Source of the DNA: Gemmatimonadales bacterium
GTDB lineage: Bacteria > Gemmatimonadota > Gemmatimonadetes > Gemmatimonadales > GWC2-71-9
DNA length: 64,000 nucleotides
Assembly (NCBI GenBank): GCA_041615815.1
Contig: JBFJCP010000016.1
Span: forward strand, 1 to 64,000
Direction: 5' to 3'
Below the pieces are notes generated by a model. The model made no database searches, was not told the DNA's origin, and saw nothing but the letters and a program-made list of their open reading frames with translations. This document shows positions 1 through 64,000 of the stretch, piece after piece. A program made the translations under genes and the position numbers. Every line of letters begins with the position of its first letter. Within the stretch, counting starts at the first letter, position 1.

Positions 1-1032
1 AATCCGGAGCACCAACACGTTGACGAAGAGCCCAATGAGTCGCTCGAGTTCTGGAAGCTCACGGTTGGCCACCGGTGACCCAAACACGATCTCGTCCTGA
101 CGGGCGTAACGGGCGAGTGCCACCCCGGTCGCCGCCAGCAGAATCATAAAGAGCGTCGCCCCCTCGGCGTGAGCCACGGCGGTGAGACGCTCCACGTGCA
201 CAGCCGGTATCTCGAACGTCTGAGCGGTCCCGCGGTAGCGTTGGACGGCGGGACGTGGTCGGTCCGTCGGCAGCTCCAGTAACGGTAACTCACCGTCCAG
301 CTGGTCCTGCCAGTAGCGCAGCAGGCGCGCATACCGCTCGCCACTCAGCCAGTGCCGCTGCCAAGCTGCGTAGTCACCGTACCGGACCGGCAACTCGGGA
401 AGCGTGGGCTCGATGTTCTCGAGGTGCGCTTCGTACGCGGCGACGACTTCGCTGCGGAGGATGCCTAGCGACCACCCATCGATCACCGTGTGGTCCGCCG
501 CGAGGAGGAGGATGTGCTCCGACGTGGTCAGACGCAGCAGGCGGGCACGGATCAACGGGCCGGTGGCGAGGTGGAACCCCGCGGTGGCTTCTTCCTCCAG
601 AACCGCCGCAACGGCAGCCGCGCGCTCTTCGTCCGAAAGCGCCGACAAGTCGACCAGTGGGACGTCGAGACGAAGCGACTCCTCCACGATCTGCACCGGC
701 TCCGAACCCAGCATCCCGAACCTCGTGCGTAACGGCGCGTGGCGCTGCACCACGAGGTTGAGGCTCTCGATGAGCGCGCTGGCATCGAGCGGGCCGAGGA
801 TCCGGTAGGCGGTCCGAACCGTGTAGATGGGGGCGTCGGGTTCAAGCTGATCTAGGTACCACAGCCGCTCTTGGGCAAACGACAGCGGTGCGGGAGTGGC
901 ATCGGGCCGTCGAGGGATGCGGGGCGCCGCGTCGTCATCGGTGGCACTCCCGCGCAAACGACGCTCCAACAGGGCGCGCTTGGCCGGCGACAGTTTCGCG
1001 AAGCGCGCCGATCGATCCGGGGCTTCAGACAT
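1..1032 (-). CDS. NRPS subunit 3, N-terminal docking region and condensation domain (partial, runs off left edge)
   Basis: Not in ORF track. ATG at 1032 overlaps the upstream stop (ATGTCTGA). Manual translation gives MSEAPDRSARFAKLSPAKRALLERRL...LSFAQERLWYLDQLEP...ADHTVIDGWS, i.e. the C1 motif and an xHxxxDG motif. Confidence 0.92.
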   Translation of the reverse strand, partial: MSEAPDRSARFAKLSPAKRALLERRLRGSATDDDAAPRIPRRPDATPAPLSFAQERLWYLDQLEPDAPIYTVRTAYRILGPLDASALIESLNLVVQRHAPLRTRFGMLGSEPVQIVEESLRLDVPLVDLSALSDEERAAAVAAVLEEEATAGFHLATGPLIRARLLRLTTSEHILLLAADHTVIDGWSLGILRSEVVAAYEAHLENIEPTLPELPVRYGDYAAWQRHWLSGERYARLLRYWQDQLDGELPLLELPTDRPRPAVQRYRGTAQTFEIPAVHVERLTAVAHAEGATLFMILLAATGVALARYARQDEIVFGSPVANRELPELERLIGLFVNVLVLRI

Positions 1033-4000
1033 CCGATGGATCCGCGGCGGCCAGGCGCTCCGCCTCCTCCTCGGAGAGCGCTTCTACCTCGGCAAGCAGC
1101 AGGTCCTCGATGGCGGTCGCGAGATCGGCGATGGTCGGCGCTTCGAAGATGCGGCGCAACTCGAGTTCGATCTCGAAGTGCCGCCGCACGCGCGCGATGA
1201 TGCGCGTGGCGAGGAGAGAATGTCCGCCCACCTCGAAGAAGTTGTCGTACACGCTCACCTCGGATATCCCGAGCACTTCTTGCCAGGACTCCGCCAAGAA
1301 CCGTTCGGTATCGGTGCGCGGCACAACTCGCTCAACGTCCGATTCCCATTCCAGCTCCCCGGGATCGGGTAGGGCTTTCCGATCCACCTTCCGGGTCGTG
1401 GTCAGGGGGAAGGCGTCCAATTGCACCAACTGCGCCGGCACCATGTACTCCGGAAGTTTCTCTCGGAGGTACTCCCGTAACACGGCGAGATCGACCGTGG
1501 TCCCCGGCTCTTGTGGGACGAAATAGGCTACGATACGCTTGTCGCCGCCACCGCGTTCATAGACGAGGGTCGCCGCCTGCCGCACGTCGGGATGATCCCC
1601 CATCACGGCCTCGATCTCACCTAATTCGATCCGAAATCCGCGGATCTTCACCTGATGGTCCGTCCGCCCGAAAAACTCGAGGTTGCCGTCCGGCCGCCAG
1701 CGGCACACGTCCCCGCTCTTGTACATCCGCGCACCCGGCACGTCGCTGAACGGATTCGGCACGAATCGTTCGGCCGTGAGCTCGGGCCGGTTCAGATACC
1801 CGCGTCCCACCAGCTCCCCACCGATGTAGAGCTCACCCGGCACGCCCACCGGCACGGGTTGGCGCAGCGGATCCAAGACGTAGAGCTGGGTATTCAACAA
1901 GGGGACACCGATCGGGATGTTGGGCATCCCGTCACCGTCTTCATCCCCCGCCGGCCAGAGACTGCACGTCACGGTCGTCTCCGTGGGACCGTAGGAGTTG
2001 AGCCACTCGATGTCGGTTCCCACGATACGACGCCACGCCCGAAACGCGCCGGGCATCGCTGCCTCACCCCCGGCCGCAACCACGCGTACGGTGCTCGGGA
2101 ACGGTGCACCACCTTCCAACGCCCCCACCCACTCGTGCCAAAACGCCGTGGGGAGATCCAGCACGGTGATCTGATTGGACTCCACGAATTCGTGAAACCG
2201 CTCGAACGAGCCGATGAGTTCGGTGGGCAGGAGGACCACACCACCACCCTTCAGCAACATCGGCAAGATCTCTTCGCTTCCGGTGTCGAAAGCGATGGAC
2301 GACAGCTGGAGAATACGATCGTCCTCGTGGAGGGAGAAGAAATCATTGAGGCTGGCGCAGAGATTCATGAACGCCCGATGTTGAATCTCGACGCCCTTGG
2401 GCCGGCCGGTAGATCCTGACGTATAGATGACGTACAGCACGTTCGTGGGATCGGCCGTGCGTCCCAGGTTGTCTGCCGACTCCTCCGCAATGCGATCCCA
2501 ATCGCGATCCAGGCAGATGGTGGTGCCCGGATACGCCGGGAGGCGTTCGAGCATATCCTCGTGCGTGAGCAAGACCGGCGCGTCCGTATCTTCGAAGATG
2601 AAGGTCATTCGCTCGGGGGGATATCGCGGGTCCAGCGGTACATACGCGGCACCGGCTTTGAGAATCCCGAGGAGGCTCACCACCATGTCCAGCGATTTCT
2701 CCACGAACATGCTCACGAGCGATCCGGCGGATACGCCGAATTGCTGGAGATAGCGCGCGAGCTGATTGGCCCGTGCGTTCAACTCACGGAAGGTCAACAC
2801 CCCGTCCGGTGCGATCACCGCCGGAATGTCCGCTCGCGTTGCGGCCTGCTCTTCGAACACCTCGTGGACACAGCGATCGGCTCTGAAGTCGCCGGCCGTG
2901 TCGTTCCACGCGACCACCACCTGATGGCGTTCGTCTTCTGTGAGCAGCTGCAGGGCCCCAATCGGGGTCTCGGGATTGGAGATCGCTGCCCGTGCCAGCG
3001 TCTCGTAATGCCCGATCATGCGGCCAATCGTCTCGGCCTCGAACAGGTTGGTGTTGTACTCGAACCATCCTTGGAGTGCATCTTGGCTCTCGACGATGGA
3101 CAGGGTGAGATCGAAACGCGCCACCTTCGGGTCGATACGCCACGGTGTCATGGTTGCGCCGGGAAGCTCGAGCGTCTCCGTTGGCGCGCTTTGCCAATCG
3201 AACATCACCTGGAAGACTGGGTGGCGATCTACGTTCCGTTCGGGATGGAGTTCCTCTACCAATCGCTCGAAGGGCAACTCCTGGTGCGTGTAGGCATTCA
3301 ACGTCGTCTCGGACACCCGTTGCACGAGGTCGCGAAAGCTCGGATTGTCGGACAGATCCGTTCGGAGCGCGATCGTGTTCACGAAGAAGCCGATCATGTG
3401 CTCCAGCTCACCGCGATTGCGATTGGCGATCGGCGTGCCGACGATGATGTCGCCGAGCCGAGTGTACCGGTGAAGGAGCACCTGGAACAGGGCGAGGAGC
3501 GTCATGAAGAGCGTGACGCCCTGCTCCCGACCGATCTCCCGCAAACCGTCGGCCACCTCGGCGGGAATCGTGAACCCGGTCTCAGCTCCATTTGGCGCCA
3601 GGGCAGCACTGCGAGGTTTGTCCGTCGGCAGCTCGAGAATCGGGAGCCTCCCACCCAACTGATCCATCCAGTACGCGAGCTGCTGGCTCACCACCTCGCC
3701 CTGGAGCCGCTGTCGCTGCCACACCGCAAAGTCCGCATACTGAATCGGTAGGGGCACCAGCACGGGAGGACGTCCGTTCAGTGCCCCACGGTAGAGCTCC
3801 GCAAGCTCCCGTTGAAACACCCCTCGCGACCACCCGTCAAACGCCGCATGGTGCATCGTACAAGCCAGCACATGGTCTCCCCGGTGACGTGAGAAGAGCC
3901 GGGCTCGCAGCAACGGTCCGTTGGCCAGGTCGAACGGCCGCCGCGCTTCCTCCGCCACCAGCGCTTCCAAAGCCGCGTCCCCCATGTCGCCGACATCCTC

Positions 4001-4369
4001 GACGGGAACGGCCACGATCACCGGTGGTCCTATGACCTGCGTCGGGTCTCCATCCACGACGCGAAAGCTGGTGCGCAGGACCTCGTGGCGTTTCACGATC
4101 TCGCTCAGCGCGCCCTCGAGTGCCGCCACGTCCACGGTTCCCCTCAACCGGTAGCAATCCGGGAGATTGTATGCCGGGGTGCCAGGCTCGAGCTGGTCGA
4201 AGAACCAGAGACGCTCCTGCCCGAACGACAAAGGAACGGTGCCCTCCGCCGGACGACGGGGGATGCCGCCGTCGCTGTCCCGACGGATTCCTTTTTGCTC
4301 GAGCATCCGGGCGATCAGGGCGCGCTGGTGCTCGGATGGTCCGGCTGCTCGTGACGGTGGTTGGCTCAC
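1025..4369 (-). CDS. NRPS subunit 2, single module C-A-T
   Basis: C: LSFGQERLWF and HHAAFDG. A: YTSGSTGRPKG, YGPTE, YKSGD, GRTDHQVKIRGFRIELGEIE. T: FFEVGGHSLL. GTG start with AGGAAG upstream. Confidence 0.97.
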   Translation of the reverse strand: MSQPPSRAAGPSEHQRALIARMLEQKGIRRDSDGGIPRRPAEGTVPLSFGQERLWFFDQLEPGTPAYNLPDCYRLRGTVDVAALEGALSEIVKRHEVLRTSFRVVDGDPTQVIGPPVIVAVPVEDVGDMGDAALEALVAEEARRPFDLANGPLLRARLFSRHRGDHVLACTMHHAAFDGWSRGVFQRELAELYRGALNGRPPVLVPLPIQYADFAVWQRQRLQGEVVSQQLAYWMDQLGGRLPILELPTDKPRSAALAPNGAETGFTIPAEVADGLREIGREQGVTLFMTLLALFQVLLHRYTRLGDIIVGTPIANRNRGELEHMIGFFVNTIALRTDLSDNPSFRDLVQRVSETTLNAYTHQELPFERLVEELHPERNVDRHPVFQVMFDWQSAPTETLELPGATMTPWRIDPKVARFDLTLSIVESQDALQGWFEYNTNLFEAETIGRMIGHYETLARAAISNPETPIGALQLLTEDERHQVVVAWNDTAGDFRADRCVHEVFEEQAATRADIPAVIAPDGVLTFRELNARANQLARYLQQFGVSAGSLVSMFVEKSLDMVVSLLGILKAGAAYVPLDPRYPPERMTFIFEDTDAPVLLTHEDMLERLPAYPGTTICLDRDWDRIAEESADNLGRTADPTNVLYVIYTSGSTGRPKGVEIQHRAFMNLCASLNDFFSLHEDDRILQLSSIAFDTGSEEILPMLLKGGGVVLLPTELIGSFERFHEFVESNQITVLDLPTAFWHEWVGALEGGAPFPSTVRVVAAGGEAAMPGAFRAWRRIVGTDIEWLNSYGPTETTVTCSLWPAGDEDGDGMPNIPIGVPLLNTQLYVLDPLRQPVPVGVPGELYIGGELVGRGYLNRPELTAERFVPNPFSDVPGARMYKSGDVCRWRPDGNLEFFGRTDHQVKIRGFRIELGEIEAVMGDHPDVRQAATLVYERGGGDKRIVAYFVPQEPGTTVDLAVLREYLREKLPEYMVPAQLVQLDAFPLTTTRKVDRKALPDPGELEWESDVERVVPRTDTERFLAESWQEVLGISEVSVYDNFFEVGGHSLLATRIIARVRRHFEIELELRRIFEAPTIADLATAIEDLLLAEVEALSEEEAERLAAADPSDV

Positions 4370-4389
4370 GCTTGCTTCCTCATGGGTGT

Positions 4390-7300
4390 CTATTCCGACA
4401 GCTGCGCCCGCACTTCGTCGTCGGACAACCCCTCGACGACCAAGAGGGTGTCTGCGATCTCGTCCACGACCTCTCTCCCACCCACGAGGTCGGCTAATTC
4501 TCCTACGAGGCCAGCGACCGTGGGGTGTTCGAAGAGCCCGCGCACCGGGACTTCGATTTGAAACCAGTCGCGCAAACGTGACACGACCTGGGTGGCCAGC
4601 AGCGAGTGTCCGCCGAGCTCGAAAAAGTTGTCGTCGATCCCGAGCGTCTCGACCGCCAGCACCTGTTGCCAGATGCCGTGGACGAACCGCTCCGCCGACG
4701 ACTGGGGCGCGCGGCCCGTGGCTGCACTAGTCCCTTGTTCGGGCACCGGCAGCGCCGCCCGGTCTACTTTACCATTGGGCGTGAGTGGAAGACGTTCCAA
4801 GAACACGTACTGCGCCGGCACCATATAGTCGGGCAACCGCTCGCGCAGGAAACGCCACAAGGTGGGTTGACGGAGGCCGTCTGCTCCAACGACATAGGCC
4901 ACCAGCCGCGATCGCCCCTCACTCTCCCAGAGTGCCACGGCGCATCGTCGCACCTCGGGATGCCGGTGCAACGCCTGCTCCACGTCCGCGAGCTCCACGC
5001 GGAATCCGCGGATCTTCACCTGATGGTCACGCCGCCCAATCAACTCCAATTGCCCATCGTTGCGGACGCGGGCCAGATCGCCGGTGCGGAACAGCCGGTC
5101 GTACGAGCCCTCCGCAAACGGGTTTTCGATGAATCGCTCGGCGGTCAAGGCGGGCAAGTTCAGGTACCCGTTGGCCAGGCACGCCCCAGCCACGCACATC
5201 TCACCGGTTGCCCCCTGTGGGACAGGCCGGAGACGCTCGTCGAGCACGTAGACGCGGGTGTTGGCCAGGGGTTTCCCAATGGGAACTCGCTCCGCGCTCA
5301 ACGACAGCTGTCTGGTGTCGTACACCGTCACGTTGGACGAACATTCCGTCGACCCGTACAAGTTGAGCAGCGGTACATCGTCGAAACACCGACGCCACCG
5401 AGCCACCATGGAAACGGGGATCGGTTCGGCGCTGGTGGAGGCAAAGCGGAGCGTCTGCCACTCCTCCGGATGTTGTTCGGCTTGATCCAGGATTCCCTCG
5501 AAAAACGCCGGTGATGCCAAGACGTGGCTGACGCCGTGGGTCACGAGGCGGCGCCAGATTGCGGCCGGATCGATGATCTCATCCTGTGACAGAATGACCG
5601 TCGGTATTCCCACCAGCAGTCCGCCAAAACACTCCCATGTGGCGGCCACGAGCGCATACGATTTCTGCAGCAGCGCCACATCACCGTCACGGAAGGGAAA
5701 CTCCTCCCACATCCAGCGAAGGCGATTGAGCACTGCCCGCATGGTGATCAGTGCGCCCTTTGGAGTCCCCGTGCTCGCCGAGGTGTACACCACGTTGAGA
5801 ACGCTGTCCGGCGTGGTCACCGGTGTCGGGTCTTCCAACCGCTCCTGTCCGATGGCTGATTGTTCCACATCCAGGACGATCGTGGTATCCGCAAAGTCCG
5901 TGAAGCGATTCAGCGTGGAGTGCACGATCAACACGTCCGGTTCGGCGTCGTCGAGGATCGCCTCGAGTCGGGGAGTGGGATACGTGGGCTCCAGCGCCAC
6001 ATAGGTTCCCCCCGCTTTCAGGACACCGAGAATAGCAACCATCATATCGAACGAGCGTGGGAGGCAGAGGGCTACCCGCGTACCCGTACTCACTTCGCGG
6101 GCCCTCAAGTAATGCGCGAGTTGATTGGCGCGCTCGTTGAGCTCGACATAGGAGATGCTCTGGCCTTCCCACAACAGGGCCGGCTCGTCCGGCGTTCGCC
6201 GTACTTGGGCCTCGAACAGCTCCGCGATGCCGGCCGAGAGATCGAAATCGCGATGCGTATCGTTCATCTCTTCCAGCAGCGCCTGACGCTCGGCCTCAGA
6301 CACCACGGGGAGCGTTGAGATGGGACGGTTGGGATTCTCAACCACACTCCGCAGCAGAGCCTCGTAATTCGCCACCATGCGGGCCACCGTCGCCTCGTCG
6401 AACAGATCGCTGAGGTAGGCGATTTGGACGAACAGCCGTTCGCCCTGCTCCTGCGCGTAAAACGACATGTCGTACTTCGTGTAACCCGTATCCAGCTCGC
6501 TGAACGAAAGGGTGAGGCCTTCCACTTCGCAGGCGGTGTGGGGAAGGTTCAGCATGTTGAACATGACTTGGAACACGGGCGAGACGCTCGTGTCCCGAGC
6601 GGTCCGTGTCCCTTCCGCCATCCACATGAACGGGTATTCGGCATTGCTGATGGCACCGGTCACTCTGGCGCGGACTCGTTCCATCAGCTCGAGGAAGGTC
6701 GGGTCATCGTCCAGCAGGGCCCGGAGCGGCAGCATGTTGAGAAAGAATCCCACGATCGCTTCGCTGTGCGCTGCCGTGCGATTGGCGATCGGCGATCCGA
6801 TGATGACGTCGTCTTGGCCGGAGTATCGCTGGAGCAACACGTACGATGCGGCCAACAGCGTCATGAACAATGTCGCGTTGGCGTCCGTGCTCAGCGCTCG
6901 CAGGCGTCCCGTGAGCTCGGCCTCGAGCATGGCGGTTTGGGCCGCACCGCGATACGTCGGTGTATTGGATCTGGGGCGGTCCACGGGCAACGCAAGGATC
7001 GGAAGTTCTCCCGCGAGTTGCTCTTGCCAATAGAGCTCCTGGGCTCTGAGCTTATCGCGCTGTAGCCGCTCCTGTTCCCACAACACGTAGTCGCCAAAGC
7101 CCACGGGCAGCGCGGGGAGCGGCTCCGACTCGCCCTGCCGGATCCGCCTATACAACTCACCGAGATCCTTCACGATCACGGAGATGCCCCAGAGATCGAG
7201 GATGATCTCTTGAAAGGTGATCAGGAGCTCATGGTGATCTTCGGCCAGCTTGAAGAGCTCGGGTTGCAGCAACGCGTCCAGCTCGAGGTCCAGTGCCCGT

Positions 7301-10300
7301 CGACCCTTGACTGCCGCTCGTGCTTGCAGATGGGAAAGCCGCTCCGCTTCCGGCAGGTGCGTGAGGTCGACGACCGAAAGTTCCGCGCATCGCCGATCAT
7401 CGAAGATCTGCACGGGACGATCGCCCTCCGTCGCAAATCGTGCTCGCAGCACGTCGTGGCGTTCGACGACGCCCCGCCAGGCTTCGCGCAACGCCGCCAG
7501 GTCGAGGTCGCCTCTGATGTGAATCGTCCCCTGCGCGGTGTAATAGGGGCTCTCGGGTTCCAGCCGCCAGAGGAACCACACGCCCTGTTGTGCCAGGCTC
7601 AACGGGTAGGCGGTTCGCCCATCCCGCTCCGCACCGCCCAGCTGCTGCAAGACCCCTTCTTGCACTTCCTCACCCAATCGCTCAGCGAGCTGTGCCACGG
7701 TGCCGTGCTCGAAAAGGTCTCGGAAGCTCACGGATGCGTCGAACACCTGGCGAAGACGATTGAGCACCTGCATGGCGAGGAGCGAGTCGCCGCCAAGCTC
7801 AAAAAACCCGTCGTGTACACCCACTCGCTCGAGTCCAAGTACCTCCGCCCAGATCGCAGCCACCCGTTCCTCGCGGGGGGTCCGCGGTGCCGTATACGGT
7901 TCGGCGAGCTCCGGCCGCACCACATCTGGCTCGGGCAACGCCTGCACGTCGAGTTTGCGATTCGCATTCAGCGGGAGGGCATCGAGTTGAATCAGCTGCT
8001 GCGGGATCATGTGCGCGGGGAGCTCGCTCTCGAGGAACTGGCGCAACGCAGACGGGGCCAGGCTCTCCCGCGTGGTGTAGTAAGCCACGAGCACCTTTTT
8101 CCCCTCAGCCCCCCCCGACGCTCTCACGTCTCGCTCCTTCGCCACCAGTGTGCCACGACCGGAACGCGCGGTGCGCACGAGCGCGGCACAATTCGCGACG
8201 GCGGGATGGCGCCGGACGCTCGCCTCCACGTCCCCGAGCTCCACACGAATACCACGCAACTTGACGAGGTTGTCGCGCCGTCCTAAGAACTCGATGGTCC
8301 CATCAGGGGTCCACCGACCCAGATCGCCCGTTCGGAAAACGGGATCTGCATCCCCGTCCGGCAGCGAATGGTCGAGGAAACGCGATGCCGTTTCCTGTTC
8401 CCGTTTGAAATAGCCAAGCGTCAGGTACGGGCTGCGGATGAAGAGCTCGCCCTGCACCCCGATAGGACACGGCAGCCCCGCCTTGTCGAGAATCAGAATC
8501 TGCCGGCCGCGAATCGGTCTCCCCACGGGCACGCTCTGGTCACCGGGCGACACTCGATCCACGTGATGGTACGAGGCCAGTACGGTTTCGCTGGGCCCGT
8601 ACAGATTGTACAGGGCCGGTGCGTCGGGAAACCGCAGAAGGTCGCGTGCCAAATCCACCGGGAGTACTTCACCGGCGAGCAACAGCAGCCGAACCGATGG
8701 CAAGGGGTGTCCGTCACCCTCCGCATGTTGCCGCAACACCTCTACGAGCTCACGGCAGAAGCTCGGAACGATCTGCAGGATGGTGATCCCCTCACGCCGC
8801 ACCCAATCCGCAAGCGCCGTCGGGTCATACCGCACCGCCTCGCTCGCCATGCACAACGTCGCTCCGAAACAGAGCGTGCCGAAAATCTCACAGTACGACG
8901 CATCGTAGGCGATCGATGCCCACTGTGCCCACCGTTCCGATGCGCCAATGTGGAATTGATCGCTCTGCCAAGTCACGAACTGTACGAAACTGCGATGCGA
9001 CTGCACGATCCCCTTGGGTCTGCCGGTGGACCCCGAGGTGTAAACGATGTACGCAACTCCGCTGGGATCGACATCGAGCCCGGGATTCTCGGCAGCCAGT
9101 TCGGCGAAGATAGCGTTCTCGGCGGGCTCCTCAGCATCGGCGTCCATCATCACTACGTGCGCCGCTGCGCGCTCGACCCACGCTGCGAGGTCCGGATGTC
9201 TGGCAAGCGCCCGAGCGTCCGCGATCAGGAACTCGGTCTCGGTTTCCTCGAGAATCTCCAGCAGACGGCGCGTAGGATGGACGGGATCCAGACAGACGAA
9301 GGCCGCCCCTGTCTTCAAGACACCCAGCATCGCCGTCACCTGCTGTGGTCCGTTCTCCAACAGCACCGCAACAGGTTGTTGGGCTTGGACGCCGTCGGCG
9401 ACGAGCCGGTGGGCAACGCGGTTGGCCTCACGGTTCAACTCGTCGTACGTGACGTGCCCCTCGCCGAAGGTGATAGCGATCGCCTCGGGCGTCTCGGCAA
9501 CATGTGCCTCGAAGAGCTCGTGTAGTGCTCTCGTGGGCGGCTCATCGTGGCGAGCATCCCATTCGGCGAGCTGCTGCGTCTCAGACGACGACAACAACGA
9601 CACAGTCGAGGGCGGTTGGTCCGGCTCGGTGATGGCCCCGTCCAACAGCTGTTCCAGATGGCCTGCGAGCCGCGCGGCGTCCGCCGCACCGAACACATCG
9701 GATGCATACCGCACGACGGCCCGGGGGACGCCGTCCCCCTCCTCCACCACCACCTCGAGATCGCATTCGGGACCAACGGGAACGACCTCCACCTCGGTGA
9801 CGACGAGCCGTTGCGCGGCATTGGAGAGCAGGGCTGAGCGGTGCCGAACGGTGAACCCCACCTGAGGCCGCGGGGGCGCCACGGGAGTGGAAGGCTGCGT
9901 TTCCGCCGCCTCCAGCTGCGCCGCCACTTGCTGCGACCACGCGCGAAAGGATCCGCCGCTCGAGAGCTCCACCGTGATCGGCTGCCGCTGCTCCAACGGT
10001 CCCACGATTCCGTCGCCGCCTTCGGCAGGAGCGTCCCGGCGCGCGAGCCACACGGTCACTCGATCCTCGTCGGAATACCGCCCCAGCAAGGCCACCACTG
10101 CCGTCAGCAGCAAGACGTGCACGGTGGTACCGACCTCGGTAGCCACGGTGTCCAGACCCTCGAGCGTGGGAGCGGGCAAGCTCAACGGTGCCGTGCGCGC
10201 CGTGGGCGGCCCGTCTGCGTGTATCGCGTGGCCAGGAAGGTGGAGCCGCTCAGGCTCGATGCCGCGTTGGGGACCAGATGGACCGTCCAGCCATGCTCTG

Positions 10301-10917
10301 AACGACGGGGCCTTCGGCTCGGTGAACACCGCACGCGAGTCCCTCTCGAGACGGAGATAGGTGGTCACGAGATCCTCGCCAAGCAGCAGGAGCGAGGGTT
10401 CGTCCGCGATGAGGCGGTGCGCGACGAGCACGAGCACATGCTCTCGGCGCGGCATGTGCACGATCGTGGCATCCAGCAGCGGCGGCGACCCAAGGTCGAA
10501 CTCTTTTCCGGCCGCCATGGCGACGAGCGCATCGCAGTGCGCCTCCGCGTCCCCAACCGTCTCCGCCGAAAGGTCGACGGTGCGGACACTCCCCGGAGCA
10601 GTCCGGAGCGTGTGTTGCATGGGCGGACCGTTGCGGACGGTGAAGCCGGTGCGCAGGGCGTCATGACGGACCAGGAGCGCGTCCAGGGCTGTGCCCAGCA
10701 CCGCGCGGTCCACCACACCGGTCAACCGCAGCCGGGCCACGACGTTGCGGATTCCCTGCTGGTGGGGCCCGTGTTGCAGATGCCAGATACGATCCTGCTC
10801 GGCGGACAGCCGAAACTCGCCCGCGCGGCCCGGAACCCCAGGCACGGCCGTCCGAGGTCGGTACCGGCCCCGGAGACGATCGAGCGTATCCATGGATGAC
10901 GTCATGGGCGGGCGCAT
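4390..10917 (-). CDS. NRPS subunit 1, two modules C*-A-T-C*-A-T, both C domains non-canonical
   Basis: Two A domains (YTSGSTGRPKG; YTSASTGTPKG) and two T domains (GGDSL; GGHSL). C motifs read HRLIADE and QEIILDL. Confidence 0.96.
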   Translation of the reverse strand: MRPPMTSSMDTLDRLRGRYRPRTAVPGVPGRAGEFRLSAEQDRIWHLQHGPHQQGIRNVVARLRLTGVVDRAVLGTALDALLVRHDALRTGFTVRNGPPMQHTLRTAPGSVRTVDLSAETVGDAEAHCDALVAMAAGKEFDLGSPPLLDATIVHMPRREHVLVLVAHRLIADEPSLLLLGEDLVTTYLRLERDSRAVFTEPKAPSFRAWLDGPSGPQRGIEPERLHLPGHAIHADGPPTARTAPLSLPAPTLEGLDTVATEVGTTVHVLLLTAVVALLGRYSDEDRVTVWLARRDAPAEGGDGIVGPLEQRQPITVELSSGGSFRAWSQQVAAQLEAAETQPSTPVAPPRPQVGFTVRHRSALLSNAAQRLVVTEVEVVPVGPECDLEVVVEEGDGVPRAVVRYASDVFGAADAARLAGHLEQLLDGAITEPDQPPSTVSLLSSSETQQLAEWDARHDEPPTRALHELFEAHVAETPEAIAITFGEGHVTYDELNREANRVAHRLVADGVQAQQPVAVLLENGPQQVTAMLGVLKTGAAFVCLDPVHPTRRLLEILEETETEFLIADARALARHPDLAAWVERAAAHVVMMDADAEEPAENAIFAELAAENPGLDVDPSGVAYIVYTSGSTGRPKGIVQSHRSFVQFVTWQSDQFHIGASERWAQWASIAYDASYCEIFGTLCFGATLCMASEAVRYDPTALADWVRREGITILQIVPSFCRELVEVLRQHAEGDGHPLPSVRLLLLAGEVLPVDLARDLLRFPDAPALYNLYGPSETVLASYHHVDRVSPGDQSVPVGRPIRGRQILILDKAGLPCPIGVQGELFIRSPYLTLGYFKREQETASRFLDHSLPDGDADPVFRTGDLGRWTPDGTIEFLGRRDNLVKLRGIRVELGDVEASVRRHPAVANCAALVRTARSGRGTLVAKERDVRASGGAEGKKVLVAYYTTRESLAPSALRQFLESELPAHMIPQQLIQLDALPLNANRKLDVQALPEPDVVRPELAEPYTAPRTPREERVAAIWAEVLGLERVGVHDGFFELGGDSLLAMQVLNRLRQVFDASVSFRDLFEHGTVAQLAERLGEEVQEGVLQQLGGAERDGRTAYPLSLAQQGVWFLWRLEPESPYYTAQGTIHIRGDLDLAALREAWRGVVERHDVLRARFATEGDRPVQIFDDRRCAELSVVDLTHLPEAERLSHLQARAAVKGRRALDLELDALLQPELFKLAEDHHELLITFQEIILDLWGISVIVKDLGELYRRIRQGESEPLPALPVGFGDYVLWEQERLQRDKLRAQELYWQEQLAGELPILALPVDRPRSNTPTYRGAAQTAMLEAELTGRLRALSTDANATLFMTLLAASYVLLQRYSGQDDVIIGSPIANRTAAHSEAIVGFFLNMLPLRALLDDDPTFLELMERVRARVTGAISNAEYPFMWMAEGTRTARDTSVSPVFQVMFNMLNLPHTACEVEGLTLSFSELDTGYTKYDMSFYAQEQGERLFVQIAYLSDLFDEATVARMVANYEALLRSVVENPNRPISTLPVVSEAERQALLEEMNDTHRDFDLSAGIAELFEAQVRRTPDEPALLWEGQSISYVELNERANQLAHYLRAREVSTGTRVALCLPRSFDMMVAILGVLKAGGTYVALEPTYPTPRLEAILDDAEPDVLIVHSTLNRFTDFADTTIVLDVEQSAIGQERLEDPTPVTTPDSVLNVVYTSASTGTPKGALITMRAVLNRLRWMWEEFPFRDGDVALLQKSYALVAATWECFGGLLVGIPTVILSQDEIIDPAAIWRRLVTHGVSHVLASPAFFEGILDQAEQHPEEWQTLRFASTSAEPIPVSMVARWRRCFDDVPLLNLYGSTECSSNVTVYDTRQLSLSAERVPIGKPLANTRVYVLDERLRPVPQGATGEMCVAGACLANGYLNLPALTAERFIENPFAEGSYDRLFRTGDLARVRNDGQLELIGRRDHQVKIRGFRVELADVEQALHRHPEVRRCAVALWESEGRSRLVAYVVGADGLRQPTLWRFLRERLPDYMVPAQYVFLERLPLTPNGKVDRAALPVPEQGTSAATGRAPQSSAERFVHGIWQQVLAVETLGIDDNFFELGGHSLLATQVVSRLRDWFQIEVPVRGLFEHPTVAGLVGELADLVGGREVVDEIADTLLVVEGLSDDEVRAQLSE

Positions 10918-10932
10918 TCGGAGGACTCTCGC

Positions 10933-12462
10933 TCAGGCCAACCCGAGCTCGGTAGCCCACGAATGGCGGCGGCGGCGGAAGCACTCGTGTGCCGCGTTGA
11001 TGTCGTCCGCCATCACGCGGTCTTTGTCGAGGAAGGTGACATGCTGGCGAAACTCGTCAAAAATCTCCTGCGTGATGGGTGAGAGTCGCAGCTCCTTGTT
11101 GAGCTCGATCGCTTGGGCTGCCGTCATCAACTCGATGGCCATGATGTAGGTCGCGTTCTCTACCACCGTCATGAGCTTGTACGCAGATGTCCCACCCATG
11201 CTGACGTGATCCTCCTGGAGCTGACAGGTGGGAATGGTATCCACGCTCGCCGGTGTGCACAGCACCTTGTTCTCGTTGACCAGCGCTGCCGACGTATACT
11301 GGGCAATCATGAAACCGGAATTGAGTCCGGGCTTGTTCACGAGGAAATCGGGCAGCCCCCGCTGTCCGGAGAGCAGCTGATAGGTGCGCCGTTCCGAGAT
11401 ATTGGCCAGCTCGCTGGTCGCCATGGCCAAAAAGTCGAGCATGAACGCCGGCGATTCGCCGTGGAGATTGCCGCCGAAGAGAATCGTATCCTCATCCGGG
11501 AAGAACAGCGGATTGTCCGACACACCGTTCAACTCTTGCTCGATCACCTGGGTCGCAAAGTTCACGACCTGCCGAATAGCGCCATGCACCTGCGGGGTGC
11601 ATCGGAACGAATACGGATCCTGCTTCGACTGATTGCATGTGGGGAGCTCGTGATGATTGCTGCCCTCGAGCAGCTTCACCATGTTCCGCGCCACGGTGCT
11701 CCGCTCGGCGTGGTGCGACGTGCTGTGATAGAGCGGCTGATAGAACGTCTCGGAGGTGCTGAACGCCTGCGAGCTGAGAGCGGCCAAAAGGTCGGCGCAC
11801 TTCACCAAATCCACGATCTGCAGCAGGCACTCGACGGCGATGGCCGTGATGTACTGCACACCGTTGGTCAGCGCCAAGCCCTCTTTCGGCTTGAGCCGGA
11901 GCGGCGCGGCCCCGAGCGCCTTCAAGGCCTCTGCCCCATCGATCGTGGTGCCGTTCCGATGGACCTGACCGAGACCGAGCAACGGGAGCGCCATATGGGC
12001 AAGGGGTGCCAGGTCTCCGCTGGCCCCCACCGTGCCCTTCTTCGGAATCACGGGAATCAGTTCCTGATTCCACAGTTCGAGCAGCCTTGTCACGGGATCG
12101 AGCGAGATACCGGTGTGACCGCTCCGAAAGGTGAGCAGCTTGATGAGCAGCGTCAGCCGGGAGATGCGCTCCGGAACGGCCTCCCCCACACCTACCGCGT
12201 GCGACACGACGTGGTTGAACTGCAGCGCCTCCATCTCGTCGCCCGCCACCCGCGTCTCGCAGAGCGAGCCGAAGCCCGTATTCGTACCGTAGATGTAGCG
12301 ATCTTCGGCTGCTTTGGCGCGCACGAACTCCGCCCCTCGATTGATTCTCGCTTGAACCGCCGACGACAGTGCGAGGCGAGGTCTTTCCTCGACCAGACGA
12401 CCGAGGTCACCCAGCGAGTAGTAGTCCATCGAGACCGCATGAGTCTTGGTGGCTGTCACCAT
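10933..12462 (-). CDS. MIO-dependent aromatic amino acid lyase/aminomutase family enzyme, histidine ammonia-lyase-like
   Basis: YGTNTGFG, VSHAVGVG, GTVGASGDLAPLAH (MIO-forming ASG), QDPYSFRC, GFMIAQY, QEDHVSM. Start moved to ATG 12462 (GGAGG upstream), giving 509 aa. Confidence 0.95.
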   Translation of the reverse strand: MVTATKTHAVSMDYYSLGDLGRLVEERPRLALSSAVQARINRGAEFVRAKAAEDRYIYGTNTGFGSLCETRVAGDEMEALQFNHVVSHAVGVGEAVPERISRLTLLIKLLTFRSGHTGISLDPVTRLLELWNQELIPVIPKKGTVGASGDLAPLAHMALPLLGLGQVHRNGTTIDGAEALKALGAAPLRLKPKEGLALTNGVQYITAIAVECLLQIVDLVKCADLLAALSSQAFSTSETFYQPLYHSTSHHAERSTVARNMVKLLEGSNHHELPTCNQSKQDPYSFRCTPQVHGAIRQVVNFATQVIEQELNGVSDNPLFFPDEDTILFGGNLHGESPAFMLDFLAMATSELANISERRTYQLLSGQRGLPDFLVNKPGLNSGFMIAQYTSAALVNENKVLCTPASVDTIPTCQLQEDHVSMGGTSAYKLMTVVENATYIMAIELMTAAQAIELNKELRLSPITQEIFDEFRQHVTFLDKDRVMADDINAAHECFRRRRHSWATELGLA

Positions 12463-12484
12463 GCTCCGTAGCTCCTCCGACACA

Positions 12485-13471
12485 TCAGGCAGATCGTAGC
12501 CGCTGTCGTTGCGACCTCCGTTCGAGTTGTTCCAGGCAATCTCGGATCGCCCCGTAGTCCTCGTCGGCCAGCTTTTGACCGTGCGAGAACGGGAAGGATT
12601 CTGGAATCTCGCGGAATGGCTCGACCGGCGCACCGTGCTCGTTCATGAACGTGGCGATCCGCGCCAGCTCGGACCGTGGCCGCTCACAGACGTCGCGGTA
12701 GCGGACCTCGAGAAACCGGTCGTTCCCTACCGCGCGGCGTTGCCGCTCGAGGTGTTCCCGCACGTAAAACACTTGCTTACACACTTGATGACTCAACGCC
12801 TCGCCGCTGATCTCATCGCACTCGGGCGGTCGCCCGCCGAACCAGTCGGGATAGTCGGTCTGCCGCGCACGAAAGATCGATTGCGCGGTGTCCGCGAGAT
12901 CACGACTCACGAGAATAAAGATTGCCCGGGGAAAGATCCGGACCAGCGCCTCGATTCTGAGGTTCAGCGAACAGGTCTTGTTTACGAACGGCAACCGGAA
13001 AACACGCTCGGTATCCGCCACGGCCCGGTACATCTTCTCGATCTGCGTGGGCGTCAGGGTCTTCGCAGCCACTGCGTCGTACTTCGTGCCAAAATAATGT
13101 CCCCAGATCTGTTCACCCTCAGCCGGAGCGCTCTTTCCGCGAATCTGGCCGAAGCGGCTCTGGAAGGGGGCAGCCTCGTAATGATCGTCCGTGGGGGGCG
13201 ACCCGCAGAAGAGATGGACCATCCGCGCCGTGGTATACGGCAGCGGCCGTCCAAGGAGCCGGAACGATTCGCCCATCAGATTGGTGAAGTGACACGTGGT
13301 GAGCCCCCACGAAACCACCTGCCGAGTCACGGTGGTGCCGCTCCGCGCCGGCCCGACGATGAACGTCGGGGGAAAGCGGAGCTCGTAGGGACGCCGCGGG
13401 AACCGCTCCACGACTTGCAGGAGCCGGTACATGGACCTGCGGGCGGCAATTGCGAGTTTCCATCGCTTCAC
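12485..13471 (-). CDS. Sulfotransferase family protein
   Basis: 5'-PSB-like FIVGPARSGTT and 3'-PB-like ILVSRDLADTAQS. GTG start overlaps the thioesterase stop (GTGA) with a GGAGG RBS. Confidence 0.88.
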   Translation of the reverse strand: MKRWKLAIAARRSMYRLLQVVERFPRRPYELRFPPTFIVGPARSGTTVTRQVVSWGLTTCHFTNLMGESFRLLGRPLPYTTARMVHLFCGSPPTDDHYEAAPFQSRFGQIRGKSAPAEGEQIWGHYFGTKYDAVAAKTLTPTQIEKMYRAVADTERVFRLPFVNKTCSLNLRIEALVRIFPRAIFILVSRDLADTAQSIFRARQTDYPDWFGGRPPECDEISGEALSHQVCKQVFYVREHLERQRRAVGNDRFLEVRYRDVCERPRSELARIATFMNEHGAPVEPFREIPESFPFSHGQKLADEDYGAIRDCLEQLERRSQRQRLRSA

Positions 13472-14313
13472 CCGGCACCTCCCCACAGCCACGCCGCGAG
13501 ATCCTGCGCCACTGTCTCAAGCACATCAGCGCGCGCGTCTTGGAGAAAGAAATGCCCTCCGGGAAAGAGTCGGACCGCCGCCACGCTGTCCGTGTGGACG
13601 CGCCACCCCTCGAGCTCCCCGACGGGCACGAGCTGATCCTTTTCACCGCCGAGGATCGAGATGGGACACGCAAGCGGATGCTCGGTTCGGTGCTCATAGG
13701 TTTCGAAAACCCGAAAATCGGCCCGCAGCGTGGGGAGAACGAGATCCAGGAGCTCGTCGTTCCCCAGCAACTCCTCGGGAACGGTGCCGAGCCGGCGCAA
13801 TCCCGCCACGAAGTCCTCCCGCGGGAGTCCGTGCAACGGGTTCGACCGTGGAGTTTGCGGCGCCGGGGAGCCGGCCACGAAAAGCCCCACCGGACCCGGG
13901 AGCCCGTGGCGCCTCTGCCATCGGGCGAGCTCGAAGGCAATGAGGCCACCAAGACTGTGGCCAAAGAGACAAAACGGGGTTTCCGTCCATGGCTCGAGCG
14001 CCGGACCGACTGCTTCGAGCAAGGCCGCGAGATCGTCAAGCGGCGCCTCCACCCATCGTGTCTCTCGCCCGGGGAGTTGCACTCCGCAGACCTCGATGTC
14101 CGGCGGCAGCACGTTCTCCCAACTGCGAAACGCCGAAGCGCTGCCTCCGGCATGGGGAAAACCAATCAAGCGCACTCGAGCGCCGGGCCGGGGACGCACG
14201 TACGGCACCCAGCGACTGCGGCGACTCGCGCGCGGCACGTCCACGTCTGTCGAGACCGATTGTACTCCGTCGATGATCGCCTCCTGGATTGTGTGTCGCG
14301 ATTCGCGGTTCAC
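13468..14313 (-). CDS. Type II (editing) thioesterase, GrsT-like
   Basis: FPHAGGSAS, GHSLGG nucleophile motif, LRAD, GGHFF. Confidence 0.93.
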   Translation of the reverse strand: MNRESRHTIQEAIIDGVQSVSTDVDVPRASRRSRWVPYVRPRPGARVRLIGFPHAGGSASAFRSWENVLPPDIEVCGVQLPGRETRWVEAPLDDLAALLEAVGPALEPWTETPFCLFGHSLGGLIAFELARWQRRHGLPGPVGLFVAGSPAPQTPRSNPLHGLPREDFVAGLRRLGTVPEELLGNDELLDLVLPTLRADFRVFETYEHRTEHPLACPISILGGEKDQLVPVGELEGWRVHTDSVAAVRLFPGGHFFLQDARADVLETVAQDLAAWLWGGAG

Positions 14314-14663
14314 GGCGTGGCCCCTACTGAACGACCGAGGGCTCGGGAGGCCACACGCTCCATACCTTGAGGCTTCAGCATCTGAGCAAGCTTGGAGCCA
14401 TCCAGCGCGCGCGGATTGACCCGATTGTGAGTCTCTAACTGTTGTAGAGCCAGTAAGTTACGTGACTTGGCGCCAACGACGTGGGAGGGTGGTGGCTTCT
14501 TGGGTGTGGCGGAGATGCAACATGCGGGTGGGTCTCGACGTCGCCGAGCGAGGGATTCGGGCTAGGGGTTAGGGGCGACGATACGCTGGGGATCGGGGAT
14601 CGGGCAAGAAGTTCCCCCCCCACTAGATCGGATGCGAACCCGCGGGACCCGCAACGTGAGCGC

Positions 14664-15512
14664 CTAACGGACACTCTCTGGACGCTCGGGCTGCTTCCCC
14701 TCCTCCACCCAGGGTTTGCAACAGTCGTCCAGTAAATACTTCCAGCCCGCCGCCATATGTTGCTCGACCTCGGGAGCGAGCGCACCAAAGAGACTGTCTC
14801 GGAACTGTACCAGCGTCGCGGCGTCCTCGGACTTCAGCGTAAAGGACGTTATCGACCGTCCGGGACCCCCGAACTCCGCCGGGAGATCGCCCACCCACTG
14901 CAGCACCTCACCGCTCCGCACGGTCGTGACGGTAGCCCAGAGCGCTCCCTCCCCACCCCCCCAATCCTCGTAGACGCGACCGCCCACCCGTGGCTCGATC
15001 CGAAACGCCACCGGCGACGTTCCCACGTAGAACTTCTTGGGCCACCATGCAGCGATCTCCTCGACCAGGGCCCCCCACACCCGGGACCGCGGCGCGTCGA
15101 TCCGCGCCTCGAGCTGGACGTCCACGGTCCGAAAACCACGTTCTGTCTTGGTCTGTGTCATCGGCGTCTCTCCCGGCAGCCGCTCCGCGATCGCCTTCAG
15201 CCGCAACAGTCGCTGCGGCGACTCACCCTCGAACGGGCGGATCCATCGTCGTGCGATCTGCTGGATAGGTACAGGGTTCAGGTGGTTCCACCGCTCCCGG
15301 CCACGGCGACGCACGAATACCAGCCCAGCCTCGACCAGCACTTGTAGGTGCTTCATGACGCCAAATCGGCTCACGGGAAACTCGTTGGCGAGATCGCCGG
15401 TGGTTCGCGGACGTTCACGAAGCAAGTCCAGAATGGCCCGGCGCGTGGGGTCGGCCAACGCCTTCCAGGCGGGAGGATCGTCCGTACGGCGCTGTTGCAG
15501 AGGCTGGAACAT
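14664..15512 (-). CDS. ArsR-family HTH regulator fused to an SRPBCC/AHSA1 domain
   Basis: WKALADPTRRAILDLL...VMKHLQVLVEAGLV followed by IDAPRSRVW...GW. Confidence 0.9.
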   Translation of the reverse strand: MFQPLQQRRTDDPPAWKALADPTRRAILDLLRERPRTTGDLANEFPVSRFGVMKHLQVLVEAGLVFVRRRGRERWNHLNPVPIQQIARRWIRPFEGESPQRLLRLKAIAERLPGETPMTQTKTERGFRTVDVQLEARIDAPRSRVWGALVEEIAAWWPKKFYVGTSPVAFRIEPRVGGRVYEDWGGGEGALWATVTTVRSGEVLQWVGDLPAEFGGPGRSITSFTLKSEDAATLVQFRDSLFGALAPEVEQHMAAGWKYLLDDCCKPWVEEGKQPERPESVR

Positions 15513-15547
15513 ATGTGACTATATAGTCACATATCTCATGCTGTCAA
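15511..15547 (-). promoter_or_regulatory. Sigma70-type promoter (TTGACA-N18-TATAGT) overlapped by a perfect 24-bp palindrome, probable ArsR operator
   Basis: ATATGTGACTAT|ATAGTCACATAT at 15511-15534. -35 at 15547-15542, -10 at 15523-15518, ATG 5 nt downstream. Confidence 0.8.
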
Positions 15548-15616
15548 GGTGACACAATTCACGGTCTCGGCACCCCTGCCCTTCTACGTTCAGAACGCCT
15601 CCCGAGGACAGGACGG

Positions 15617-15958
15617 ATGCGATCACGCTTGATGTTGGCCACCGCCTTCGCGCTGCTCAGCAGCACTGCACTCACCACGGCGGCCCTTGCGCAGGGTCCC
15701 AAGGGGTACGCGGTGACCCCTGATCAGGCGGTGGTCGTCGTCAAAGGTGTCCTCATGCATCAGGGATTCCGGATTGTGCGTCTCGAAAAGCGCGGCTCTG
15801 ATGTGCTGGTGTACTATCGGCGGGGGAACATGGGGAAGGGCAAAGGCCAGGGTCCGCCCATGCGTCTCGTGATTCGGCGGATCGAGGATCGCGTCGTCTT
15901 CGAGGAAACGCCGGCCGACATCCTCGTCGATATCGATGTGCACCTCCGGTTGCCATAA
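15617..15958 (+). CDS. Secreted hypothetical protein
   Basis: Signal peptide ending ALA-Q; AGGA upstream. Confidence 0.7.
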   Translation: MRSRLMLATAFALLSSTALTTAALAQGPKGYAVTPDQAVVVVKGVLMHQGFRIVRLEKRGSDVLVYYRRGNMGKGKGQGPPMRLVIRRIEDRVVFEETPADILVDIDVHLRLP

Positions 15959-16058
15959 CCGCTGAGCCGGAGCCCGCGCCGCGTAGCACCACCGTTCATT
16001 CGTTGGACCGATTCTTGCCTTCCGTGGACGCGTTCCCTGTCCACGGATCCGCGCCCCC

Positions 16059-17297
16059 GTGTCATTACACGCTCCACACCCCGCTTTTGTCTGGGGCACG
16101 GGCTATCATGGCCTTGCCGTCTGTCGCAGTCTCGGCCGTCGCGGGATCCCGGTGGTCGTCTTCACCGGTTCGCCTCACGATATCGTTGCGCAATCACGAT
16201 ACGTGACGCGCGTCGTCCCGCTCACGGAACCCTTGAACGCTGCGGACTTCGTCACGGTCGCGTCCGAGGAATCGGCGCGGTTCCGGCGCCAACCGGTCTT
16301 CATCCCCATTCAGGATGCCTATCTCGAACTGATCTCGTCGCAGCGTGATCGACTCGCAGCACACGGTCTCGTCGATCTCCCGCCGCACGCACGGGTGGAG
16401 ATCGTGTCGGACAAGGCCCGCTTTGCGCAGCGATGTCGGCGTGCGGGGCTACCGATTCCGCACACGCAGGTGCTCGCGGCGCACGAAGACCTGGTACCCG
16501 CTGCGGAGCAACTTCCCTTCCCAGCCGTGCTCAAACCCACCAAATCGGTCGTCTGGGAGCAGCCGCGTGTGGTCGAGGCGTTCCACCGCGACAAGATTCT
16601 GATCGTGCACGACAAAGCCACGTTTCTCGCACAAGGAAGGCGTCTCTTGACGATCGCCGGCCCTCTCGTGGCGCAAGAGCTGGTGCCCGGACCATCCAAA
16701 CAGGAATTCGATTACCTCTCGTTCCGAAGCGAGGACTCCCATCGCTCCGTGGGACTCCTCACCGAGAAGCTCCGCCAACTCCCCATCACGGGCGGCAGCG
16801 GGAGCCTGCGTCGCCTCGTCGTACGATCCCGTCTGGAGAGCCTGGCGCACGACGCCCTCGACGCGCTCGGATGGACCGGTCCATCGGAGGTGAGCCTCAA
16901 GGTCGACGCTCGAACAGATACGCCGCGACTCATCGAGGTAAACGGGCGGCTCCCAGCCTGGTGTGCCCTGGCCTCCTGGTGCGACGTGGACTTTCCGCAC
17001 CTTGTTTATCGCAGTGCCATCGGGGATCACGGTGCCCGCCCTCCGCAGCCTTCGCGGCCGCGCGGGTACTGGATGGTGCTCGACATGGACGTGCGCGCGG
17101 CTCGGTCCGAAATGCGGGCGGGTGGGCTCTCGGTGATGGCGTGGCTCCGGTCGCTTCTGCGGGTTCGCTCGTGTGCGGAGCTCGCCCGAGACGATTGGAC
17201 ACCCATCGTCTGGGCGCTGAAGCGATTGATCCGCGCGCCGTGGGCACAACTTGCATCCACCATTCGCCGCCTGATTCCCGTTCGAGACACGGCCTGA
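16059..17297 (+). CDS. ATP-grasp carboxylate-amine ligase (D-aspartate ligase-like)
   Basis: DKARF, FPAVLKP, QELVPG, LIEVNGR; N-terminal GLAVCRSLGRRGI. Confidence 0.85.
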   Translation: MSLHAPHPAFVWGTGYHGLAVCRSLGRRGIPVVVFTGSPHDIVAQSRYVTRVVPLTEPLNAADFVTVASEESARFRRQPVFIPIQDAYLELISSQRDRLAAHGLVDLPPHARVEIVSDKARFAQRCRRAGLPIPHTQVLAAHEDLVPAAEQLPFPAVLKPTKSVVWEQPRVVEAFHRDKILIVHDKATFLAQGRRLLTIAGPLVAQELVPGPSKQEFDYLSFRSEDSHRSVGLLTEKLRQLPITGGSGSLRRLVVRSRLESLAHDALDALGWTGPSEVSLKVDARTDTPRLIEVNGRLPAWCALASWCDVDFPHLVYRSAIGDHGARPPQPSRPRGYWMVLDMDVRAARSEMRAGGLSVMAWLRSLLRVRSCAELARDDWTPIVWALKRLIRAPWAQLASTIRRLIPVRDTA

Positions 17298-17402
17298 GGC
17301 TGCGCGCCCCCCCAAGGCGCCCGTCTCTTACGGCCTCTTCGCTCCTCCACCATCTTTGCACGTCATCCCGTCTCGACCGTTGGCCGGAGAGGAGCGCGCA
17401 TA

Positions 17403-18920
17403 ATGACTTCATTGGATCGACGCCAATTCGTGAGAACCGCCGGCCTCGGAATCGGAGGCGTGGTCGTTGGCCCCCGCGTGGCGTGGCCTGACGAGCGCGC
17501 CATGGCGCGTGCGTCGTCCGCCATGGACAGCTTCGTCCTGCTACGGCGGGAGCAGCAGAAACGGCGCGCGGAACTGCCGGAGGCCGCGTCCGCGCACCGG
17601 CTCCCGCTCGAGTGGTACCACGCCAAGGCTCGGGCGCTCAAACAGGAGGCCTCCCGTCGCGGAGTGGACGGAGGTCTTCTGCTCACCCAGCGCTGGAACA
17701 TCATCTATACCACGGGACTGTTTCACTCCACGACGGAACGTCCCTTTGCTTGCTTCCTACCCATGGATCGGGACGATGGGCTCATTTGGCTGAATCCGTA
17801 TCTCGACCACGAGCTGGTCCGTTCCTGGTGGGCCACGGACAGTCATGGATACTTCGATTATCACCACGCCGCTGGGGGATTCCCCAGTGAGGGGCAGGTG
17901 CGCCAGGGTCACACGGTCAATATCCACCGGTGGTGGGGCGAGACGCTCGCGCGCCTCGGGTATGACGGCAGGACGATCGGGATCGACAGCGGTGGCGCGG
18001 CCGAACTCGGCCTGTTGCCCGGGCAGGACGACGACGAACGGCTGAATACCTTCGGTGACTTCGATACGCCCGCGAAAGAACGGCCGGAGGGCGGGAAGTT
18101 CGGTGCCGTGGCCGCGGCCATGCCGCGCTCGCAGTTCGTGGATGTCTACGACATCCTGATGCGACATCGCATGGTCAAGGACGCTGCGGAGAATGCGCTG
18201 ACACAGCGGGCGATGGACTATTTCTCGGAGCTTCACGCCTTTGTCCGCAACTACATCGTCGAACGGGGCGTAGGCACGCTCGATTGGGAGATCGAGAACG
18301 CCGCCCGTCTCTGGGGGATGCACCGCATCATGCAGGATATCCCACAAGCCGGCGAACCGCACAACGCCGTGGGGATCACCGTCGGTGTGGGCTGCCGGAC
18401 CGGGCGTAAGACGGCATACCCCCACCCCAACCAGGTTTCATGGGCACGCATCGAACGGGGACATGCACTGCAGTTTGCCGGAGGCGTCCGGATTGGAGGC
18501 TACGGCGGTGAGCAGTATCGCTCATTCCTCTTCGCGCCGTGGACGGACTGGCAGGAGAAGGTTTGGGACGTTCACACGGCGACGTACTTCATGCAGGCGG
18601 AGGCCGCGAAGGCCGGTGCCACCTGCTCGTCGGTCGCCAAGGTCGTGCACGACTACCAGGTCGCCAACGACTGCAGCCATCTCGTCTATCACCGGCCGGG
18701 CCATGGCGAGGGGATGGAAGGACACCAACCGCCGTATCATGCCCTCGGCGACTACACTATCATGCGATCGGGGATGCATTTCTCGAATGAACCCGGACTC
18801 TATGATCCCGAGCACGGGTTCGGATTCAACCACTCCAACAACATTCTGGTTGCGCCAACCAAGGGACTGCAGATGGGAACGGCGCCATGCGACCGGGAGT
18901 GGTGCTTGTTGGAGCTCTAG
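17403..18920 (+). CDS. Tat-exported M24 (Xaa-Pro/creatinase-like) peptidase
   Basis: DRRQFV Tat motif; HRPGHGEGMEGH and SNEPGLY. Confidence 0.85.
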   Translation: MTSLDRRQFVRTAGLGIGGVVVGPRVAWPDERAMARASSAMDSFVLLRREQQKRRAELPEAASAHRLPLEWYHAKARALKQEASRRGVDGGLLLTQRWNIIYTTGLFHSTTERPFACFLPMDRDDGLIWLNPYLDHELVRSWWATDSHGYFDYHHAAGGFPSEGQVRQGHTVNIHRWWGETLARLGYDGRTIGIDSGGAAELGLLPGQDDDERLNTFGDFDTPAKERPEGGKFGAVAAAMPRSQFVDVYDILMRHRMVKDAAENALTQRAMDYFSELHAFVRNYIVERGVGTLDWEIENAARLWGMHRIMQDIPQAGEPHNAVGITVGVGCRTGRKTAYPHPNQVSWARIERGHALQFAGGVRIGGYGGEQYRSFLFAPWTDWQEKVWDVHTATYFMQAEAAKAGATCSSVAKVVHDYQVANDCSHLVYHRPGHGEGMEGHQPPYHALGDYTIMRSGMHFSNEPGLYDPEHGFGFNHSNNILVAPTKGLQMGTAPCDREWCLLEL

Positions 18921-18940
18921 AACGGCGAAGGCAAACCGAA

Positions 18941-18984
18941 GAATGCAGAATGGTAGGGTGACCGGGATCTACCATTCTGCATTC
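18941..18984. terminator. Perfect 16-bp hairpin between convergent genes, probable bidirectional terminator
   Basis: GAATGCAGAATGGTAG-N12-CTACCATTCTGCATTC. Confidence 0.7.
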
Positions 18985-18999
18985 GACCGTCTGCGGTCT

Positions 19000-20682
19000 C
19001 TACTCGTTGTTCCCCCACCCCCTCCATCCCGGCCCCCGCACGACTCGGCCGGGCGTGGCACCCGTGTGTTCGCCGTTTTCCAACACCTGAACGCCATTGA
19101 CGAAGACGTGTTGAACCCCGGTCGCGTACTGATGAGGCTGGTCAAACGTCGCGTGGTCTTGGATCGTGGCAGGATCGAACACGACGACATCACCAAAGTA
19201 GCCCGGTGTGAGCGCGCCGCGACGACGGATCTTGAGGTTGCTGGCGGGAAGGGTCGTGAGCTTGCGTACCGCGTCCTCGAGCGGAATCACGTGTTCGTCC
19301 CGAACGTACTTGCCCAGGAGCCTCGCGAAGTTTCCGTACGCACGAGGGTGGGGATTGGATTTCACGAATACCCCTTCGGTCGCGGGCGCACCCGCATCCG
19401 AACCGAAGCTCAACCACGGAAGGGCAATCTGCCGTTTGACGTTGTCCTCCGACATCAGGAAGTACACGGTGCCGACCCGGCTGTCGTCCTCGATCACAAG
19501 GTCCATGGCGGTGACTTCGGGGGTCGTGCCTCGCTCGGCAGCCACCTGGGCGAGCGTCTTGCCGGTCAGCGATTTCAACGTGTCGTTCCTGAACCCGACC
19601 AGTAACGTCTGCTGCGGCCCGGCGGCCAAATAGAGATTCTCCCACTCGTCGGTCGGCGTGCGCATCTCACGGGCCACCCGACGGCGGATGGCCGGATTCT
19701 TGAGTCGCTCCACCCAGGCATCGTGGCCACCTTCCTGGACCCAGGGGGGCATGGCGGCATCGAGACCGGTGGCGCCTGCCGTGTAGGTATACATATCCGC
19801 GCTGATCTCCAGCCCGGCGGCGCGCGCCGCGTTTACCCGTTCAATCACCCCATTCAACTTCCCCCAATTCGAGCGCCCCGCCGCCTTCAGGTGATAGATC
19901 TCGGCACGGATTCCCGACTCCCGGGCGATGGTGATCAGCTCGTCCACCGCCTCCAACAGCCGGTTCCCTTCGCTGCGCATATGCGAGATGTACATCCCGT
20001 CGTACTCCGCGGCGATGCGGGACAAGGCGATCAGCTCGTCCGTGTCGGCATAGAACGCCGGCGCATAGATGAGCGAGGACCCCACCCCCAGCGCACCATC
20101 TTCCATCGCCTGGCGCACTAGTGCCTGCATCCGCTCGAGCTCTTCGGCGCTGGGGCGACGGTCACTGTAACCGACTTCATGCACCCGCACGGTCGTGGCG
20201 CCAACGAACGAGGCCACGTTCGGTGCGATCCCCCGGGTCACGAGGTGGTCGAGATACTCGGCCAGTGTGGACCACGGAATGTCGTACTTGATATCGCCCT
20301 GAAGTGCGAGTTGCTCCTCCTTGATCGCGTCCGAATACGGTCCCATCGACCACCCTTCGCCGAAGACCTCGAGCGTAACGCCTTGTCGGATGTCGCTCTG
20401 CGCCTCGCCGTCTTCAATGAGTGACTCGGTGGCCCAACTCAACATATTGATGAACCCCGGGGTCACCGCCATGCCCGTGGCGTCGATCTCCGCGCGGCCG
20501 CCTCCGGCCGCGCTCGGGCCGACATAGGCGACGGTGTCACCATGAAGCGCCACATCGCCCACGAATGGTGGGTTTCCGCTACCATCGTAGATCGTACCGT
20601 TTCGGATGACGACGTCGTAGCGGGGCGAACAGGCCGCGGCGACGACACCCAGCAGCAGCAGCAGGACCGACTTGCGCGTCAT
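19000..20682 (-). CDS. N-acyl-D-amino acid deacylase (D-aminoacylase) family lipoprotein
   Basis: Lipobox AAAC; TPGFINMLSW, YISHMRSEG, YHLKAAG, SDAG, PHPRAYG. Start moved to ATG 20682. Confidence 0.9.
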   Translation of the reverse strand: MTRKSVLLLLLGVVAAACSPRYDVVIRNGTIYDGSGNPPFVGDVALHGDTVAYVGPSAAGGGRAEIDATGMAVTPGFINMLSWATESLIEDGEAQSDIRQGVTLEVFGEGWSMGPYSDAIKEEQLALQGDIKYDIPWSTLAEYLDHLVTRGIAPNVASFVGATTVRVHEVGYSDRRPSAEELERMQALVRQAMEDGALGVGSSLIYAPAFYADTDELIALSRIAAEYDGMYISHMRSEGNRLLEAVDELITIARESGIRAEIYHLKAAGRSNWGKLNGVIERVNAARAAGLEISADMYTYTAGATGLDAAMPPWVQEGGHDAWVERLKNPAIRRRVAREMRTPTDEWENLYLAAGPQQTLLVGFRNDTLKSLTGKTLAQVAAERGTTPEVTAMDLVIEDDSRVGTVYFLMSEDNVKRQIALPWLSFGSDAGAPATEGVFVKSNPHPRAYGNFARLLGKYVRDEHVIPLEDAVRKLTTLPASNLKIRRRGALTPGYFGDVVVFDPATIQDHATFDQPHQYATGVQHVFVNGVQVLENGEHTGATPGRVVRGPGWRGWGNNE

Positions 20683-20746
20683 GAAAGACTCCAAGTCATG
20701 GGATGAGGTGTGTGAATGGAGATCGGGTTGCGGTCGCGGCAGGCTC

Positions 20747-21172
20747 TCACGGCGACACCGCCTCAACGAACACCGGCACTTCGCGACACTCTTCTCGGCG
20801 CTCGAGCTCGGTCTGACGAGTCACTTCCCCCGTCCGCGGGTCGCGCACGCTACGAGTCACCGGCACCATGTGCTCGGCGCATTCGCGCACCACGCCATGG
20901 AGTCGCTGGCTGCGTGCGCGGAAACAGAACGGACCGCAGGCGAGCGCACAGCCATCGGTGCTGGTGCACTCGAAAACCGCATCGCTCCCGATCCAAAGGG
21001 TGTCTGGCACGACGGTTTCCACATCGCCATGGATGCGGAGCAATCCCGACGTGGCGGTCGCAACGATCTGCCACTGGTAGAGACCGGCGAGATCCTGCGG
21101 GAGGATCGGACGGGTTTGCGACCCTCCGCACCCAAGACACAGGACTGGCACCACACAGAGACGGGCCCACAT
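20747..21172 (-). CDS. Hypothetical lipoprotein-like protein
   Basis: MWARLCVVPVLCLGC signal/lipobox; no family recognised. Confidence 0.45.
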   Translation of the reverse strand: MWARLCVVPVLCLGCGGSQTRPILPQDLAGLYQWQIVATATSGLLRIHGDVETVVPDTLWIGSDAVFECTSTDGCALACGPFCFRARSQRLHGVVRECAEHMVPVTRSVRDPRTGEVTRQTELERREECREVPVFVEAVSP

Positions 21173-21302
21173 CGATAATCTGGCGACCGGCACAATGGAA
21201 ACTAAGCTCCGGTCACACGCTGCGTCAGCCACCCACGACCCACCCCTAGCGCTGGATCGGGCTCCGGCCCTAGCCTTTCAGAGTCCACACTCGGAGGCCA
21301 CC

Positions 21303-22208
21303 GTGCTGCGCATTTCGTCTTTCTTGCTGGCTGTCTTCTACTTCGGGACCACGGCAACTCCGCTCTCGGGACAGCAACGCCCGCTCAAGCTCTATATCTC
21401 GGCGGACATGGAAGGGGTCGTGGGTGCAGTGACCGGTGAGCAACTGGGGCCCGACGGCTTCGAGTACCAGCGTTCCCGGGAATTCATGACGCGCGAGGTA
21501 TTGGCTGCCATTCGGGGCGCCCGCGCGGCTGGGGTCCGGGAGATCCTAATCAGCGATTCGCACGGCAACGGTCAAAATCTCCTCATCGACCTGTTGCCGC
21601 CGGACATTCAGGTGGTGCGGTCCTGGCCCCGACCCCTCATGATGATGCAGGGCATCGACTCTACCTTCGATGCCGCCGTCTTCTTGGGATACCACTCCGG
21701 CACCACGAACCCGGACGGTGTCCGCGCCCACACCATCTCCAGTGCCCGTCTTGCAGACGTGCGATTGAATGGGCGATCCATGCCCGAGGCCGGCGTCAAC
21801 GCGGCGATTGCCGGCCACTTTGGGGTTCCCGTGATCATGATTTCGGGTGACGACGCCGCGGTGCGCGAAGCGCAAGACCTGCTGGGGCCGCTAGAGCCGG
21901 CCGTCGTGAAGTGGAACTACAGCTTTCACTCCGCGCGAACGCTGACGCCCGAGGCGTCCTACACGCTCATCGAGACCCGGATTCGCAACGCTCTCGCCCG
22001 GCTCGCCGAGTTCGAGCCGTTCGTCCTCAGCAGGCCGGTGACCCTCGACATTCGATTCAAGAATTACCGGCCCTCCCAATTGTTGGCGTACTTGCCATCG
22101 ATCGAGCGCACCGACGCCCACAGTATCCGCTTCGTCGGAGGCGACATGGTTACCATCTCGAGATTCCTGGAGTTCGTGACGTCGTACAGTCCGGGTCTCG
22201 AACCGTGA
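21303..22208 (+). CDS. M55 family D-aminopeptidase (DppA-like), secreted
   Basis: YISADMEG, DSHG, LGYH, AHT, SGDD. GTG start with GGAGG. Confidence 0.92.
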   Translation: MLRISSFLLAVFYFGTTATPLSGQQRPLKLYISADMEGVVGAVTGEQLGPDGFEYQRSREFMTREVLAAIRGARAAGVREILISDSHGNGQNLLIDLLPPDIQVVRSWPRPLMMMQGIDSTFDAAVFLGYHSGTTNPDGVRAHTISSARLADVRLNGRSMPEAGVNAAIAGHFGVPVIMISGDDAAVREAQDLLGPLEPAVVKWNYSFHSARTLTPEASYTLIETRIRNALARLAEFEPFVLSRPVTLDIRFKNYRPSQLLAYLPSIERTDAHSIRFVGGDMVTISRFLEFVTSYSPGLEP

Positions 22209-22233
22209 GGCGCGTTGGCAAGGGTGGGCGGGG

Positions 22234-23610
22234 CTAGGATCGAACGCGCCGGCGGAAGAACACCAGGCGGCGGACCAACCCCAACATGAGCCTGGTGTAG
22301 GCCACAAGGGTGGGCCACGGGTCTTTCCAGCTCCACGAGACGTGGGCATCGGCGCGGACGAACGCCTTCGCCGCCCGCCCGAACCATCGAAAGCCCTCAC
22401 CGATACCGATCGCCCCCCTGTCCCAGGCGTGGAGAATGCCGTCGAGATCCCCGTACGTCCACGCCAAACGCTTCCCCACCGGATAGTCCGCGCAGTCACG
22501 CTGCTCCAGCTCCATCCCCAGCGCCACGTCCACGGCCATTCTCGAGAAGTTCACACCGCACGCCGCTGCAATGCCGAAACCTGCACCCAGTCGAGGGTTC
22601 AACTCGAGGAACGACACCCTGCCCGTCCAGTCGTCCACCAGAAACTGCATGCACCCCGGGCCCTCGTAACCCAGCTTGCGCACGAGGGCATTCGTGTATT
22701 CGTCGAGATCGCGCCGCGGCGCTTCGGTAATGCCTTCCACGGTATAGCCGGTGTCGTTCAGCCGGTCCGTCCGTAGCGTCTTGGTCACGAACCGACACAC
22801 GATGCTGCCCTGACGGGCTACGATCTGGACGTTGCGCCGCTTGCCCGCCGCAAAGCCCTGAATGAGCACAGCGGACACATCCGGAAATTGGCCGAAGGCT
22901 CGAGCCAAATCCGCATCTGTGTTCAGTATGACGGCCTTCTGCCCGAACACACGGTGCAGTTGATCCGCCGGCTTGACCACACAGGGGAACCCAATGTCGT
23001 GCACCTGATAGCGGAGTTCGTTGAGCGTCGAGGCAAGGGCAAACATCGCCTGTGGGATGCCCAGTTCCGACGCGAGTCGACACATGGCGAGCTTGTCTCC
23101 GCATACCCGTACGACCTCGGGCGAGGGCATCACAAGGCGTACGTTCGTGGGGAACCGGGGCGCATGAGCGGCGAGAACGTCCACCTCGCGATCCCCCATG
23201 GGCATGATCGCATCGATCTCGGGATGGCCCGCGAGGAATACGTCGAGGGCGTCGATGAACCGCTCGCCGCCGTTCTGGATGCGAGGATGTGGCCAGTAGG
23301 CGGATACGTGCCTGGAATAACGACCGTACTGCACGTAGCTCTGCCCACCAATGAGCGTTCGGTACCCCACGCGTCTCAATGACCGGGCGTGGGTTAGCGC
23401 GTATCGATAGTCACCGAGGATCAGGACCGTGGGAGTCCGGAAGGATTCCCGACGCCCGTTGGCCGGCGTCGCGACGTCCCTCTCAGCAACCGCTACCGCC
23501 CGTAACCGTTCTGGTCGAGCCGCGCTGTCCTCACGCAGTTCCTGTGGCTGGTGACTCCGGGCAGCTTCGACCCGAACCGGGCGGCCGTTCCCCTCTCGAG
23601 AAACGTCCAC
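22234..23610 (-). CDS. ATP-grasp carboxylate-amine ligase, second copy (true start may be downstream)
   Basis: DKLAM, FPCVVKP, LIQGF, FLELNPR, DPWP. Confidence 0.82.
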   Translation of the reverse strand: MDVSREGNGRPVRVEAARSHQPQELREDSAARPERLRAVAVAERDVATPANGRRESFRTPTVLILGDYRYALTHARSLRRVGYRTLIGGQSYVQYGRYSRHVSAYWPHPRIQNGGERFIDALDVFLAGHPEIDAIMPMGDREVDVLAAHAPRFPTNVRLVMPSPEVVRVCGDKLAMCRLASELGIPQAMFALASTLNELRYQVHDIGFPCVVKPADQLHRVFGQKAVILNTDADLARAFGQFPDVSAVLIQGFAAGKRRNVQIVARQGSIVCRFVTKTLRTDRLNDTGYTVEGITEAPRRDLDEYTNALVRKLGYEGPGCMQFLVDDWTGRVSFLELNPRLGAGFGIAAACGVNFSRMAVDVALGMELEQRDCADYPVGKRLAWTYGDLDGILHAWDRGAIGIGEGFRWFGRAAKAFVRADAHVSWSWKDPWPTLVAYTRLMLGLVRRLVFFRRRVRS

Positions 23611-23855
23611 GCATGCTCCTCCATCTGGTGATTACCCCTCGATAAAGCAAGGATCAGACCAGATGTGGCCCGCCGACAACAAGCGCGGGCGACGGTGGAT
23701 GGATGCCCGCAAGAAACCGTGGCAGGACGGTATGGAGGAAACGCAACAGGTGGCTGAGGCGGGGAATTCTCAAGAGCTCCACTCCGACCGCGACACTCAG
23801 CCTCTCCCTCACGTCTCTCTCCCGTACGCCGAAACTCCACCCCCCATCCTCCTCC

Positions 23856-24284
23856 TCAATCCCACAGCGGCAGACCCGTGGTCTCATCGTGGCCCCGCAC
23901 GAATTCAGTCCCCTCGAACACCTCGAGCACGAACTCGCAGGCAAACACCGTCGTGCCCGGGGCAAGGTGACCGCCGAAGGCCGTGCCGTCGCGGTCGCCG
24001 AGCGTGACGTGCGCGTGCACCATCGGTGCTCCGTCTCGGATGGAGACGTTGCCGCACAGCTTCGTGATTTCCAGCGGCCGGTTCAGCTCGAAGTAGCGAT
24101 ACTCGCGCCTGTCCTGATCGTAGTAGGCGAGGCGTGCGCATTCGACGGCCCCGATGGCTTCCAACCGCCCGGCCCGCACCTGCTCCGTCTCACAGATGTC
24201 GGTCAGGGCCTGGAGCAGATCGTCCCCGCGGCCGAGGCGCCCCATCAGCGTCCGTGCTGTTTGCACCGCTCTTGCCAAGGTCAT
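23856..24284 (-). CDS. PPC domain / DUF296 protein
   Basis: GDDLL, AIGAV, GNVS, HAHVTLGD, GGHL. ATG 24284 with GGAGGT. Confidence 0.9.
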   Translation of the reverse strand: MTLARAVQTARTLMGRLGRGDDLLQALTDICETEQVRAGRLEAIGAVECARLAYYDQDRREYRYFELNRPLEITKLCGNVSIRDGAPMVHAHVTLGDRDGTAFGGHLAPGTTVFACEFVLEVFEGTEFVRGHDETTGLPLWD

Positions 24285-24376
24285 CCACATACCTCCGCGT
24301 GAGTGACACCCTCTCTGTGTATTCCGCCCTCGTGCATGGGTTGACCAAGCGCTGCTGCGCATGGAGCTTTCGCTCG

Positions 24377-24898
24377 ATGCGCACCGCCGGTCGTTCCCCC
24401 CAGACCATCGGATTCTTCGGTCTGTTTGCCGTCGCCCTCGTCTCGGGGCCCGTGGGCCACGAGCCGGATCCTCCCGAGATCTATCGCTTCGATTTGGTCG
24501 CCACGGCACGGGCTCCGGGAGCGATCGGGACGGGTCTGTTGAACCTCGCCTGGTCTCCGTTTGGCGTGGCCGTGAGTGCGGACGGTTTCCTCGTGTACGA
24601 CCTGGCCCTCACAGTGGAACGCGTGATCGAACCCCAACGCCTTGGGCCGTTCACCACGTACGTCGCCTGGATCGCAACGCCATCACTCGACAAGATCGAA
24701 AAGCTCGGGTTCCTGTCCGCAGCCGGCAAGTTGGAGACGCAAATCGCGTCGTGGAACAAGTTCATCGTGCTCGTGACGGCGGAAGCCAGCACCGATGTGG
24801 AGCGGCGAACCGGCCCGGTGGTGCTGCAGGGGCGATCCCCGAGCGGGTTTATTGCGTCGTTTCAGAGTCACGAGCTGTTCAACCTCATGCCACACTGA
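24377..24898 (+). CDS. Secreted hypothetical protein coupled to the multicopper oxidase
   Basis: Signal peptide; YVAWIATP...FIVLVTAE; TGATG overlap with the next gene. Confidence 0.7.
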   Translation: MRTAGRSPQTIGFFGLFAVALVSGPVGHEPDPPEIYRFDLVATARAPGAIGTGLLNLAWSPFGVAVSADGFLVYDLALTVERVIEPQRLGPFTTYVAWIATPSLDKIEKLGFLSAAGKLETQIASWNKFIVLVTAEASTDVERRTGPVVLQGRSPSGFIASFQSHELFNLMPH

Positions 24899-26622
24899 TG
24901 TTCGCCCAATCCGTGATTGCACGCGGCGCGGCGCCGTTCTGTCTCGCCCTGCTCCTCGTCACCGTCCCGTTGCCCTGGGACAGCGCAATCGCGCAGCATC
25001 CCACCGGCCATCATGCGGATGCGGACACCACCACCTTGTCGTGGCGCATGCCCAGCATGCCCGGCATGAGCTTGATGATGCTCCCAGGGATGGCGGAGTA
25101 CCGTCCAGACATCACGCCGTTCTTGCCGGGCCTCGGGTTAGATCCCATGAATCTGCCGCGTGCGCGACCGCGAGAGGTGGCCACCCTCGGCGAGGGCGAT
25201 ACGCTCCATCTCCGATCGGCGCTGGTACGGCGAACGATTCTGGGAAAGACGTTCACCATGTATGGGTTCAACGGCCAGTACCCGGGACCCTTGATCCGCG
25301 TGATGCAGAACACGACCATCGTCGTGGACTTCACCAATGACATCGAACTGCCCACTACGATTCACTGGCACGGCGTGCGGCTCGACAACCGATTCGACGG
25401 CGTCCCTGGCGTCACGCAAGATCTCGTACCGCCCGGAGGCCGGTTCGTCTACCAAGTGCATTTTCCGGATGCCGGCGTGTACTGGTATCACCCACACCAC
25501 CGCGAGGACATTCAGCAGGAGCTGGGATTGTACGGCAACATGCTCGTGGACCCGGGCGACTCGACGTATTACAGCCTAGTGCATCGTGAAGAAATCCTGA
25601 TGCTGGACGATCTGTTGCTCCAGGAAGGCGGAATCGCTCCTTTTGGGCTCGAAACGTCCAACCACACCCTCATGGGCAGATTCGGCAACGTATTCCTCGT
25701 CAACGGAGAGCCGACGTATCAGCTGTCGGTGGATCGTGGCGAGGTCGTCCGATTCTTCCTGACCAACGTCTCGAATACGCGGATGTACAACCTTCAGGTG
25801 GGGGGTGCCCGGGTAAAGGCCATCGCGGGTGACATTGGGAAGTTCGAACGTGAGGCCTGGGTGCCGAGCGTGGTGTTGGCCCCGGCGGAGCGCTACGTCG
25901 TGGAGGCTCGTTTCGATCAGCCGGGCACGTACGCGCTTACCAATCGCGTGCAAGCGCTCAATCATCTTCTCGGCGAATTCTACGGCAAGGTGGATACGCT
26001 CGGGACGATTCGCGTGTCGGACCGATCCGCAGTGCCGGACTATGGGGTGTCCTTCGACCAGCTCCGAGCCAATACGGATGTCGCGGCTGATATCGCGCGC
26101 TACCGGCCACACTTCTCTCGCTCGCCCGACTTCGAGCTCGACCTCACCATTCGCGTCGGACAGCTTCCCCAGGGCATGATCCAATACATGAGCATCGATA
26201 CTACCTACTTCCCGCCGGTGGAGTGGAACGATGCCATGCCCATGATGAATTGGTTCACCAACGGGACAAACATCGAATGGCTCCTGCGCGATGCACGCTC
26301 CGGGGCCGAGAACATGGATATCGCCTGGCACCTTCCGGTGGGGGAGGTCACGAAGATTCGCCTACGAAACGATGAAGACGCGTTTCATCCCATGAGCCAC
26401 CCCATTCACCTGCACGGCCAACGGTTTCTCGTGGTGGAGCGGGACGGACGGCCCAATCCCAATCTCGTATGGAAGGAGACCGTGTTGGTGCCGGTTGGGT
26501 CGACGATCGATCTCCTGGTCGATGTGTCGAATCCCGGCAAATGGATGCTGCATTGTCACATTGCCGAGCATCTCGAGGCGGGTATGCGGATGATCATGAC
26601 CGTCGAGGATCAGTCGAGATGA
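24898..26622 (+). CDS. Multicopper oxidase (CueO/laccase-like)
   Basis: HWHG, WYHPH, HPIHLHG, HCHIAEHLEAGM; signal peptide; Met-rich N-terminus. Confidence 0.95.
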   Translation: MFAQSVIARGAAPFCLALLLVTVPLPWDSAIAQHPTGHHADADTTTLSWRMPSMPGMSLMMLPGMAEYRPDITPFLPGLGLDPMNLPRARPREVATLGEGDTLHLRSALVRRTILGKTFTMYGFNGQYPGPLIRVMQNTTIVVDFTNDIELPTTIHWHGVRLDNRFDGVPGVTQDLVPPGGRFVYQVHFPDAGVYWYHPHHREDIQQELGLYGNMLVDPGDSTYYSLVHREEILMLDDLLLQEGGIAPFGLETSNHTLMGRFGNVFLVNGEPTYQLSVDRGEVVRFFLTNVSNTRMYNLQVGGARVKAIAGDIGKFEREAWVPSVVLAPAERYVVEARFDQPGTYALTNRVQALNHLLGEFYGKVDTLGTIRVSDRSAVPDYGVSFDQLRANTDVAADIARYRPHFSRSPDFELDLTIRVGQLPQGMIQYMSIDTTYFPPVEWNDAMPMMNWFTNGTNIEWLLRDARSGAENMDIAWHLPVGEVTKIRLRNDEDAFHPMSHPIHLHGQRFLVVERDGRPNPNLVWKETVLVPVGSTIDLLVDVSNPGKWMLHCHIAEHLEAGMRMIMTVEDQSR

Positions 26623-26644
26623 GAACGTTGTCCGGAGGAACCTG

Positions 26645-28036
26645 ATGACCCGTCTGCACACGCGAAGCTGGAGCGTCGCGGTCTTCGCGACCCTGCTCCT
26701 CCCCGCCACCCCGGTGGCACAAGAAGTGTCGGTGGCTCGTCCCCACATGAGCGCGACCCCCGCCATCAAGGTCGGTGGAAGCGAAAACGTGGATCTCTTG
26801 GGGCACCTTCCCCTCGGTGGCTTCTTCCGCGTCACCGACATCGAGATGGAACAGGAACCCAATCGTCCGTTCGTGTACGTCTCGCAGGCGCGAGAGCGGG
26901 CGGGGTTCTCGGTGATCGACATCTCGGAACCCGAGAAGGCTCGCACCATCTTTCGTTGGACCATCGAGGACGTGGAGCTGCACCAGGGACTCGGTGGCAT
27001 GGACGGGAAGTACTTCAAGTCGAAGGGCAAATACTACTACGTTCAGTCCATGCAGTTCGCGCAGGGCGGGCCTGATGCCGATCTCGGTGCCGTGGTGTTC
27101 GACGTCACGGGCCTCCCGGACGTCTCCAAGGTACGCGAGGTGGCTCGCATCCGGGCGCCGGACACGCCAGGCGGGTTTCACAACATGTTCATGTACAAAC
27201 ACTCTTCCGGCCGGCCGCTGCTCGTCACCACCGTCCGGGGCCCGTGGGCCAACGTCTATGACATGGACCGCTTGCTGAGTGGTGATCGGGACCAAGGACT
27301 GATCGGACAGATTCCGGCACCCGATGCAAACAGCGGCCCCGGTGGGTATCACGATTTCTATCTCGGATACGACCCGGCAACCGGACGAGACAAATTCTAT
27401 GGTGCCGGACGGGGCGGGTATCATGTGTTCGACGTCACGGTGCCCGAAGATCCGCAGCTCCTCTTTTCCATGACCGGCACTCCGGGGGTCACCTGGGGAC
27501 ACACCTTCACCCCCACCCCCGACGGCAAGTACGCCGTCACGGAGGCCGAGTATCAATATGCGCCGCTGCGAATTTTCGATCTCCAGCCCGGGCAGAACGG
27601 AGAACGTCGCAATATTTCCCGTCCCATCAGCGCGTGGACCGCGGACTGGCGGGCGTTGGCGCACAACCACGAGATCCGATGGCCGTACGTCTTCGTGTCG
27701 GCGTACGAGGATGGCTTGCAGATCTTCAACATGATGGATCCCACGAATCCCATTACGGTGGGATGGTACTACACATACGACGGCCCCCACATGCGCGGCT
27801 ACGGCGGTTCACAAGCGCCGGACATGGTGGGCACGAGTGTCATGAACGGCGCCTTTGGCGTCGACGTGCGCAATACGGACGGACTGATCGTCATCAGCGA
27901 CTCCGCAACCGGGTTCTGGCTATTCCGCTTGGAAGGCTTTCAGGGATGGCAGGGTGAAGACTGGGGAATGCCCAACATCTCCAGTGTGCAGGACTGGGAT
28001 CGGGGTCCCGTGCGGACTACCACGGTCCTGCCGTAG
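26645..28036 (+). CDS. Secreted LVIVD-repeat beta-propeller protein
   Basis: Signal peptide; repeated VIDISEP/VFDVT/IFDL units; GFHNMF, YHD, AHNHE. Confidence 0.75.
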   Translation: MTRLHTRSWSVAVFATLLLPATPVAQEVSVARPHMSATPAIKVGGSENVDLLGHLPLGGFFRVTDIEMEQEPNRPFVYVSQARERAGFSVIDISEPEKARTIFRWTIEDVELHQGLGGMDGKYFKSKGKYYYVQSMQFAQGGPDADLGAVVFDVTGLPDVSKVREVARIRAPDTPGGFHNMFMYKHSSGRPLLVTTVRGPWANVYDMDRLLSGDRDQGLIGQIPAPDANSGPGGYHDFYLGYDPATGRDKFYGAGRGGYHVFDVTVPEDPQLLFSMTGTPGVTWGHTFTPTPDGKYAVTEAEYQYAPLRIFDLQPGQNGERRNISRPISAWTADWRALAHNHEIRWPYVFVSAYEDGLQIFNMMDPTNPITVGWYYTYDGPHMRGYGGSQAPDMVGTSVMNGAFGVDVRNTDGLIVISDSATGFWLFRLEGFQGWQGEDWGMPNISSVQDWDRGPVRTTTVLP

Positions 28037-28167
28037 AAGCGTCCGGCCGCCGGCGGCAGGCCAGCCGCCGCCGGCAGCCGGTCACACGGCGGTCGGCTCA
28101 CCTTCCCCGCACCTCCGTTGTGCACTGAATCACAACTCACCCACCTCGATCGCTCCAGGTTCAACCC

Positions 28168-29103
28168 ATGCGAAGGCGAATTCGGTGGACCCTGCTCACG
28201 ATCCTGCAACCGCTGCTGGTGGTGGCAGCAGCCGCCTGCGACGGGCCCGCCGCCCCGGATGGGGATCCCGCACCGCGCCCACAGCTCTCGGGCAGCTCAC
28301 TGCGTTTCTACGGTAACGGTGTGAACGACATCGATCGCGTCAAGATCCCGATCGACGACCCGCGCACCACCAACCCGGGACCCCCAGCCGATCTGGGCGC
28401 CGCCGATTTCGCTATCGAATTCTGGGTTCGGGGATCGCGCACGGATAACGCCACTGCGGCCGTGACCTGTGGCGACAACATCGCCTGGATCTACGGCAAC
28501 ATCGTCATCGATCGAGATCGGTTCAACCAAGATCGGAAGTTCGGTATTTCGCTCGCCGGCGGGCTACCGGTCTTTGGCGTCTCGGGAGACGGAACTGGCG
28601 ACGTCACCATATGCGCGAGCACGGACGCCCTCGATGACGGGTGGCACCACGTGGCCGCTCAGCGCCGGCGCGACGACGGGTGGATGTGGCTCTACGTGGA
28701 TGGACGACTCGAGGCCGAAGCGGACGGCCCCGATGGGGACATCTCCTATCCCGACGACGGCGTGCCGGGTGACTACTGCGGCGGGCCGTGCCTGGCGAGC
28801 GATCCGTTTCTCGTGATCGGCGCCGAGAAGCACGACGCCGGGTCCAGCTTCCCATCGTTCAACGGCTGGATCGACGAGATCCGTCTCTCCAACGTCCTCC
28901 GCTACGCAACGGACTTTGCGCTCCCGACCCAAGCGTTTCCAGGGAATCCCAATACGATGGCCCTCTATCATCTGGACGAGGGTGCCGGAGACGTGATCGC
29001 AGATGCGGCCGCGGCGCCCGGAGGCCCGAGCCCGGGCGAGCGCCGGTTTGGCGGCTCGCCCGCCGGCCCGATATGGAGCACCGAAACACCCCTGCCCCGC
29101 TAA
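28168..29103 (+). CDS. LamG/concanavalin A-like domain lipoprotein
   Basis: Lipobox AAAC; FAIEFWV, DDGWHHVA, LYVDG, FNGWIDEIRLS. Confidence 0.85.
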   Translation: MRRRIRWTLLTILQPLLVVAAAACDGPAAPDGDPAPRPQLSGSSLRFYGNGVNDIDRVKIPIDDPRTTNPGPPADLGAADFAIEFWVRGSRTDNATAAVTCGDNIAWIYGNIVIDRDRFNQDRKFGISLAGGLPVFGVSGDGTGDVTICASTDALDDGWHHVAAQRRRDDGWMWLYVDGRLEAEADGPDGDISYPDDGVPGDYCGGPCLASDPFLVIGAEKHDAGSSFPSFNGWIDEIRLSNVLRYATDFALPTQAFPGNPNTMALYHLDEGAGDVIADAAAAPGGPSPGERRFGGSPAGPIWSTETPLPR

Positions 29104-29741
29104 CGTCCCTCTCCAGCCCCCAGCCGCTCGACGGTCAACGAGGTGACGTGCAGGTTCAGACTGTGGTTCACACGCAGTCCAACGACGCCGTCGACCCGAA
29201 TTTCACCGCGCGGCACGGTCACCACCTTCTCACCGTTGATGAAGAAATCTATTGCGTCCCCTCTGGCCTCGACGGCGAGCACGTTCTTGGCATTCTTCTC
29301 ACCGCCCGGATGCTTCATGATGGCCGCACTCGCAGTCCATGGGCGGACTGTGGTTGTGCCGCTTCCATCTCGCCGTTTCACGAGGAATTCTCCCGTGTCA
29401 CGGATGAGGAAGTAGGTGTAGGACTGCTCCGTCCCCCCGAGGTCCTGTCCACCGAAGAGCACGCCGTACGCCTCGCGATGCCGCCGGCCAGGATCGAAGA
29501 GAAAGATCTCCGAAGTGATGCGAAAGGCGCCGCTGGCCGTTTTGGCGGGGTCGTAGAGGATGGCGGCCGGTCCGGTCGTGACGTGCCAACCCGGTGGCAT
29601 GGTCACGAAGTAGACCGCCGTGTCGGGGGTGCCGGAACGGTCGAAGCGGACTTTCCAATTGGCGGGGCGCTCGAGGTCCTGCGCGTTAGCGGGAAGGGTC
29701 GCCAGCAGGACCACACTGATCAGGGCAAACGCGGTGCGCAT
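29100..29741 (-). CDS. Secreted jelly-roll-like hypothetical protein
   Basis: Signal peptide ANA-Q; FFINGEKV, GVVGLRVNH. Confidence 0.75.
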   Translation of the reverse strand: MRTAFALISVVLLATLPANAQDLERPANWKVRFDRSGTPDTAVYFVTMPPGWHVTTGPAAILYDPAKTASGAFRITSEIFLFDPGRRHREAYGVLFGGQDLGGTEQSYTYFLIRDTGEFLVKRRDGSGTTTVRPWTASAAIMKHPGGEKNAKNVLAVEARGDAIDFFINGEKVVTVPRGEIRVDGVVGLRVNHSLNLHVTSLTVERLGAGEGR

Positions 29742-29815
29742 TGTCTATCTCCCTCATATGATGCAAGGGAAGATGGCACCGGCTCGCGATGGAGAAAAGC
29801 CTCGTCTCGTAGTCG

Positions 29816-29959
29816 CTAGCTGGCAACCGATGGCCGCTGAACCCGCCTTCCACTCGCCCCCTTACCCAGCAGCTCGTACCCCACGAACACGTTCAGGGCT
29901 ACCCACCCGGCGAAGCCCGCGATTGCAGCCCATCTCAGCACCTGCGCCACGACATCCAT
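29816..29959 (-). CDS. Small single-TM protein (47 aa)
   Basis: Below the ORF track cutoff. GGAGG-N5-ATG; MDVVAQVLRWAAIAGFAGWVALNVFVGYELLGKGASGRRVQRPSVAS. Confidence 0.55.
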   Translation of the reverse strand: MDVVAQVLRWAAIAGFAGWVALNVFVGYELLGKGASGRRVQRPSVAS

Positions 29960-30531
29960 AGGATCCTCCAGCTCGGTTGTGGTTGTTGAAGAACTGACTC
30001 CAAGCTAGAGCGAGCCCCACAAGTCCTGGCCAACGCGGACGCGACCAGAATCAATCCGGCAGGTGAGGACCGTCACAACCGTTGGTGAGAGGGTGATTTG
30101 GCTCACGCCGCCCGCGTGGTGTCACCCCCGCCCGGCCCGGCGTACGGATCTGGCCTCGCCGCGACCCGGGCCTGGGGGCTCGACCGTCGCACGGTCCATC
30201 CCGGCGGACAGAACAGGGCCCCCAACGTGCGGACGGCACACGGCCCGGCATCACGAGGATGCAGCGGCCTGGCGTAGTACACGCCTCGAAGATGCACGAA
30301 ACGACCGGCAGCAATCTGGGAGTGCATGGGACCCTCTCACTCAGGTTTCTCGATCTCAGCCTCGGCCCCACATGTCGAGGAGCCTTCCTTTACACGAGGC
30401 GCAACCCAGGCCCGTTTGGGCTCGTGGCAATCACTCCTGGTGCAGACCGAAACGTCGAACGGGGCGGGCGCAAGGGAGGGGGGCAGCGGGGACAAGAGGT
30501 GCGTCCGGACAGCGACGCCCGCTGGAGACGC

Positions 30532-32523
30532 TCAGGCGGGCTCGCTCACCCCCAAGAACGTCCAGACCGCATCCAGGAAATGGGCCCAGGCGGGCTCGTG
30601 CTCCAGCGGGATGTGATTGTTGCTGTCGAGCGGGACGAATCGGGCGCCCGGAATCAGGCTTGCCAGATGGCGGCCTTCCTCGAACGGGACACGGCCATCC
30701 CCCTTGGCGTGCAGCACGAGGGTCGGTGCCGTCACGTGGGTGGCGGTCTCCCGCACGTCGATACTCTGAAACCCTCGCATGATCCGCGCGGCGTTGTCCG
30801 CGGACGCCGATGCCGTCTGGAGCTCGTTGAGCCAGCGCAGCTCTTCGGGCGAGGCATCCGGGAAGAACATGGTCGAAAACACCTGGCGGAACGCCGGGTT
30901 CTGTTGCCCCCACCCCAGGCGTACCAGGTTGATCTCCAGCTCGGCTTGCTCCTTTTGCTCGGGTGCGGTCCGCGCCAGTCTCCCGCGAGCGTAGGCGCCG
31001 TGCAGGATGAGGTGTGTGACCTTTTCGGGGTGTCGTACAGCGTAACTCACGGCAATGGCGCCCCCCTGGGAGATGCCGAGCAGCGCAAACCGATCCAGGC
31101 CGGCCGCATCGACGACGGCTTCCAGATCACCCACCCACGCCCCCAACGTCATGTCGGCGGCCTTCCAATCCGACAGGCCGCAACCGCGCTCGTCGTAGCG
31201 CACGAGGCGGTGGTATCGAGCAAGCCCTTCCCACCAGTGCCGCCACATGGGGCTCTGCCAGTCGAACTCCAGATGGCTCAGCCAATTGGCGGCCTTGACC
31301 AATGGCGGACCCGTGCCGACGCTGGCCCACGCGATCTTGACACCGTCGGCCGTCGAACAGAAACGGATCGCTTGGTCGAGGGCGGTGGGGGTCTTGACCA
31401 TTGGTGGGGTGACGGCCGCAGCGGCCCGAGGGTGTTCCTGGACAGCCGCGGCCGGTTCCCCGGCCAGGTGCGCGCGGACCGCCGTCGCGAAATCGGCGAC
31501 CCTTGCGAACCGCCCTGCGGGATCTTTGGCCATCGCTACTGCAATCGCGCGGCCGAGTGCGGGCGAGAGATCCGGTCGCGTCGCCGAGAGCGACGGCACG
31601 GGTCCCGTGAGATGTTGAGCCACGACAACCAATGGGGTGGTACCACGATAGGGCGGCTCGCCGGCCAAGCACTCGTACAGCACGCACCCCAACGCATACA
31701 GATCGGTCCGTCCATCCACGGGGTCGCCCCGGGCCTGCTCCGGGCTCATGTAGTTCGGCGTGCCGATGGGCAGGCCCGTCTGCGTCAACCTGCCGGGATC
31801 GACGCCGCTCAGGACGAGCGCAATGCCGAAGTCCGCCACCAGGGCGGTACCTTCGTGCAGCAGGATGTTCTCCGGCTTGATATCGCGATGCACCACCCCG
31901 TGGCCGTGGGCGTACTCTAGCGCGGCCGCGACGCCGTCCGACACTCGCAGCGCCTGTGCCGGTTCGAGGCGCCCCACGGCGTTGATCCGATGCCGCAGCG
32001 ACGCCCCGGACACGAATGGCATGACGTAATACAGGTGTCCATCCGCATCGCCTGAGTCGTGCAGCGGGAGAATATGCGGATGCTGGAGGTTGGCCGTGAC
32101 CTTGATCTCCTGCAGGAACCGCCTGGCGCCGATGATCGATGCGACCTCGGAACGCAGCACCTTGACCGCCACGAGGCGCTCGTGCTTGAGGTCTCGCGCC
32201 AAGTACACCGTCGCCATTCCGCCGGCCCCAATGGGACGATCCACCGCGTACCGACCCGCCAACGATTGGGCGATGGGTGCGACTGGACCAGGCGGGGGGA
32301 GCGGACCGTCCACGCTCCGCCGACCAGCAACGTCGAGCGTCCTGACCAGCCCCCCGCGCTGGTGCGCGTGCAGCAGCGCCTCGACCTCGAACCGGAGCGA
32401 CGGAGCATCCCTGCACGCTTCCGCGAGGAACGCCGGGCGTTCGGTCTCAGCGCGAAGGAGCGCAGCGTGAAACAGCTCTTGAACGCGCGACCAGTGGTCC
32501 GGTGAGAGCGGGGCGTCCGTCAT
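30532..32523 (-). CDS. Ser/Thr protein kinase fused to an alpha/beta hydrolase
   Basis: IGAGGMATVY, VAVK, HRDIKPEN, DFG, YMSPEQ; C-terminal YDERGCG, GISQGG, NH. Start moved to ATG 32523. Confidence 0.92.
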   Translation of the reverse strand: MTDAPLSPDHWSRVQELFHAALLRAETERPAFLAEACRDAPSLRFEVEALLHAHQRGGLVRTLDVAGRRSVDGPLPPPGPVAPIAQSLAGRYAVDRPIGAGGMATVYLARDLKHERLVAVKVLRSEVASIIGARRFLQEIKVTANLQHPHILPLHDSGDADGHLYYVMPFVSGASLRHRINAVGRLEPAQALRVSDGVAAALEYAHGHGVVHRDIKPENILLHEGTALVADFGIALVLSGVDPGRLTQTGLPIGTPNYMSPEQARGDPVDGRTDLYALGCVLYECLAGEPPYRGTTPLVVVAQHLTGPVPSLSATRPDLSPALGRAIAVAMAKDPAGRFARVADFATAVRAHLAGEPAAAVQEHPRAAAAVTPPMVKTPTALDQAIRFCSTADGVKIAWASVGTGPPLVKAANWLSHLEFDWQSPMWRHWWEGLARYHRLVRYDERGCGLSDWKAADMTLGAWVGDLEAVVDAAGLDRFALLGISQGGAIAVSYAVRHPEKVTHLILHGAYARGRLARTAPEQKEQAELEINLVRLGWGQQNPAFRQVFSTMFFPDASPEELRWLNELQTASASADNAARIMRGFQSIDVRETATHVTAPTLVLHAKGDGRVPFEEGRHLASLIPGARFVPLDSNNHIPLEHEPAWAHFLDAVWTFLGVSEPA

Positions 32524-32835
32524 TGAGCGATTGCCAGTGCCATTCGCAACCAACGCTGACGCCAAATGCCATCGTTTGTCCAGTGCATTTGTCCAGCGAA
32601 GCTCCGCATCGGCGTCTTGCACCACATCCACTGTTGCCAATCGCAAGGTACACGACAGTGCAGTGACGGCGTGCCCATGCTAATCCACGCCAAGCGGACC
32701 CAGGTCTCGTTACGCGTGTAACCTCGATCACCGCGCAGCATCTGCACGATCGTTAGGTTCGCACTTCACTCTCTGTAGCAGAACTCAAAACACATCTCGA
32801 GCACCCGAATGCGCGCCTCGGGGCGGGAGGACCCC

Positions 32836-34164
<1,329 letters not shown>

Positions 34165-34268
34165 CGCCGGCGAGGCGGCGTGCCGCACAGGAACGTGCGG
34201 AACGCGGCTCGGTTCACGGTGACGTCTGCGGATCCAGTTGAGCGGCGTGGGCTCGCGATATTCTAGCA

Positions 34269-34294
34269 CGCGGCGCCGGGTAGCCGGCGCCGCG
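34269..34294 (+). terminator. GC-rich hairpin after the first lipoprotein gene
   Basis: CGCGGCGCCGG-GTAG-CCGGCGCCGCG; no U-tract. Confidence 0.45.
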
Positions 34295-34575
34295 CCTACG
34301 CCCTGCGTATCACCGGCAATGCGCGACGTTCATCCAGCGACGCCGCCACGATGTCCTCTTGTAGATGGTGCATAGCCGCCAAATGCGAACAGTACGACAG
34401 TGCAGCGACGCCGTGTCAATGCTGATGCATGGCCAACGGACCCACGTCTCGGTGCGCATGTAACCTCGGTCACCGCGTGCACCGGGTGCGATGACTAGTT
34501 TGACACTTCACTTCTGCAGCAGAACTCACAACCCATTCGAGCACCCGACTGCGCGCCTCGGGGCGGGAGGACCCC

Positions 34576-35691
<1,116 letters not shown>

Positions 35692-35714
35692 CGCCCCAAT
35701 GCGAGCTGCGTTCG

Positions 35715-35752
35715 GCGGCGAGGGCCCACGGCTGTGGCTCGGCCCTCGCCGC
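35715..35752 (+). terminator. 12-bp hairpin after the second lipoprotein gene
   Basis: GCGGCGAGGGCC...GGCCCTCGCCGC. Confidence 0.5.
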
Positions 35753-35780
35753 ACCCTGCTCTTCGGACCATCTTGCGATC

Positions 35781-36947
35781 ATGCCAGTCTGGAATGTCAT
35801 CGGCAGGCGCGCAGCCACCGCGGTGTTGCTCTCCGGTTGTGCCGCCTCCTCGTCCACCCTCGATCTCGAGCCCGGTCATGTGGGAGTGCGGGTAGTGACC
35901 CAAGACCGGTATTACGATGTTCGCGGGACAACACCGGAAGAGATGCAAGCGACAATGCTCGCGAATGCGCCGATGAGCGATGGTCGCCGGGTCCGTGGTC
36001 GCACATCCTGGAACGTGCGCTGGCGCTACCAAATCCGGCGGCAGGGCGGCGGGTGTTCCGTGGAGGATCCGCGCGTGAGCCTGGAGATGATCGTGGATCT
36101 GCCGCGATGGCTCGACAGCGCGTCTGCTTCGGATTCGCTCGTGACCGCATGGCGCGAGTTCTACGATGCGCTCCATGCCCACGAAAAGCGCCATGCACAG
36201 ATCAGTCTCGAGGGCGCCAACGCGGTACGCGAGGCGTTGAGCCGCGTTCAGGGCTCATGTAGCACGCTGCAAGACGTGGCCAACCGCGAGGGGCGCGCGG
36301 TGATAGACCGGTACCGGCGGTTGAATCGGGAATTCGACGAGGAGACCCGCCACGGTATCGCGCAGGGAGCGGTATGGCCGCCGGCGTGGGCGGCAAGGCC
36401 CGGCGGCCCAGCACCTCCGGCGGGTCCGGACACGAGTTGGATCGCACTCACGCCCGGAGGACGGGTTGAGTGGCAAGGGCTCCACATCTTTGAGGTGGGC
36501 GGGCCGGATGGCCGCCACGTCTACGTCCGTGATATGGAGGCGCGGGACTCCCTGCTCGTCTACGAGCACGCCGGCACGATCCACGTCCGGCTCTCGCACG
36601 ACGGCCGGTCGATCTTGATCAATCACGACGTCGGGCAGTACGATCGCCTGGTGGTGCTCGTCGAGGTCGAGACGGGCGTGGCGCATCGGTTGGACCAGGA
36701 AGTGCGCGAGCGCTTTGCCCGGCGCCCCCTCGACCCCCGACTGCGGGTGGCGCCGCGGGCCGTCCGATTCTCGGATGATGACGCCCGGGTCCTCATCGGC
36801 ATGTTGCTCGTTCACGTCGACGCGGCGTCGACAGACGAGGCCGTTCGTCTGAGCCGTGCGTTCGAACGGCGCTGGTACGTCGTGGACGTCGAGACGGCAC
36901 GGGTGGTGGGAGAGTATTCGGGGCGGCACCAACCCACCAAGTGGTAG
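35781..36947 (+). CDS. DUF922-like Zn-dependent protease lipoprotein with an extra C-terminal domain
   Basis: Lipobox LSGC; YYDVRG, LPRW, HEKRH, REFDEETRHG. Confidence 0.75.
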   Translation: MPVWNVIGRRAATAVLLSGCAASSSTLDLEPGHVGVRVVTQDRYYDVRGTTPEEMQATMLANAPMSDGRRVRGRTSWNVRWRYQIRRQGGGCSVEDPRVSLEMIVDLPRWLDSASASDSLVTAWREFYDALHAHEKRHAQISLEGANAVREALSRVQGSCSTLQDVANREGRAVIDRYRRLNREFDEETRHGIAQGAVWPPAWAARPGGPAPPAGPDTSWIALTPGGRVEWQGLHIFEVGGPDGRHVYVRDMEARDSLLVYEHAGTIHVRLSHDGRSILINHDVGQYDRLVVLVEVETGVAHRLDQEVRERFARRPLDPRLRVAPRAVRFSDDDARVLIGMLLVHVDAASTDEAVRLSRAFERRWYVVDVETARVVGEYSGRHQPTKW

Positions 36948-37025
36948 TCCGATTCCCCAAAAGTGATGGCCGTCACTCACTTACGGTGACATCTCCTCGC
37001 TGGCACGCGACTTGTATCCCTTTGT

Positions 37026-38009
37026 ATGGCGTCAGGCAGAGGCCCTGGCCAAAAGGGATGGGAGAGAATGCTCTTGCGATACAATGGTGACCGTTCGACG
37101 GAACACTTTGGTCCTAACGGCCCCCCACACACGGCGCAGCGTTATGGTGCCGACAACAGTGGTAAGAAGACCTATGCGTTCAACTCCCTCGGATACCGGG
37201 GTGAGGAATTCGACCGGGCGGCGGAATTTCGCATTTTCGTCTGCGGCGACGGTGACGGGATTGGCACCGGCCTCGACTGGGAGGAGACTTGGGGCTACAG
37301 ACTGAAGTGCATGCTCGCCCGGCGGGTCGATCTCGACTTGTCCAGCGTGAATCTGCTCAATTTTTCGCAGAGCTTCGCGTCGGCGGACTACGTAACCAGG
37401 ACGCTGATCTCCCAGTGCGGAGCGGTGAAACCCGATCTGGTGGTCGCACACTACCCGGAGTCCACCAGGGCCGAGTACTTCACCGTGGGCAAACCGCAGG
37501 GGGTCATCCCGGTGCCGCTCAGCAAGTTCCGCCGGCGGTGGGCTCTTCGACCCGGGTGGCGCCGACGGCTCGCCAAGTGGATGCCGTCGCTTCGGAACAA
37601 AAAAGAAGCGAGGCGGATCCTGGAGGAATGGGAGCACTACGGAAAGCTGTTCAATGCGGAAACGGGGTTCACACGGACCCTGACGAGCATGCTGCTGCTA
37701 CAGGAGTTCTGTCGGGCGCGACGGATCGAATATCTCATCAGTTGGACCGAGCACCGCAAGCTCTTCGACGCACGCTTCGCCAAGAACAACGCCATCACGC
37801 CGCTCATCGCGCTGTTGGATTGGGAACGTTTCTGCCCGTTTTCTCTGGCAGACGGCGAGCTCAAGCTCGATTTCGCCGCGGACGCTGACTATCCTGGTCC
37901 CCGCTCGAGCAAGCTGTTCGCCGAGCGAATCGCCGACCTCTACCTGAAGAACACCGCCCACGCCCCCTCCCCGGACCGCGGTGCTTCACCCCTGCGCGCC
38001 GCGAGCTGA
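37026..38009 (+). CDS. SGNH-hydrolase-like hypothetical protein
   Basis: NSLGYRG...RIFVCGDG...LLNFS...KPDLVV pattern; catalytic residues appear altered. Confidence 0.55.
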   Translation: MASGRGPGQKGWERMLLRYNGDRSTEHFGPNGPPHTAQRYGADNSGKKTYAFNSLGYRGEEFDRAAEFRIFVCGDGDGIGTGLDWEETWGYRLKCMLARRVDLDLSSVNLLNFSQSFASADYVTRTLISQCGAVKPDLVVAHYPESTRAEYFTVGKPQGVIPVPLSKFRRRWALRPGWRRRLAKWMPSLRNKKEARRILEEWEHYGKLFNAETGFTRTLTSMLLLQEFCRARRIEYLISWTEHRKLFDARFAKNNAITPLIALLDWERFCPFSLADGELKLDFAADADYPGPRSSKLFAERIADLYLKNTAHAPSPDRGASPLRAAS

Positions 38010-38056
38010 CGGCGCCGCACCGCTCGACGGCACCATACCCGCCCACGACCTCGGAA

Positions 38057-38106
38057 ACCCGACACCCGACCTCCGTTGCAAGACACCGTCCGTCGGGGTG
38101 TCGGGT
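38057..38106. terminator. Hairpin between convergent genes
   Basis: ACCCGACACCC...GGGTGTCGGGT. Confidence 0.5.
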
Positions 38107-38135
38107 ACACCACCGTCCCCCGACGCCCGTGGTCC

Positions 38136-39062
38136 CTAGTACGTGAAGTGCGCGCCGAAGCCGATGAACGAGGTGTCTTCGAGATAGAACTGTCCGTAGG
38201 GATTGGGCCCGTCGTAGAGCTCCAGCAGCAAGCTCACCCGTGGCGCCGTGCCGCTCGCCCCCAACGCTCCGACTTCTACCCCTGCCCGGCCGCTCCACCC
38301 AATACGCCAGTCACGTTGCTCGAAGGACTGCGCGTCGACGGCCACCACTGGCCGGAGCACCCCCCATTGGCCAATGCGGACGAGCGGTCTGGGGTGTCGG
38401 TACTCCACACCGCCGTGCAGGACTCCGTGTTCGAGTTGGTCGTGTGGCGTGCGGTTGAACCGAAACTCGCCACCGGCGTACCCGCGCACTGGGCCGAAGT
38501 CACGAGATGCGAGGAGTTCGAACGACTCGAACGAGAGATTGAGCCGACGCACGTTCGCGTTGTTCTCGACGAACTCGTCGCCGAGATGCGAGCTCTGGTG
38601 ATAGAAGCGGAAACGCACGGCGTAATCGCCGCGTCGGAACGTGATAGGGATCCCGATGAGGTAGTCCGCGTTGATCAGGTCGTGAGACTGTTGCGTTAGG
38701 TCAAACTGCGCAAACACACCGCCACTCAGTCCGAGCTGGAGACCATCGGCGGCCTCGGGTCCCGGCCAACGAATGATCCCCACACTTGCGCCGATGCCCA
38801 CCGATCCCGTACGCGACCCGCGCGAGGGTGACGACTCACTGAGCAGACTGGCGAAGAATTGTCGCTCACGAGGGTCCGCAATCAACGGCCGGAACACGTC
38901 TCCTCGCGGAAAGATGGCCATGCCCGGATTGACGGCTGCTCCCTCCGATGTCTCATCGGCACCAGCAACCGCTTGCGCCTTGACCGGTCCAGTTAGCGAC
39001 AACAACGCCACCGCCCAAGTGCAGGGTGACGTGAATTGGCGGAGTACTCGTGCGAATCGCAT
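38136..39062 (-). CDS. DUF1207-like outer-membrane protein
   Basis: FRPLIADPRE, LINADY, HQSSHLGDEF, GPNPYGQF; C-terminal aromatic residue. Confidence 0.8.
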   Translation of the reverse strand: MRFARVLRQFTSPCTWAVALLSLTGPVKAQAVAGADETSEGAAVNPGMAIFPRGDVFRPLIADPRERQFFASLLSESSPSRGSRTGSVGIGASVGIIRWPGPEAADGLQLGLSGGVFAQFDLTQQSHDLINADYLIGIPITFRRGDYAVRFRFYHQSSHLGDEFVENNANVRRLNLSFESFELLASRDFGPVRGYAGGEFRFNRTPHDQLEHGVLHGGVEYRHPRPLVRIGQWGVLRPVVAVDAQSFEQRDWRIGWSGRAGVEVGALGASGTAPRVSLLLELYDGPNPYGQFYLEDTSFIGFGAHFTY

Positions 39063-39213
39063 GGCCCAATCTCGAACTGTCTAGCCGTACAACGGCCAGT
39101 CCATCGCAGAAGTTCCCACGGCCCGACCCCGTCCACCGGCGCGCCATTATCTTCCTGAAGCGCCGCGGACGGCGCAGCCAGATACTAACCCATGACGCGC
39201 GCTCCGGACCGCC

Positions 39214-39717
39214 GTGGTGCACTCGCAACGAGGGTCAAACCCAGGATTCGCCGCCACACCGGTCAGGGCTCTGCGGGCCCTTCTCATGGTCTTGCTGGTC
39301 CTCGGGATCGTGGGGACGGTGCTCGAACTGCTCCTGCTGGACCACACCGAGGACTGGTGGCAGCTCGCTCCGGTGATCCTCCTGGGAGCCAGCCTCATCG
39401 TGCTGATCTGGCACGCGGTGGAGCGGGGTCCAGCAAGCACGAAGACCCTGCAAGCAACCATGTTACTCTTCGTACTGAGCGGATTGGCGGGCCTCTATCT
39501 GCACTATCACGGAAACGCGGCATTCGAACTCGAGATGTATCCATCCCTCAGGGGCGTCGCCCTCTTTTGGGAAGCCATGAAGGGCGCGACGCCCGCGCTT
39601 GCACCGGGTACCATGATCGAGCTCGGCCTGATAGGACTTGCGTACTCGTATCGGCATCCGTCGCTTGGCCATCGGCGAGCGTCAGTCCACGATCCTGCCA
39701 GTGGAGCCAACTCATGA
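39214..39717 (+). CDS. Four-TM membrane protein
   Basis: Hydrophobic segments; ELLLLDH, GATPALAPG; ATGA overlap with the next gene. Confidence 0.75.
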   Translation: MVHSQRGSNPGFAATPVRALRALLMVLLVLGIVGTVLELLLLDHTEDWWQLAPVILLGASLIVLIWHAVERGPASTKTLQATMLLFVLSGLAGLYLHYHGNAAFELEMYPSLRGVALFWEAMKGATPALAPGTMIELGLIGLAYSYRHPSLGHRRASVHDPASGANS

Positions 39718-40361
39718 AGCGCCCCCGTACCGTCCTGTTCTCTGCCGTCATACCACTGTTCATGATCCTGTTTGCCAGCCCGGCTCAACCACAGGTGGGC
39801 AAGAACCAAGGGGTCCTGAACCCGAACCTCGCGGGTCCCGCCGAGTTGTCGGCGCTGCCCCACCTCTCCTTGAGCGTCGTAGAAAATATCATCGAGCGAC
39901 GTCCGTTCTTGGATATGTCCGCGTTCCACGCGTTCCTACGGCAATCCTTGACGGACGCGCAACTCGCCAACCTCTATCCAACGCTCTTCATTCCGATCAA
40001 CCTGAACACGGCGAGCCGTGCGGAGATTCTGCTGGTTCCCGGGGTTGGGCCACGCATGGCGCACGAGTTCGAAGAGTACCGACCGTATCGTGCGTTGGCG
40101 CAGTTTCGACGTGAAATCGGCAAATACGTGGAAGACGATGAGCTGGCACGCCTCGAGCAGTTCGTCTTCGTGCCGATCGATCTCAACACGGCGAGTGACG
40201 AGGACATCCTCAGCATCCCCGGCGTGGGCCCGCGCATGCTGCACGAGTTCAAGGAGTATCGCCCGTACCGCCGCATCGAACAGTTTCGACGGGAGATCGG
40301 GAAGTACGTCACCGAACAGGAAGTCGCGCGCCTCGAGCGCTACGTGACGATCAGGCCCTAG
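39714..40361 (+). CDS. Secreted helix-hairpin-helix (ComEA-like) repeat protein
   Basis: Signal peptide; two near-identical LNTAS...PGVGPRM.HEF.EYRPY...FRREIGKYV units. Confidence 0.8.
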   Translation: MKRPRTVLFSAVIPLFMILFASPAQPQVGKNQGVLNPNLAGPAELSALPHLSLSVVENIIERRPFLDMSAFHAFLRQSLTDAQLANLYPTLFIPINLNTASRAEILLVPGVGPRMAHEFEEYRPYRALAQFRREIGKYVEDDELARLEQFVFVPIDLNTASDEDILSIPGVGPRMLHEFKEYRPYRRIEQFRREIGKYVTEQEVARLERYVTIRP

Positions 40362-40368
40362 CGAGACA

Positions 40369-41091
40369 ATGCGGGACGTGCGAATCCTTCTGCTCCAAGC
40401 ACGGGACCAAGACGATCCCATGCGTCGCGAGGAGCGCATCTCGTTTGCCACGAAGGCCGGACTCGACCTTGCGCAGTTCGTCCCGCACGACCTCCTCGGT
40501 GGTCCACCCACACTAGGCCAGATTCGTGCGCACGACGCGATGATGGTGGGTGGGAGTGGCGACTATTACGTCTCCAAGCGAAACTTGCCGGCATTCGACG
40601 AGTTGCTCGACGTCCTGCGCGACGTGATCGAAGTTGGATATCCCGTCTTTGCATCGTGCTTCGGTTTCCAGCTGATCGTTGCCGCCCTCGGCGGATCCAT
40701 TGTGCATGACCGAAGTGCAGCGGAGGTGGGTACGTACGAGCTGATGCTCACCGAGACCGGCGTCCAGGACGAGCTGCTGGGGACCCTTCCGAGACGGTTC
40801 CGCGCACAGCTCGGCCGGAAGGACCGGGCAGCCACGCTGCCCCCCGGCGTAGCGCACTTGGCCTCGAGCGAGCGTTGTCCCTACCAGGCACTCCGCATTC
40901 CGGGCAAGCCCATCTGGGCGACCCAGTTTCACCCCGAGCTCAACGTGGTGGAGAACCGCGCGCGGTTCATCCGCTATATGGACGGTTATGCCCTGACCGA
41001 GGACATCGATCGGGACAGGATTTTCGAGCGTTTCGTCGCGTCACCGCATACCGCAGCGCTGATTCCTCGGTTCCTCGAGCTGATTCGGTAG
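40369..41091 (+). CDS. Type 1 glutamine amidotransferase (GMP synthase-like)
   Basis: GGSG, SCFGFQ, TQFHPE. Confidence 0.88.
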   Translation: MRDVRILLLQARDQDDPMRREERISFATKAGLDLAQFVPHDLLGGPPTLGQIRAHDAMMVGGSGDYYVSKRNLPAFDELLDVLRDVIEVGYPVFASCFGFQLIVAALGGSIVHDRSAAEVGTYELMLTETGVQDELLGTLPRRFRAQLGRKDRAATLPPGVAHLASSERCPYQALRIPGKPIWATQFHPELNVVENRARFIRYMDGYALTEDIDRDRIFERFVASPHTAALIPRFLELIR

Positions 41092-41323
41092 ACCCACACC
41101 TGGACGTGTTCGGCCAGCGGGGCGGCGTGAGTGTTGGCCATGGCAATACGCCCGTGCGGTGCTCTTCTTCGCGATTCAGGTCGTGCCCTGCGCTCTGGTG
41201 GGCCGGGGAATTACGTTTCGGACCCGCCGAGTGGCTCTGGCGCCGCGTGATGCACTGGCATCGGCAGTCCATTCGGGAAGCCGCGTGATGTAGGTATCCT
41301 GAGGCTCAATCGAAAAGGAGAGA

Positions 41324-41650
41324 ATGGGAATGGGTCGCATCGCCATCGTCGGGTATCGCCCGCGCCCCGGCAGGGAGCGCGAGCTGCATGCGCTCATGAA
41401 GACACACGTTCCCACGTTGCGGCATGAGGGACTCGCCACCAAGCGCGAATCGATCGTCATGCTCGCGGCCGACGGCACGATCGTGGAGGTGTTCGAGTGG
41501 AAGTCACGGGAAGCCATCGAGGCAGCGCACTCCAATCAGGCCGTCCTCCAGATGTGGAAGCGCTACGAGGCAGTCTGCGAGTACGTGCCGATCGGAACGC
41601 TCGCGGAATGCGCCAACTTGTTCTCCGAGTTCGAGGCACTCGACATTTGA
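41324..41650 (+). CDS. Small ABM-like dimeric barrel hypothetical protein
   Basis: AAGGAG RBS; YRPRPG...EVFEWKS...AH. Confidence 0.7.
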   Translation: MGMGRIAIVGYRPRPGRERELHALMKTHVPTLRHEGLATKRESIVMLAADGTIVEVFEWKSREAIEAAHSNQAVLQMWKRYEAVCEYVPIGTLAECANLFSEFEALDI

Positions 41651-41703
41651 GTGGGTGGGGGCTCGCGAGCACACTGAACGCCAGCCGAGGGACCGCTTGG
41701 CAC

Positions 41704-42354
41704 TCAGTCGGCTTGAAACGCTACTCGGTTGTGGCTCCCGTCGCAGAACGGCTTGTTCTGCGATTGCCCGCAGCGGCAGCACCAGGCTTGCTCGGTGAAA
41801 TGGCTCGATTGCTCACCGTCGTGACTGCGGAGGTGAAACGATCCCTCGAGGAGGAGCGGACCGTCGGGCTGCGGTTTTATGGTTAGGCGGCCGGCGCGAC
41901 GCTCGGTCGTTGGCTCGTTCGGCACAGTGAAGTTGCCCTCGTCCTCAAAATCGACATCTAAGTGGCTGTTGTCACAGAACGGTTTGTTGTGCGACGCACC
42001 ACACCGGCAGAGCGCGGCACGTGTCTGTTCCGACACACCTTCCGGCGTGTAGATCTCGAGATCGCCACGCGCGTACAAGGGCCCGTCCGCCTCGACGGTC
42101 ACTTCGTTGGCCCTGGGTGGGACTTCCTCGAGCCCGCCGTCCTGGCGGGTGTACTGGAGGGCGCCCGTGGGACACGCCATCACGACATTCGCGATCTCGT
42201 CCGCATTGGCCTGCGACAGGTCCACCCAGGGCCGCCGCTTGGGATCGAAGACCCGCGGTAGTCCCTTCACGCACTCCGCCGCGTGAATGCATCGTTTGAC
42301 ATCGTAGCGGATGACGATCGCATCCGACTCGTAGGTTCGGATCGTTGGTGGCAT
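41704..42354 (-). CDS. Divergent 4Fe-4S ferredoxin domain plus two CDGSH Fe-S domains
   Basis: CIHAAEC...CPTGAL; CRCGASHNKPFCDNSH; CRCGQSQNKPFCDGSH. Confidence 0.9.
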   Translation of the reverse strand: MPPTIRTYESDAIVIRYDVKRCIHAAECVKGLPRVFDPKRRPWVDLSQANADEIANVVMACPTGALQYTRQDGGLEEVPPRANEVTVEADGPLYARGDLEIYTPEGVSEQTRAALCRCGASHNKPFCDNSHLDVDFEDEGNFTVPNEPTTERRAGRLTIKPQPDGPLLLEGSFHLRSHDGEQSSHFTEQAWCCRCGQSQNKPFCDGSHNRVAFQAD

Positions 42355-42380
42355 CTCGATAATTGGTGTGTGCGTAAGAG

Positions 42381-45038
42381 CTAAATCAACAGACTATCCG
42401 CCATCACTTCCACCATCGCCGGGCCGTCATACGCCAACGCATCGCGGATGGCTCCTCGTAACTCCGATGGCCTCGTCACTCGACGCCCCTGCCCACCACA
42501 ATTCTCAGCGAACTCCGCAAAGTTGGGATTGTGCAGCTCGGTCTGCCACACCGGCCAGGAACCGGCTCGCTGTTCCTTCGAGATCTTCCCCAGCTCGCCG
42601 TTGTTGACGAGCAAATGCGTAATGTTCATACCATGTTTGACCGCGGTCGTAAACTCTCCCATGTACTGCCCAAATCCACCATCGCCCGTCACGGCAATGA
42701 CCGGCCGCTCCGGTGCCGCGGCCCACGCGCCCATCGCCGCCGGAAATCCAAACCCGATGGAACCAAGATAGCCGGACATCAGCACCGACTGGTCGCGGCA
42801 CTCGAAGTAGCGACCAAAGGAGTATGTGTTGTTCCCGACGTCCACCGCGACGACCGCGTTCGCGGGGGCCTCGTGGGTGAGCGCATCGAAGATGAGCGCT
42901 GAGTTGATTCCCTTCCCTTCGTCGTTGGCCCTCCGACGCTGCTTTTCGTCGCGCCACAGCTTCCAGCGTGCGGCCACCGCTACGCGTTGGTCCTCGGCGG
43001 CGAGTTTCTTGGGAAGCAGGCCCTCGATCTGTTCGGCGGTTACCCCGATCTCGCCCCACACCGGGACGTCGACCGGATGGAACTTCCCCAACGCCAGGCG
43101 CTCGAAATCGACTTGAATGATCCGCTTGGTGTCATCGATCCCAGTGTGATGCGAGAAAGATGCGCCGAACACCAGCAACACGTCTGCGTTGTTCATGAAC
43201 CAGCTGGCGATGGGCGTGCCGCTTCGACCCAATACACCCGCCGCGAGCGGGTGGGCGTCCGAGATCTGACCCTTGCCCTTGAAGGTGGTGAGGACAGGGG
43301 AGCCCAGCCGTTCTGCGAGACGGGTCACGGCTTCCATGGAGCCCCGGGCACCGTATCCCACGATAATCGCGGGTCGCTTGGCCCCTGCTAGTACCTTCAC
43401 GGCTTGTTCCACCGATTCCTGGGAGGGCGCGATCTCGACGCGGCCGAGGCGGCCCTCGAGGCTCGATGCGGCTGCATCCTTCGCGGCGGGTAACACCTGC
43501 ACTTCGTCCGGAAAGATCAGGTGCGCAACATCGCGCCGCACGATGGCATGTTTGAGCGCTAGGGCCATGAGCTCGGCGTGGCTCGAGTCATGAAGCACCG
43601 TCTGGCTCCACGCCGAGACCGCGGCAAACGCGTTGGCCAGATCGATCTCCTGAAATGCCCCGGGACCCAAGACTTGGGTCTGTACCTGCCCGGTGAGCGC
43701 CAGTACCGGTGCACGGTCCACCTTCGCGTCCCAGAGACCGGTCAACAGGTTGGTAGCCCCCGGACCCGCGATGGTCAGACACGCGGCGGGTCTCCCGCTC
43801 AGCTTGGCAAAGCCGGAGCATGCAAACGCCGCTGCTCCTTCGTGGCGGATGCCGATATACGTGAGATGGCCCTTCTCGACCTGGCGCCGGAGGGCGTCCG
43901 TGAGCCCGAGGTTGGAGTGCCCCACCATACCGAAGACATGGGTCACGCCGCCGTTCACCATGGTCTCGACCATCACGTCACTCACGGTCGTGACATGCCG
44001 CACCACCTCCTCCACCTGCACGTACACGCCGTCGTCCCGTAGTGCCACCGGGAAAGTGGCCACCGCCTCATAGTCTTCCGAAGCCGCGGCGCCCGTGAGC
44101 GCATCGAACGCCCATCCGTGCCAGGGACACCGCAGCACGCCATCCGTGATCGTGCCTTCGCCAAGCGGTCCGCCTTGATGGGGACAGGCACCGCTCAGCG
44201 CCGCATGCTGGCCGTTCACCCGCAGCACCGCCACCCGTCGCGTGCCGGCTACAACGGCGCGGACCTCGCCGTCGACGAGATCGTCCACACCCGCCACGCG
44301 ATGCCACCGTTTCGCCGTTTCCCCCCCTTCTGCCCTTTCCACCTTGGCTTCACCGGCAACCCCGGGGTCCGCGAATCCGATGTAGTAGTGGGAGCCGTCG
44401 CAGAAGGGCTTGTTCTTGGAGCCTCCGCACCGGCACAACGTGTAGTGCTCGAGAGAGGCACCCTCGCCGCGCGGTTCCTCCTCCAACACGACCCCCCCAG
44501 TCACGTAGTAGGGCCCTGCACCGGTCACTTGAACGGTGGGTGACCGATCCTGGTCGCGGTGCTCGACCCCGTCCACCGAGTAGGAGAGCGCGCCGGAGGG
44601 ACACATGCGAATCGTCTCGATCATCTCGTTGGGCGCCGCTCCGTCGGGATCGATCCACGGTTCCACGCCCATCTTCCACACCTTCGGCAGATTGCTCGTG
44701 CAAAAACCGGCGTGCGCGCAGATACCACGGTTGTCATGGACGGTGATCGCCTGCCCCACGTAGTTCTCGCGGAAATCCCACGCGCCGTCAGTGGTCTTTG
44801 CGGAGTTGAAGCCGAACTTCTGATGCGTGCCGTCGCAAAACGGCTTGGTCTTGGATTGGCCACACCGGCACAGCGCCATGGTGCGCCGCGTCTTCAGATC
44901 CTCTCCCTTCGCATCGAGCAGCCTCGTCAGTCCCTTGATGACGTACGGACCGTTCGGCTCCGGGTGGATGGTGGGCCGTGAGGACGCTGCTGGCTCCGTT
45001 CGGCTCTTCGCTTTCTTGCCAGACTTCTTCCGAGCCAT
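42381..45038 (-). CDS. CDGSH-ferredoxin-CDGSH-Rieske fused to a TPP-dependent pyruvate oxidase/AHAS-like enzyme
   Basis: CRCG..KPFCDGTH; CAHAGFC..CPSGAL; CRCG..KPFCDGSH; CPHQG..CPWHG; IRHEGAAAF, GPGATN, FQEID, GDGG..NN. Confidence 0.9.
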   Translation of the reverse strand: MARKKSGKKAKSRTEPAASSRPTIHPEPNGPYVIKGLTRLLDAKGEDLKTRRTMALCRCGQSKTKPFCDGTHQKFGFNSAKTTDGAWDFRENYVGQAITVHDNRGICAHAGFCTSNLPKVWKMGVEPWIDPDGAAPNEMIETIRMCPSGALSYSVDGVEHRDQDRSPTVQVTGAGPYYVTGGVVLEEEPRGEGASLEHYTLCRCGGSKNKPFCDGSHYYIGFADPGVAGEAKVERAEGGETAKRWHRVAGVDDLVDGEVRAVVAGTRRVAVLRVNGQHAALSGACPHQGGPLGEGTITDGVLRCPWHGWAFDALTGAAASEDYEAVATFPVALRDDGVYVQVEEVVRHVTTVSDVMVETMVNGGVTHVFGMVGHSNLGLTDALRRQVEKGHLTYIGIRHEGAAAFACSGFAKLSGRPAACLTIAGPGATNLLTGLWDAKVDRAPVLALTGQVQTQVLGPGAFQEIDLANAFAAVSAWSQTVLHDSSHAELMALALKHAIVRRDVAHLIFPDEVQVLPAAKDAAASSLEGRLGRVEIAPSQESVEQAVKVLAGAKRPAIIVGYGARGSMEAVTRLAERLGSPVLTTFKGKGQISDAHPLAAGVLGRSGTPIASWFMNNADVLLVFGASFSHHTGIDDTKRIIQVDFERLALGKFHPVDVPVWGEIGVTAEQIEGLLPKKLAAEDQRVAVAARWKLWRDEKQRRRANDEGKGINSALIFDALTHEAPANAVVAVDVGNNTYSFGRYFECRDQSVLMSGYLGSIGFGFPAAMGAWAAAPERPVIAVTGDGGFGQYMGEFTTAVKHGMNITHLLVNNGELGKISKEQRAGSWPVWQTELHNPNFAEFAENCGGQGRRVTRPSELRGAIRDALAYDGPAMVEVMADSLLI

Positions 45039-45135
45039 CAAACCGTCTCCTGCGAACGGGGAAGAGTATGGGACAAGGTATGCACGACCCAGGATTGTTC
45101 CCAGGCGCCCTACGATGTGCCTGGTTGAGAGACCG

Positions 45136-45993
45136 TCAGCCGACCATCAACTCCAACACTAACACAAGGGCGCCAACGGCCCCGAAAACCATACCCAGGA
45201 TCTTCTCCATGAGACCCCCGGGAATGTAGCGACCGATTCTGCTCCCAATCGTGCTGCCCACGAGCACCCCGGGGATGCTCCACACCACGACGTTCCAAGC
45301 GGGCCGGGCGGCGAGGGCGTGAATGCCCGCACCCACGACCGCGGTGAGCGCCAGGGTAAACACGCTGGTCGCGATGGCCACTCGCACGGGCACCCGGCAG
45401 CGAATGATCATCTGCGTCGTGGTGATCTCGGGGAGTCCCGCGCTGATGAGACCAGTCAATCCACCCCCGGCGAGCGCCAGCAGGACTCCCGGTACGCGCC
45501 AGCAGGTGGGATACTCGAAGACGGTGCCGTCGCGGGCTCGAATGACCGTCTTCTTGTTCGGCGACTTGCGCCGCATGAGCGCCGATTCTCTTTCGCCGGG
45601 AATGCACTGTTCAGGGGAGGGCACGAAGAGCAGGAAGAGCGCCAGCATCGCCAGACCCGCTCCGAAGGCGAGCTTCAGCACGGCGGCCGGCACGTAGTGC
45701 GCCACCGCCGCCCCGAGCGCCACCGCCGGGACGGCGCCCAAGAGCAGCCAACGAGCCGTTGCAAAATCGACCAGGCGCTGGCGCATGTAGGACCGAAGCC
45801 CGTTGCCCATCCCAAAGACCTCGGTGAGGAGCCCGGCTCCCACCGCTTGGGCCGGTGCCAATCCCACGACCAGCATGAAGAACGGGCTGAAGAAAAGGGC
45901 CCCCGAGACACCCGACCCGATGGCAACGGTGGAAAACAGCACCGCGGCAGGAAACACCCACCAGAGATCCAGCCAAGCTATATCCATGGTCAT
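45136..45993 (-). CDS. TauE/SafE (TSUP) family exporter
   Basis: GVSGALFFSPF, AVGAGL, AIATS; about 8 TM segments. Start moved to ATG 45993. Confidence 0.85.
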   Translation of the reverse strand: MTMDIAWLDLWWVFPAAVLFSTVAIGSGVSGALFFSPFFMLVVGLAPAQAVGAGLLTEVFGMGNGLRSYMRQRLVDFATARWLLLGAVPAVALGAAVAHYVPAAVLKLAFGAGLAMLALFLLFVPSPEQCIPGERESALMRRKSPNKKTVIRARDGTVFEYPTCWRVPGVLLALAGGGLTGLISAGLPEITTTQMIIRCRVPVRVAIATSVFTLALTAVVGAGIHALAARPAWNVVVWSIPGVLVGSTIGSRIGRYIPGGLMEKILGMVFGAVGALVLVLELMVG

Positions 45994-46292
45994 GCCTGAC
46001 GATTCAAGCAGTCGAGAAAGGGACCCGGAGCTCGCGGGACGCGCGCTCAGGGAAAGGAGCAACGGCTCGATGTGGATGCCTGTGGAAACCGTGGATCCAC
46101 ACGTCAACACGTGGTGGAAAAAACGCGGAACGCGGCGTCCCCGTGAGGGATGCATACTCCACAGATCCTCCACACCGTCCTGCCTCGCCCCGAAAAGAGA
46201 ACGGCGCTTGTTTCACTCTGTGGAACGCGTAGTTTGTGACGCCCTCCGTTGGTCAAACGTCACGTCCGTGCCCAACGCGTCCATGGAGTACG

Positions 46293-46574
46293 ATGTCCGA
46301 TTACACGCCCCTCGGAATCCAAAAGCTCGCCCGTCATGCCGCCAACGATCTCACCACCGTCCGATGCCCCCGCGATAGCGTCGTCATGCGTTTACTCGCG
46401 TGCCGTGCCGAACGAATGGAAGGTGGCGCGGTGACGCGACAGGAGTTTCACCGTATCCCCAAGGGTGACTGGGAGATCCGCGACGTGGATTTTGAATGTC
46501 CGGCGTGCCGGCGGCGCGCCATGAACGTGCGTCTCGAGCGCAAGACGAGCTCGCCACATGGCATCTGGGCATAG
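46293..46574 (+). CDS. Small zinc-finger-like protein
   Basis: GGAG RBS; CPRD...CPAC. Confidence 0.6.
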   Translation: MSDYTPLGIQKLARHAANDLTTVRCPRDSVVMRLLACRAERMEGGAVTRQEFHRIPKGDWEIRDVDFECPACRRRAMNVRLERKTSSPHGIWA

Positions 46575-46580
46575 CCGCGC

Positions 46581-47396
46581 TCACCCGGTGGGCCCTGTTT
46601 GCACCTCCACCAGATCCCACACGGAGAACACCGCCCTTCCGCGAGTGAAGTTGATCGCGCGAATCTTGTAGGGTGGCTCCTGCGCGATCCAGAACCACCT
46701 GCGGTTGCCGGATGCGAATGCGACCTGGACCAGCCAGGTCTCGTATTCGCGACCGCCCTCGACGGCGACCGTCTCACGTCCAGCGACTCGCACTTCCGCC
46801 CAAAGTGCCTGTGGATCCAGCATGTTGTCCCACGCCACGCGAGCAACAAAACCCTCTTCGAGTTGCAGGGCGGCAAAGAGCAGTTCCAGCAAGGAGACTT
46901 CGAACACCGGCGAGTCAAAGTCGTAGGCGAGCTCGTTCTCGGTTCCGTCCGGCTGCGTGAGAGAGCCCCGAACGGCAGATCCTTCAAACGAAATCTGAAC
47001 TGCTCCGCCGCCCGGTGTCGTGAAGCTGCGGGCTCGGGGACGCAACGTGCTCTGCTCCAATGAAATGCTGTCCGCGATCCCGTTGGCCGGCCCGAGTGTG
47101 ATGGTCGCGCTCATCAACGAGCTGTCCCCAAGCATCGCCGGCGCAACCGCGAGCGTGGCCGGCTGTGAGCCAAACGGTACGCCGCCCAATATTTTGGTGG
47201 TGCGCCGGTAGGTCGCGCGAAACGCGCCGATTCGGGCTCCGTCCACTCGTGGGTCACCGGCCGTAATCCGGGGCGCATCCTCGGGCACGGCGGTGAACAC
47301 CGGTCTTCGCGATAGCACTATCCAGAGCAGGGTGGTCAGCACCGTCACGACGATGATACCGACCAGGACGGCCTTCAGGGCTTTGAGAACAGACAC
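46581..47396 (-). CDS. Membrane-anchored hypothetical protein (DUF3108-like)
   Basis: N-terminal TM; GRETVAV..GREYETWLV...WFW. Confidence 0.6.
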   Translation of the reverse strand: MSVLKALKAVLVGIIVVTVLTTLLWIVLSRRPVFTAVPEDAPRITAGDPRVDGARIGAFRATYRRTTKILGGVPFGSQPATLAVAPAMLGDSSLMSATITLGPANGIADSISLEQSTLRPRARSFTTPGGGAVQISFEGSAVRGSLTQPDGTENELAYDFDSPVFEVSLLELLFAALQLEEGFVARVAWDNMLDPQALWAEVRVAGRETVAVEGGREYETWLVQVAFASGNRRWFWIAQEPPYKIRAINFTRGRAVFSVWDLVEVQTGPTG

Positions 47397-47576
47397 GCGC
47401 GCCTCGCTGTCTAATGATTCGAGGACCCGCTCGACTCCCTCCTACGGTCCTCCTCCCGTCAGGTTTCCCCGTATCGCCTTGCGGGTGCTGCGGGCGGGCC
47501 GCCGAGGCCGCGCAGGTACCAGGTGACGTTCCCGCGACGCCGCGGCGCATGCGTACGAGGGCCACGGCTGGGGTCG

Positions 47577-47966
47577 TTACTTCAGTGACTGCTTGAGACT
47601 CTCCACCGCGGCGTCCACCGCGTCCGCTAGTGCCGGGGCCGCTTCGTCCGGCTTCAAGTCCGTAATCCACGTAAAGCGGCTTCCACCTCCGCTCTCGGGT
47701 TCGATCTGCATGGACGCGTGGTGGTGTGAGAAGTTGAAGGGCGACTCAGTGATCGAATAGGCAAGCCGCCGTCGCTCGTCATCGACGGACACGATGAGCT
47801 CGTTGAGCTGGCCTTGCCCGCCCAGCTCGCAAGTGCGTCGATCGCCGGCGACGGTCACGTCGCCCAGGAACGTGATGAGCTGGTTGATCTTACCGACATC
47901 GCGAACTGCCCTCCAGGCTTCGTCGGGCGACGCGCCGATCTCGAAACTGCGGTGAATCGTGGCCAT
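47577..47966 (-). CDS. SRPBCC / polyketide cyclase-like protein
   Basis: AGGAG RBS; SPDEAWRAVRD, DDERRRLAYSI, HHASMQI, WITD. Confidence 0.85.
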   Translation of the reverse strand: MATIHRSFEIGASPDEAWRAVRDVGKINQLITFLGDVTVAGDRRTCELGGQGQLNELIVSVDDERRRLAYSITESPFNFSHHHASMQIEPESGGGSRFTWITDLKPDEAAPALADAVDAAVESLKQSLK

Positions 47967-48298
47967 CAAGCTCCTCATTTGGCTGGGTCGTGTCACAATC
48001 CAATGCCATTCACGAGCCAAACACCGAGGAGGCCTTTCGGGTTTCCGCCGCCGACCCGGCCTCCAATCCGTGGCGGTCGAACGCGGCTCTGTACGGGGCC
48101 GCACGGTCATTTTGCGTCCCGGTCAATCGGGCTCCAGCATTCGCTCGAACGCGTCATTGCGTCGTGCCGGCTCCCAGCGCGCGAGTTAGATCGGGATCAC
48201 CCTCTCGTGAATGCTTCCATGAACCACTCGACGGGAGTTCAGCGCCTTGGCATGGAGGCACCCGGCAATACCCACCCCGCTATCCCCTCCTCAAGGGT

Positions 48299-48327
48299 TT
48301 GCCCGTGAAATGTTGCGAAAGCATTAT
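48299..48327 (+). promoter_or_regulatory. Candidate promoter in front of the cassette array
   Basis: TTGCCC-N17-CATTAT; each hexamer matches consensus at only 4 of 6 positions. Confidence 0.3.
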
Positions 48328-48415
48328 GGAGCATGGGCCGCAGCCTAATCCTCAGGGATGGCAGCGATTAGGTTGGCGGCACCGCTCGGCGACAGGTTCC
48401 AAGCGGTCGGTCTCT

Positions 48416-49195
48416 ATGAGTTCGGACGCACACGACCACATGACAGCAGTCGACACATTCTACAGTACTCTCGCTCCCTGGTATCACATGATTTTCGAGG
48501 ACTGGGACGCGAGCATTGCGCGCCAGGGTCGACGGCTCAACGCCATCGTCTTGGAATGTTGGGGCGCAAGGCCTCACCGGATACTGGATGTGGCGGTTGG
48601 GATCGGGACGCAGACGATCGCGCTGGCACAACACGGTCACTCGCTGATCGGTAGTGACATCGCGAGAGGCGCGCTCAGCCGAGCCCAACGTGAGCTACAA
48701 CTGCGGAACTTAGATGCCTCGCTCGTAGCAGCCGACATGGCCGAGATTCCATTAGGTCGGCGCACAGTTGATGTTATCATCTGCTGCGATAACTCGTTGC
48801 CACATCTACTGTCGACGGCCCATATCGAGCAGGCACTCACCGGTTGGCTGGACTGCGTGCGTCCGGGCGGAGGGGTTGTGATCTCGATGCGGGATTATGG
48901 GACGGCAAAGCCGGTCGGGACTGTGGAGGAACATCCGTATGGTGACCATGTTCTAGACGGTGTGCGCTATGTGTTGCGGCAGGTGTGGACGTGGGAAGAA
49001 GACCGACAGTATACACTTCGTCTGGAGATACGTCAGGCGGAGACAAACGAACTGCAAGTAGGGCCAGAGGTTCGGTATTTCGCGATTTCGCCGGCGGAAG
49101 TTGGGGCGCTGGCCTGGCGGGTGGGGTTTGCGGATGTGCGCGTAGAAACCGGCTGGTTTTACCAGCCGATTGTGATCGGATACCGTGCGTCCTAA
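48416..49195 (+). CDS. Class I SAM-dependent methyltransferase (cassette gene)
   Basis: ILDVAVGIGTQ, ADM, DNSLPHL; stop TAA lies in the attC inverse core. Confidence 0.88.
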   Translation: MSSDAHDHMTAVDTFYSTLAPWYHMIFEDWDASIARQGRRLNAIVLECWGARPHRILDVAVGIGTQTIALAQHGHSLIGSDIARGALSRAQRELQLRNLDASLVAADMAEIPLGRRTVDVIICCDNSLPHLLSTAHIEQALTGWLDCVRPGGGVVISMRDYGTAKPVGTVEEHPYGDHVLDGVRYVLRQVWTWEEDRQYTLRLEIRQAETNELQVGPEVRYFAISPAEVGALAWRVGFADVRVETGWFYQPIVIGYRAS

Positions 49196-49333
49196 CAAGC
49201 GCATGGACCTGACGAGCGCTAGCGTTCTAAAGGATTACGTTGGGTTGTTTTCTGGCCGATGGCTGTGAACCGTTCACTATTCGTGCATGCCGACGAACGA
49301 GTCGCTCGCAGGTCATGCGCAGAACCGTTAGGT
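49190..49333 (+). mobile_element. attC site (144 bp), apparently intact
   Basis: TCCTAAC-AAGCGCATGGACCTGACGAGCG...CGCTCGCAGGTCATGCGC-AGAACC-GTTAGGT: inverse core, paired L boxes with extrahelical bases, GTTRRRY core. Confidence 0.9.
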
Positions 49334-49341
49334 GGTGGCAC

Positions 49342-49845
49342 ATGGCACAGGCCAAAACACGACCGCATGGGGCCGTCAGAGCGGCGGTCATGGCACTCGG
49401 GATCGCGACCTGTTCCGCAAGCACCTTGTCCGCGCAAAGCCCACCTACGGACCGGAGTCGAGTGTCTGTCGAGGTGGCTGGGAATGGCTTGGTATACTCG
49501 GCGAACTTCGAGCACACACTGTGGCGCGGACTCGACGTGCGTGTGGGAGCTGGCGGACTTCCGTTTGAGGGGCTGCAGTATGCGTTGGGATTGGCGATGG
49601 TGGGATGGCAGGTGAACCGCGGCAGCCATGGCGTGCGTGTCGCGCTCGGTGCAGGCATCATCCGTTTTGAGGACATATTCTTCTTGGAAGGGCGCCCGAA
49701 GACGACTGTGTATGGGACCGCAGCGTTGGCCTATCGTTTTCAGCCACGCCAGCGTGGGCTGTTTCTGCAGCTCGCCTTCACGCCGGTGTTGGCGGAAGCT
49801 ACTCTTTCGCCGTGGCCGGGACTCGCGATCGGCTACGCCTACTAG
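49342..49845 (+). CDS. Secreted small beta-barrel-like hypothetical protein (cassette gene)
   Basis: ATG 8 nt after the attC core; signal peptide; ends GLAIGYAY. Confidence 0.75.
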   Translation: MAQAKTRPHGAVRAAVMALGIATCSASTLSAQSPPTDRSRVSVEVAGNGLVYSANFEHTLWRGLDVRVGAGGLPFEGLQYALGLAMVGWQVNRGSHGVRVALGAGIIRFEDIFFLEGRPKTTVYGTAALAYRFQPRQRGLFLQLAFTPVLAEATLSPWPGLAIGYAY

Positions 49846-50402
49846 TCGAGGAACGTGGTCCTTGCGGGGCGCTGCTGCCTAACAGGCGCACGAATCTGGC
49901 AGGCGTGGCAGGAGGAATTGGCTGGCCCGCATGGCGAAATAACGAAGGTGCCCGCCGGATCTCTGTGGCCCGACGCACGCATCTGGATCGAAGACTCTCC
50001 CCCACATGTCGCGGCGGCAGCCGGTTCCGCTGGTGAGGCGCCTCTACCATTGCGGCTTTCATGGCATCGTGGGCATCGCACTCCTGGCGCGATGCCTAAC
50101 CGCGGCGCATTAGACGGCACGTCGAGTTTCGTGTCGGATCTGACATGCCGGAGGGCGCTTCACGCGCGGAGGCGACGAATATCCAGGGATTATCGCTCTG
50201 TCGCTTGGGATCGTATATGTAAGAGGCGAACCTTCATCGAGGTATGCATCACGCGTAACGTTCTTCTTTGGAATGGCACTTTCACCATGCCACCTAACAC
50301 GCGCGTGCACCTGCTAAGCCGTTGGGCAGACAAGAGGGCCGGTGCATCGGGGTTCGACCGGCCCGGTGGATCAGCCTTCGAAGGGCCAGCACGAGGACAC
50401 TC

Positions 50403-50966
50403 ATGGCACTCGTGGTTCTTCTGAGGGGAGTCAACGTCGGCGGTCACAAGACCTTCCGACCTACCGTGCTCGCCAAGCAGCTGAAGCACCTGGACGCCGT
50501 CAACATCGGTGCGGCGGGCACCTTCGTCGTTCGGCAGCGAGTCACCCGGGCGCAACTCCGCGCCGAATTGGCGCGCAAGCTTCCCTTTGATACCGAGATC
50601 GTGATCTGCCAGGGCCGGGAGGTTGTCAGGTTGATGTCTCAGAATCCTTTCGCGCAGCGGCCTGTGCGACCTGACATCGTCCGCTTCGTGAGCGTCCTGT
50701 CCCGACGCCCGCGCTCGGAGCCGTCGATGCCTCTGAGCTTTCCTTCCAGCGGCAGGTGGCTGCTGAGACTCCTCGCGAGGGAGGACCGATTCGTCTTTGG
50801 CCTCTATCGGCGCCACATGAAGGTCATCAGCCATCTCGGCATGGTCGACCGCCTCTTTGGGGTACCGGTCACCACGCGCAACTGGAATACCATTGCCAAA
50901 ATCGCCAGCGTGCTGGGTAGTGAAGGGACCTCATCCAGCGGCGAGGAACGCGCTGAGCCAGAGTAG
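50403..50966 (+). CDS. DUF1697 family protein
   Basis: LLRGVNVGG and TTRNWNT; GAGGA RBS. Confidence 0.85.
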
Positions 50967-50974
50967 CCTCTCGA

Positions 50975-51222
50975 AAAAGGACGCCTTCGTCGAGTACTTC
51001 GAACGGATGGCGATGGAGTACCCCGGGAAGCGAGTTCGTTTCAAGCGGGCGATCGCTGAGGGGCACCACGTCGTACTACATTGCCACCAAAAGTGGCCGA
51101 GCGACAGGGACTGGGCTGGCATTGACATATTCCGCCTCGATGACAATGGAAAGATCGTTGAGCATTGGGATGTGCTTCAGGTGATTCCGGAAAGGTCGGC
51201 AAACGAGAACACGATGTTCTGA
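50975..51222 (+). pseudogene. 5'-truncated SnoaL/NTF2-like gene
   Basis: [11 protein letters not shown]...RAIAEG...[21 protein letters not shown] is the C-terminal part only; no start or N-terminal helix. Confidence 0.7.
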
Positions 51223-51419
51223 TTACAGGACCCTGGCGCATAGCGGAGTCCGTTCATGCGGCGTTCGACCCGCACCGCCTCTCAGCCATCGCGGACGGCA
51301 TAGCGGGCCCACATCGCACCGCTGTACCTTGCAGATGAATGGGGCGTGAAGCTGATTTGCAGAACCGGTAGATAGCAATTCGTCCTTGTTTAATGCGTGT
51401 CGCCAATCTGGAGCCATAC

Positions 51420-51764
51420 ATGTCAGCGCCGATCGTTTTTCTCGACATCGCCGGACCCGACCAAGTGTCACTCCAGACCTTCTATTCGACCCTCTTCGGG
51501 TGGGACGCGGGAGGGGCGGACTTTACGATTCCCGTTGGTACGCCACTCTCCGCCGCGATTCGCGAGGACCCGGCGGAGAAGCGCCTGTACATCGGTGTTG
51601 ACAACATCACGGCCAAGCTCAAGGAGGTGCAGGCTCTCGGCGGATCCGTCGATGCACCGCGCTTCGAAGTCCCCGGGGTTGTCATTCTCGGGCTGTTCAA
51701 AGACCCGGCAGGCAACCCGATGGGCCTGGTCGAGATGGAGGACGGCGCTCCCAAGGTTCCGTAA
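51420..51764 (+). CDS. VOC/glyoxalase family protein
   Basis: FLDIAG...FYSTLFGW...FKDPAGNPMGL. Confidence 0.88.
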   Translation: MSAPIVFLDIAGPDQVSLQTFYSTLFGWDAGGADFTIPVGTPLSAAIREDPAEKRLYIGVDNITAKLKEVQALGGSVDAPRFEVPGVVILGLFKDPAGNPMGLVEMEDGAPKVP

Positions 51765-51837
51765 GAACGACGAAGCAGACGCAGCCCCGCGACTTAATGT
51801 GACGTAGAGGCCCTCGCACTTCTTGGAGATGGATCTG

Positions 51838-53085
51838 ATGCGCGTAGGCGTCGTCGGAGGATCGATCGCAGGCTGCTCAGCAGCGATCGAGCTGAGTCGA
51901 GCGGGACACGAGGTGACGGTGCTGGAGCGTTCGCGAGGCGGCTTGACAGGACGTGGCGCTGGAATCGGGACGCCGATAGAGACGCTGCAGACCCTGGTAG
52001 CTCGCGACCTCATCAGTGAGGCTACGCCGCGGTTTGTGGTTTCAGACCATCCCCTGGTTGGCCGGAAAGATGAGAGCGACCGCTACGGACATCGCGCCCT
52101 GACCCTGTCACTGAACATGGCCCTCCTCAACTGGGGCGACCTATGGGGCCAACTCAGGGCACGAGTGCCTAGTGCGGCCTATGTCGAGGGACGAACGATC
52201 ACGGGGGCAAAGCAGGCAGACCGAGAGGTTGTGGTCTCGGCAGCGGATGGCTGGAGCGAAACGTACGACCTTGTGTTGTTCGCCGATGGGTACCGGTCTA
52301 TCGGCCGCCGCACGCTCTTCCCCGACGCCGGGCTGTCGTATAGGGGCTACGTTCTTTGGCGTGGCGTACTAGAAGAGCGCCGGCTCTCCGAGACTTGGCC
52401 GCTTGAGACAGCACTGTATCGGCTGCACTACAAGGGGCTTGCAGGCAACGCGGTGTTCTATTTCGTGCCCGGAAAAGACGAATCCACGGATGTGGGAGAG
52501 CGGTTCGTCAACTGGGCGTGCTACCTCCCGGTGGCTGCGGAGGCCCTACCCGACCTTCTGGTTGACAAGAACGGACAGCGGCAAGAACACTCCTTGCCAC
52601 CGGGCTCGATGCGCATTGCTGAGGAGGAGCGACTCAAAGAGATGATGAGCCACCACCTCCCGTCCTACTTCAGCGAGATCATCACTGATTCCCACGACAC
52701 GTTCGTGCAGCCGATTTTCTCTGGAACGGTCCCCGCGTACGCCCGTGGACACATGGCTCTTCTGGGAGATGCCGGTGCTGTCGCCCCGCCCTTCACCGGG
52801 AGCGGTGTCTTCAAGGCGATGATGAATGCCGTGGGGCTCGCAATGGCACTTGCCGAACGGAGCTCAGTGGATCACGTACTGGAGTCCTGGAGTGCTGAAC
52901 AAACCGAGCGGGGAAAGCGTTTAGCCGCGCTCGGGGCTCAGATGGAGACCGCTTTTGTATGGAAAGCACCCGACTTTTCTCAGATGACGGAATCCGAGGC
53001 GCGCGCCTGGTGGACGCGGTCAATAGCCTTCCCTGATGAGTTCACCTACGTGACCGAGCGCGAGGGACGCTCGCCGGCCTCCTAA
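51838..53085 (+). CDS. FAD-dependent monooxygenase (2,6-dihydroxypyridine hydroxylase-like)
   Basis: VGGSIAG, ADGYRS, YRGYVLWRG, LLGDA; stop lies in the attC inverse core. Confidence 0.88.
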   Translation: MRVGVVGGSIAGCSAAIELSRAGHEVTVLERSRGGLTGRGAGIGTPIETLQTLVARDLISEATPRFVVSDHPLVGRKDESDRYGHRALTLSLNMALLNWGDLWGQLRARVPSAAYVEGRTITGAKQADREVVVSAADGWSETYDLVLFADGYRSIGRRTLFPDAGLSYRGYVLWRGVLEERRLSETWPLETALYRLHYKGLAGNAVFYFVPGKDESTDVGERFVNWACYLPVAAEALPDLLVDKNGQRQEHSLPPGSMRIAEEERLKEMMSHHLPSYFSEIITDSHDTFVQPIFSGTVPAYARGHMALLGDAGAVAPPFTGSGVFKAMMNAVGLAMALAERSSVDHVLESWSAEQTERGKRLAALGAQMETAFVWKAPDFSQMTESEARAWWTRSIAFPDEFTYVTEREGRSPAS

Positions 53086-53223
53086 CAAGCGGTTGCACTT
53101 GAGAGGAGCGCGCGTTTTCAAACGAAGCGTTGATCTGTAAGTTCCCAACCTGCGGAGTTACGGTTAGCTGACGGCCCGCTCTTACGGCGAGTCGCCTGCA
53201 ACTGTAGCGCAGAACCGCCAGGC
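53080..53223 (+). mobile_element. attC site (144 bp) with mutated core
   Basis: TCCTAACAAGCG...CGAGTCGCCTGCAACTGTAGCGCAGAACC-GCCAGGC (GTT changed to GCC); same length and ends as the 49190 site. Confidence 0.75.
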
Positions 53224-53278
53224 AGCAGGTCCCCTTCTTTCGCGTACCCCACCGCGGGTCAAAATGAGGAAGCGACAA

Positions 53279-53641
53279 GTGACTGTTCCTGAACACACCG
53301 TGTACTACCTCGAGATCGTGACAACCGACCCCCAGGCCGTCTCGGATCTCTACAGCGAGGCGTACGGCTGGCGATTTCAGCCTATGGGACCCGAGTTGGG
53401 GCATTCGTTCGTGGCACCATTACCCGACGGCTCGCGGTGTGGCATTCGCGCCCCGTTGCACGATCAGGAGAGACCGATTGTGCGCAGCTACCTCCGAGTG
53501 ATTGATATCGAGGGCGCTGTCCAGCGGGCGGCACAGCTAGGCGCCAAGATCGCTCTGGAGCCTGTAGAAATCCCCGGTCAAGGAAAGATTGCCATCTATC
53601 TGTACGGTGGAATCGAGCAGGGGCTCTGGCAGGTGCCATGA
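53279..53641 (+). CDS. VOC/glyoxalase family protein (cassette gene)
   Basis: YYLEIVT...GIRAPLH...YLRVIDI...GLWQ. Confidence 0.85.
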   Translation: MTVPEHTVYYLEIVTTDPQAVSDLYSEAYGWRFQPMGPELGHSFVAPLPDGSRCGIRAPLHDQERPIVRSYLRVIDIEGAVQRAAQLGAKIALEPVEIPGQGKIAIYLYGGIEQGLWQVP

Positions 53642-53650
53642 ACTTCTGCC

Positions 53651-53715
53651 GCCAAATACGCGGCTGCACTGGCCGGTCCGCTTGGCGGCCCCAGGTGAGG
53701 CACGAGACGCTACAT
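53651..53715 (+). mobile_element. Degenerate short attC
   Basis: GCCAAAT-ACGCGGCTGCACTG...CAGGTGAGGC...GCTACAT; both cores carry two changes. Confidence 0.5.
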
Positions 53716-53848
53716 CATTCCACGATCACACCGAAGCGCCAGTTGATCTAAGATCGAGCTCATGGAATTCCCGGCCGTTTTGGTAACACCGCGCATGGAT
53801 ATCCGGACCTGCCGACCGATCTGATACACCCCATGCAACGGCGCGCCG

Positions 53849-55498
53849 TCACCTGTCTTCGAGCATTCGCTCGATCTCGTCATCTCGTCCCGTCAACTCC
53901 CAGCGCACGAGCGAGATCGGGATCACCCCGGCACCGGTAAACTCATCCATGAACCGCTTCAGGGTAAACTCGTCGCCTAGTTGGATGGCCCGCTCGGCCA
54001 TGAGCTGCTCGATGAGCACCTTCCCGGTCACGTAGCTGGTACCGTAGCCCGGCTGTTGGAGGTAGAGGTGCTGCTCGCCGATCACGGTGTTGCCGTCGGC
54101 GGGGAGCCAGCCACGGGGCGTCCATTCAGACGCGAACTCGGACGCCTGTGCCACGGTCCACTCGTTGGCGTGGAGCATGAGGCCGCCGATGGCGCGGGCC
54201 GCCCGCTGCGCCAGCAAGATGTAGATCAGCTCCCGCACGCGAGGGCGCCCCTCGAACAACCCCGCATGCATCATCATCTCTTCCATGCCCGTGGCCAGGC
54301 CCTCCGAGCGGGCATCGTAGATGTTGGAGAGCGACGGCACGCTCCGGATCGGGCTTGGGTGTGGCTCGGCCACCATCCGCGCCAGCTCGATCCAGTGGTA
54401 GCCATGGGTCCGCATCGTCATGGCGTCGCGGTAGCTCACTTCCGAAAAGAAACCGCGCAGGCCTTCGGCGGGCGTAAATTGGCCGATCCGCGCCCTGAGC
54501 GCGGGAGCCATGTAGTCTTTCACCGTCACGATCTCCTCGCGCTCCAGGAACGCCACGAACTCATCCACCGCGGCGTTGAAGACCCGATCGTATTCTTCGG
54601 CGCTCGCGACGCGGGACAATTGGGGCAACCGTCGATTGCGATGCTCCTCGAGCCGCAGAGACGCATGCGCCCGCGCGAGCTCGCGATACATGATCGTGAG
54701 CTGTTCCTCCCAGCTATACGGCACCAGGTGGACGTTCCGGAGATACCAGGTGTAGTTGTCCCTCCCCACGCCGGAGGGCCCGGTCTTGGATGGCAGTTGC
54801 CGCTCGAGCCATAGGCGAAACTCGTCCGTGGCGACCCGCGCACGTTCGATCGCGGCATCCAGCTCGGCGCTGGTGCCCGACACCCGATTCGCAAAGGCCT
54901 GGAGATCCCCGCTCTGCCCTGCCATGTTCCGGATGCCGCCCCGCCACAGATCCGCTGCATCCTCGACCAAGTTTTCCCGTGCTTGCTCGAGCACTGCGGG
55001 GATGGCTCCGATTCGCTGGGCCAGCGCCGCCGCATCGCTCGGTGACAGCGGGTAATCGTAGAGCCAGAGATCGATCCAGCCGTGAATGACCGGGCCTTCG
55101 TGCGCCGGCACGTCACTCTGGTCCTCGAAGATCATCGTGTAGAAGGCGGGATTGCGTGCCCAGGGTCTGCGGAGGCGGTGATCGAAATCGAGACCGTTCA
55201 TTTCGGCACGCACGAGGTGATGGTCGATCTGTTGTGCTACCGGCCAGGCGCTCGGATCGATGGCGGCGAGGCGCCGCCGGTACGCCGCGAGCTCGCGGGC
55301 CTGTGCGGCCATCCCATCTCGGGTGTAGTCCGGCACGCCGTCCACGAACTCGGGGCGCTCGAACTCGCGCCATTCTTCGAACAACGCCACGAGGTCGTCG
55401 TAGCTCGTGCTTTGGACCGGCTGGTCGGAGCTGCATCCAACGGCGAGGAGGGCTGCAGTGAGAAGGACGAGGCCTCGAGGGAAGCAAAACGGGAACAT
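53849..55498 (-). CDS. DUF885-like lipoprotein (metallopeptidase fold)
   Basis: Lipobox AVGC; THGYH, RSEGLATGMEE, QPGYGTSY. Confidence 0.8.
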   Translation of the reverse strand: MFPFCFPRGLVLLTAALLAVGCSSDQPVQSTSYDDLVALFEEWREFERPEFVDGVPDYTRDGMAAQARELAAYRRRLAAIDPSAWPVAQQIDHHLVRAEMNGLDFDHRLRRPWARNPAFYTMIFEDQSDVPAHEGPVIHGWIDLWLYDYPLSPSDAAALAQRIGAIPAVLEQARENLVEDAADLWRGGIRNMAGQSGDLQAFANRVSGTSAELDAAIERARVATDEFRLWLERQLPSKTGPSGVGRDNYTWYLRNVHLVPYSWEEQLTIMYRELARAHASLRLEEHRNRRLPQLSRVASAEEYDRVFNAAVDEFVAFLEREEIVTVKDYMAPALRARIGQFTPAEGLRGFFSEVSYRDAMTMRTHGYHWIELARMVAEPHPSPIRSVPSLSNIYDARSEGLATGMEEMMMHAGLFEGRPRVRELIYILLAQRAARAIGGLMLHANEWTVAQASEFASEWTPRGWLPADGNTVIGEQHLYLQQPGYGTSYVTGKVLIEQLMAERAIQLGDEFTLKRFMDEFTGAGVIPISLVRWELTGRDDEIERMLEDR

Positions 55499-55760
55499 GG
55501 CGTGGGACTCCGAGATCGAGGGAGGGGGAGGACCTAATCGTCGCATTCATACGCGCCGGCTGTCAAACGGTAACCATGCCTGGGGGTGGTATCTCGCCAG
55601 CTCTCCTGGTGGCATTTCGAGATGCACTGCTCTGCGTGTTGCATTGCTGCAACTCTTGTCATCATATGTTCGGCTCAACACGTTCGCAAAACACAGAGGC
55701 GACACAGCCCTAGGAATGTCCTCGTCGCGGCTGGACCCACCGAACTCGAGGGAGAGAAAC

Positions 55761-56390
55761 ATGAAGAGAGGAACCGCATGGATCGCCACAGGCCTCGCCG
55801 CGGGCCTCGCCATGGGATGCGCCGAGACGCCAACCGCGCTGGATCAGGACCAAGAGCTCCCCGAGGTCGCGTTTTCCCACAGAGGCCGCGGAGGCTCCTC
55901 GATCGACCAATCGCAGCCCCTCGCGGACGCGGGCGCAACGTTCACGATCGCGGTCGGTGGAAACTCCAATCAGCTCGTGGCCCAGCTCTTCACCTCTGGC
56001 GTTACCGGAAAAATGCGCGAGCTCGAGGTACCGGTGGCGTGCGCTGACGGCATGCTGGTGGCTGAGATTCGTGATGTCGTTGCGGGGCTGCCTGGGACTA
56101 TGGTCATTCGGAGCGAGACATTCGATCCCTCGGACTTGACCACATTCATTCCGGGCGTGGCCACGTTCAGCGTGCTGCCATTCAGGCCGTCGCCCGACCT
56201 CGTGGCGGGGACGCAGTACGCCATGGTGTTCGACAATCCCACCGGATCGTGCGGCATGCTGCCCGGTCCGCTTGGGGATCCGTACGCCGGTGGAGACGGA
56301 TATGCGTTCGACGATGTGAACGGTCAGTGGGTTCCCATCGAACTGGGCACGGGACGTTTTGATATCCCGTTCTACACGTACATGCGGTGA
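55761..56390 (+). CDS. Hypothetical lipoprotein
   Basis: GGAGAG RBS; lipobox AMGC; AQLFT...YAGG. Confidence 0.7.
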   Translation: MKRGTAWIATGLAAGLAMGCAETPTALDQDQELPEVAFSHRGRGGSSIDQSQPLADAGATFTIAVGGNSNQLVAQLFTSGVTGKMRELEVPVACADGMLVAEIRDVVAGLPGTMVIRSETFDPSDLTTFIPGVATFSVLPFRPSPDLVAGTQYAMVFDNPTGSCGMLPGPLGDPYAGGDGYAFDDVNGQWVPIELGTGRFDIPFYTYMR

Positions 56391-56601
56391 GGTGTCCGCC
56401 ACGTAACGGTGTCCGGCTGTTGGAACCCCCAATTGGCAACTGACGGTAGCGGCCTGGGTGAGTTCAAACGCGAGTGCTGGAGGATCACGATGAACCACCC
56501 CATCCCGTGTGCTGCCGTCCCGGCCATCGCGCGACCCCGTGGCGCGAATGCCGCACGCGATGACCCTGGCTGGCGAGAGCTACCGACGCTGAGACACCCC
56601 C

Positions 56602-58869
56602 TCAACCAACGCCGACCCGCTCGACGATCCGGTGGAAACGCGAATCCGTTCTCAAGAAATCGAAACCTGGATCGTGCGCCAGCATCAGCAGCCAGAAGTC
56701 GCGCTCCGCGAGGGAGCGCTCGAGCCAGGCAAAGGTGGCGTCCAGATCGCGAAGCCCGTAATGCACAGTGGCGATCGCGAACGGTGGCACGTACTCACCT
56801 CTCGCTCTGTCTTGGAGCTCGGCGAGGACGGCGCGCGCTTCCGACTCCTGTCCGATACGGGCCAACAACCCACCGAGGTTGGCGAGCGGCCAGAAATGGC
56901 GGTTCGAGAGCTCGACGGCGGTCTGAATCCCCTCGAACGCCTCCTTCACCCGTTTTTGTTGAAGCTGCGCGAGCGCCATCCATCGGTGCGCCTCGCTGTA
57001 CCCGGGTGACAGCTCGATGATGGTGCGGCAATGCGCGATGGCCTCGTCGAAGCGGCGGGCGAGGTAGCTGGTGACGGCAAGGTTGCTTTGGGCCCACATC
57101 GAGAGTGGGTCGATCTCCACGGCGGCCCGGACGCGGCCGATTGCTTGGTCGAACAGGCCGAGCGCCCCGAAATAATAGCCGTAGCACGACTGGGCGATCG
57201 GATCGCTCGGTTTGAGTTCGACCGCCCGGTTTAGCTGCTGCAGGGTGTCCTCTGGATTCCAATCGTACCACAGGCTCACGTTCGCGAGGACGGTGTGGGC
57301 CTCGGCGAGCGTTGGATCGAGCGCCAGCGCCCGGCGGGCCGCGTTCCGCGCCTCCGGTCCGCCCTCCCGAGGTGGGACGGCCGCGTACAGGGTCAGGAGG
57401 AAGTGCGCCTCGGCGACCCCAGCGTGCGCCAGGGCGAACTCGGAGTCTTTCTCGAGCGCGCGACGGTAGTACTCCATCGCCTTCCACATTCCCTCGAGCC
57501 GCTGGTTGAGGAAGTAGCGGCCCTTGAGATACAACTCGTATGCGTCGACGGACGTCGTCGTTCGATGCGGTTTAGTAGTGATCGGATGTAACCAATCGGC
57601 GAGCGCGCTCGTGAGCGCATTGGCAATCGCGGAAGCGATCTCGTCCTGGATCGCGAAGACATCCTGCAGCTCGCGGTCGTATTCATCGGACCAGAGTTGG
57701 TAACCGTCCGAGGCGTTCAGGAGGCGGGCGGCGATCCGCACTCGTCTTCCCACGCGGCGCACGCTCCCTTCCAGAACGGTGTCCACGTTGAGCCGCCGTC
57801 CGATCTCCCGCACGTCGACCTGCTGCCCCTTGAACGCGAACGACGAGGTCCGTGCGGCTACGCGGAGCGAGCGCACCTGGGCCAACCGATTCAGGATCTC
57901 CTCCGTCACCCCATCCGAGAAGAACTCGCTCCCGGATTCTTCGCTCATGTTTGCGAAGGCGAGGACCGCCACCGATGGTGTCGCGGCAGTCACGACGACC
58001 TCTCCCAAACCCGCCGTCAGGAGCGCCGCCCCGCTCAGGGCGTGCAACACCTCCTCGGCCGATTGGGGTCGGTCATTCGGCTCCTTGGCCAGACAGCGCA
58101 TCACGAGGTCGGTGAGCGCAGCAGGGAGGTCCGCGCGCCGCGCCGTGATTGGCGTCGGTTCCTCGACCACCTGGGCCGCCACGACTGCCTGCGCTGATGG
58201 GCCGTGGAACGGCGGCTCCTCGACGAACATCTCGTAGGCCATGCAGCCGAACGAGTACAGATCGGCCCGGTGATCGAGGATCGGATCGCCGGTGACCTGC
58301 TCGGGTGCCATATAGGCCGGGGTGCCGATAGAGAATCCCGGGCTCGTGAGGTCCGTGGCTGTTTCATCGCGGGCGCTGGCAAGTGCTTTCGCGAGTCCAA
58401 AATCGGTCACCGTGGCGCTGTTCCCGGTCAGCAGGACGTTGTGAGGCTTGATGTCGCGGTGGATCACGCCTCGTCCGTGGGCGTACGCAAGGGCGCGCGC
58501 CACGTCTCGCAGGATCCCCACGGCCACGGCCGCGGGAAGGGCGCCCTGGCGGGCGAGCCGATCCGCCAGCGACTCTCCGTCGACCAGCGGCATCGTGTAG
58601 TACGGCAACCCCCCGGACTCGCCGGCCGCGAATACCGGCACGATCTGCGGGTGTTGGAGACTCGCGGTGATCGTGATCTCCCGACGGAAGCGCTCGATGT
58701 TCACACCCTCTCCCAGCTCTGGAGCCAGGAGTTTGATGGCGATCCGGCGGTCGAGCGCAACGTCCAACGCCACGAAGAGGCGCGACATCCCGCCGCCCCG
58801 GAGCTCGCGCTCCACGACGAAGCCCTCACCCAGCGACTCCTGAAGGCGCTCCTTGAGCGTGTCGGTCAT
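56602..58869 (-). CDS. Ser/Thr kinase with TolB-N-like domain and TPR repeats
   Basis: GGGMS, HRDIKPHN, DFG, YMAPEQ; SVAVLAFANMS, RTSSFAFKG; TPR helices. Alternative ATG at 58896. Confidence 0.93.
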   Translation of the reverse strand: MTDTLKERLQESLGEGFVVERELRGGGMSRLFVALDVALDRRIAIKLLAPELGEGVNIERFRREITITASLQHPQIVPVFAAGESGGLPYYTMPLVDGESLADRLARQGALPAAVAVGILRDVARALAYAHGRGVIHRDIKPHNVLLTGNSATVTDFGLAKALASARDETATDLTSPGFSIGTPAYMAPEQVTGDPILDHRADLYSFGCMAYEMFVEEPPFHGPSAQAVVAAQVVEEPTPITARRADLPAALTDLVMRCLAKEPNDRPQSAEEVLHALSGAALLTAGLGEVVVTAATPSVAVLAFANMSEESGSEFFSDGVTEEILNRLAQVRSLRVAARTSSFAFKGQQVDVREIGRRLNVDTVLEGSVRRVGRRVRIAARLLNASDGYQLWSDEYDRELQDVFAIQDEIASAIANALTSALADWLHPITTKPHRTTTSVDAYELYLKGRYFLNQRLEGMWKAMEYYRRALEKDSEFALAHAGVAEAHFLLTLYAAVPPREGGPEARNAARRALALDPTLAEAHTVLANVSLWYDWNPEDTLQQLNRAVELKPSDPIAQSCYGYYFGALGLFDQAIGRVRAAVEIDPLSMWAQSNLAVTSYLARRFDEAIAHCRTIIELSPGYSEAHRWMALAQLQQKRVKEAFEGIQTAVELSNRHFWPLANLGGLLARIGQESEARAVLAELQDRARGEYVPPFAIATVHYGLRDLDATFAWLERSLAERDFWLLMLAHDPGFDFLRTDSRFHRIVERVGVG

Positions 58870-59068
58870 TCTGTTGGCCTTCGTCTTGTCGACCATTTTT
58901 GCGATATATCGGGCCGTCTCGAAACGTAGGGGCGGCGTGACCGAGCGAAGCGAGGCCAGCCGACACCCGTGATAGTGCTACTCGGTGAGGAGATAGTCGA
59001 GAGTGTGAGGCCAATCTGAAGGTGCCGGCAGGGTGCGACGACGGGATCGGTTGATCCGAGGGCTGCGC

Positions 59069-59549
59069 CTACGGGGGCGTCTGCCCGCGTCGTTTGGTCA
59101 GCAGTCGTTCGGCAAAGTCGACGCGCTCTTCGAGATCGGCCACCTGCTCGGCCTGCATCCGTACCAATTCGGCCATCTGCTCCCGATGGCGTTGCTCCAT
59201 CGACGCCACACGCTCCTCGAGGCGCGGGGTGTCGAGACCTTTGCCGAGTCGGGCCGCGCGCGCGGTACCACACCGGGATCGAGGAAGCGGCGACGAGGAT
59301 GCCCCCTATCACCGCCGCTGTGGACGCATCCTGAGGGGTCCCATCCACCCCAAACCCGATGAGCATGACACCCACCAGCGACCTGGCGGCGACCTGAGCG
59401 GCGAGCTTGGCCCGTTCACGCCACATGCGGCGTTGGCTCGTGTCGTCCGGCGCTGCGGATCCGGTCGCCACGGGATAGGCGCAGGCCGGACACGCCGCCG
59501 CGCTGCTCGAGACCTCGCGGCCGCATTCCGGACATTCGATCAGAGCCAT
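59069..59549 (-). pseudogene. Zinc-ribbon / 2-TM / coiled-coil protein gene interrupted by a frameshift
   Basis: GGAGG RBS; CPECG..CPAC; the coiled coil DLEERVDFAERLL lies in another frame after a (CG)5 run. Confidence 0.7.
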
Positions 59550-59733
59550 CTGTGCCTCCGGATGCGGGGCTCCCTGGGGCTTGGCCTCTGTACGGTCATT
59601 GGGGCACTCGAGTTTCCGAGTTCGCGATGACACGTAGGGCGTGGCCCAGCAGGCCGGGGGCGGACTCGCAACTCGGCCTGGTCTTCAACCACCCAGCGTG
59701 TTTGCTGGCTCCACCGAAAACGGGATGACGGCG

Positions 59734-60294
59734 TCACGGCGACCGACGCGGGTCTGCATCGGTCTCGAAGGTCAGGCTCCGGACGATCGTTTGCTTCCAC
59801 TCCTCCATCTGGTCTCGATGCCTCACGTGTCCGCGGTAGGCGACGACGGCGACGGTGGGGCGATCATGATCGAAGACCATCGCGGCGCACTGCGCCACGC
59901 TCTCGTCGGGCATGCACGTGAAGCCCCGCACGGTATGCCAATATCCCTGTGGCGTGGAACCATCCTCGTCCACATAGACGTGCACGTCACCCCCGGTGTT
60001 CAGCGCGGAATCGGCGGCGAGGGCGCTCAAGAACAGGTTGCCAACGGTGCGCGCCGCGTCTCGTGTCAGTCCGCCCCCCGTGGGAGGATGGAACGCAATC
60101 TTGGTGGGTGTGGCGATTTGCACCACCTCCATCAGAGGTCCCACCATGATGTTCAGCTCCATCAGGTATGCCGGGTTACGCAACCTGACGACCTGCACAG
60201 CCCCGAACGTGTCCACGCGCGCATCGAGATCGGGGGGCCGCGAGAACACGACGCCGGCGGCGTTGAAGAGTTCCGGATGCTCCAAGGGTTCCAT
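59734..60294 (-). CDS. Hypothetical protein
   Basis: 186-aa ORF with protein-like composition; no family recognised. Confidence 0.5.
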   Translation of the reverse strand: MEPLEHPELFNAAGVVFSRPPDLDARVDTFGAVQVVRLRNPAYLMELNIMVGPLMEVVQIATPTKIAFHPPTGGGLTRDAARTVGNLFLSALAADSALNTGGDVHVYVDEDGSTPQGYWHTVRGFTCMPDESVAQCAAMVFDHDRPTVAVVAYRGHVRHRDQMEEWKQTIVRSLTFETDADPRRSP

Positions 60295-60515
60295 GGGTCA
60301 GTGAGAAGCGGCGTGTAATGGGTAGGAGTAAGAGACAGCGAGAGGTACGAAGCCGGAAGGGGTACGGAGAATAGGAGCACCGATCCGTGGCCGGCGTATG
60401 TATGGTGAGCAGATCGCTCGGAAGGAGGGCTGATCGACGATGGTAACCAATGCCGAGCGCACGTGCCCGGCGTTCACCGCGTTTTGGGGACGCGGCGTAG
60501 GTTGCGGGTCGTTCA

Positions 60516-60601
60516 TGCCCGGGGCGGGATTCGAACCCGCACGGGGACTAAGCCCCAAGGGATTTTAAGTCCCTTGCGTCTGCCCATTTCGCCACCCGGG
60601 C
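60516..60601 (-). tRNA. tRNA-Leu (anticodon TAA), CCA not encoded
   Basis: GCCCGGG acceptor stem, GGGA-CTTAAAA-TCCC anticodon arm, long variable arm, GGTTCGAATCC T-loop. Confidence 0.96.
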
Positions 60602-60751
60602 CACAGCGTTCTCCTGTATCAAACTTACCTGCCTTCCACGCCGGTTGCGAAAGTCCATTGCCCCTCGTGATGCCGGGCCAACGAACGCCCTGACCGAGTT
60701 GCGCCTACCTCGCGGAGGCGTAGGTTCGAACGGAGGTCACTCCTCGACGTC

Positions 60752-61411
60752 ATGGCCATATCTCATCAGCAAGTCCTCGGCGTCTTCCCGCTTGGCGCTG
60801 CACTCCTCCTTGCAGGGTGTTCCAAGGCGACGGTCAGCCGATATCAGCCCGGCCCGTTAGCAGAGCCGGTACCCCAGATATTCGTGGTGCTTCCTGTCTT
60901 CTTCGAGCTTCCATCCGGCGCCAACAGCTGGGATTCCCGCCAAACGAGCTTCACCGTCGAGGAAACCGCCGAGCTCGACGAAGCAGAGGCCCGCATCGTG
61001 GAGCGGTTGTCCCCCGCACTGCCGCAGACAGCCGTGATCTCCCCGCGTTCCTCTGAAACGCTCTTGTGGGAGGCGGCAGGCGACTCCATGACGCCCACGG
61101 CTACTGGTTTTCCGAAACTCGCGATGCAACTCGCCAATGAGTTTCACGCGGACGGCGTGGTCGTCTGCTCGGTGTCCGGCTTGGAATTCGTCGAAGGAGA
61201 GAAAGGGTTTTGGCAGACCGACATTCCCGAGACTACGGGCCGAGTGGAGCTTTCACTGTATCAACCAAACGGCCGCGTGGCGTGGACACTGGTAGCAGAT
61301 ACCAAGAAGATCTTCACCCTGGGACGGACACCCAAGTTCGTGGACTTCGTCGACTTCGCCATCAAGGAAATGGTGCCGGAGATTGAGCGGATATATCAGG
61401 CGCCCAACTAG
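60752..61411 (+). CDS. Hypothetical lipoprotein
   Basis: Lipobox LAGC; ADGVV...GRVAW. Confidence 0.7.
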   Translation: MAISHQQVLGVFPLGAALLLAGCSKATVSRYQPGPLAEPVPQIFVVLPVFFELPSGANSWDSRQTSFTVEETAELDEAEARIVERLSPALPQTAVISPRSSETLLWEAAGDSMTPTATGFPKLAMQLANEFHADGVVVCSVSGLEFVEGEKGFWQTDIPETTGRVELSLYQPNGRVAWTLVADTKKIFTLGRTPKFVDFVDFAIKEMVPEIERIYQAPN

Positions 61412-61483
61412 GCGCTGACCGCCACCCGAGATCCCTGCGCGGGAGGTCCTCCGCCCACGTTGACCGCCACGCCCCCCGCACCC

Positions 61484-62095
61484 TCAATCACTCCGCTCGC
61501 TCGGCGACACCCAATCCCGCGGCAATTCCCCCTTCCCCTCTGCCTTCGCAACGATGTCGGCAACACTCTGCACAATACGATCATCGAACTCCCGACCGCG
61601 TTGGCGAGCCTCGACGCGCAACGCGCGCACGAACGGCCGCATCGATCGAGCCTTCCCGAGCCCTTGAACCGCGGTCATCAGAGCCTGCAGCTGGCGCTCC
61701 ACCGCCTCGAGCTTCGGGACCGGTGCAACCACCCGCCCGTCGCGTACGGTCTCCGCGTCGCCCCACGCCCGAAGCAGCTCACGTGCGGACGCCACGATCT
61801 CGCCAAATGCCGACACCTCGAGGTAGGACTGCCACTCGCCGAGCCAGGCTGCAGCGCCTGCACTGGCCTCCCAATCTCGTTGGTGGGATTCGTCCAACTG
61901 CGCCACGCGCTCGATCTCGGACCTGGGGATCCGCCATTCCCGACCGACTTTATCGCCTTTCAAATGGGGCGGCTCGGCAGCAAGCCAGTTCAGCACTGTA
62001 TTGCGGTGCACACCCAGGAGCTCGGCTGCTTGCTGTGCGTTCAACGTGGACTGCTGGGCATGGCCAGCGCCATGCACTATACTATGCTTATTCAT
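61484..62095 (-). CDS. Excisionase-type (HTH_17) DNA-binding protein with helical C-terminal extension
   Basis: LNAQQAAELLGVHRNTVLNW...KVGREWRIPRSEIER. Confidence 0.75.
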   Translation of the reverse strand: MNKHSIVHGAGHAQQSTLNAQQAAELLGVHRNTVLNWLAAEPPHLKGDKVGREWRIPRSEIERVAQLDESHQRDWEASAGAAAWLGEWQSYLEVSAFGEIVASARELLRAWGDAETVRDGRVVAPVPKLEAVERQLQALMTAVQGLGKARSMRPFVRALRVEARQRGREFDDRIVQSVADIVAKAEGKGELPRDWVSPSERSD

Positions 62096-62101
62096 ACGCA
62101 C

Positions 62102-62130
62102 AGGATATGCATTTTGTTGTAACATGGCAA
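62102..62130 (-). promoter_or_regulatory. Sigma70-like promoter for the HTH gene, probably leaderless
   Basis: TTGCCA-N17-TATCCT, 6 nt before ATG 62095, in an AT-rich patch. Confidence 0.5.
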
Positions 62131-62165
62131 GGAGGAAACACTTACTGCCATGTTCCCTTCCCAGC

Positions 62166-62720
62166 CTAGATGGCGACCGCCGCGCTGGGCGGCGCGGCGG
62201 CCCGGAGCACTCCCGCTGATCCCACCACACCGGCGCTTCTCAGCAACACACTCAACGTCTCGAACGACGCCCGATGTGGCGACGAGCGGCGCCAGGCGAG
62301 AGCAACCGTGCGGGACGGCTCGGGCCGTACAAACGGGGGCACCGCGAGGTGGCTCCCGTCCAGGCGGCGACCACCGGTCGCCATGAGCGGAAGCAGCGTC
62401 AGCCCTACGCCGTGCTCGACCATCTGGATCAATGTGCCCAGGCTGGTCGCTCGGAAGTCTCCCAACTCGCAGGCACCGGCCGCGTCGCAAATGACCGACG
62501 TCTGCTCCCGGAGGCAATGCCCGTCTGCGAGCAGGAGCACCTCGGCGCCGTGAAGATCGGCAGCTCGGAGACGCTTCCGGCGAGCGAGCGGATGGTCGGG
62601 CGGCATGGCGACGACGAAAGGATCCTTGAACAGCCCGGTGGTCTCGAGATCGCCAAGCTCCGACTCCAGGGCAACGAGGGCGAGATCGACCTCGCCTTCC
62701 CCTACCAGCTCCACGCGCCG
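62166..62720 (-). pseudogene. oxyR: OxyR-like LysR substrate-binding domain fragment lacking the HTH
   Basis: GEVDLALVA, LLLADGHCLREQ...IC, RATSLGTLIQMV..GVGLTLLP; the N-terminal LysR HTH is absent. Confidence 0.7.
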
Positions 62721-62838
62721 CTGGTGGCCTCGGCTATAGCTCGCGGCGGTGATAGTTTTTCTCCGCATCGGCTTCGCCCCGATTCCAGTCCCATCACAAG
62801 GCGCTGCGCATTACGACCAATCCCGGTCCACGTCGTAG

Positions 62839-64000
62839 ATGACGAAACTCATCGTCCTCTTCGTCACGGCGTTCGTGGACATGGTGGGGCTCGCCATTGT
62901 GCTGCCCCTCCTGCCCTACTACGCCACGGATTTCGGGGCCAGCGCCGCGATCGTCGGCCTCCTGGTATCCGCATTCTCCGTGGCGCAACTGGCGTGCGCT
63001 CCCTACTGGGGTCGGTTCTCTGACCGGTATGGTCGTCGGCCGGCCATCCTCACCGGGCTCCTCATTACGGCCGTGGCGTATGTGGTTTTCGCCTTCGCCG
63101 ATTCGGTGCTGCTGTTGTTGCTCTCGCGGGTCGTGCAGGGGCTGGGTGGCGGCACGATAGGCGTCGTCCAGGCGTACGTGGCGGATGCAAGCCCGGCACA
63201 CGAGCGTACCAAGAGTCTGGGCTGGCTCTCGGCGGTCACGAGCCTGGGCGCCGTCGTGGGACCGGCCTTGGGGTCTCTCACGGTCTCTCTGGGCGGACAA
63301 GCGGCCCCCGGCCTCACCGCCGCCGCCCTCGCAGGACTCGTCGCCGTATTCGCATGGGAATTCCTGGGAGAATCACCCAAAGACGCCGACGGCACGGAAC
63401 ACGACGGGGCGCCGGCAGCGTCCGAGCTCGAGGCCTTCGGCACGGTCGTGCGCCAGTGGAGAGAACCCGCCCCGCGGCTCATATGGATCTACGCCATCGC
63501 GATCGGCGCGTTCTACGGCACGGTCCCCGTCATGCCCATCCTGCTGGAGGCGCGTCTCGGGATCACCGAACATACGGTGGGCTACGTGATCATGTATCTG
63601 GGCGGAATGGGCGTGCTGGTGCGCGCGCTCGTCCTTGGCAAGATGGTGGATCGGCTTCGCGAAGCGCGATTGTCTCGCCTGGGTATTCTGCTGCTCGCCG
63701 TGGGACTCGCGCTCATGACGGTGACTCGCTCCTACCTCGTGCTGGCAGTCTCTCTCACCCTCATGCCCCTCGGCACGGCCTTCCTCTTTCCCTGCATCAC
63801 CGGCCTTCTGTCTCGCGTGGTCTCGAGCCGTGAGCGAGGCCTCTACATGGGGATGCAGCACACCTTCGGTGGCATCTCCCGTGTCGCCTTCCCGATGGGG
63901 GCCGGCTTGGCCATGGATCACCTCGGGCTTGGCATTCCCTTCCTGATCGCCGGCGGGCTCGTCCTGGCGACCCTTCCGCTGACGAGCACGTTGTCCGATT
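62839..64000 (+). CDS. MFS transporter, TetA/DHA1-like (partial, runs off right edge)
   Basis: Not in ORF track. MTKLIVLFVTAFVDMVGLAIVLPLLPYY...WGRFSDRYGRRP (motif A)...SRVVQGLGGG. Confidence 0.92.
   Translation, partial: MTKLIVLFVTAFVDMVGLAIVLPLLPYYATDFGASAAIVGLLVSAFSVAQLACAPYWGRFSDRYGRRPAILTGLLITAVAYVVFAFADSVLLLLLSRVVQGLGGGTIGVVQAYVADASPAHERTKSLGWLSAVTSLGAVVGPALGSLTVSLGGQAAPGLTAAALAGLVAVFAWEFLGESPKDADGTEHDGAPAASELEAFGTVVRQWREPAPRLIWIYAIAIGAFYGTVPVMPILLEARLGITEHTVGYVIMYLGGMGVLVRALVLGKMVDRLREARLSRLGILLLAVGLALMTVTRSYLVLAVSLTLMPLGTAFLFPCITGLLSRVVSSRERGLYMGMQHTFGGISRVAFPMGAGLAMDHLGLGIPFLIAGGLVLATLPLTSTLSD

Follow-up and report, generated by a model that had tools for sequence, protein, structure and literature searches.

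The window analyzed here, a stretch of 64,000 nucleotides, is the start of contig C16, and six minus-strand genes, all of the same orientation, span its positions 1-14313. They belong to a nine-gene, four-module NRPS operon encoding a type II thioesterase (TEII), a sulfotransferase, an MIO enzyme, NRPS proteins, a pair of hydrolases with Cys and Arg elbows, and a PPTase. The Pfam content over this region (Thioesterase, Sulfotransfer_3, Lyase_aromatic, C-A-T-C-A-T, C-A-T and a truncated C) agrees with the packed, co-oriented operon TEII-sulfotransferase-MIO-NRPS1-3 described in an earlier sequence-only reading. As for the overlaps mentioned there, a GTGA at 13471-13468 is both the TEII stop and the sulfotransferase start, and ATGTCTGA at 1032-1025 joins NRPS2 and NRPS3, but a gap of ~22 bp, with no overlap, separates the sulfotransferase stop from the MIO start, which is probably the ATG at 12462, preceded by GGAG. 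The TEII gene (13468..14313; PF00975, 151 bits) may have its true start at a GTG near 14214, and no sigma-70 promoter or terminator was matched at 14200-14700. Neither the ArsR gene at 14664-15512 nor the ATP-grasp gene at 16059-17297, both weighed as possible members, is tied to the cluster by any evidence.

The cluster was expected to run past the left edge of the window, and this is borne out by an exact, unique 141-bp overlap between the end of C16 (1..141) and the start of contig C1. The N-terminal part of the NRPS3 C domain (1..1032) is thereby continued by C1:1-2448 into a C-A4-T protein of about 1112 aa in total, followed on C1 by the annotated genes for the Arg-elbow hydrolase (2445-3224), the Cys-elbow hydrolase (about 3221-4120) and an Sfp-type PPTase (up to 4869). 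In a same-genus genome (G001) the whole operon lies in the same gene order on a single contig. A five-module NRPS of contig C49 was ruled out as the continuation, because C49 joins C36 and C16 joins C1 only. A terminal thioesterase is absent from the operon, both across C16 and C1 and in the G001 copy.

Chain release would instead depend on the hydrolases, the Cys-elbow enzyme and its Arg-elbow partner removing the chain from T4 either by hydrolysis or by transfer to an acceptor; TEII would edit and the PPTase would prime the carriers. The elbow motifs are GLRFG and GLCSG in the source genome (G000) and GLRLG and GLCSG in G001 and in a further genome, G342. As a tandem alpha/beta pair with an Arg and a Cys elbow, these proteins resemble exosortase A-associated hydrolases 2 and 1 (TIGR03101/TIGR03100), but they score half of the cut-offs (99 versus 203 and 101 versus 168, respectively), follow a TE-less Gly module and have no adjacent exosortase or glycan genes. 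The Cys hydrolase fell only into generic alpha/beta hydrolase clusters in the ESM Atlas.

The sulfotransferase (12485..13471; 328 aa; PF13469, E 4e-18) carries GPARSGTT and SRDLADTAQS, which we take to be PAPS-binding-like motifs, and the source genome encodes an APS kinase. Its family is small, with 32 matches, most of them 41-59% identical, and its nearest outgroup (40%) lies in a polysaccharide locus among glycosyltransferase, UDP-sugar dehydrogenase and FemAB genes. Together with the exosortase-type likeness of the hydrolases and a Wzc-like gene lying some 10 kb upstream in G342, this outgroup would suit a scenario in which the hydrolase pair moves the peptide onto a surface glycan instead of freeing it, and the sulfotransferase acts on the glycan. 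This scenario is compatible with the explanation preferred below but appears unlikely, as the operon has no glycan genes on either side in G000 or G001, and cluster copies in Chloroflexota that end in ordinary TE domains retain the sulfotransferase, so that the sulfate target there is unlikely to depend on a hydrolase pair.

The MIO enzyme (10933..12462; about 509 aa, Ala-Ser-Gly type) belongs to a HAL-like clade and is a candidate histidine 2,3-aminomutase on the basis of family models, residues, tree and fold. It exceeds the cut-offs for histidine ammonia-lyase TIGR01225 (545.5 versus 539.15 bits) and NF006871 (566.3 versus 524), and stays below those for tyrosine 2,3-aminomutase TIGR03832 of the SgcC4/CmdF type (328 versus 501), the FlxA TAL model (314 versus 700) and phenylalanine aminomutase TIGR04475 of the AdmH type (332.6 versus 800). 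Its best fold matches are HALs (TM about 0.87 to Pseudomonas putida HutH, 1B8F/1GKM), with which it shares ASG, Y53, S82/H83, N195, Q277, Y280, R283, M382 and E414, numbered by alignment to 1GKM. Except for Q277, which was read in the enzyme itself, each of these was observed in 120/120 of the top clade homologues. The His-binding roles of H83, M382 and E414 in HAL follow PMC11432326 and general background knowledge. The earlier suggestion of feeding labelled His points in the right direction. The MIO enzyme differs from HutH, however, in its identity of about 38%, in its place inside NRPS operons and in several clade-specific positions: F329 is replaced by L in 120/120 clade members (F in 76/76 controls), an additional His stands four residues ahead of H83 in 110/120, and a Cys precedes the QEDH motif in 111/120.

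The clade separates from ordinary HALs with an SH-aLRT of 100 and is their sister group, rather than that of SgcC4, in a quick, midpoint-rooted tree. Cultured bacteria that carry the clade include Phaselicystis flava (AYM54407) and Stigmatella (WP_272140311). The urocanase gene hutU adjoins none of 43 clade loci versus 27 of 78 ordinary HAL loci, and a short-loop, beta-type A-domain signature co-occurs in 17/43 versus 0/78, or in 8/10 versus 0/47 where both flanks are 4 kb or longer. The controls are 78 of the 80 loci from a pattern-based genome-wide scan (the patterns were generic, and 2/80 proved to be clade members); as they derive mostly from Bacteroidota genomes, the comparison is not taxon-matched, and the clade loci are mutually related. 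Neither beta signature was seen in 22/43 clade loci, nearly all with short flanks, and one locus with long flanks (L098) has no A domain. In the source genome the MIO gene has no hutU or hutI neighbor and is not the sole HAL gene, a separate catabolic HAL (38-39% identity) adjoining urocanase on contig C9.

The A1-T1 part of NRPS1 (7675..9531) appears to be of the beta-aryl amino acid starter type. A1 matches SgcC1 with 271 bits versus 158-166 for A2-A4; the two are 36.5% identical and share 5-6 of 10 code positions, the A1 code being DACQLALLAK or DACQLALVLK depending on gap placement. A1 retains D235, and its loop after YGPSE is one residue short, a deletion common to SgcC1 that we take to be a marker of beta-amino acid A domains. 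Domains of the A1 type also follow intact HHxxxDG-like C domains at four independent loci (L104, L106/L131, L121 and L145), which, together with D235, indicates that the substrate needs an amine. The pairing of an MIO enzyme with a beta-aryl A domain is that of the tyrosine 2,3-aminomutases. Ahead of A1 lies a degenerate C-like domain (9553..10842; HRLIADE) that is probably non-catalytic; it is 33% identical to the G001 copy versus 65-72% for the other domains, is missing in L108, L133 and G342, and has a counterpart in a similar extension of SgcC1. A role for it in recruiting the sulfotransferase is weakened by G342, which has the sulfotransferase but not the domain.

A HAL look-alike paired with a beta-type loading domain suggests that the predicted sulfated four-unit peptide likely begins with beta-histidine. 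The preferred explanation, with a probability of roughly 55%, is that the MIO enzyme of this TE-less four-module operon is a histidine 2,3-aminomutase and that the SgcC1-like A1 would load a beta-histidine starter. The first step on its own, conversion of L-His to beta-His followed by loading on T1, seems reasonably likely. Whether such enzymes act as mutases or lyases hinges on loop flexibility and temperature, according to PMC9002059, and these are properties that a sequence does not reveal.

That a HAL ancestor independently gave rise to the enzyme as a tyrosine (or phenylalanine) aminomutase is improbable, although several features would accommodate such an origin. The beta-Tyr loader SgcC1 is the closest characterized relative of A1 among those tested, and the S/H selectivity switch (S92/H93) and the Tyr equivalent of SgcC4 Y415 are common to the MIO enzyme and tyrosine aminomutase, leaving room for a Tyr substrate. 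Phenols are easy targets for sulfation, and the phenol of a beta-Tyr loaded by A1 would suit O-sulfation by the sulfotransferase. The HAL-type E414 and M382 are, however, invariant in the 120 homologues, whereas SgcC4 has Q in place of E414 and lacks the Met; the enzyme has QED rather than the NQD motif (Q442) of the SgcC4 type, is only 34% identical to SgcC4, and falls short of the TIGR03832 and FlxA cut-offs in a clade that is sister to HALs. A dedicated histidine ammonia-lyase that supplies urocanate, or another non-beta His derivative, as an acyl starter is likewise a doubtful identity for the enzyme. In its favor are the score above the hutH cut-off, the position of A1 as the first working module of the cluster, which would suit a starter acid, and the precedent of urocanate starters in the imidacins (PMC11301661). 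Nevertheless, A1 retains D235 and the beta-type loop, its type occurs at positions requiring an amine, and the imidacins use a distant housekeeping HAL with a PKS, a HAL that the source genome already has.

For the module that would follow the beta-histidine starter, C2 (6274..7614) reads QEIILDLWG in place of HHxxxDG, and [HQ]EIxxDLW is found in C2 of every cassette copy. A2-T2 (4390..6240; code VAWLSSLSNK) falls in the beta-Ala clade, its nearest outside domains being VDWV-SLADK types (37-38% identity). A VDWxxSLADK code (V235-D236 shift, W239, D331) presumably denotes a beta-alanine A domain. A2 keeps V235 and W239, but both acidic pocket residues, D236 and D331, are missing in every copy read, and G302 is replaced by A; A2 probably does not load plain beta-alanine. 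It may load a small acid that resembles beta-alanine, lacks a cationic end group and is joined by the altered C2, with a hydroxy acid of the glycerate or 3-hydroxypropionate type tentatively the best candidate, plain beta-Ala somewhat doubtful and N-sulfo-beta-Ala improbable. No literature on beta-alanine adenylation domains of NRPSs with Asp235 was found, and when C2-A2 or the A2 core served as the query, long NRPSs dominated the matches and few family members surfaced.

Module 3, formed by NRPS2 (C-A3-T; 1025..4369), has the code DTEDAGSVTK (DTEDSGSVTK in G001) and a full-length loop. A DTED-type code presumably denotes a beta-lysine A domain, and since the code is of a basic-residue type and the loop full-length, Lys and beta-Lys both fit, with about even chances for either as the unit added. 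Module 4, which lay outside the sequence-only reading, has the Gly-type code DILQLGMVWK and would very probably add Gly; the substrate labels of the Gly, beta-Ala and Lys codes are assumed here. A literature search covering the beta-Ala and beta-Lys code strings found no mention of them, and solved structures included no close relative of A1, A2, A3 or the sulfotransferase. The view that all three readable A domains are beta-type stands for A1, module 1 being the only one well supported as beta; A2 is nearest to beta-Ala-type domains, A3 is ambiguous, and consecutive beta modules throughout are not upheld. A row of beta-aryl amino acid, beta-alanine and beta-lysine in modules 1-3, for which the VDWV-SLADK neighbors of A2, the DTED start of the A3 code and a KamA-family gene elsewhere in the genome (on C27; 442 bits, below the 525 cut-off) might be cited, is improbable given the loss of D236 and D331, the altered C2 motif, the full-length loop of A3, whose nearest single-domain structure is ApnA A1, and the absence of a lysine 2,3-aminomutase among the nine genes of the cluster.

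The new element contributed by this locus is a portable cassette, MIO-A1-C2-A2-TEII, which occurs in 8 loci, with TEII orthologues of 47-54% identity. The sulfotransferase accompanies it in 6 of them, none having been seen within the examined DNA of L108 or L133. This PAPS-dependent enzyme would add one sulfate, possibly to the module-2 unit, for which the case is a little short of even, or, less likely, to the free beta-amine of the starter. A broader proposal, somewhat less than an even bet, identifies the MIO clade with the missing histidine 2,3-aminomutase. On this view the MIO enzyme, A1, the C domain with [HQ]ExxxDLW, the Asp-less A2 and the sulfotransferase would together make up a portable warhead cassette. 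It would assemble a sulfated beta-histidyl unit by way of a non-standard linkage, either an ester or an N-acyl sulfamate, and would have been attached to differing peptide tails across several phyla, among them the halopyrrole-linked lines of Chloroflexota.

The closest known parallel is the SgcC4-SgcC1 pair of C-1027 on Streptomyces globisporus plasmid SGLP1 (NZ_CP013739, the source of the SgcC1 sequence used here), in which a tyrosine 2,3-aminomutase of the MIO type likewise adjoins a C-like extension and an A domain with D235 and the short loop (code DPAQLMLIAK versus DACQLALVLK in A1). In contrast, A1 here lies inside a multimodule NRPS, its MIO partner has the HAL residues E414 and M382, enediyne genes are absent, and the sulfotransferase, the odd C2-A2 and the hydrolase pair are added. 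The assembly line of the imidacin pathway in Stigmatella aurantiaca also starts from an imidazole derived from His, but as urocanate on a PKS, whereas here the enzyme is encoded in the cluster beside an Asp-bearing, beta-type A domain. AptB of allopeptimicin (Actinoallomurus; PMC9169493), a further parallel drawn from its published description, belongs to a PKS-NRPS with a 3-aminobutyrate starter. The cluster reached no cut-off among NCBIfam named-NRPS models, and the 40 plasmid matches listed for each of MIO and A1 were generic (37-45% identity), none being at least 60% identical. The earlier description of the cluster as an orphan is upheld as far as NCBIfam and plasmid records go, where no characterized cluster with a matching gene set was found; also upheld are the intact sulfotransferase and the beta-aryl type of the starter module. 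The literature likewise yielded no publication on the Phaselicystis flava cluster and no description of an enzyme making beta-histidine.

If the beta-histidine assignment is true, the clade would fill this gap with an enzyme for the beta-histidine building block, and an entire clade annotated as 'histidine ammonia-lyase' would be mislabelled. A chiral imidazole beta-amino acid would also gain a biocatalyst, and genome mining a new A-domain code, with a single enzyme of 509 aa and a single A domain providing a compact test case. The C2-A2 module and the TE-less release by a hydrolase pair represent two further uncharacterized NRPS chemistries within the same 19 kb.

The operon at window positions 1-14313 is filled by six ORFs, all on the minus strand, with a GC content of 62-65% that is similar to the remainder of the window. 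By Pfam content these encode a type II thioesterase (TEII), a Sulfotransfer_3 protein, an aromatic amino acid lyase (the MIO enzyme, 10933-12462) and three nonribosomal peptide synthetases: NRPS1 (2175 aa; three C, two A and two T matches), NRPS2 (1114 aa; C-A-T) and NRPS3, whose C domain is truncated by the window edge. The tight packing described in the sequence-only reading, with GTGA and ATGTCTGA overlaps, is present. Window base 1 is the first base of contig C16 in an assembly of 4.19 Mb and 73 contigs, and the expectation that the cluster runs past the left edge proved right, the remainder being located on contig C1 via an exact 141-bp overlap, unique in the genome, between the end of C16 and the beginning of C1. 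Because NRPS3 residues 298-344 also match the C1 start at 100% and a same-genus genome, G001, carries all nine genes in identical order on a single contig (44-75% identity), the join is well supported. On C1, NRPS3 is completed as C-A-T with no TE, and genes for two alpha/beta hydrolases and for a PPTase of the Sfp type come next; all of these overlap by GTGA or TGATG, and an unrelated fasciclin gene lies beyond them. The whole cluster is about 19 kb long with four modules, and it is a real, complete orphan cluster. Upstream of TEII by 350 bp on the same strand lies an ArsR-AHSA1 fusion (14664-15512, minus), in the place of which G001 has an M16 peptidase. Two ATP-grasp ligase-like genes (16059-17297, plus; 22234-23610, minus) are found among M24 peptidase, amidohydrolase and M55 D-aminopeptidase genes. 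The window also encodes an alpha/beta hydrolase fused to a Ser/Thr protein kinase (30532-32646, minus) and a fusion of CDGSH, Fer4_19, Rieske and TPP enzyme domains (42381-45041, minus), followed by a second CDGSH/Fer4_19 gene (41704-42354, minus).

The MIO enzyme scored above the hutH cut-off and below those of the tyrosine (TAM) and phenylalanine (PAM) aminomutases and of FlxA, a TAL family, and the first structural matches of its AlphaFold model (pLDDT 84.6) were HALs. Its best 120 homologues (64-77% identity; named sources Chloroflexota, Pyrinomonadaceae, myxobacteria and Kangiella) invariably retain ASG, Y53, S82, H83, N195, Y280, R283, M382 and E414 (1GKM numbering; HAL residues are treated in PMC11432326). 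The F329 position is occupied by L in 120/120 homologues but by F in 76/76 control HALs (two of the 78 were too short), and an additional His four residues ahead of H83 is present in 110/120 versus 0/76. In a quick maximum-likelihood tree with a midpoint root (62 rows, made up of the clade loci of full length, one in four of the long controls, SgcC4 and ten genome hits), the MIO clade has an SH-aLRT of 100 and a long stem, and stands beside Bacteroidota HALs and apart from SgcC4, the tyrosine aminomutase of the C-1027 pathway. The other HAL of this genome is 38-39% identical to the MIO enzyme and adjoins urocanase and amidohydrolase. By the tests applied, the MIO enzyme and its cluster fall outside the TAM, PAM and catabolic HAL groups, while the cluster would resemble the SgcC4/SgcC1 beta-amino acid system in its manner of working. 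The clade is rare, being found in 3/401 searched genomes of the same phylum, 1/401 in the phylum of genome G062 and 2/401 in that of G061.

A clade-specific pattern yielded 43 metagenome loci. As tallies rather than tests, with controls mostly from Bacteroidota and clade loci that are kin (the L106 and L131 enzymes are identical), a short-loop beta-type A signature occurs in 17/43 clade loci versus 0/78 control HAL loci, and 4/43 have a motif of a second type (DAPHLALLVK-like); among the ten clade loci whose flanks each reach 4 kb or more, eight have the short-loop signature, one the second motif and one (L098) neither, compared with 0/47 short-loop signatures for controls with long flanks; and urocanase is near the gene in 0/43 versus 27/78. 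An intact C domain precedes the short-loop A domain within one protein at L104, L106/L131, L121 and L145, an arrangement that implies an amine substrate, because elongation modules need an amine and urocanate has none. Several short-loop A domains contain a methyltransferase insert; at L110, L121, L131 and L102, A domains with a methyltransferase interruption lie beside clade MIO genes, and neighbouring genes include some for TauD dioxygenases and one for a B12 radical SAM enzyme. L101 and L137 carry a single run of stand-alone A(DVCQMVVAAK)-T, luciferase-like monooxygenase and MIO gene, with a separate NRPS opposite.

A-domain codes were read from A-core alignments on motif anchors, and their amino-acid labels are, unless otherwise stated, presumed. 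The SgcC1-like assignment of A1 (DACQLAL-K) was borne out by a score of 271 bits (36.5%) to SgcC1, versus only 158-166 bits for A2-A4, and by a loop that lacks one residue following YGPSE, a deletion identical to that of SgcC1 (DPAQLMLIAK, from the C-1027 plasmid record). A1 is probably a starter module, since the C-like domain ahead of it has the degenerate motif HRLIADE, is only 33% identical to its G001 copy versus 65-72% for the remaining domains, and is absent from three of the eight loci with the MIO + A1-T-C2-A2-T cassette. For A2 (VAWLSSLSNK) the earlier beta-Ala-like label stands in part: its closest non-family neighbours among 411 A cores have VDWV-SLADK codes, which we take to be of that type, but D236 and D331 are both lost. 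C2 has the motif QEIILDLWG, with [HQ]EIxxDLW in 8/8 cassette loci. As the C2-A2 unit also occurs behind other donors in proteins P0342, P0420 and P0397, it is a module type in its own right; the donors ahead of this HE-type C and Asp-less A module are DARSVSQMTK, DIWQCVSDGK and DARHLSFMIK. The beta-Lys-like label of A3 broadens to Lys or beta-Lys, given its code DTEDAGSVTK, a full-length loop and ApnA A1 as closest single-domain structure, and the A4 code DILQLGMVWK is presumably of Gly type.

We infer the chemistry of the pathway throughout as follows. The MIO enzyme would isomerise His to beta-His for loading onto T1, and C2 would join beta-His to a small acid without a cationic end, a hydroxy acid being favoured; Lys or beta-Lys and then Gly would be the next units. 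The chain would be removed by the hydrolase with a Cys elbow (GLCSG) together with its Arg-elbow partner (GLRFG), and a single sulfate may be added, either on the unit from module 2 or on the beta-amine that is free; the product structure is weakly constrained. Allopeptimicin B provides a precedent for N-sulfation of a comparable amine (PMC9169493). The sulfotransferase family has 32 matches, and a further homologue (40-43%) was found in genome G1315 in a polysaccharide locus that lacks NRPS genes (L153, 7486-19029), which is home to the nearest outgroup and has several FemAB/GNAT genes. A second, five-module NRPS of the window's genome (L002 on C49, 300-17544; L156 on C36, 14-763) has one gene ending in TE and another in a Gly module without TE; a further Cys/Arg hydrolase pair, divided between the two contigs, comes after this final module.

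No paper on a His mutase was recognized by title or abstract start among the matches listed since 2019, with most subscription journals outside the search and a described one possibly missed; HAL, NRPS gene cluster and aminomutase together gave unrelated matches only, as judged from the listing. A described cluster matching this one may exist outside the literature covered, which included PMC11301661 on imidacins.

The cassette is carried by G000 (the window's genome), G001, G342, G061, G1071, L108, L133 and L135; the A2 code was read in G000, G001, L108 and L133, and the other four were assigned by the C2 motif together with an identity of 54-62%. TEII adjoins the cassette at six loci and a sulfotransferase accompanies it at six, none being found in the available DNA of L108 and L133. 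A second contig of G342, with sulfotransferase, C-A(Gly)-T, both hydrolases and PPTase, would appear to be linked to its cassette contig. The cassette is followed by Cy-A(Cys)-T-oxidase in G342 and L135, by Pro and TE in G061, by TE directly in G1071 and by Gly alone in L108. In G061 (L143, 1917-19945) and G1071 (L147, 3556-12940) the genes that come next encode an acyl-CoA dehydrogenase, a ligase of Pro type, one or more flavin halogenases (two in G061), an AT3 acyltransferase and C-T-TE proteins; for G1071 the ORF listing gives the same order of dehydrogenase, ligase and halogenase genes as in G061. The dehydrogenase, ligase and halogenases of G061 are suggestive of halopyrrole formation, and a halopyrrole line beside an imidazole line in both genomes would be reminiscent of pyrrole-imidazole alkaloid parts. 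L108 (2791-18923) has the minimal version, with MIO, A1-T-C2-A2-T and C-A(Gly)-T; the TonB-dependent receptor, FecR and ECF sigma factor directly ahead of it and the PhyH gene behind suggest a metal-binding or signalling role for this version.

Follow-up and report, generated by a model that had tools for sequence, protein, structure and literature searches.

Module 2 of an NRPS from a Gemmatimonadales bacterium represents a conserved module sub-class, in which a condensation (C) domain with Glu at the catalytic His position is paired with an adenylation (A) domain that has lost the amine-binding Asp. Sequence conservation indicates that this C2-A2-T2 module is probably active and unlikely to be decaying. 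We found it in a window of 64,000 nucleotides, where NRPS1 (2175 aa; 4390–10917; all features described here are on the minus strand) was delimited by its ORF, by Pfam and by orthologues matching at 56–69% over module 2. NRPS1 consists of a degenerate N-terminal C* (9568–10815, motif HRLIADE at 10399–10419), A1 (7918–9525), the carrier T1 (7675–7869 by Pfam, LGGDSL at 7780–7797), C2 (6274–7614), A2 (4759–6225) and the carrier T2 (4498–4695, LGGHSL at 4600–4617). NRPS2 (1025–4369), a canonical C-A-T protein by Pfam with the C motif HHAAFDG, forms module 3, and NRPS3 starts with a C domain whose motif reads DHTVIDG (1–1032). Through an exact overlap of 141 bases, NRPS3 runs on into contig C1, where its A domain with a glycine-like code and a T domain are followed by two alpha/beta hydrolases and a PPTase. 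An NRPS on contig C49 was rejected as a continuation of the cluster; its motifs are of the ordinary HH kind, and the ends of C49 do not overlap the window contig. On the other side of NRPS1 lie a HAL-type MIO enzyme (10933–12462), a sulfotransferase-family gene (12485–13492), also present in L001, L002, L003 and L042, and a type II thioesterase (13468–14313).

The coordinates reported in the first-pass annotation for QEIILDLWG (7186–7212, residues 1236–1244), LVAATWE (A4, 5632–5652) and TSAST (P-loop, 5770–5784) were all correct in this ORF, and alignment to solved C domains placed QE on HH and DL on DG, confirming that HHxxxDG is replaced in C2. QEIILDLWG is not a sequencing error. A contig from another study (run X7, record 28, 7114–7296) showed 0 differences across the motif region. 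A contig from a further study (X6, record 21), which covers the motif, differs at 3 positions over its whole match of 344 bases.

C2 has a C-domain fold and an LCL-type sequence according to Pfam, phmmer, AlphaFold (pLDDT 91.7) and Foldseek, and in the tree it is LCL-derived with a clade of its own (support 0.998). Among known LCL domains (Txo1/Txo2, DhbF, TycC), it is 36% identical to Txo1/Txo2 (TM 0.83–0.89). The family shares with them the first His and the Asp of the motif as well as the C-A-T context, but differs in the exchanges of His to Glu and of Gly to L/A/G, in its separate clade and in its position behind one unacylated residue. Canonical LCL domains require HHxxxDG with the second His, whereas C2 reads QEIILDL. 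In the family the motif is HExxxD, as 76 of 79 upstream C motifs have HE and 3 have QE. The earlier description of C2 as His-less thus holds for the second, catalytic His, the sole one lost since the family retains the first; the Q of the window is a local variant (3/79). Among 405 C motifs from 117 ordinary NRPSs, none has Glu at the catalytic position. In addition, about 30 family-specific positions set Glu-type C domains apart from ordinary ones, and the family-specific residues of C2 are W1117, Q1129, E1237, E1281, M1395, Y1428, W1432, N1454, Y1482 and Y1487. Asn1454 (6556–6558) is found in 94% of the Glu-type family versus 4% of ordinary C domains. In the alignment it falls on the Thr of PVVFTS, a motif of heterocyclisation domains in which this residue has a catalytic role.

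For A2 (catalytic Lys in GKVDR, 4759–4773; NLYGS at 5350–5364), the previously read code VAWLSSLSNK was reproduced from the sequence. Both pocket Asp are lost (A236, N331), position 235 is Val, S330/N331 is invariant, and in 113 of 114 family pockets none of the positions 235, 236 and 331 is Asp. The A2 clade (support 0.998) groups with A domains carrying the code VDWV[IV]SLADK (0.995), which we take to label beta-alanine as substrate. With these domains A2 shares V235, W239, S301, L322, a non-Pro residue at 325 and the standard loop length; it differs in D236 to A/G, D331 to N, P-loop Gly to Ser/Ala, Ala at 302 and the Glu-type C partner. By this placement, A2 is a beta-alanine-clade A domain in which both pocket Asp have been lost.

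The family was defined by a search with the A2 pocket only, which yielded about 100 relatives in Gemmatimonadota, Chloroflexota, Clostridium, Sorangium (a member found in this pocket search), actinomycetes and rhizobial symbiosis plasmids. With the whole C2-A2 region as query, multi-module NRPSs dominated the matches, and this set was reused as background. In the first set, all 79 C domains upstream of A2-type A domains had Glu at the catalytic position, and in the wider set this was the case for 96 of 98 with a readable upstream C. The two exceptions are one HQ and one HH, and the A domain behind the latter keeps Asp331. The altered motif and the missing Asp are therefore conserved together, and HH and Asp are kept together in this single member, not family-wide. 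As Glu-type C and Asp-less A each form a single clade, the pairing arose once, so that the counts reflect long conservation and not repeated independent co-evolution. Glu-type C beside other A types was only sampled (2/882, one of them misaligned); P0240, a misaligned truncated C, was removed. A reciprocal search with the 81-residue C-motif region as query gave 1 of 62 candidates, the query itself, and is uninformative on Glu-type C elsewhere. Genome samples contained 3/401 in the phylum of the window (including G000), 2/301 and 1/201; the 0/301 in each of two further samples, with at most 14 candidates scored per genome and no positive control, does not indicate absence.

We consider it most unlikely that module 2 is inactive, as a scaffold or through decay, or that it is skipped, the alternative named in the first-pass annotation. 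In favour of inactivity, loss of the catalytic His abolishes activity in tested C domains (H2697Q, ~1%), and 73 of 82 family A2 domains have another residue in place of the P-loop Gly, which 339/339 scoreable ordinary A domains keep. Against this, dN/dS for C2 and A2 is 0.08–0.15, like A1, whereas the degenerate C* within NRPS1 has 0.20–0.45, which points to purifying selection on both C2 and A2. Moreover, the pocket is near-invariant across phyla, and Lys517 (82/82), the A7 T/SGD motif (82/82) and the T2 serine motif (81/82) are retained. Skipping would also leave little to make in two-module cassettes, and stand-alone A-T copies occur.

In 102/102 scoreable cases, behind several A1 code types, a single A domain stands ahead of the Glu-type C and is itself preceded by no intact C; an upstream C, where present, is degenerate. 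This positional rule may be inherited architecture. C* is truncated or eroded in the relatives and probably inactive, which would leave the amine of A1's substrate free. A1 (code DACQLALLAK) keeps Asp235, its small subdomain has an insertion specific to the family (LVAKERD at 8128–8148), and its loop after YGPSE is short by one residue (YGPSETVLAS). By motif count this short loop occurs in 28/30 DACQ and 16/17 DARN A1s (44/47 together). It is given as a hallmark of beta-amino-acid A domains in PMC11253843. DIWE-type A1 codes resemble the Dap code of SulA3. Taken from these codes and loops, the donors of Glu-type C look like beta-amino acids or diamino acids. A1 is like VinN in Asp235 and the short loop, but has A236 and A301 in place of the bulky F231/S299 pair described for VinN (PMC11253843), which weakens a reading as beta-histidine.

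The HAL-type neighbour is a second, cluster-dedicated copy, 36% identical to the HAL of the hut operon in this genome. It has the MIO tripeptide and the SH and QEDH motifs, which presumably mark HAL-type enzymes, and was assigned to the HAL type by PDB and NCBIfam comparison. It reaches 546 bits with the hutH HMM (cut-off 539) and stays far under the cut-offs of aminomutase models. Lyases and mutases among MIO enzymes are not known to be separable by motif, and MIO aminomutases such as SgcC4 and AdmH are typically coupled to a beta-type A domain, as this neighbour is. A second HAL-type gene lies directly upstream of the NRPS in 9 loci, and it tracks the A1 type, going with A1s that have Asp235 and the beta-type loop. 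The enzyme therefore probably feeds A1 and is a candidate histidine aminomutase.

It had been proposed that A2 takes urocanate, with C2 catalysing Michael addition or imidazole acylation; the neighbouring HAL would be its source here. The nine upstream HAL-type genes and the hutH match of the window's copy would suit this. Yet we regard it as very improbable, because 13 loci (L024, G1498 and 11 on plasmids) have the A2 pocket but lack a HAL gene in the vicinity, the pocket is small (W239, A302), and the HAL goes with A1. HAL-free hosts may still obtain urocanate from a distant hut operon. The minimal cassette consists of the NRPS and MATE genes with or without a PPTase, and a precursor gene is absent in 11/11 plasmid loci and one actinomycete. 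Rhizobial symbiosis plasmids carry the three-gene version, some with sigma-54/NifA-like promoter motifs. No P450 or dioxygenase was found in the window cluster (Pfam) or in 10/11 plasmid loci. L046 is the sole plasmid locus with a 2OG-Fe gene upstream.

An amine-free acceptor and non-amide chemistry, as first suggested, remain the best reading. More specifically, we give a little less than an even chance to A2 loading a small electrophilic acid of central metabolism, a 2-oxo acid or an enoate, which is attacked by the free amine of the donor. Loaders of 2-oxo acids are reported to be marked by a hydrophobic residue at 235 and a non-Pro residue at 325 (PMC11253843), and A2 has both (V235; S or A at 325 in 82/82). 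Non-Pro 325 also occurs in the beta-alanine ancestors and is thus not independent evidence for a 2-oxo acid. Among 2-oxo- and 2-hydroxy-acid A domains in that paper, A2 shares aliphatic 235 with StsA, EnSyn A1 and engineered TycA, non-Pro 325 with StsA and polar 330 with engineered TycA. It differs from these domains in its other ancestry, its polar Thr/Ser/Asn-lined pocket and the missing ketoreductase of A-KR modules, which is absent from NRPS1 (Pfam) and from the plasmid NRPSs read. The A2 pocket is also found without Glu-type C, as a starter for PKS or normal C (P0168, P0197, P0199) and in stand-alone A-T proteins, where it is no guide to the electrophilicity of the acid.

Somewhat unlikely is a hydroxy acid (glycolate, lactate, glycerate or 3-hydroxypropionate) on A2, esterified by C2 with Glu as a stronger base for the hydroxyl. 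Primary metabolism supplies acids of this kind, they are known as starters, and Asp331 to Asn would be the expected switch from ammonium to hydroxyl. However, the tested O-acylating C-family enzymes keep the His (H142 of MxgH is essential), other ester-forming C domains are not known to lack it, and an ester gives no reason for a first, unacylated donor. In hydroxy-acid loaders, position 235 is small and aliphatic, and engineered TycA has a polar 330 via I330C and prefers Pro325 (PMC11253843); V235 and S330/N331 of A2 match this pattern, but Pro325 is absent in 82/82.

Distinctly unlikely, in our judgement, is an amide formed on a nitrogen acceptor of an unusual kind that Glu would position or deprotonate: beta-alanine or glycine bound through Ser/Asn, or a weakly basic N of a hydrazine, hydroxylamine or amide. 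A2 does nest with beta-alanine-code domains, streptothricin ORF18 (HQxxxDM) is an active C domain without the second His, and the Glu of an HHxxxDE C domain assists glycine positioning. The Asp-less family pockets stand against it, and so does the lone Asp331-keeping member, which also kept HH. A further point against it comes from the beta-alanine-code neighbours: they retain Asp, and their upstream C is of the His type in 11 of the 12 C-bearing cases of the 70–100 bit band (the twelfth is misaligned). Ureido-forming A-T-C-A-T starters resemble module 2 in chain-start position and free donor amine, but their second A loads an amino acid and keeps Asp235, the residue missing here. McyG activates Phe with Val235 (PMC11253843), so that V235 of A2 does not exclude an amino acid.

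Other His-modified or ring-forming C domains were also compared. C2 does not keep the HHxxxDG of modAA/NocB-type domains, which work on a Ser/Thr or beta-hydroxy donor, the A1 codes are not Ser/Thr, and the tree contained no reference modAA domain; NocB C5 reportedly keeps the catalytic His, and AmbE-C2 retains HHxxxDG. Amine conjugate addition by a C domain has precedents in NocB C5 and the modAA clade, including bleomycin (PMC10880069). NocB and AmbE generate the unsaturated partner on the donor side, whereas here it would be the acceptor. Heterocyclisation (Cy) domains have DxxxxD, which C2 lacks, sharing only a polar residue at the PVVF-T-S position; the Cy domains of P0020 and P0163 differ from C2 in motif, and that of P0163 falls outside the Glu-type clade. 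Like the non-catalytic X/interface domains, which do not extend the chain, C2 has lost the second His, but the partner oxygenase is missing from the window cluster and from 10/11 plasmid loci, and the tree contained no reference X or I domain. Further leads were discarded: the 'special condensation domain' of PDB 8Z0Q is HtmB2-CT and unrelated, solanimycin SolG (NCBIfam) scored high from A domains alone and far under cut-off, and the paper on myxoglucamide deals with different atypical C domains.

For the favoured electrophilic-acid reading, A2 would adenylate a small amine-free acid with an electrophilic carbon, for example the 2-oxo acids pyruvate or oxaloacetate or the enoate fumarate, and load it onto T2. 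The free amine, often beta- or gamma-, of the T1-bound amino acid would attack this carbon by imine/enamine formation or aza-Michael addition, with Glu1237, Asn1454 and other family-specific polar residues of C2 as acid/base. Hydrolysis or a ring closure through C- or N-acylation could then free the T1 thioester, so that T2 would present an N-alkylated or N-heterocyclic starter to the ordinary modules that follow. In the window the donor would probably be beta-histidine from the HAL-type enzyme, and the four-module product would bear an imidazole head, plausibly metal-binding. An unlikely extension is that C2 forms both a ring and a carbon-carbon bond, joining a beta-amino-acyl donor with the T2-bound 2-oxo acid (enamine or Claisen acylation with cyclodehydration) or enoate (Michael addition with ring closure) to a six-membered N-heterocycle or N-alkyl beta-lactam. 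The window head would then be a metal-binding imidazolyl-dihydropyridone, built on beta-histidine from a first histidine 2,3-aminomutase. In P0020, P0025 and G315 a Cy-A-T-Ox unit follows the module, and on this ring-forming reading it would extend such a head with thiazole.

The Glu-type module family is widespread in bacteria and apparently undescribed so far. Literature searches on HExxxD-type motifs and specificity codes, on HAL with NRPS and urocanate or rhizobial NRPS with MATE, and on histidine aminomutase or urocanoyl-, fumaryl- or acryloyl-PCP gave no account of it, with most subscription journals outside coverage. No catalytic feature of C domains is more conserved than the second His of HHxxxDG, whose role continues to be disputed; a natural family of about 100 sequences from several phyla, with Glu fixed at this site, offers a ready test. 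Together with the amine-blind A pocket, the Glu-type C probably marks a new assembly-line reaction. HExxxD plus V-A-W-x-T-S-L-S-N-K can serve as a genome-mining marker for modules that prediction tools would call broken or beta-alanine modules. A 2022 review found no genome evidence for histidine aminomutases, of which the HAL-type neighbour is now a candidate. Finally, the rhizobial three-gene cassette would make the product reachable in culturable hosts and hints at a nodule metabolite.

NRPS1 (2175 aa) is encoded on the minus strand of the window at 4390-10917 and has the layout C*-A1-T1-C2-A2-T2, where C* is a degenerate N-terminal condensation (C) domain and C2-A2-T2 forms module 2. The first-pass annotation had described QEIILDLWG in place of HHxxxDG in an otherwise normal C domain, and both the coordinates (7186-7212, minus strand) and the alignment agree with this: against Txo1, Txo2 and DhbF, QE of C2 lies opposite HH and DL opposite DG, and the remainder is ordinary and LCL-like. 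Txo1/Txo2/DhbF-type domains were also the best structural matches of the C2 AlphaFold model (pLDDT 91.7). A survey of C subtypes describes HHxxxD as nearly universal apart from Cy domains (PMC10212144). Since a soil contig from another study (X7 record 28) spans the C2 motif with zero differences, the motif is not an assembly error. In A2, LVAATWE (5632-5652, minus strand), the P-loop TSAST (5770-5784, minus strand) and the ten-residue code VAWLSSLSNK were likewise found as claimed.

The family, defined by the A2 pocket together with a Glu-type (HExxxD) C domain, was searched for with the 131-residue A2 pocket alone, leaving the C motif out of the query. This gave 84 proteins (P0125 and P0126 look identical), of which 82 have the pocket, 72 of these with exactly VAWLTSLSNK. 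A C domain lies directly upstream in 79 of the 82 pocket carriers, and each of these C domains has Glu where the catalytic His would be (HE in 76, QE in 3). HH is present in C in both weak matches, one of which has the beta-alanine code. Further members came from searching 1.84 billion representatives with a profile. When every A domain in 336 stored proteins was scored (18 redundant cluster members excluded), the outcome changed stepwise at 100 bits: 114 domains reached that score or more, with an upstream C domain that was Glu-type in 96, HQ in one, HH in one, absent in 14 and unaligned in two. Among the 114, an Asp at 235, 236 or 331 occurs once, in the domain that follows the HH-type C; homologues conserve QE/HE and the missing Asp jointly. 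Below 100 bits, Glu was found in 2 of 882 A-domain partners, one being a misalignment, and among 117 ordinary NRPSs in none of 405 C motifs.

In midpoint-rooted FastTree phylogenies of a subset of the family and background proteins, built without reference X, I or modAA domains, the Glu-type C domains, including C2, form one clade (0.998) next to LCL domains in a tree of 122 domains, and the A2 domains one clade (0.998) next to beta-alanine-code domains (0.995) in a tree of 107 domains. The pairing thus arose once, and the counts reflect conservation, not repeated co-evolution. The family is rare and patchy across the sampled genomes. Chloroflexota and Gemmatimonadota MAGs, Clostridium, Sorangium and Actinokineospora are among its hosts, as are 23 rhizobial or Paraburkholderia plasmid records, 11 of which were read (a 24th, weak cyanobacterial match was left out). 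The A2 pocket also occurs without a Glu-type C domain in P0168, P0234, P0244, P0250, P0267, P0197 and P0199, as a starter fused to a reducing PKS module, in free-standing A-T proteins whose C-terminal tails are rich in Arg, or before a normal C and a TauD domain.

All of 82 family members keep Lys517 and the A7 T/SGD motif, and the T2 serine motif was located in 81. The P-loop has another residue in place of Gly in 73 of them, 80 have Ala at position 302, and none has Pro at position 325. Pairwise dN/dS in four pairs (dS for the window-L001 pair being close to saturation) was 0.08-0.15 for C2, 0.085-0.14 for A2 and 0.08-0.12 for A1, and 0.20-0.45 for the degenerate C*. Compared with 399 background domains, 83 family domains show that C2 carries newly acquired, family-specific conserved residues. 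One of them, Asn1454, lies opposite the Thr of the Cy PVVFTS motif, which we take to be catalytic. The low dN/dS of C2 and A2 and the retained Lys517 and T2 serine argue against a skipped module, the alternative raised by the first-pass annotation; judged by these features module 2 is most likely active, and an inactive module is hardly credible.

The position of the Glu-type C domain was counted in 113 flagged entries, which contain some redundancy and include 11 related plasmid proteins and 5 locus translations. Exactly one A domain and no intact C domain precede it in 102; ten lack a countable upstream A domain, being free-standing modules, fragments or, once, a case of a missed motif, and one, a misalignment, was dropped. 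A1 has been swapped among several clades (beta-type DACQ/DARN, DIWE/DIWQ and DARS/DARH), and DIWE resembles the SulA3 diaminopropionate code in the accessible part of PMC12042044. Given the position rule and these code types, the donor would always be a single residue whose amine is free and often sits beta or gamma to the thioester. An insertion of ~25 residues in the A1 small subdomain (window 8080-8180, minus strand; core L-x-A-[KR]-[ED]) is kept whatever the A1 code or clade, with the strict motif in 72 of 93 and a similar one in most of the other 21; outside the family, 10 of 753 A domains match. The insertion accompanies the C2-A2 cassette and may touch C2.

Upstream of NRPS1, on the same strand, lie genes for a type II thioesterase, a sulfotransferase and a HAL-type MIO enzyme; downstream follow a canonical C-A-T protein and a third NRPS broken off at the contig end. 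Positions 1-141 of the window overlap exactly with G000:C1:1-141 of the same genome, and on this contig the third NRPS resumes, followed by two hydrolases resembling TIGR03100/TIGR03101 (scores below cut-off) and a PPTase. The joined cluster has no terminal thioesterase domain. The same cluster is present in another genome of the genus. Elsewhere in the genome, contig C49 carries an ordinary multi-module NRPS region (~16 kb) with HH-type C domains and an end resembling contig C36. The window also encodes an 886-aa protein in which CDGSH, 4Fe-4S and Rieske domains are joined to a thiamine-diphosphate enzyme (42381-45041, minus strand) and a 412-aa ORF (16059-17297, plus strand) that looks ATP-grasp (carboxylate-amine ligase)-like by eye, has no Pfam match and is probably outside the cluster.

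The cluster MIO enzyme has HAL motifs, passed only HAL cut-offs and is 36% identical to a second, housekeeping HAL adjoining hutU and hutI. A HAL-type gene lies directly upstream in nine loci (the window, L001-L004, L022, L023, L036 and L041) and goes with the type of A1, since eight of the nine have an A1 with a DACQ-type code; in L023 the gene stops early (9269-10330, 354-aa frame) and A1 has a different code, yet apparently a short loop too. DACQ-type codes retain Asp235, and the loop following YGPxE is one residue shorter (DACQ 28/30, DARN 16/17), which the accessible text of PMC11253843 gives as typical of A domains that load beta-amino acids; the bulky residues at 236/301 reported there are missing from A1. 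That the HAL-type enzyme acts as an aminomutase making beta-histidine has about even chances; according to PMC9002059, genomes gave no apparent evidence of a histidine aminomutase.

Thirteen other loci (L024, 11 plasmid loci and one actinomycete) have the same pocket and no HAL-type gene near the module; L021, L025 and L026 were too short to score. The plasmid and actinomycete loci are minimal cassettes of an A-T-C(HE)-A-T-E-like NRPS and a MATE exporter, with a PPTase in most, and share no common precursor gene. For these reasons the A2 substrate is probably a common metabolite, and urocanate from the neighbouring HAL, as first suggested, is very improbable. The epimerisation-like C-terminal domain of the cassettes (L045-L055, L057-L058) keeps HH[FL]xxDG, has an eroded second motif and is probably a release domain. 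A sigma-54-like -24/-12 motif precedes the NRPS in three of 11 plasmid loci (L046, L049, L055; L049 and L055 are close kin), with TGT-N10-ACA ~100 bases further upstream, and in L047 nifHDKENX-fdxB precedes the cassette, with an IS in between; expression in nodules is possible. In four of 11 (L049, L050, L054, L055), all Sinorhizobium, the cassette is closely preceded by a gene for a dicarboxylate/amino acid symporter; these non-independent loci weakly suggest a dicarboxylate substrate.

We tentatively favour a reversal of roles, in which A2 would load an amine-free, electrophilic acid (2-oxo acid or enoate) onto T2, the free amine of the T1-bound donor would attack it, and T1 would be released via ring closure or hydrolysis. 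This fits best because the acceptor lacks an amine, the donor always has one, Glu replaces His and an extra polar residue occupies the Cy position. Val235 and non-Pro 325 match 2-oxo-acid loaders in the accessible text of PMC11253843, a match weakened by inheritance of non-Pro 325 from beta-alanine ancestors, and no KR follows A2. For amine conjugate addition within a C domain, nocardicin offers a precedent, and such a step has been proposed for bleomycin (PMC10880069, in part). Ser330/Asn331 would suit a hydroxy acid and ester formation, which we consider less likely, as a tested O-acylating C-family enzyme requires its His according to the portion of PMC13638107 available. An unusual amide is more doubtful still: HQxxxD and HHxxxDE domains provide precedent (PMC11546977, PMC8097023) and McyG has Val235 (PMC11253843), as far as the accessible texts go, but every pocket Asp is lost and the single intermediate pairs Asp331 with HH.

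Module 2 stays inside the NRPS C-A-T framework. Defining motif tests for an LCL, Cy, modAA, ureido, beta-alanine or A-KR module failed. The HExxxD-type family is undescribed in the literature searched, which omits most subscription journals, and the accessible parts of PMC11284099, PMC11355689, PMC12186527 and PMC11446937 have no bearing on it; work on one of its members may already have been published. Module 2 is a real and conserved NRPS module variant, apparently undescribed, and its chemistry is open to direct test through the three-gene cassette of culturable rhizobia.

What the first reader, a model, noticed from the sequence alone, without database searches (positions are those of the whole stretch)
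7950..12462. Histidine-type MIO enzyme coupled to a beta-amino-acid-type A domain: candidate histidine 2,3-aminomutase (beta-histidine) system
Seen: the MIO enzyme ends 15 nt before NRPS1, and no hutU/hutI/hutG genes occur in the window. It has HAL-type GFMIAQ and QEDHVSM (Glu) motifs, but reads NHVVSH and CQLQEDH where HALs usually read NLxxSH and SANQEDH. The first A domain reads GIVQSH...AQWASIAYDASYCE...LQIVPSF...NLYGPSETVLAS...IRSPY. Its hand-extracted code is about DACQLALLAK, and the loop after YGPxE is one residue shorter than in GrsA (ET-VLAS versus ETTICAT). Known, recalled and needing re-checking: the beta-Tyr-activating SgcC1 of C-1027 (code DPAQLMLIAK) works with the MIO aminomutase SgcC4, and beta-amino-acid A domains have this shortened loop. 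Characterised Tyr/Phe MIO enzymes carry NQD rather than QED. Inference: a His-specific MIO enzyme may supply beta-histidine; I know of no characterised histidine aminomutase.
Basis: partly seen in the sequence, partly recalled or inferred. Interest (0 to 1): 0.9.

Follow-up and report, generated by a model that had tools for sequence, protein, structure and literature searches.

The report
Candidate histidine aminomutase feeding an NRPS
A second, altered copy of the histidine-degrading enzyme sits directly in front of a peptide-assembly gene whose first loading domain looks built for a beta-amino acid, so the pair may make and use beta-histidine, a building block not yet known in nature.

Summary
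On the minus strand lie a type II thioesterase, a sulfotransferase, an MIO enzyme (10933-12462), then three NRPS genes, the last cut by the contig end. All quoted motifs, the 15-nt gap and the one-residue-shorter loop are there.

The MIO enzyme scores as HutH, but the genome has a canonical hutH-hutU-hutI operon elsewhere. This copy belongs to a separate clade of at least 126 sequences. The clade keeps the histidine-binding residues but has swapped several residues that are invariant in 92 ordinary HALs, for example Phe329 to Leu.

In all 14 loci where I could see its position, a clade member lies beside an adenylation gene. None of the seven annotated loci has a urocanase gene. The partner A domain keeps Asp235 and Lys517 and has a Xaa-Val-Leu tripeptide loop, like the Xaa-Leu-Val loop of TycA evolved for beta-Phe. 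Elsewhere it follows canonical C domains. It therefore loads an amino acid, not urocanate.

Beta-histidine supply by a histidine 2,3-aminomutase is the best reading, at about 0.5, but it is not shown. The main rival is urocanate feeding the second A domain, which lacks Asp235. No histidine aminomutase turned up in the library searched.

The parts
13468..14313 (-). Type II thioesterase, first gene of the operon
   Evidence: Pfam Thioesterase, E 5.5e-44. The same gene is present in the G346, G315, L004/G402, L005 and G1318 clusters.
12485..13492 (-). Sulfotransferase (Sulfotransfer_3)
   Evidence: Pfam E 4.1e-18. Sulfotransferase genes are also present in the G346, L004/G402 and G1318 clusters. 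No PDB sequence relative at E<=0.01.
10933..12462 (-). HAL-like MIO enzyme, candidate histidine 2,3-aminomutase
   Evidence: Pfam Lyase_aromatic, E 4e-166. hutH equivalog 545.5 bits against a cut-off of 539. 39% identical to the genome's own HutH. Member of a separate clade.
12016..12024 (-). Ala-Ser-Gly triad that forms the MIO group
   Evidence: Translation reads GTVGASGDLAP. It aligns with ASG 142-144 of P. putida HAL.
11458..11475 (-). GGNLHG: Leu in place of the Phe329 that is invariant in HALs
   Evidence: Leu in 100% of 126 clade sequences; Phe in 100% of 92 general HALs.
11206..11226 (-). CQLQEDH: Glu414 kept, the three residues before Gln413 changed
   Evidence: Clade C 93%, Q 99%, L 99%. 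General HALs S 95%, A 54%, N 49%. Alignment to 1GKM.
12199..12216 (-). NHVVSH: Ser-His pair of HALs kept, Leu79 changed to His
   Evidence: His in 92% of the clade, Leu in 87% of general HALs.
4390..10917 (-). NRPS1: degenerate C, A1, T, non-canonical C, A2, T
   Evidence: Pfam; motif and alignment analysis.
10399..10419 (-). His motif of the first C domain reads HRLIADE (catalytic His replaced)
   Evidence: The orthologues read APALALDE and TSRLVMDN. The domain is absent in G315 and in many database relatives.
7918..9525 (-). A1 adenylation domain, the partner of the MIO enzyme
   Evidence: 58-66% identical orthologues occur only in genomes that carry the MIO clade. Signature YDASYCE, ILQxVPSF, LLLAGE.
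8902..8904 (-). Asp at the position of GrsA Asp235 (binds the substrate amino group)
   Evidence: Aligned with the FD of both LgrA A domains; coordinates checked.
8578..8586 (-). Thr-Val-Leu: three-residue beta13-beta14 loop, one residue shorter than usual
   Evidence: Gap. The loop reads Xaa-(Val/Ile)-Leu in all 25 domains with the A1 loop found by the motif scan (23 Val, 2 Ile); in the wider short-loop family, 2 of 4 P0134-type domains read Cys-Gly-Leu. Published parallel.
7675..7869 (-). T1 carrier domain (GGDSL)
   Evidence: Pfam PP-binding; translation.
6253..7635 (-). Second C domain, His motif QEIILDL at 7192-7212
   Evidence: Best PDB matches are the teixobactin LCL-type C domains, where HH aligns with QE. 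Conserved as (H/Q)ExxLDLW in relatives.
4693..6252 (-). A2 adenylation domain with Val at position 235 (LVAATWE at 5632-5652)
   Evidence: Alignments. All other core motifs are intact.
1025..4369 (-). NRPS2: canonical C (HHAAFDG), A, T
1..1032 (-). NRPS3, start of a C domain, cut by the contig end
   Evidence: In the sister genome G346 this gene is C-A-T and is followed by two alpha/beta-hydrolase genes.

Best explanation
The gene at 10933-12462 encodes a histidine-specific MIO enzyme that has diverged from histidine ammonia-lyase. It works for this NRPS, not for histidine breakdown. It most likely acts as a histidine 2,3-aminomutase, moving the amino group of L-histidine to C3.

The resulting beta-histidine is adenylated by the first A domain of NRPS1 and loaded on T1 as the starter unit. 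The N-terminal C domain is a dead remnant. The chain is then extended by the unusual C-A2-T module, by NRPS2 (a pocket with acidic residues, probably for a basic amino acid) and by NRPS3. The product is probably sulfated by the co-transcribed sulfotransferase.

Shown: the enzyme family, its separate clade, its fixed pairing with this A-domain type, and that this A-domain type takes an amino-group-bearing substrate.

Inferred: the substrate is histidine, the product is beta-histidine rather than urocanate, and A1 is the consumer.
For: 1. Second copy. The genome has hutH-hutU-hutI on contig C9. The window enzyme is 39% identical to that HutH.

2. Separate clade.
- The 120 listed database homologues are 64-77% identical, while ordinary HALs are at most 50% identical.
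- A tree of 126 clade and 92 general HAL sequences splits them on a branch of length about 0.66-0.69 in the IQ-TREE and 0.58 in the FastTree, with 100% support in both.

3. Active site.
- Kept: ASG, Tyr53, Ser82-His83, Asn195, Gln277, Tyr280, Arg283 and Glu414 (P. putida numbering).
- Changed, clade against general HALs: Phe329 to Leu (100% against 100%), Thr197 to Val (98% against 100%), Leu79 to His, Ser410-Ala-Asn to Cys-Gln-Leu, and a two-residue insertion before Gln277.

4. Context.
- In 12 clusters the clade gene lies directly upstream of an NRPS gene that starts with A1: the window, G346, G315, G402/L004 and eight genomes of G402's order. For 7 of those eight, adjacency is read from coordinates only.
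- In Chromobacterium vaccinii it closes a different NRPS-PKS cluster whose module 2 has an A1-like domain.
- In metagenome contig L006 it overlaps a stand-alone A gene by 4 nt.
- No urocanase gene was seen in the 7 annotated loci.
- Control: of 49 ordinary-HAL metagenome loci of 8 kb or more, 29 carry hutU and 0 carry NRPS domains.

5. Co-occurrence.
- In 401 genomes of the window's phylum, the clade enzyme (71% identity or more) and A1 (58% or more) are both found in the same 3 genomes.
- In 167 genomes of G402's order, the clade enzyme and the cassette are found in the same 9.

6. A1 takes an amino acid.
- Asp235 and Lys517 are kept.
- In C. vaccinii the A1-like domain follows a canonical C domain (HHIAADA) after a loading module.
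- In P0151 two A1-type domains each follow a canonical C domain (HHVVADG) and carry methyltransferase families.

7. Beta-type loop.
- The loop is one residue shorter and reads Xaa-Val-Leu, or Xaa-Ile-Leu in 2 of 25.
- The review PMC11253843 (passages) says VinN's loop is one residue shorter to make room for the extra backbone carbon. It also says TycA evolved for (S)-beta-Phe took a tripeptide Xaa-Leu-Val in place of the four-residue loop.
- The evolved TycA chains score slightly above wild type against the A1 segment: 45.3 and 44.9 bits against 42.3.

8. The stand-alone A of L006 is only about 30% identical to A1, yet has a near-identical pocket, D-A-P-H-L-A-L...K.
Against: - The enzyme passes NCBI's hutH equivalog cut-off, and nothing in the sequence is a known marker of mutase as opposed to lyase activity.
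- A1 has Ala at 236 and 301, whereas VinN and the evolved TycA need bulkier residues there.
- A1 matches the VinN-type enzymes 5JJQ and 5JJP more weakly (E about 1e-42 to 1e-45) than GrsA (7e-67).
- A short loop is not exclusive to beta-amino-acid domains. One unrelated domain in my alignment (P0129_A3, Pro-like code) also shows the gap, and a proline ligase (6O6E) ranks high against the A1 segment.
- A Stigmatella HAL has been shown to make urocanate (PMC11301661, passages), and Stigmatella proteins belong to this clade. I could not tell whether they are the same protein.
- Many of the loci come from related genomes and are not independent.
- The C. vaccinii and L006 A domains sit on long branches in the A-domain tree.
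Confidence: 0.5

Rival explanations
1. The enzyme is a dedicated histidine ammonia-lyase. It supplies urocanate to the assembly line, and the consumer is the second A domain, which lacks the amino-group-binding Asp. The non-canonical C domain joins it by chemistry other than normal amide formation. A1 loads an unrelated amino acid.
For: - The enzyme scores above the hutH equivalog cut-off and keeps the HAL residues.
- A2 has Val at position 235 with otherwise intact core motifs.
- The C domain before A2 has (H/Q)E in place of HH.
- The enzyme co-occurs with the whole A1-T-C-A2-T cassette in 12 clusters.
- There is precedent for urocanate loaded by an A domain in imidacin biosynthesis (PMC11301661).
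Against: - C. vaccinii has the clade enzyme and an A1-like domain but no C-A2 relative above 39% identity anywhere in its genome. All four A domains seen in its cluster keep Asp235.
- L006 pairs the enzyme with a single stand-alone A domain that has Asp235 and an A1-like pocket.
- A urocanate unit in the second position has no amine to accept the chain.
- The housekeeping HutH could supply urocanate, as in Stigmatella, where the HAL is encoded far from the cluster.
- Residues invariant in HALs are replaced.
Confidence: 0.2
2. The enzyme is an MIO aminomutase or lyase whose substrate is no longer histidine but another aromatic or heteroaromatic amino acid, and A1 loads that product.
For: - Several active-site residues differ from all 92 ordinary HALs examined.
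- The A1 pocket is mostly hydrophobic with one Gln.
- By recall, this pocket resembles arylglycine and beta-Tyr codes rather than alpha-His codes.
Against: - The Ser-His pair and Glu414, which by recall distinguish HALs from Tyr/Phe enzymes, are kept in the clade.
- Scores against the Tyr and Phe mutase and lyase models are far below their cut-offs.
- The smallest clusters carry no genes that would make an unusual precursor.
Confidence: 0.12
3. The enzyme is an ordinary catabolic HAL, and its position next to the NRPS is incidental.
For: It passes the hutH equivalog cut-off.
Against: - A full hut operon lies elsewhere in the genome.
- The same neighbourhood is seen in 14 of 14 loci where position could be read, across at least three phyla by record titles or separate phylum samples.
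- None of 49 ordinary-HAL loci is next to an NRPS.
Confidence: 0.03

Closest known systems
SgcC4 / SgcC1 of C-1027, and the like pairs CmdF/CmdD, AdmH/AdmJ, HitA/HitB, HabB/HabA (MIO aminomutase plus a beta-aryl-amino-acid A domain)
   Same: - An MIO enzyme is encoded in the cluster next to the A domain that would take its product.
- The A domain keeps Asp235 and has a shortened beta13-beta14 loop.
- One locus (L006) even has a stand-alone A enzyme, as SgcC1 and HitB are (that those two are stand-alone is recalled).
   Different: - The enzyme descends from HAL, not from the Tyr/Phe mutases.
- The substrate would be histidine.
- A1 lacks the bulky 236/301 residues and is closer to ordinary NRPS A domains than to VinN-type enzymes.
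- Mutase activity is not shown.
HutH, histidine ammonia-lyase (TIGR01225; P. putida HAL, PDB 1GKM)
   Same: - Same fold family, with the MIO triad and the catalytic Tyr.
- His83 and Glu414 are kept.
- It scores just over the equivalog cut-off.
   Different: - 39-47% identity only.
- It forms a separate clade on a long branch.
- Phe329, Thr197, Leu79 and Ser410 are replaced.
- It has NRPS neighbours instead of hutU/hutI.
Imidacin pathway of Stigmatella aurantiaca (urocanate starter on a PKS)
   Same: A histidine-derived unit enters an assembly line through an A domain (PMC11301661; part 1 of 3 of the text and passages read).
   Different: - There the HAL is encoded far from the cluster and the unit is urocanate on a PKS.
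- Here the enzyme is inside the operon and the partner A domain is of the amino-acid type.
VinN, IdnL1, CmiS6 and HitB, and TycA evolved for (S)-beta-Phe (PDB 5N81, 5N82)
   Same: The beta13-beta14 loop is one residue shorter. The tripeptide Xaa-Val-Leu here compares with Xaa-Leu-Val in the evolved TycA. Asp235 is used for the beta-amino group.
   Different: Position 236 is Ala here, against Phe in VinN and Val in the evolved TycA. Overall sequence is closer to canonical NRPS domains.

Membership tests
MIO-dependent lyase/mutase superfamily (Pfam PF00221) | Ala-Ser-Gly triad that cyclises to MIO | tested here: met
   GASGD at 12016-12024 aligns with ASG 142-144 of 1GKM. Pfam E 4e-166.
MIO-dependent lyase/mutase superfamily (Pfam PF00221) | Catalytic Tyr of the inner loop, and the Asn195, Tyr280 and Arg283 equivalents | tested here: met
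   All aligned and conserved against P. putida HAL. They are invariant in the 30-sequence clade alignment. The list of catalytic residues is recalled.
HutH, histidine ammonia-lyase (TIGR01225 equivalog) | Score over the curated cut-off | tested here: met
   545.5 bits against 539.15, a narrow pass. The genome's other hutH scores 636.
HutH, histidine ammonia-lyase (TIGR01225 equivalog) | Histidine-recognising Ser-His pair and Glu414 | tested here: met
   VVSHA and QEDHVSM. That these residues decide specificity is recalled.
HutH, histidine ammonia-lyase (TIGR01225 equivalog) | Residues invariant in HALs (Phe329, Thr197, Ser410) | tested here: not met
   Leu, Val and Cys here and in 93-100% of 126 clade sequences. 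Phe, Thr and Ser in 95-100% of 92 general HALs.
HutH, histidine ammonia-lyase (TIGR01225 equivalog) | Placement with hutU/hutI for histidine catabolism | tested here: not met
   hutU and hutI are on C9 with the other hutH. The neighbours here are NRPS genes.
HutH, histidine ammonia-lyase (TIGR01225 equivalog) | Product is urocanate | not testable with these tools
   Needs an enzyme assay.
Tyr/Phe 2,3-aminomutases (TIGR03832, TIGR04475) | Score over the curated cut-off | tested here: not met
   328 against 501 and 332.6 against 800.
[quoted passage not shown] | Asp235 kept, to bind the beta-amino group | tested here: met
   AYDAS aligns with FD of LgrA. Feature taken from the review.
[quoted passage not shown] | Beta13-beta14 loop one residue shorter | tested here: met
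   Gap after YGPSE. Feature taken from the review. Not exclusive: one Pro-like domain also shows the gap.
[quoted passage not shown] | Bulkier residues at 236 and 301 opposite the loop | tested here: not met
   Ala at both positions. VinN has Phe and Ser; the evolved TycA has Val236.
[quoted passage not shown] | Groups with VinN-type enzymes | tested here: not met
   5JJQ at E 1.4e-44 and 5JJP at 4.8e-42 rank below GrsA (7e-67) and many alpha-type domains. Their identities are from the review table.
[quoted passage not shown] | Groups with SgcC1 | not testable with these tools
   No SgcC1 sequence was available. Its code is recalled only, and the string was found in 0 papers.
NRPS condensation domain (first and second C of NRPS1) | HHxxxDG with the catalytic second His | tested here: not met
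   HRLIADE and QEIILDL. NRPS2 has HHAAFDG.

The most novel reading that the evidence does not exclude
This is the first histidine 2,3-aminomutase. It arose from HAL independently of the Tyr/Phe mutases. It defines a widespread, uncharacterised family of NRPS pathways (Chloroflexota, the window's phylum, Chromobacterium, probably myxobacteria and Acidobacteriota) that start from or contain beta-histidine. Most of these pathways continue through a conserved module with a His-less C domain and an Asp235-less A domain, whose chemistry is also unknown.
Probability: 0.45. Interest if true: 0.85.

Novelty: new variant of a known kind. Interest (0 to 1): 0.75.

Why it matters
MIO aminomutases are known for Phe, Tyr and close analogues only. 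A 2022 review states that there is no genomic evidence for an enzyme making beta-histidine (PMC9002059, passage).

A histidine version would add a new reaction to a well-studied enzyme family. It would give a biocatalytic route to a metal-binding beta-amino acid. It would also point to a family of natural products that nobody has isolated.

The pairing is easy to test. One carrier, Chromobacterium vaccinii MWU205, is a cultured strain according to its record title. The smallest NRPS cluster seen here has only a few genes.

Even if the enzyme proves to be a lyase, the clade is a clean example of a housekeeping enzyme recruited into secondary metabolism with a rebuilt active site.

Tried and rejected
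- Metagenome scan. The profile scan chose generic patterns (QEDHVSMG, VGASGDLAP). It returned 79 ordinary HALs and only one clade member, so it served as a control rather than as a source of clade contexts.
- Genome-contig scan. It gave only 2 loci.
- Wide genome samples. They found no further carriers: Pseudomonadota 1 of 401 (the centre genome itself), the phylum of G402 1 of 401 for the cassette, and Chromobacterium 1 of 20. In several of these searches only 2-5 candidates per genome were scored.
- Alignment of A1 to the evolved TycA (5N81) or to VinN. The PDB tool prints only the five best matches, so only scores are available.
- VinN paper. It is not held in the library.
- Earlier findings of this scan. 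Two look-ups returned nothing.
- An N-terminal carrier domain in L004. I considered this because of a GGHSL string 17 residues into the frame, and rejected it: there is no room for a carrier fold before the Ser.
- A broken MIO gene in G315. The reported TAG lies upstream of the 504-aa frame, so the gene is not broken.
- Sulfotransferase. A PDB search gave no match.
- Tree. The IQ-TREE run on the clade subset timed out, and FastTree was used instead.

Full report
**What is there**

The window is the first 64 kb of contig C16 of a 4.19-Mb genome in 73 contigs. One operon runs on the minus strand towards the contig end:
- a type II thioesterase (13468-14313);
- a Sulfotransfer_3 protein (12485-13492);
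- NRPS1 (4390-10917; 2175 aa);
- NRPS2 (1025-4369; C-A-T);
- the start of NRPS3 (1-1032), cut by the contig end.

The MIO gene stops 15 nt before NRPS1.

**The enzyme**

NCBIfam places it as hutH, but narrowly: 545.5 bits against a cut-off of 539.15. It is far from the Tyr and Phe aminomutase and lyase models, with 328 against 501 and 333 against 800.

The genome has a canonical hutH-hutU-hutI operon on contig C9, whose hutH scores 636 bits. The window enzyme is only 39% identical to that HutH.

Aligned to P. putida HAL, it keeps the ASG triad, Tyr53, Ser82-His83, Asn195, Gln277, Tyr280, Arg283 and Glu414. That these are the catalytic and histidine-binding residues is recalled from the HAL literature.

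The 120 best database homologues are 64-77% identical. They come from Chloroflexota, Pyrinomonadaceae, Polyangium, Phaselicystis, Stigmatella and Kangiella records. Ordinary HALs from metagenomes and from the window's phylum are 37-50% identical.

A tree of 126 clade sequences and 92 ordinary HALs separates the two sets. The branch has 100% support in both runs and is about 0.66-0.69 long in the IQ-TREE run and 0.58 in the FastTree run. One of the 92, L113, comes from the unpublished genome G097, and no result depends on it.

Column by column, the clade has fixed different residues at positions that hardly vary in ordinary HALs:

| Position (P. putida numbering) | Clade | Ordinary HALs |
|---|---|---|
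| Phe329 | Leu, 100% | Phe, 100% |
| Thr197 | Val, 98% | Thr, 100% |
| Leu79 | His, 92% | Leu, 87% |
| Ser410-Ala-Asn | Cys-Gln-Leu | Ser-Ala-Asn |
| Pro333 | Ser | Pro |
| before Gln277 | two extra residues | none |

**The neighbourhood is the strongest evidence**

I could read the position of a clade member in 14 loci.

*Twelve cassette clusters.* The clade gene lies directly upstream of an NRPS gene that begins with the same A domain.
- The window.
- G346, of the same genus, whose complete cluster reads M16 peptidase, TEII, sulfotransferase, MIO, three NRPS genes, two hydrolases.
- G315, of the same class.
- The Anaerolineae MAG L004/G402.
- Eight further genomes of G402's order. I annotated only G1318 of these. 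For the other seven, adjacency rests on coordinates: the MIO gene ends 2.5-2.6 kb before the second C domain, which is the length of A1-T.

*Chromobacterium vaccinii MWU205.* The gene closes a different cluster:
- a loading A-T (cut by the contig end);
- C-A-T;
- an Asp/Asn hydroxylase-like gene;
- a PKS module;
- an NRPS with monooxygenase and oxidase domains;
- TEII, then MIO.

*Metagenome contig L006.* This is the deepest branch of the clade. The gene overlaps a 505-aa stand-alone A gene by 4 nt.

No urocanase gene appeared in the seven loci I annotated. As a control, 29 of 49 ordinary-HAL metagenome loci of at least 8 kb carry hutU nearby, and none carries an A or C domain.

*Co-occurrence.*
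- In 401 sampled genomes of the window's phylum, the clade enzyme (at least 71% identical) occurs in 3, and A1 (at least 58% identical) occurs in the same 3. The next-best matches are 44% and 42%.
- In 167 genomes of G402's order, the clade enzyme and the cassette occur in the same 9. The eight genomes tested each also hold an ordinary HAL at 41% identity elsewhere.

These genomes are kin, so the counts are not independent events. In some searches only a few candidates per genome were scored.

**The partner A domain**

A1 has the same signature in all cassette clusters: YDASYCE, ILQxVPSF, LLLAGE, NLYGP(S/T)E-Xaa-(Val/Ile)-Leu-A(S/T), and Lys517. The loop has Val in 23 of the 25 A1-loop domains found and Ile in 2.

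The C. vaccinii module-2 domain shares it: GIVQSHRSF, NYDAALCE, MLQLVPSY, NLYGPSEAVLAT.

In a FastTree of 60 A domains, the following form one clade with 98% support:
- the cassette A1 domains;
- three pocket variants;
- the two domains of P0151;
- the C. vaccinii domain;
- a further short-loop group.

The L006 enzyme sits just outside this clade. The C. vaccinii and L006 branches are long.

The L006 enzyme is about 30% identical overall, yet its pocket is nearly the same: D-A-P-H-L-A-L against D-A-C-Q-L-A-L.

Three results show that this domain type takes a substrate with a free amino group.
- Asp235 and Lys517 are kept.
- In C. vaccinii it follows a canonical C domain (HHIAADA) fed by an upstream loading module.
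- In database protein P0151 it occurs twice in tandem, each time after HHVVADG and with methyltransferase families in the protein. I did not check the type of methyltransferase.

Urocanate has no amine and does not fit these results.

**Is it a beta-amino acid?**

The review of A-domain structures (PMC11253843; passages read) makes two relevant statements.
[quoted passage not shown] This makes room for the extra backbone carbon, while Asp235 holds the beta-amino group.

A1 has exactly such a three-residue loop. It reads Xaa-Val-Leu, or Xaa-Ile-Leu in two cases, with Xaa = Thr, Cys, Ala, Ser or Leu across the family. Against the A1 segment, the evolved TycA chains score 45.3 and 44.9 bits and wild-type TycA 42.3, a small difference in the expected direction.

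Against this:
- A1 keeps Ala at 236 and 301.
- A1 matches VinN-type enzymes more weakly than canonical domains.
- The gap also appears in one Pro-like domain of my alignment.

By recall only, the pocket resembles arylglycine (Hpg) and SgcC1 codes, where the ring sits on the amine-bearing carbon, and is unlike alpha-His codes. I could not verify the SgcC1 code.

**Best reading and rival**

The enzyme keeps the histidine-binding residues. It is always paired with an amino-acid-type, short-loop A domain. The smallest NRPS cluster annotated here (G1318: MIO, three NRPS genes, TEII, sulfotransferase) showed no other precursor enzymes in the 20 kb read.

From these three points, the simplest product that still bears an amine is beta-histidine, which would make the enzyme a histidine 2,3-aminomutase. 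I put this at about 0.5.

The main rival, at about 0.2, is that the enzyme is a lyase and urocanate goes to A2. A2 has Val at position 235 and follows a C domain whose HH is (H/Q)E. The rival is weakened by two findings: C. vaccinii has no C-A2 relative above 39% identity, and L006 has only the one A gene.

A caution remains. A Stigmatella HAL makes urocanate in vitro (PMC11301661), and Stigmatella proteins sit in this clade. I cannot tell whether they are the same protein.

**Novelty**

The library holds one paper with 'histidine aminomutase', the 2022 review, which says none is evident in genomes. It holds none relevant for 'beta-histidine', 'histidine 2 3-aminomutase', or HAL together with NRPS and urocanate. 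Subscription journals are mostly outside this library.

If the reading is right, this is a new substrate class for a known enzyme-plus-A-domain logic, so I rate it a new variant of a known kind.

Noticed in passing
window 4693-7635 (-); motifs at 7192-7212 and 5632-5652: Module 2 of NRPS1 pairs a C domain whose HHxxxDG reads (H/Q)ExxLDLW with an A domain that has Val instead of Asp235 but otherwise intact core motifs. The unit A1-T-C-A2-T is conserved at 54-68% identity in 12 genomes. My motif scan found both marks in 20 of 23 database NRPSs with an A1-type first domain (one mark each in P0125, P0217, P0227). The substrate and the bond formed are unknown.
   Followed up: partly
window 9538-10830 (-), motif at 10399-10419: The N-terminal C domain of NRPS1 is degenerate. 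It reads HRLIADE here, APALALDE in G346 and TSRLVMDN in L004. It is missing or truncated in G315 and many relatives, so A1 acts as a loading module.
   Followed up: partly
window 12485-13492 (-) and 13468-14313 (-): A sulfotransferase travels with the MIO-NRPS pair in the G346, G402 and G1318 clusters (two phyla); a type II thioesterase does so in G346, G315, G402, C. vaccinii and G1318. This suggests a sulfated product. The sulfotransferase has no PDB sequence relative.
   Followed up: partly
L141 (G402:C89:50001-63832), 1597-10939: Downstream of the Anaerolineae cluster lie an acyl-CoA dehydrogenase, a stand-alone A enzyme, a flavin halogenase, an acyltransferase and a C-T-TE-T-TE protein. 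By recall, this set resembles halopyrrole-carboxylate pathways. G1318 also has the dehydrogenase after its sulfotransferase.
   Followed up: partly
database proteins P0203, P0217, P0227; P0134, P0141, P0196: Inside the short-loop A family, some cassette domains have a different pocket (Arg239, Asn278, His-Pro near 300). A sister group has Glu or Asp at 239. The family may take several different (beta-?) amino acids. Whether these clusters carry an MIO gene is unknown.
   Followed up: no
G000 contig C9, 63832-68212 (-): The canonical hutH-hutU-hutI operon of this genome. Its HutH reads NLILSH and DANQEDVVPM.
   Followed up: yes
window 14664-23610: Upstream of the operon lie an ArsR-type regulator fused to an AHSA1 domain, two ATP-grasp-like proteins, an M24 peptidase, an amidohydrolase and an M55 D-aminopeptidase. 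A link to the peptide product was not examined.
   Followed up: no
window 1025-4369 (-): The A domain of NRPS2 has acidic pocket residues (AFDTGSEE, VLDLPTAF), which suggests a basic amino acid. The third NRPS of the sister genome G346 has a Gly-like code. Both readings rest on recalled codes.
   Followed up: no
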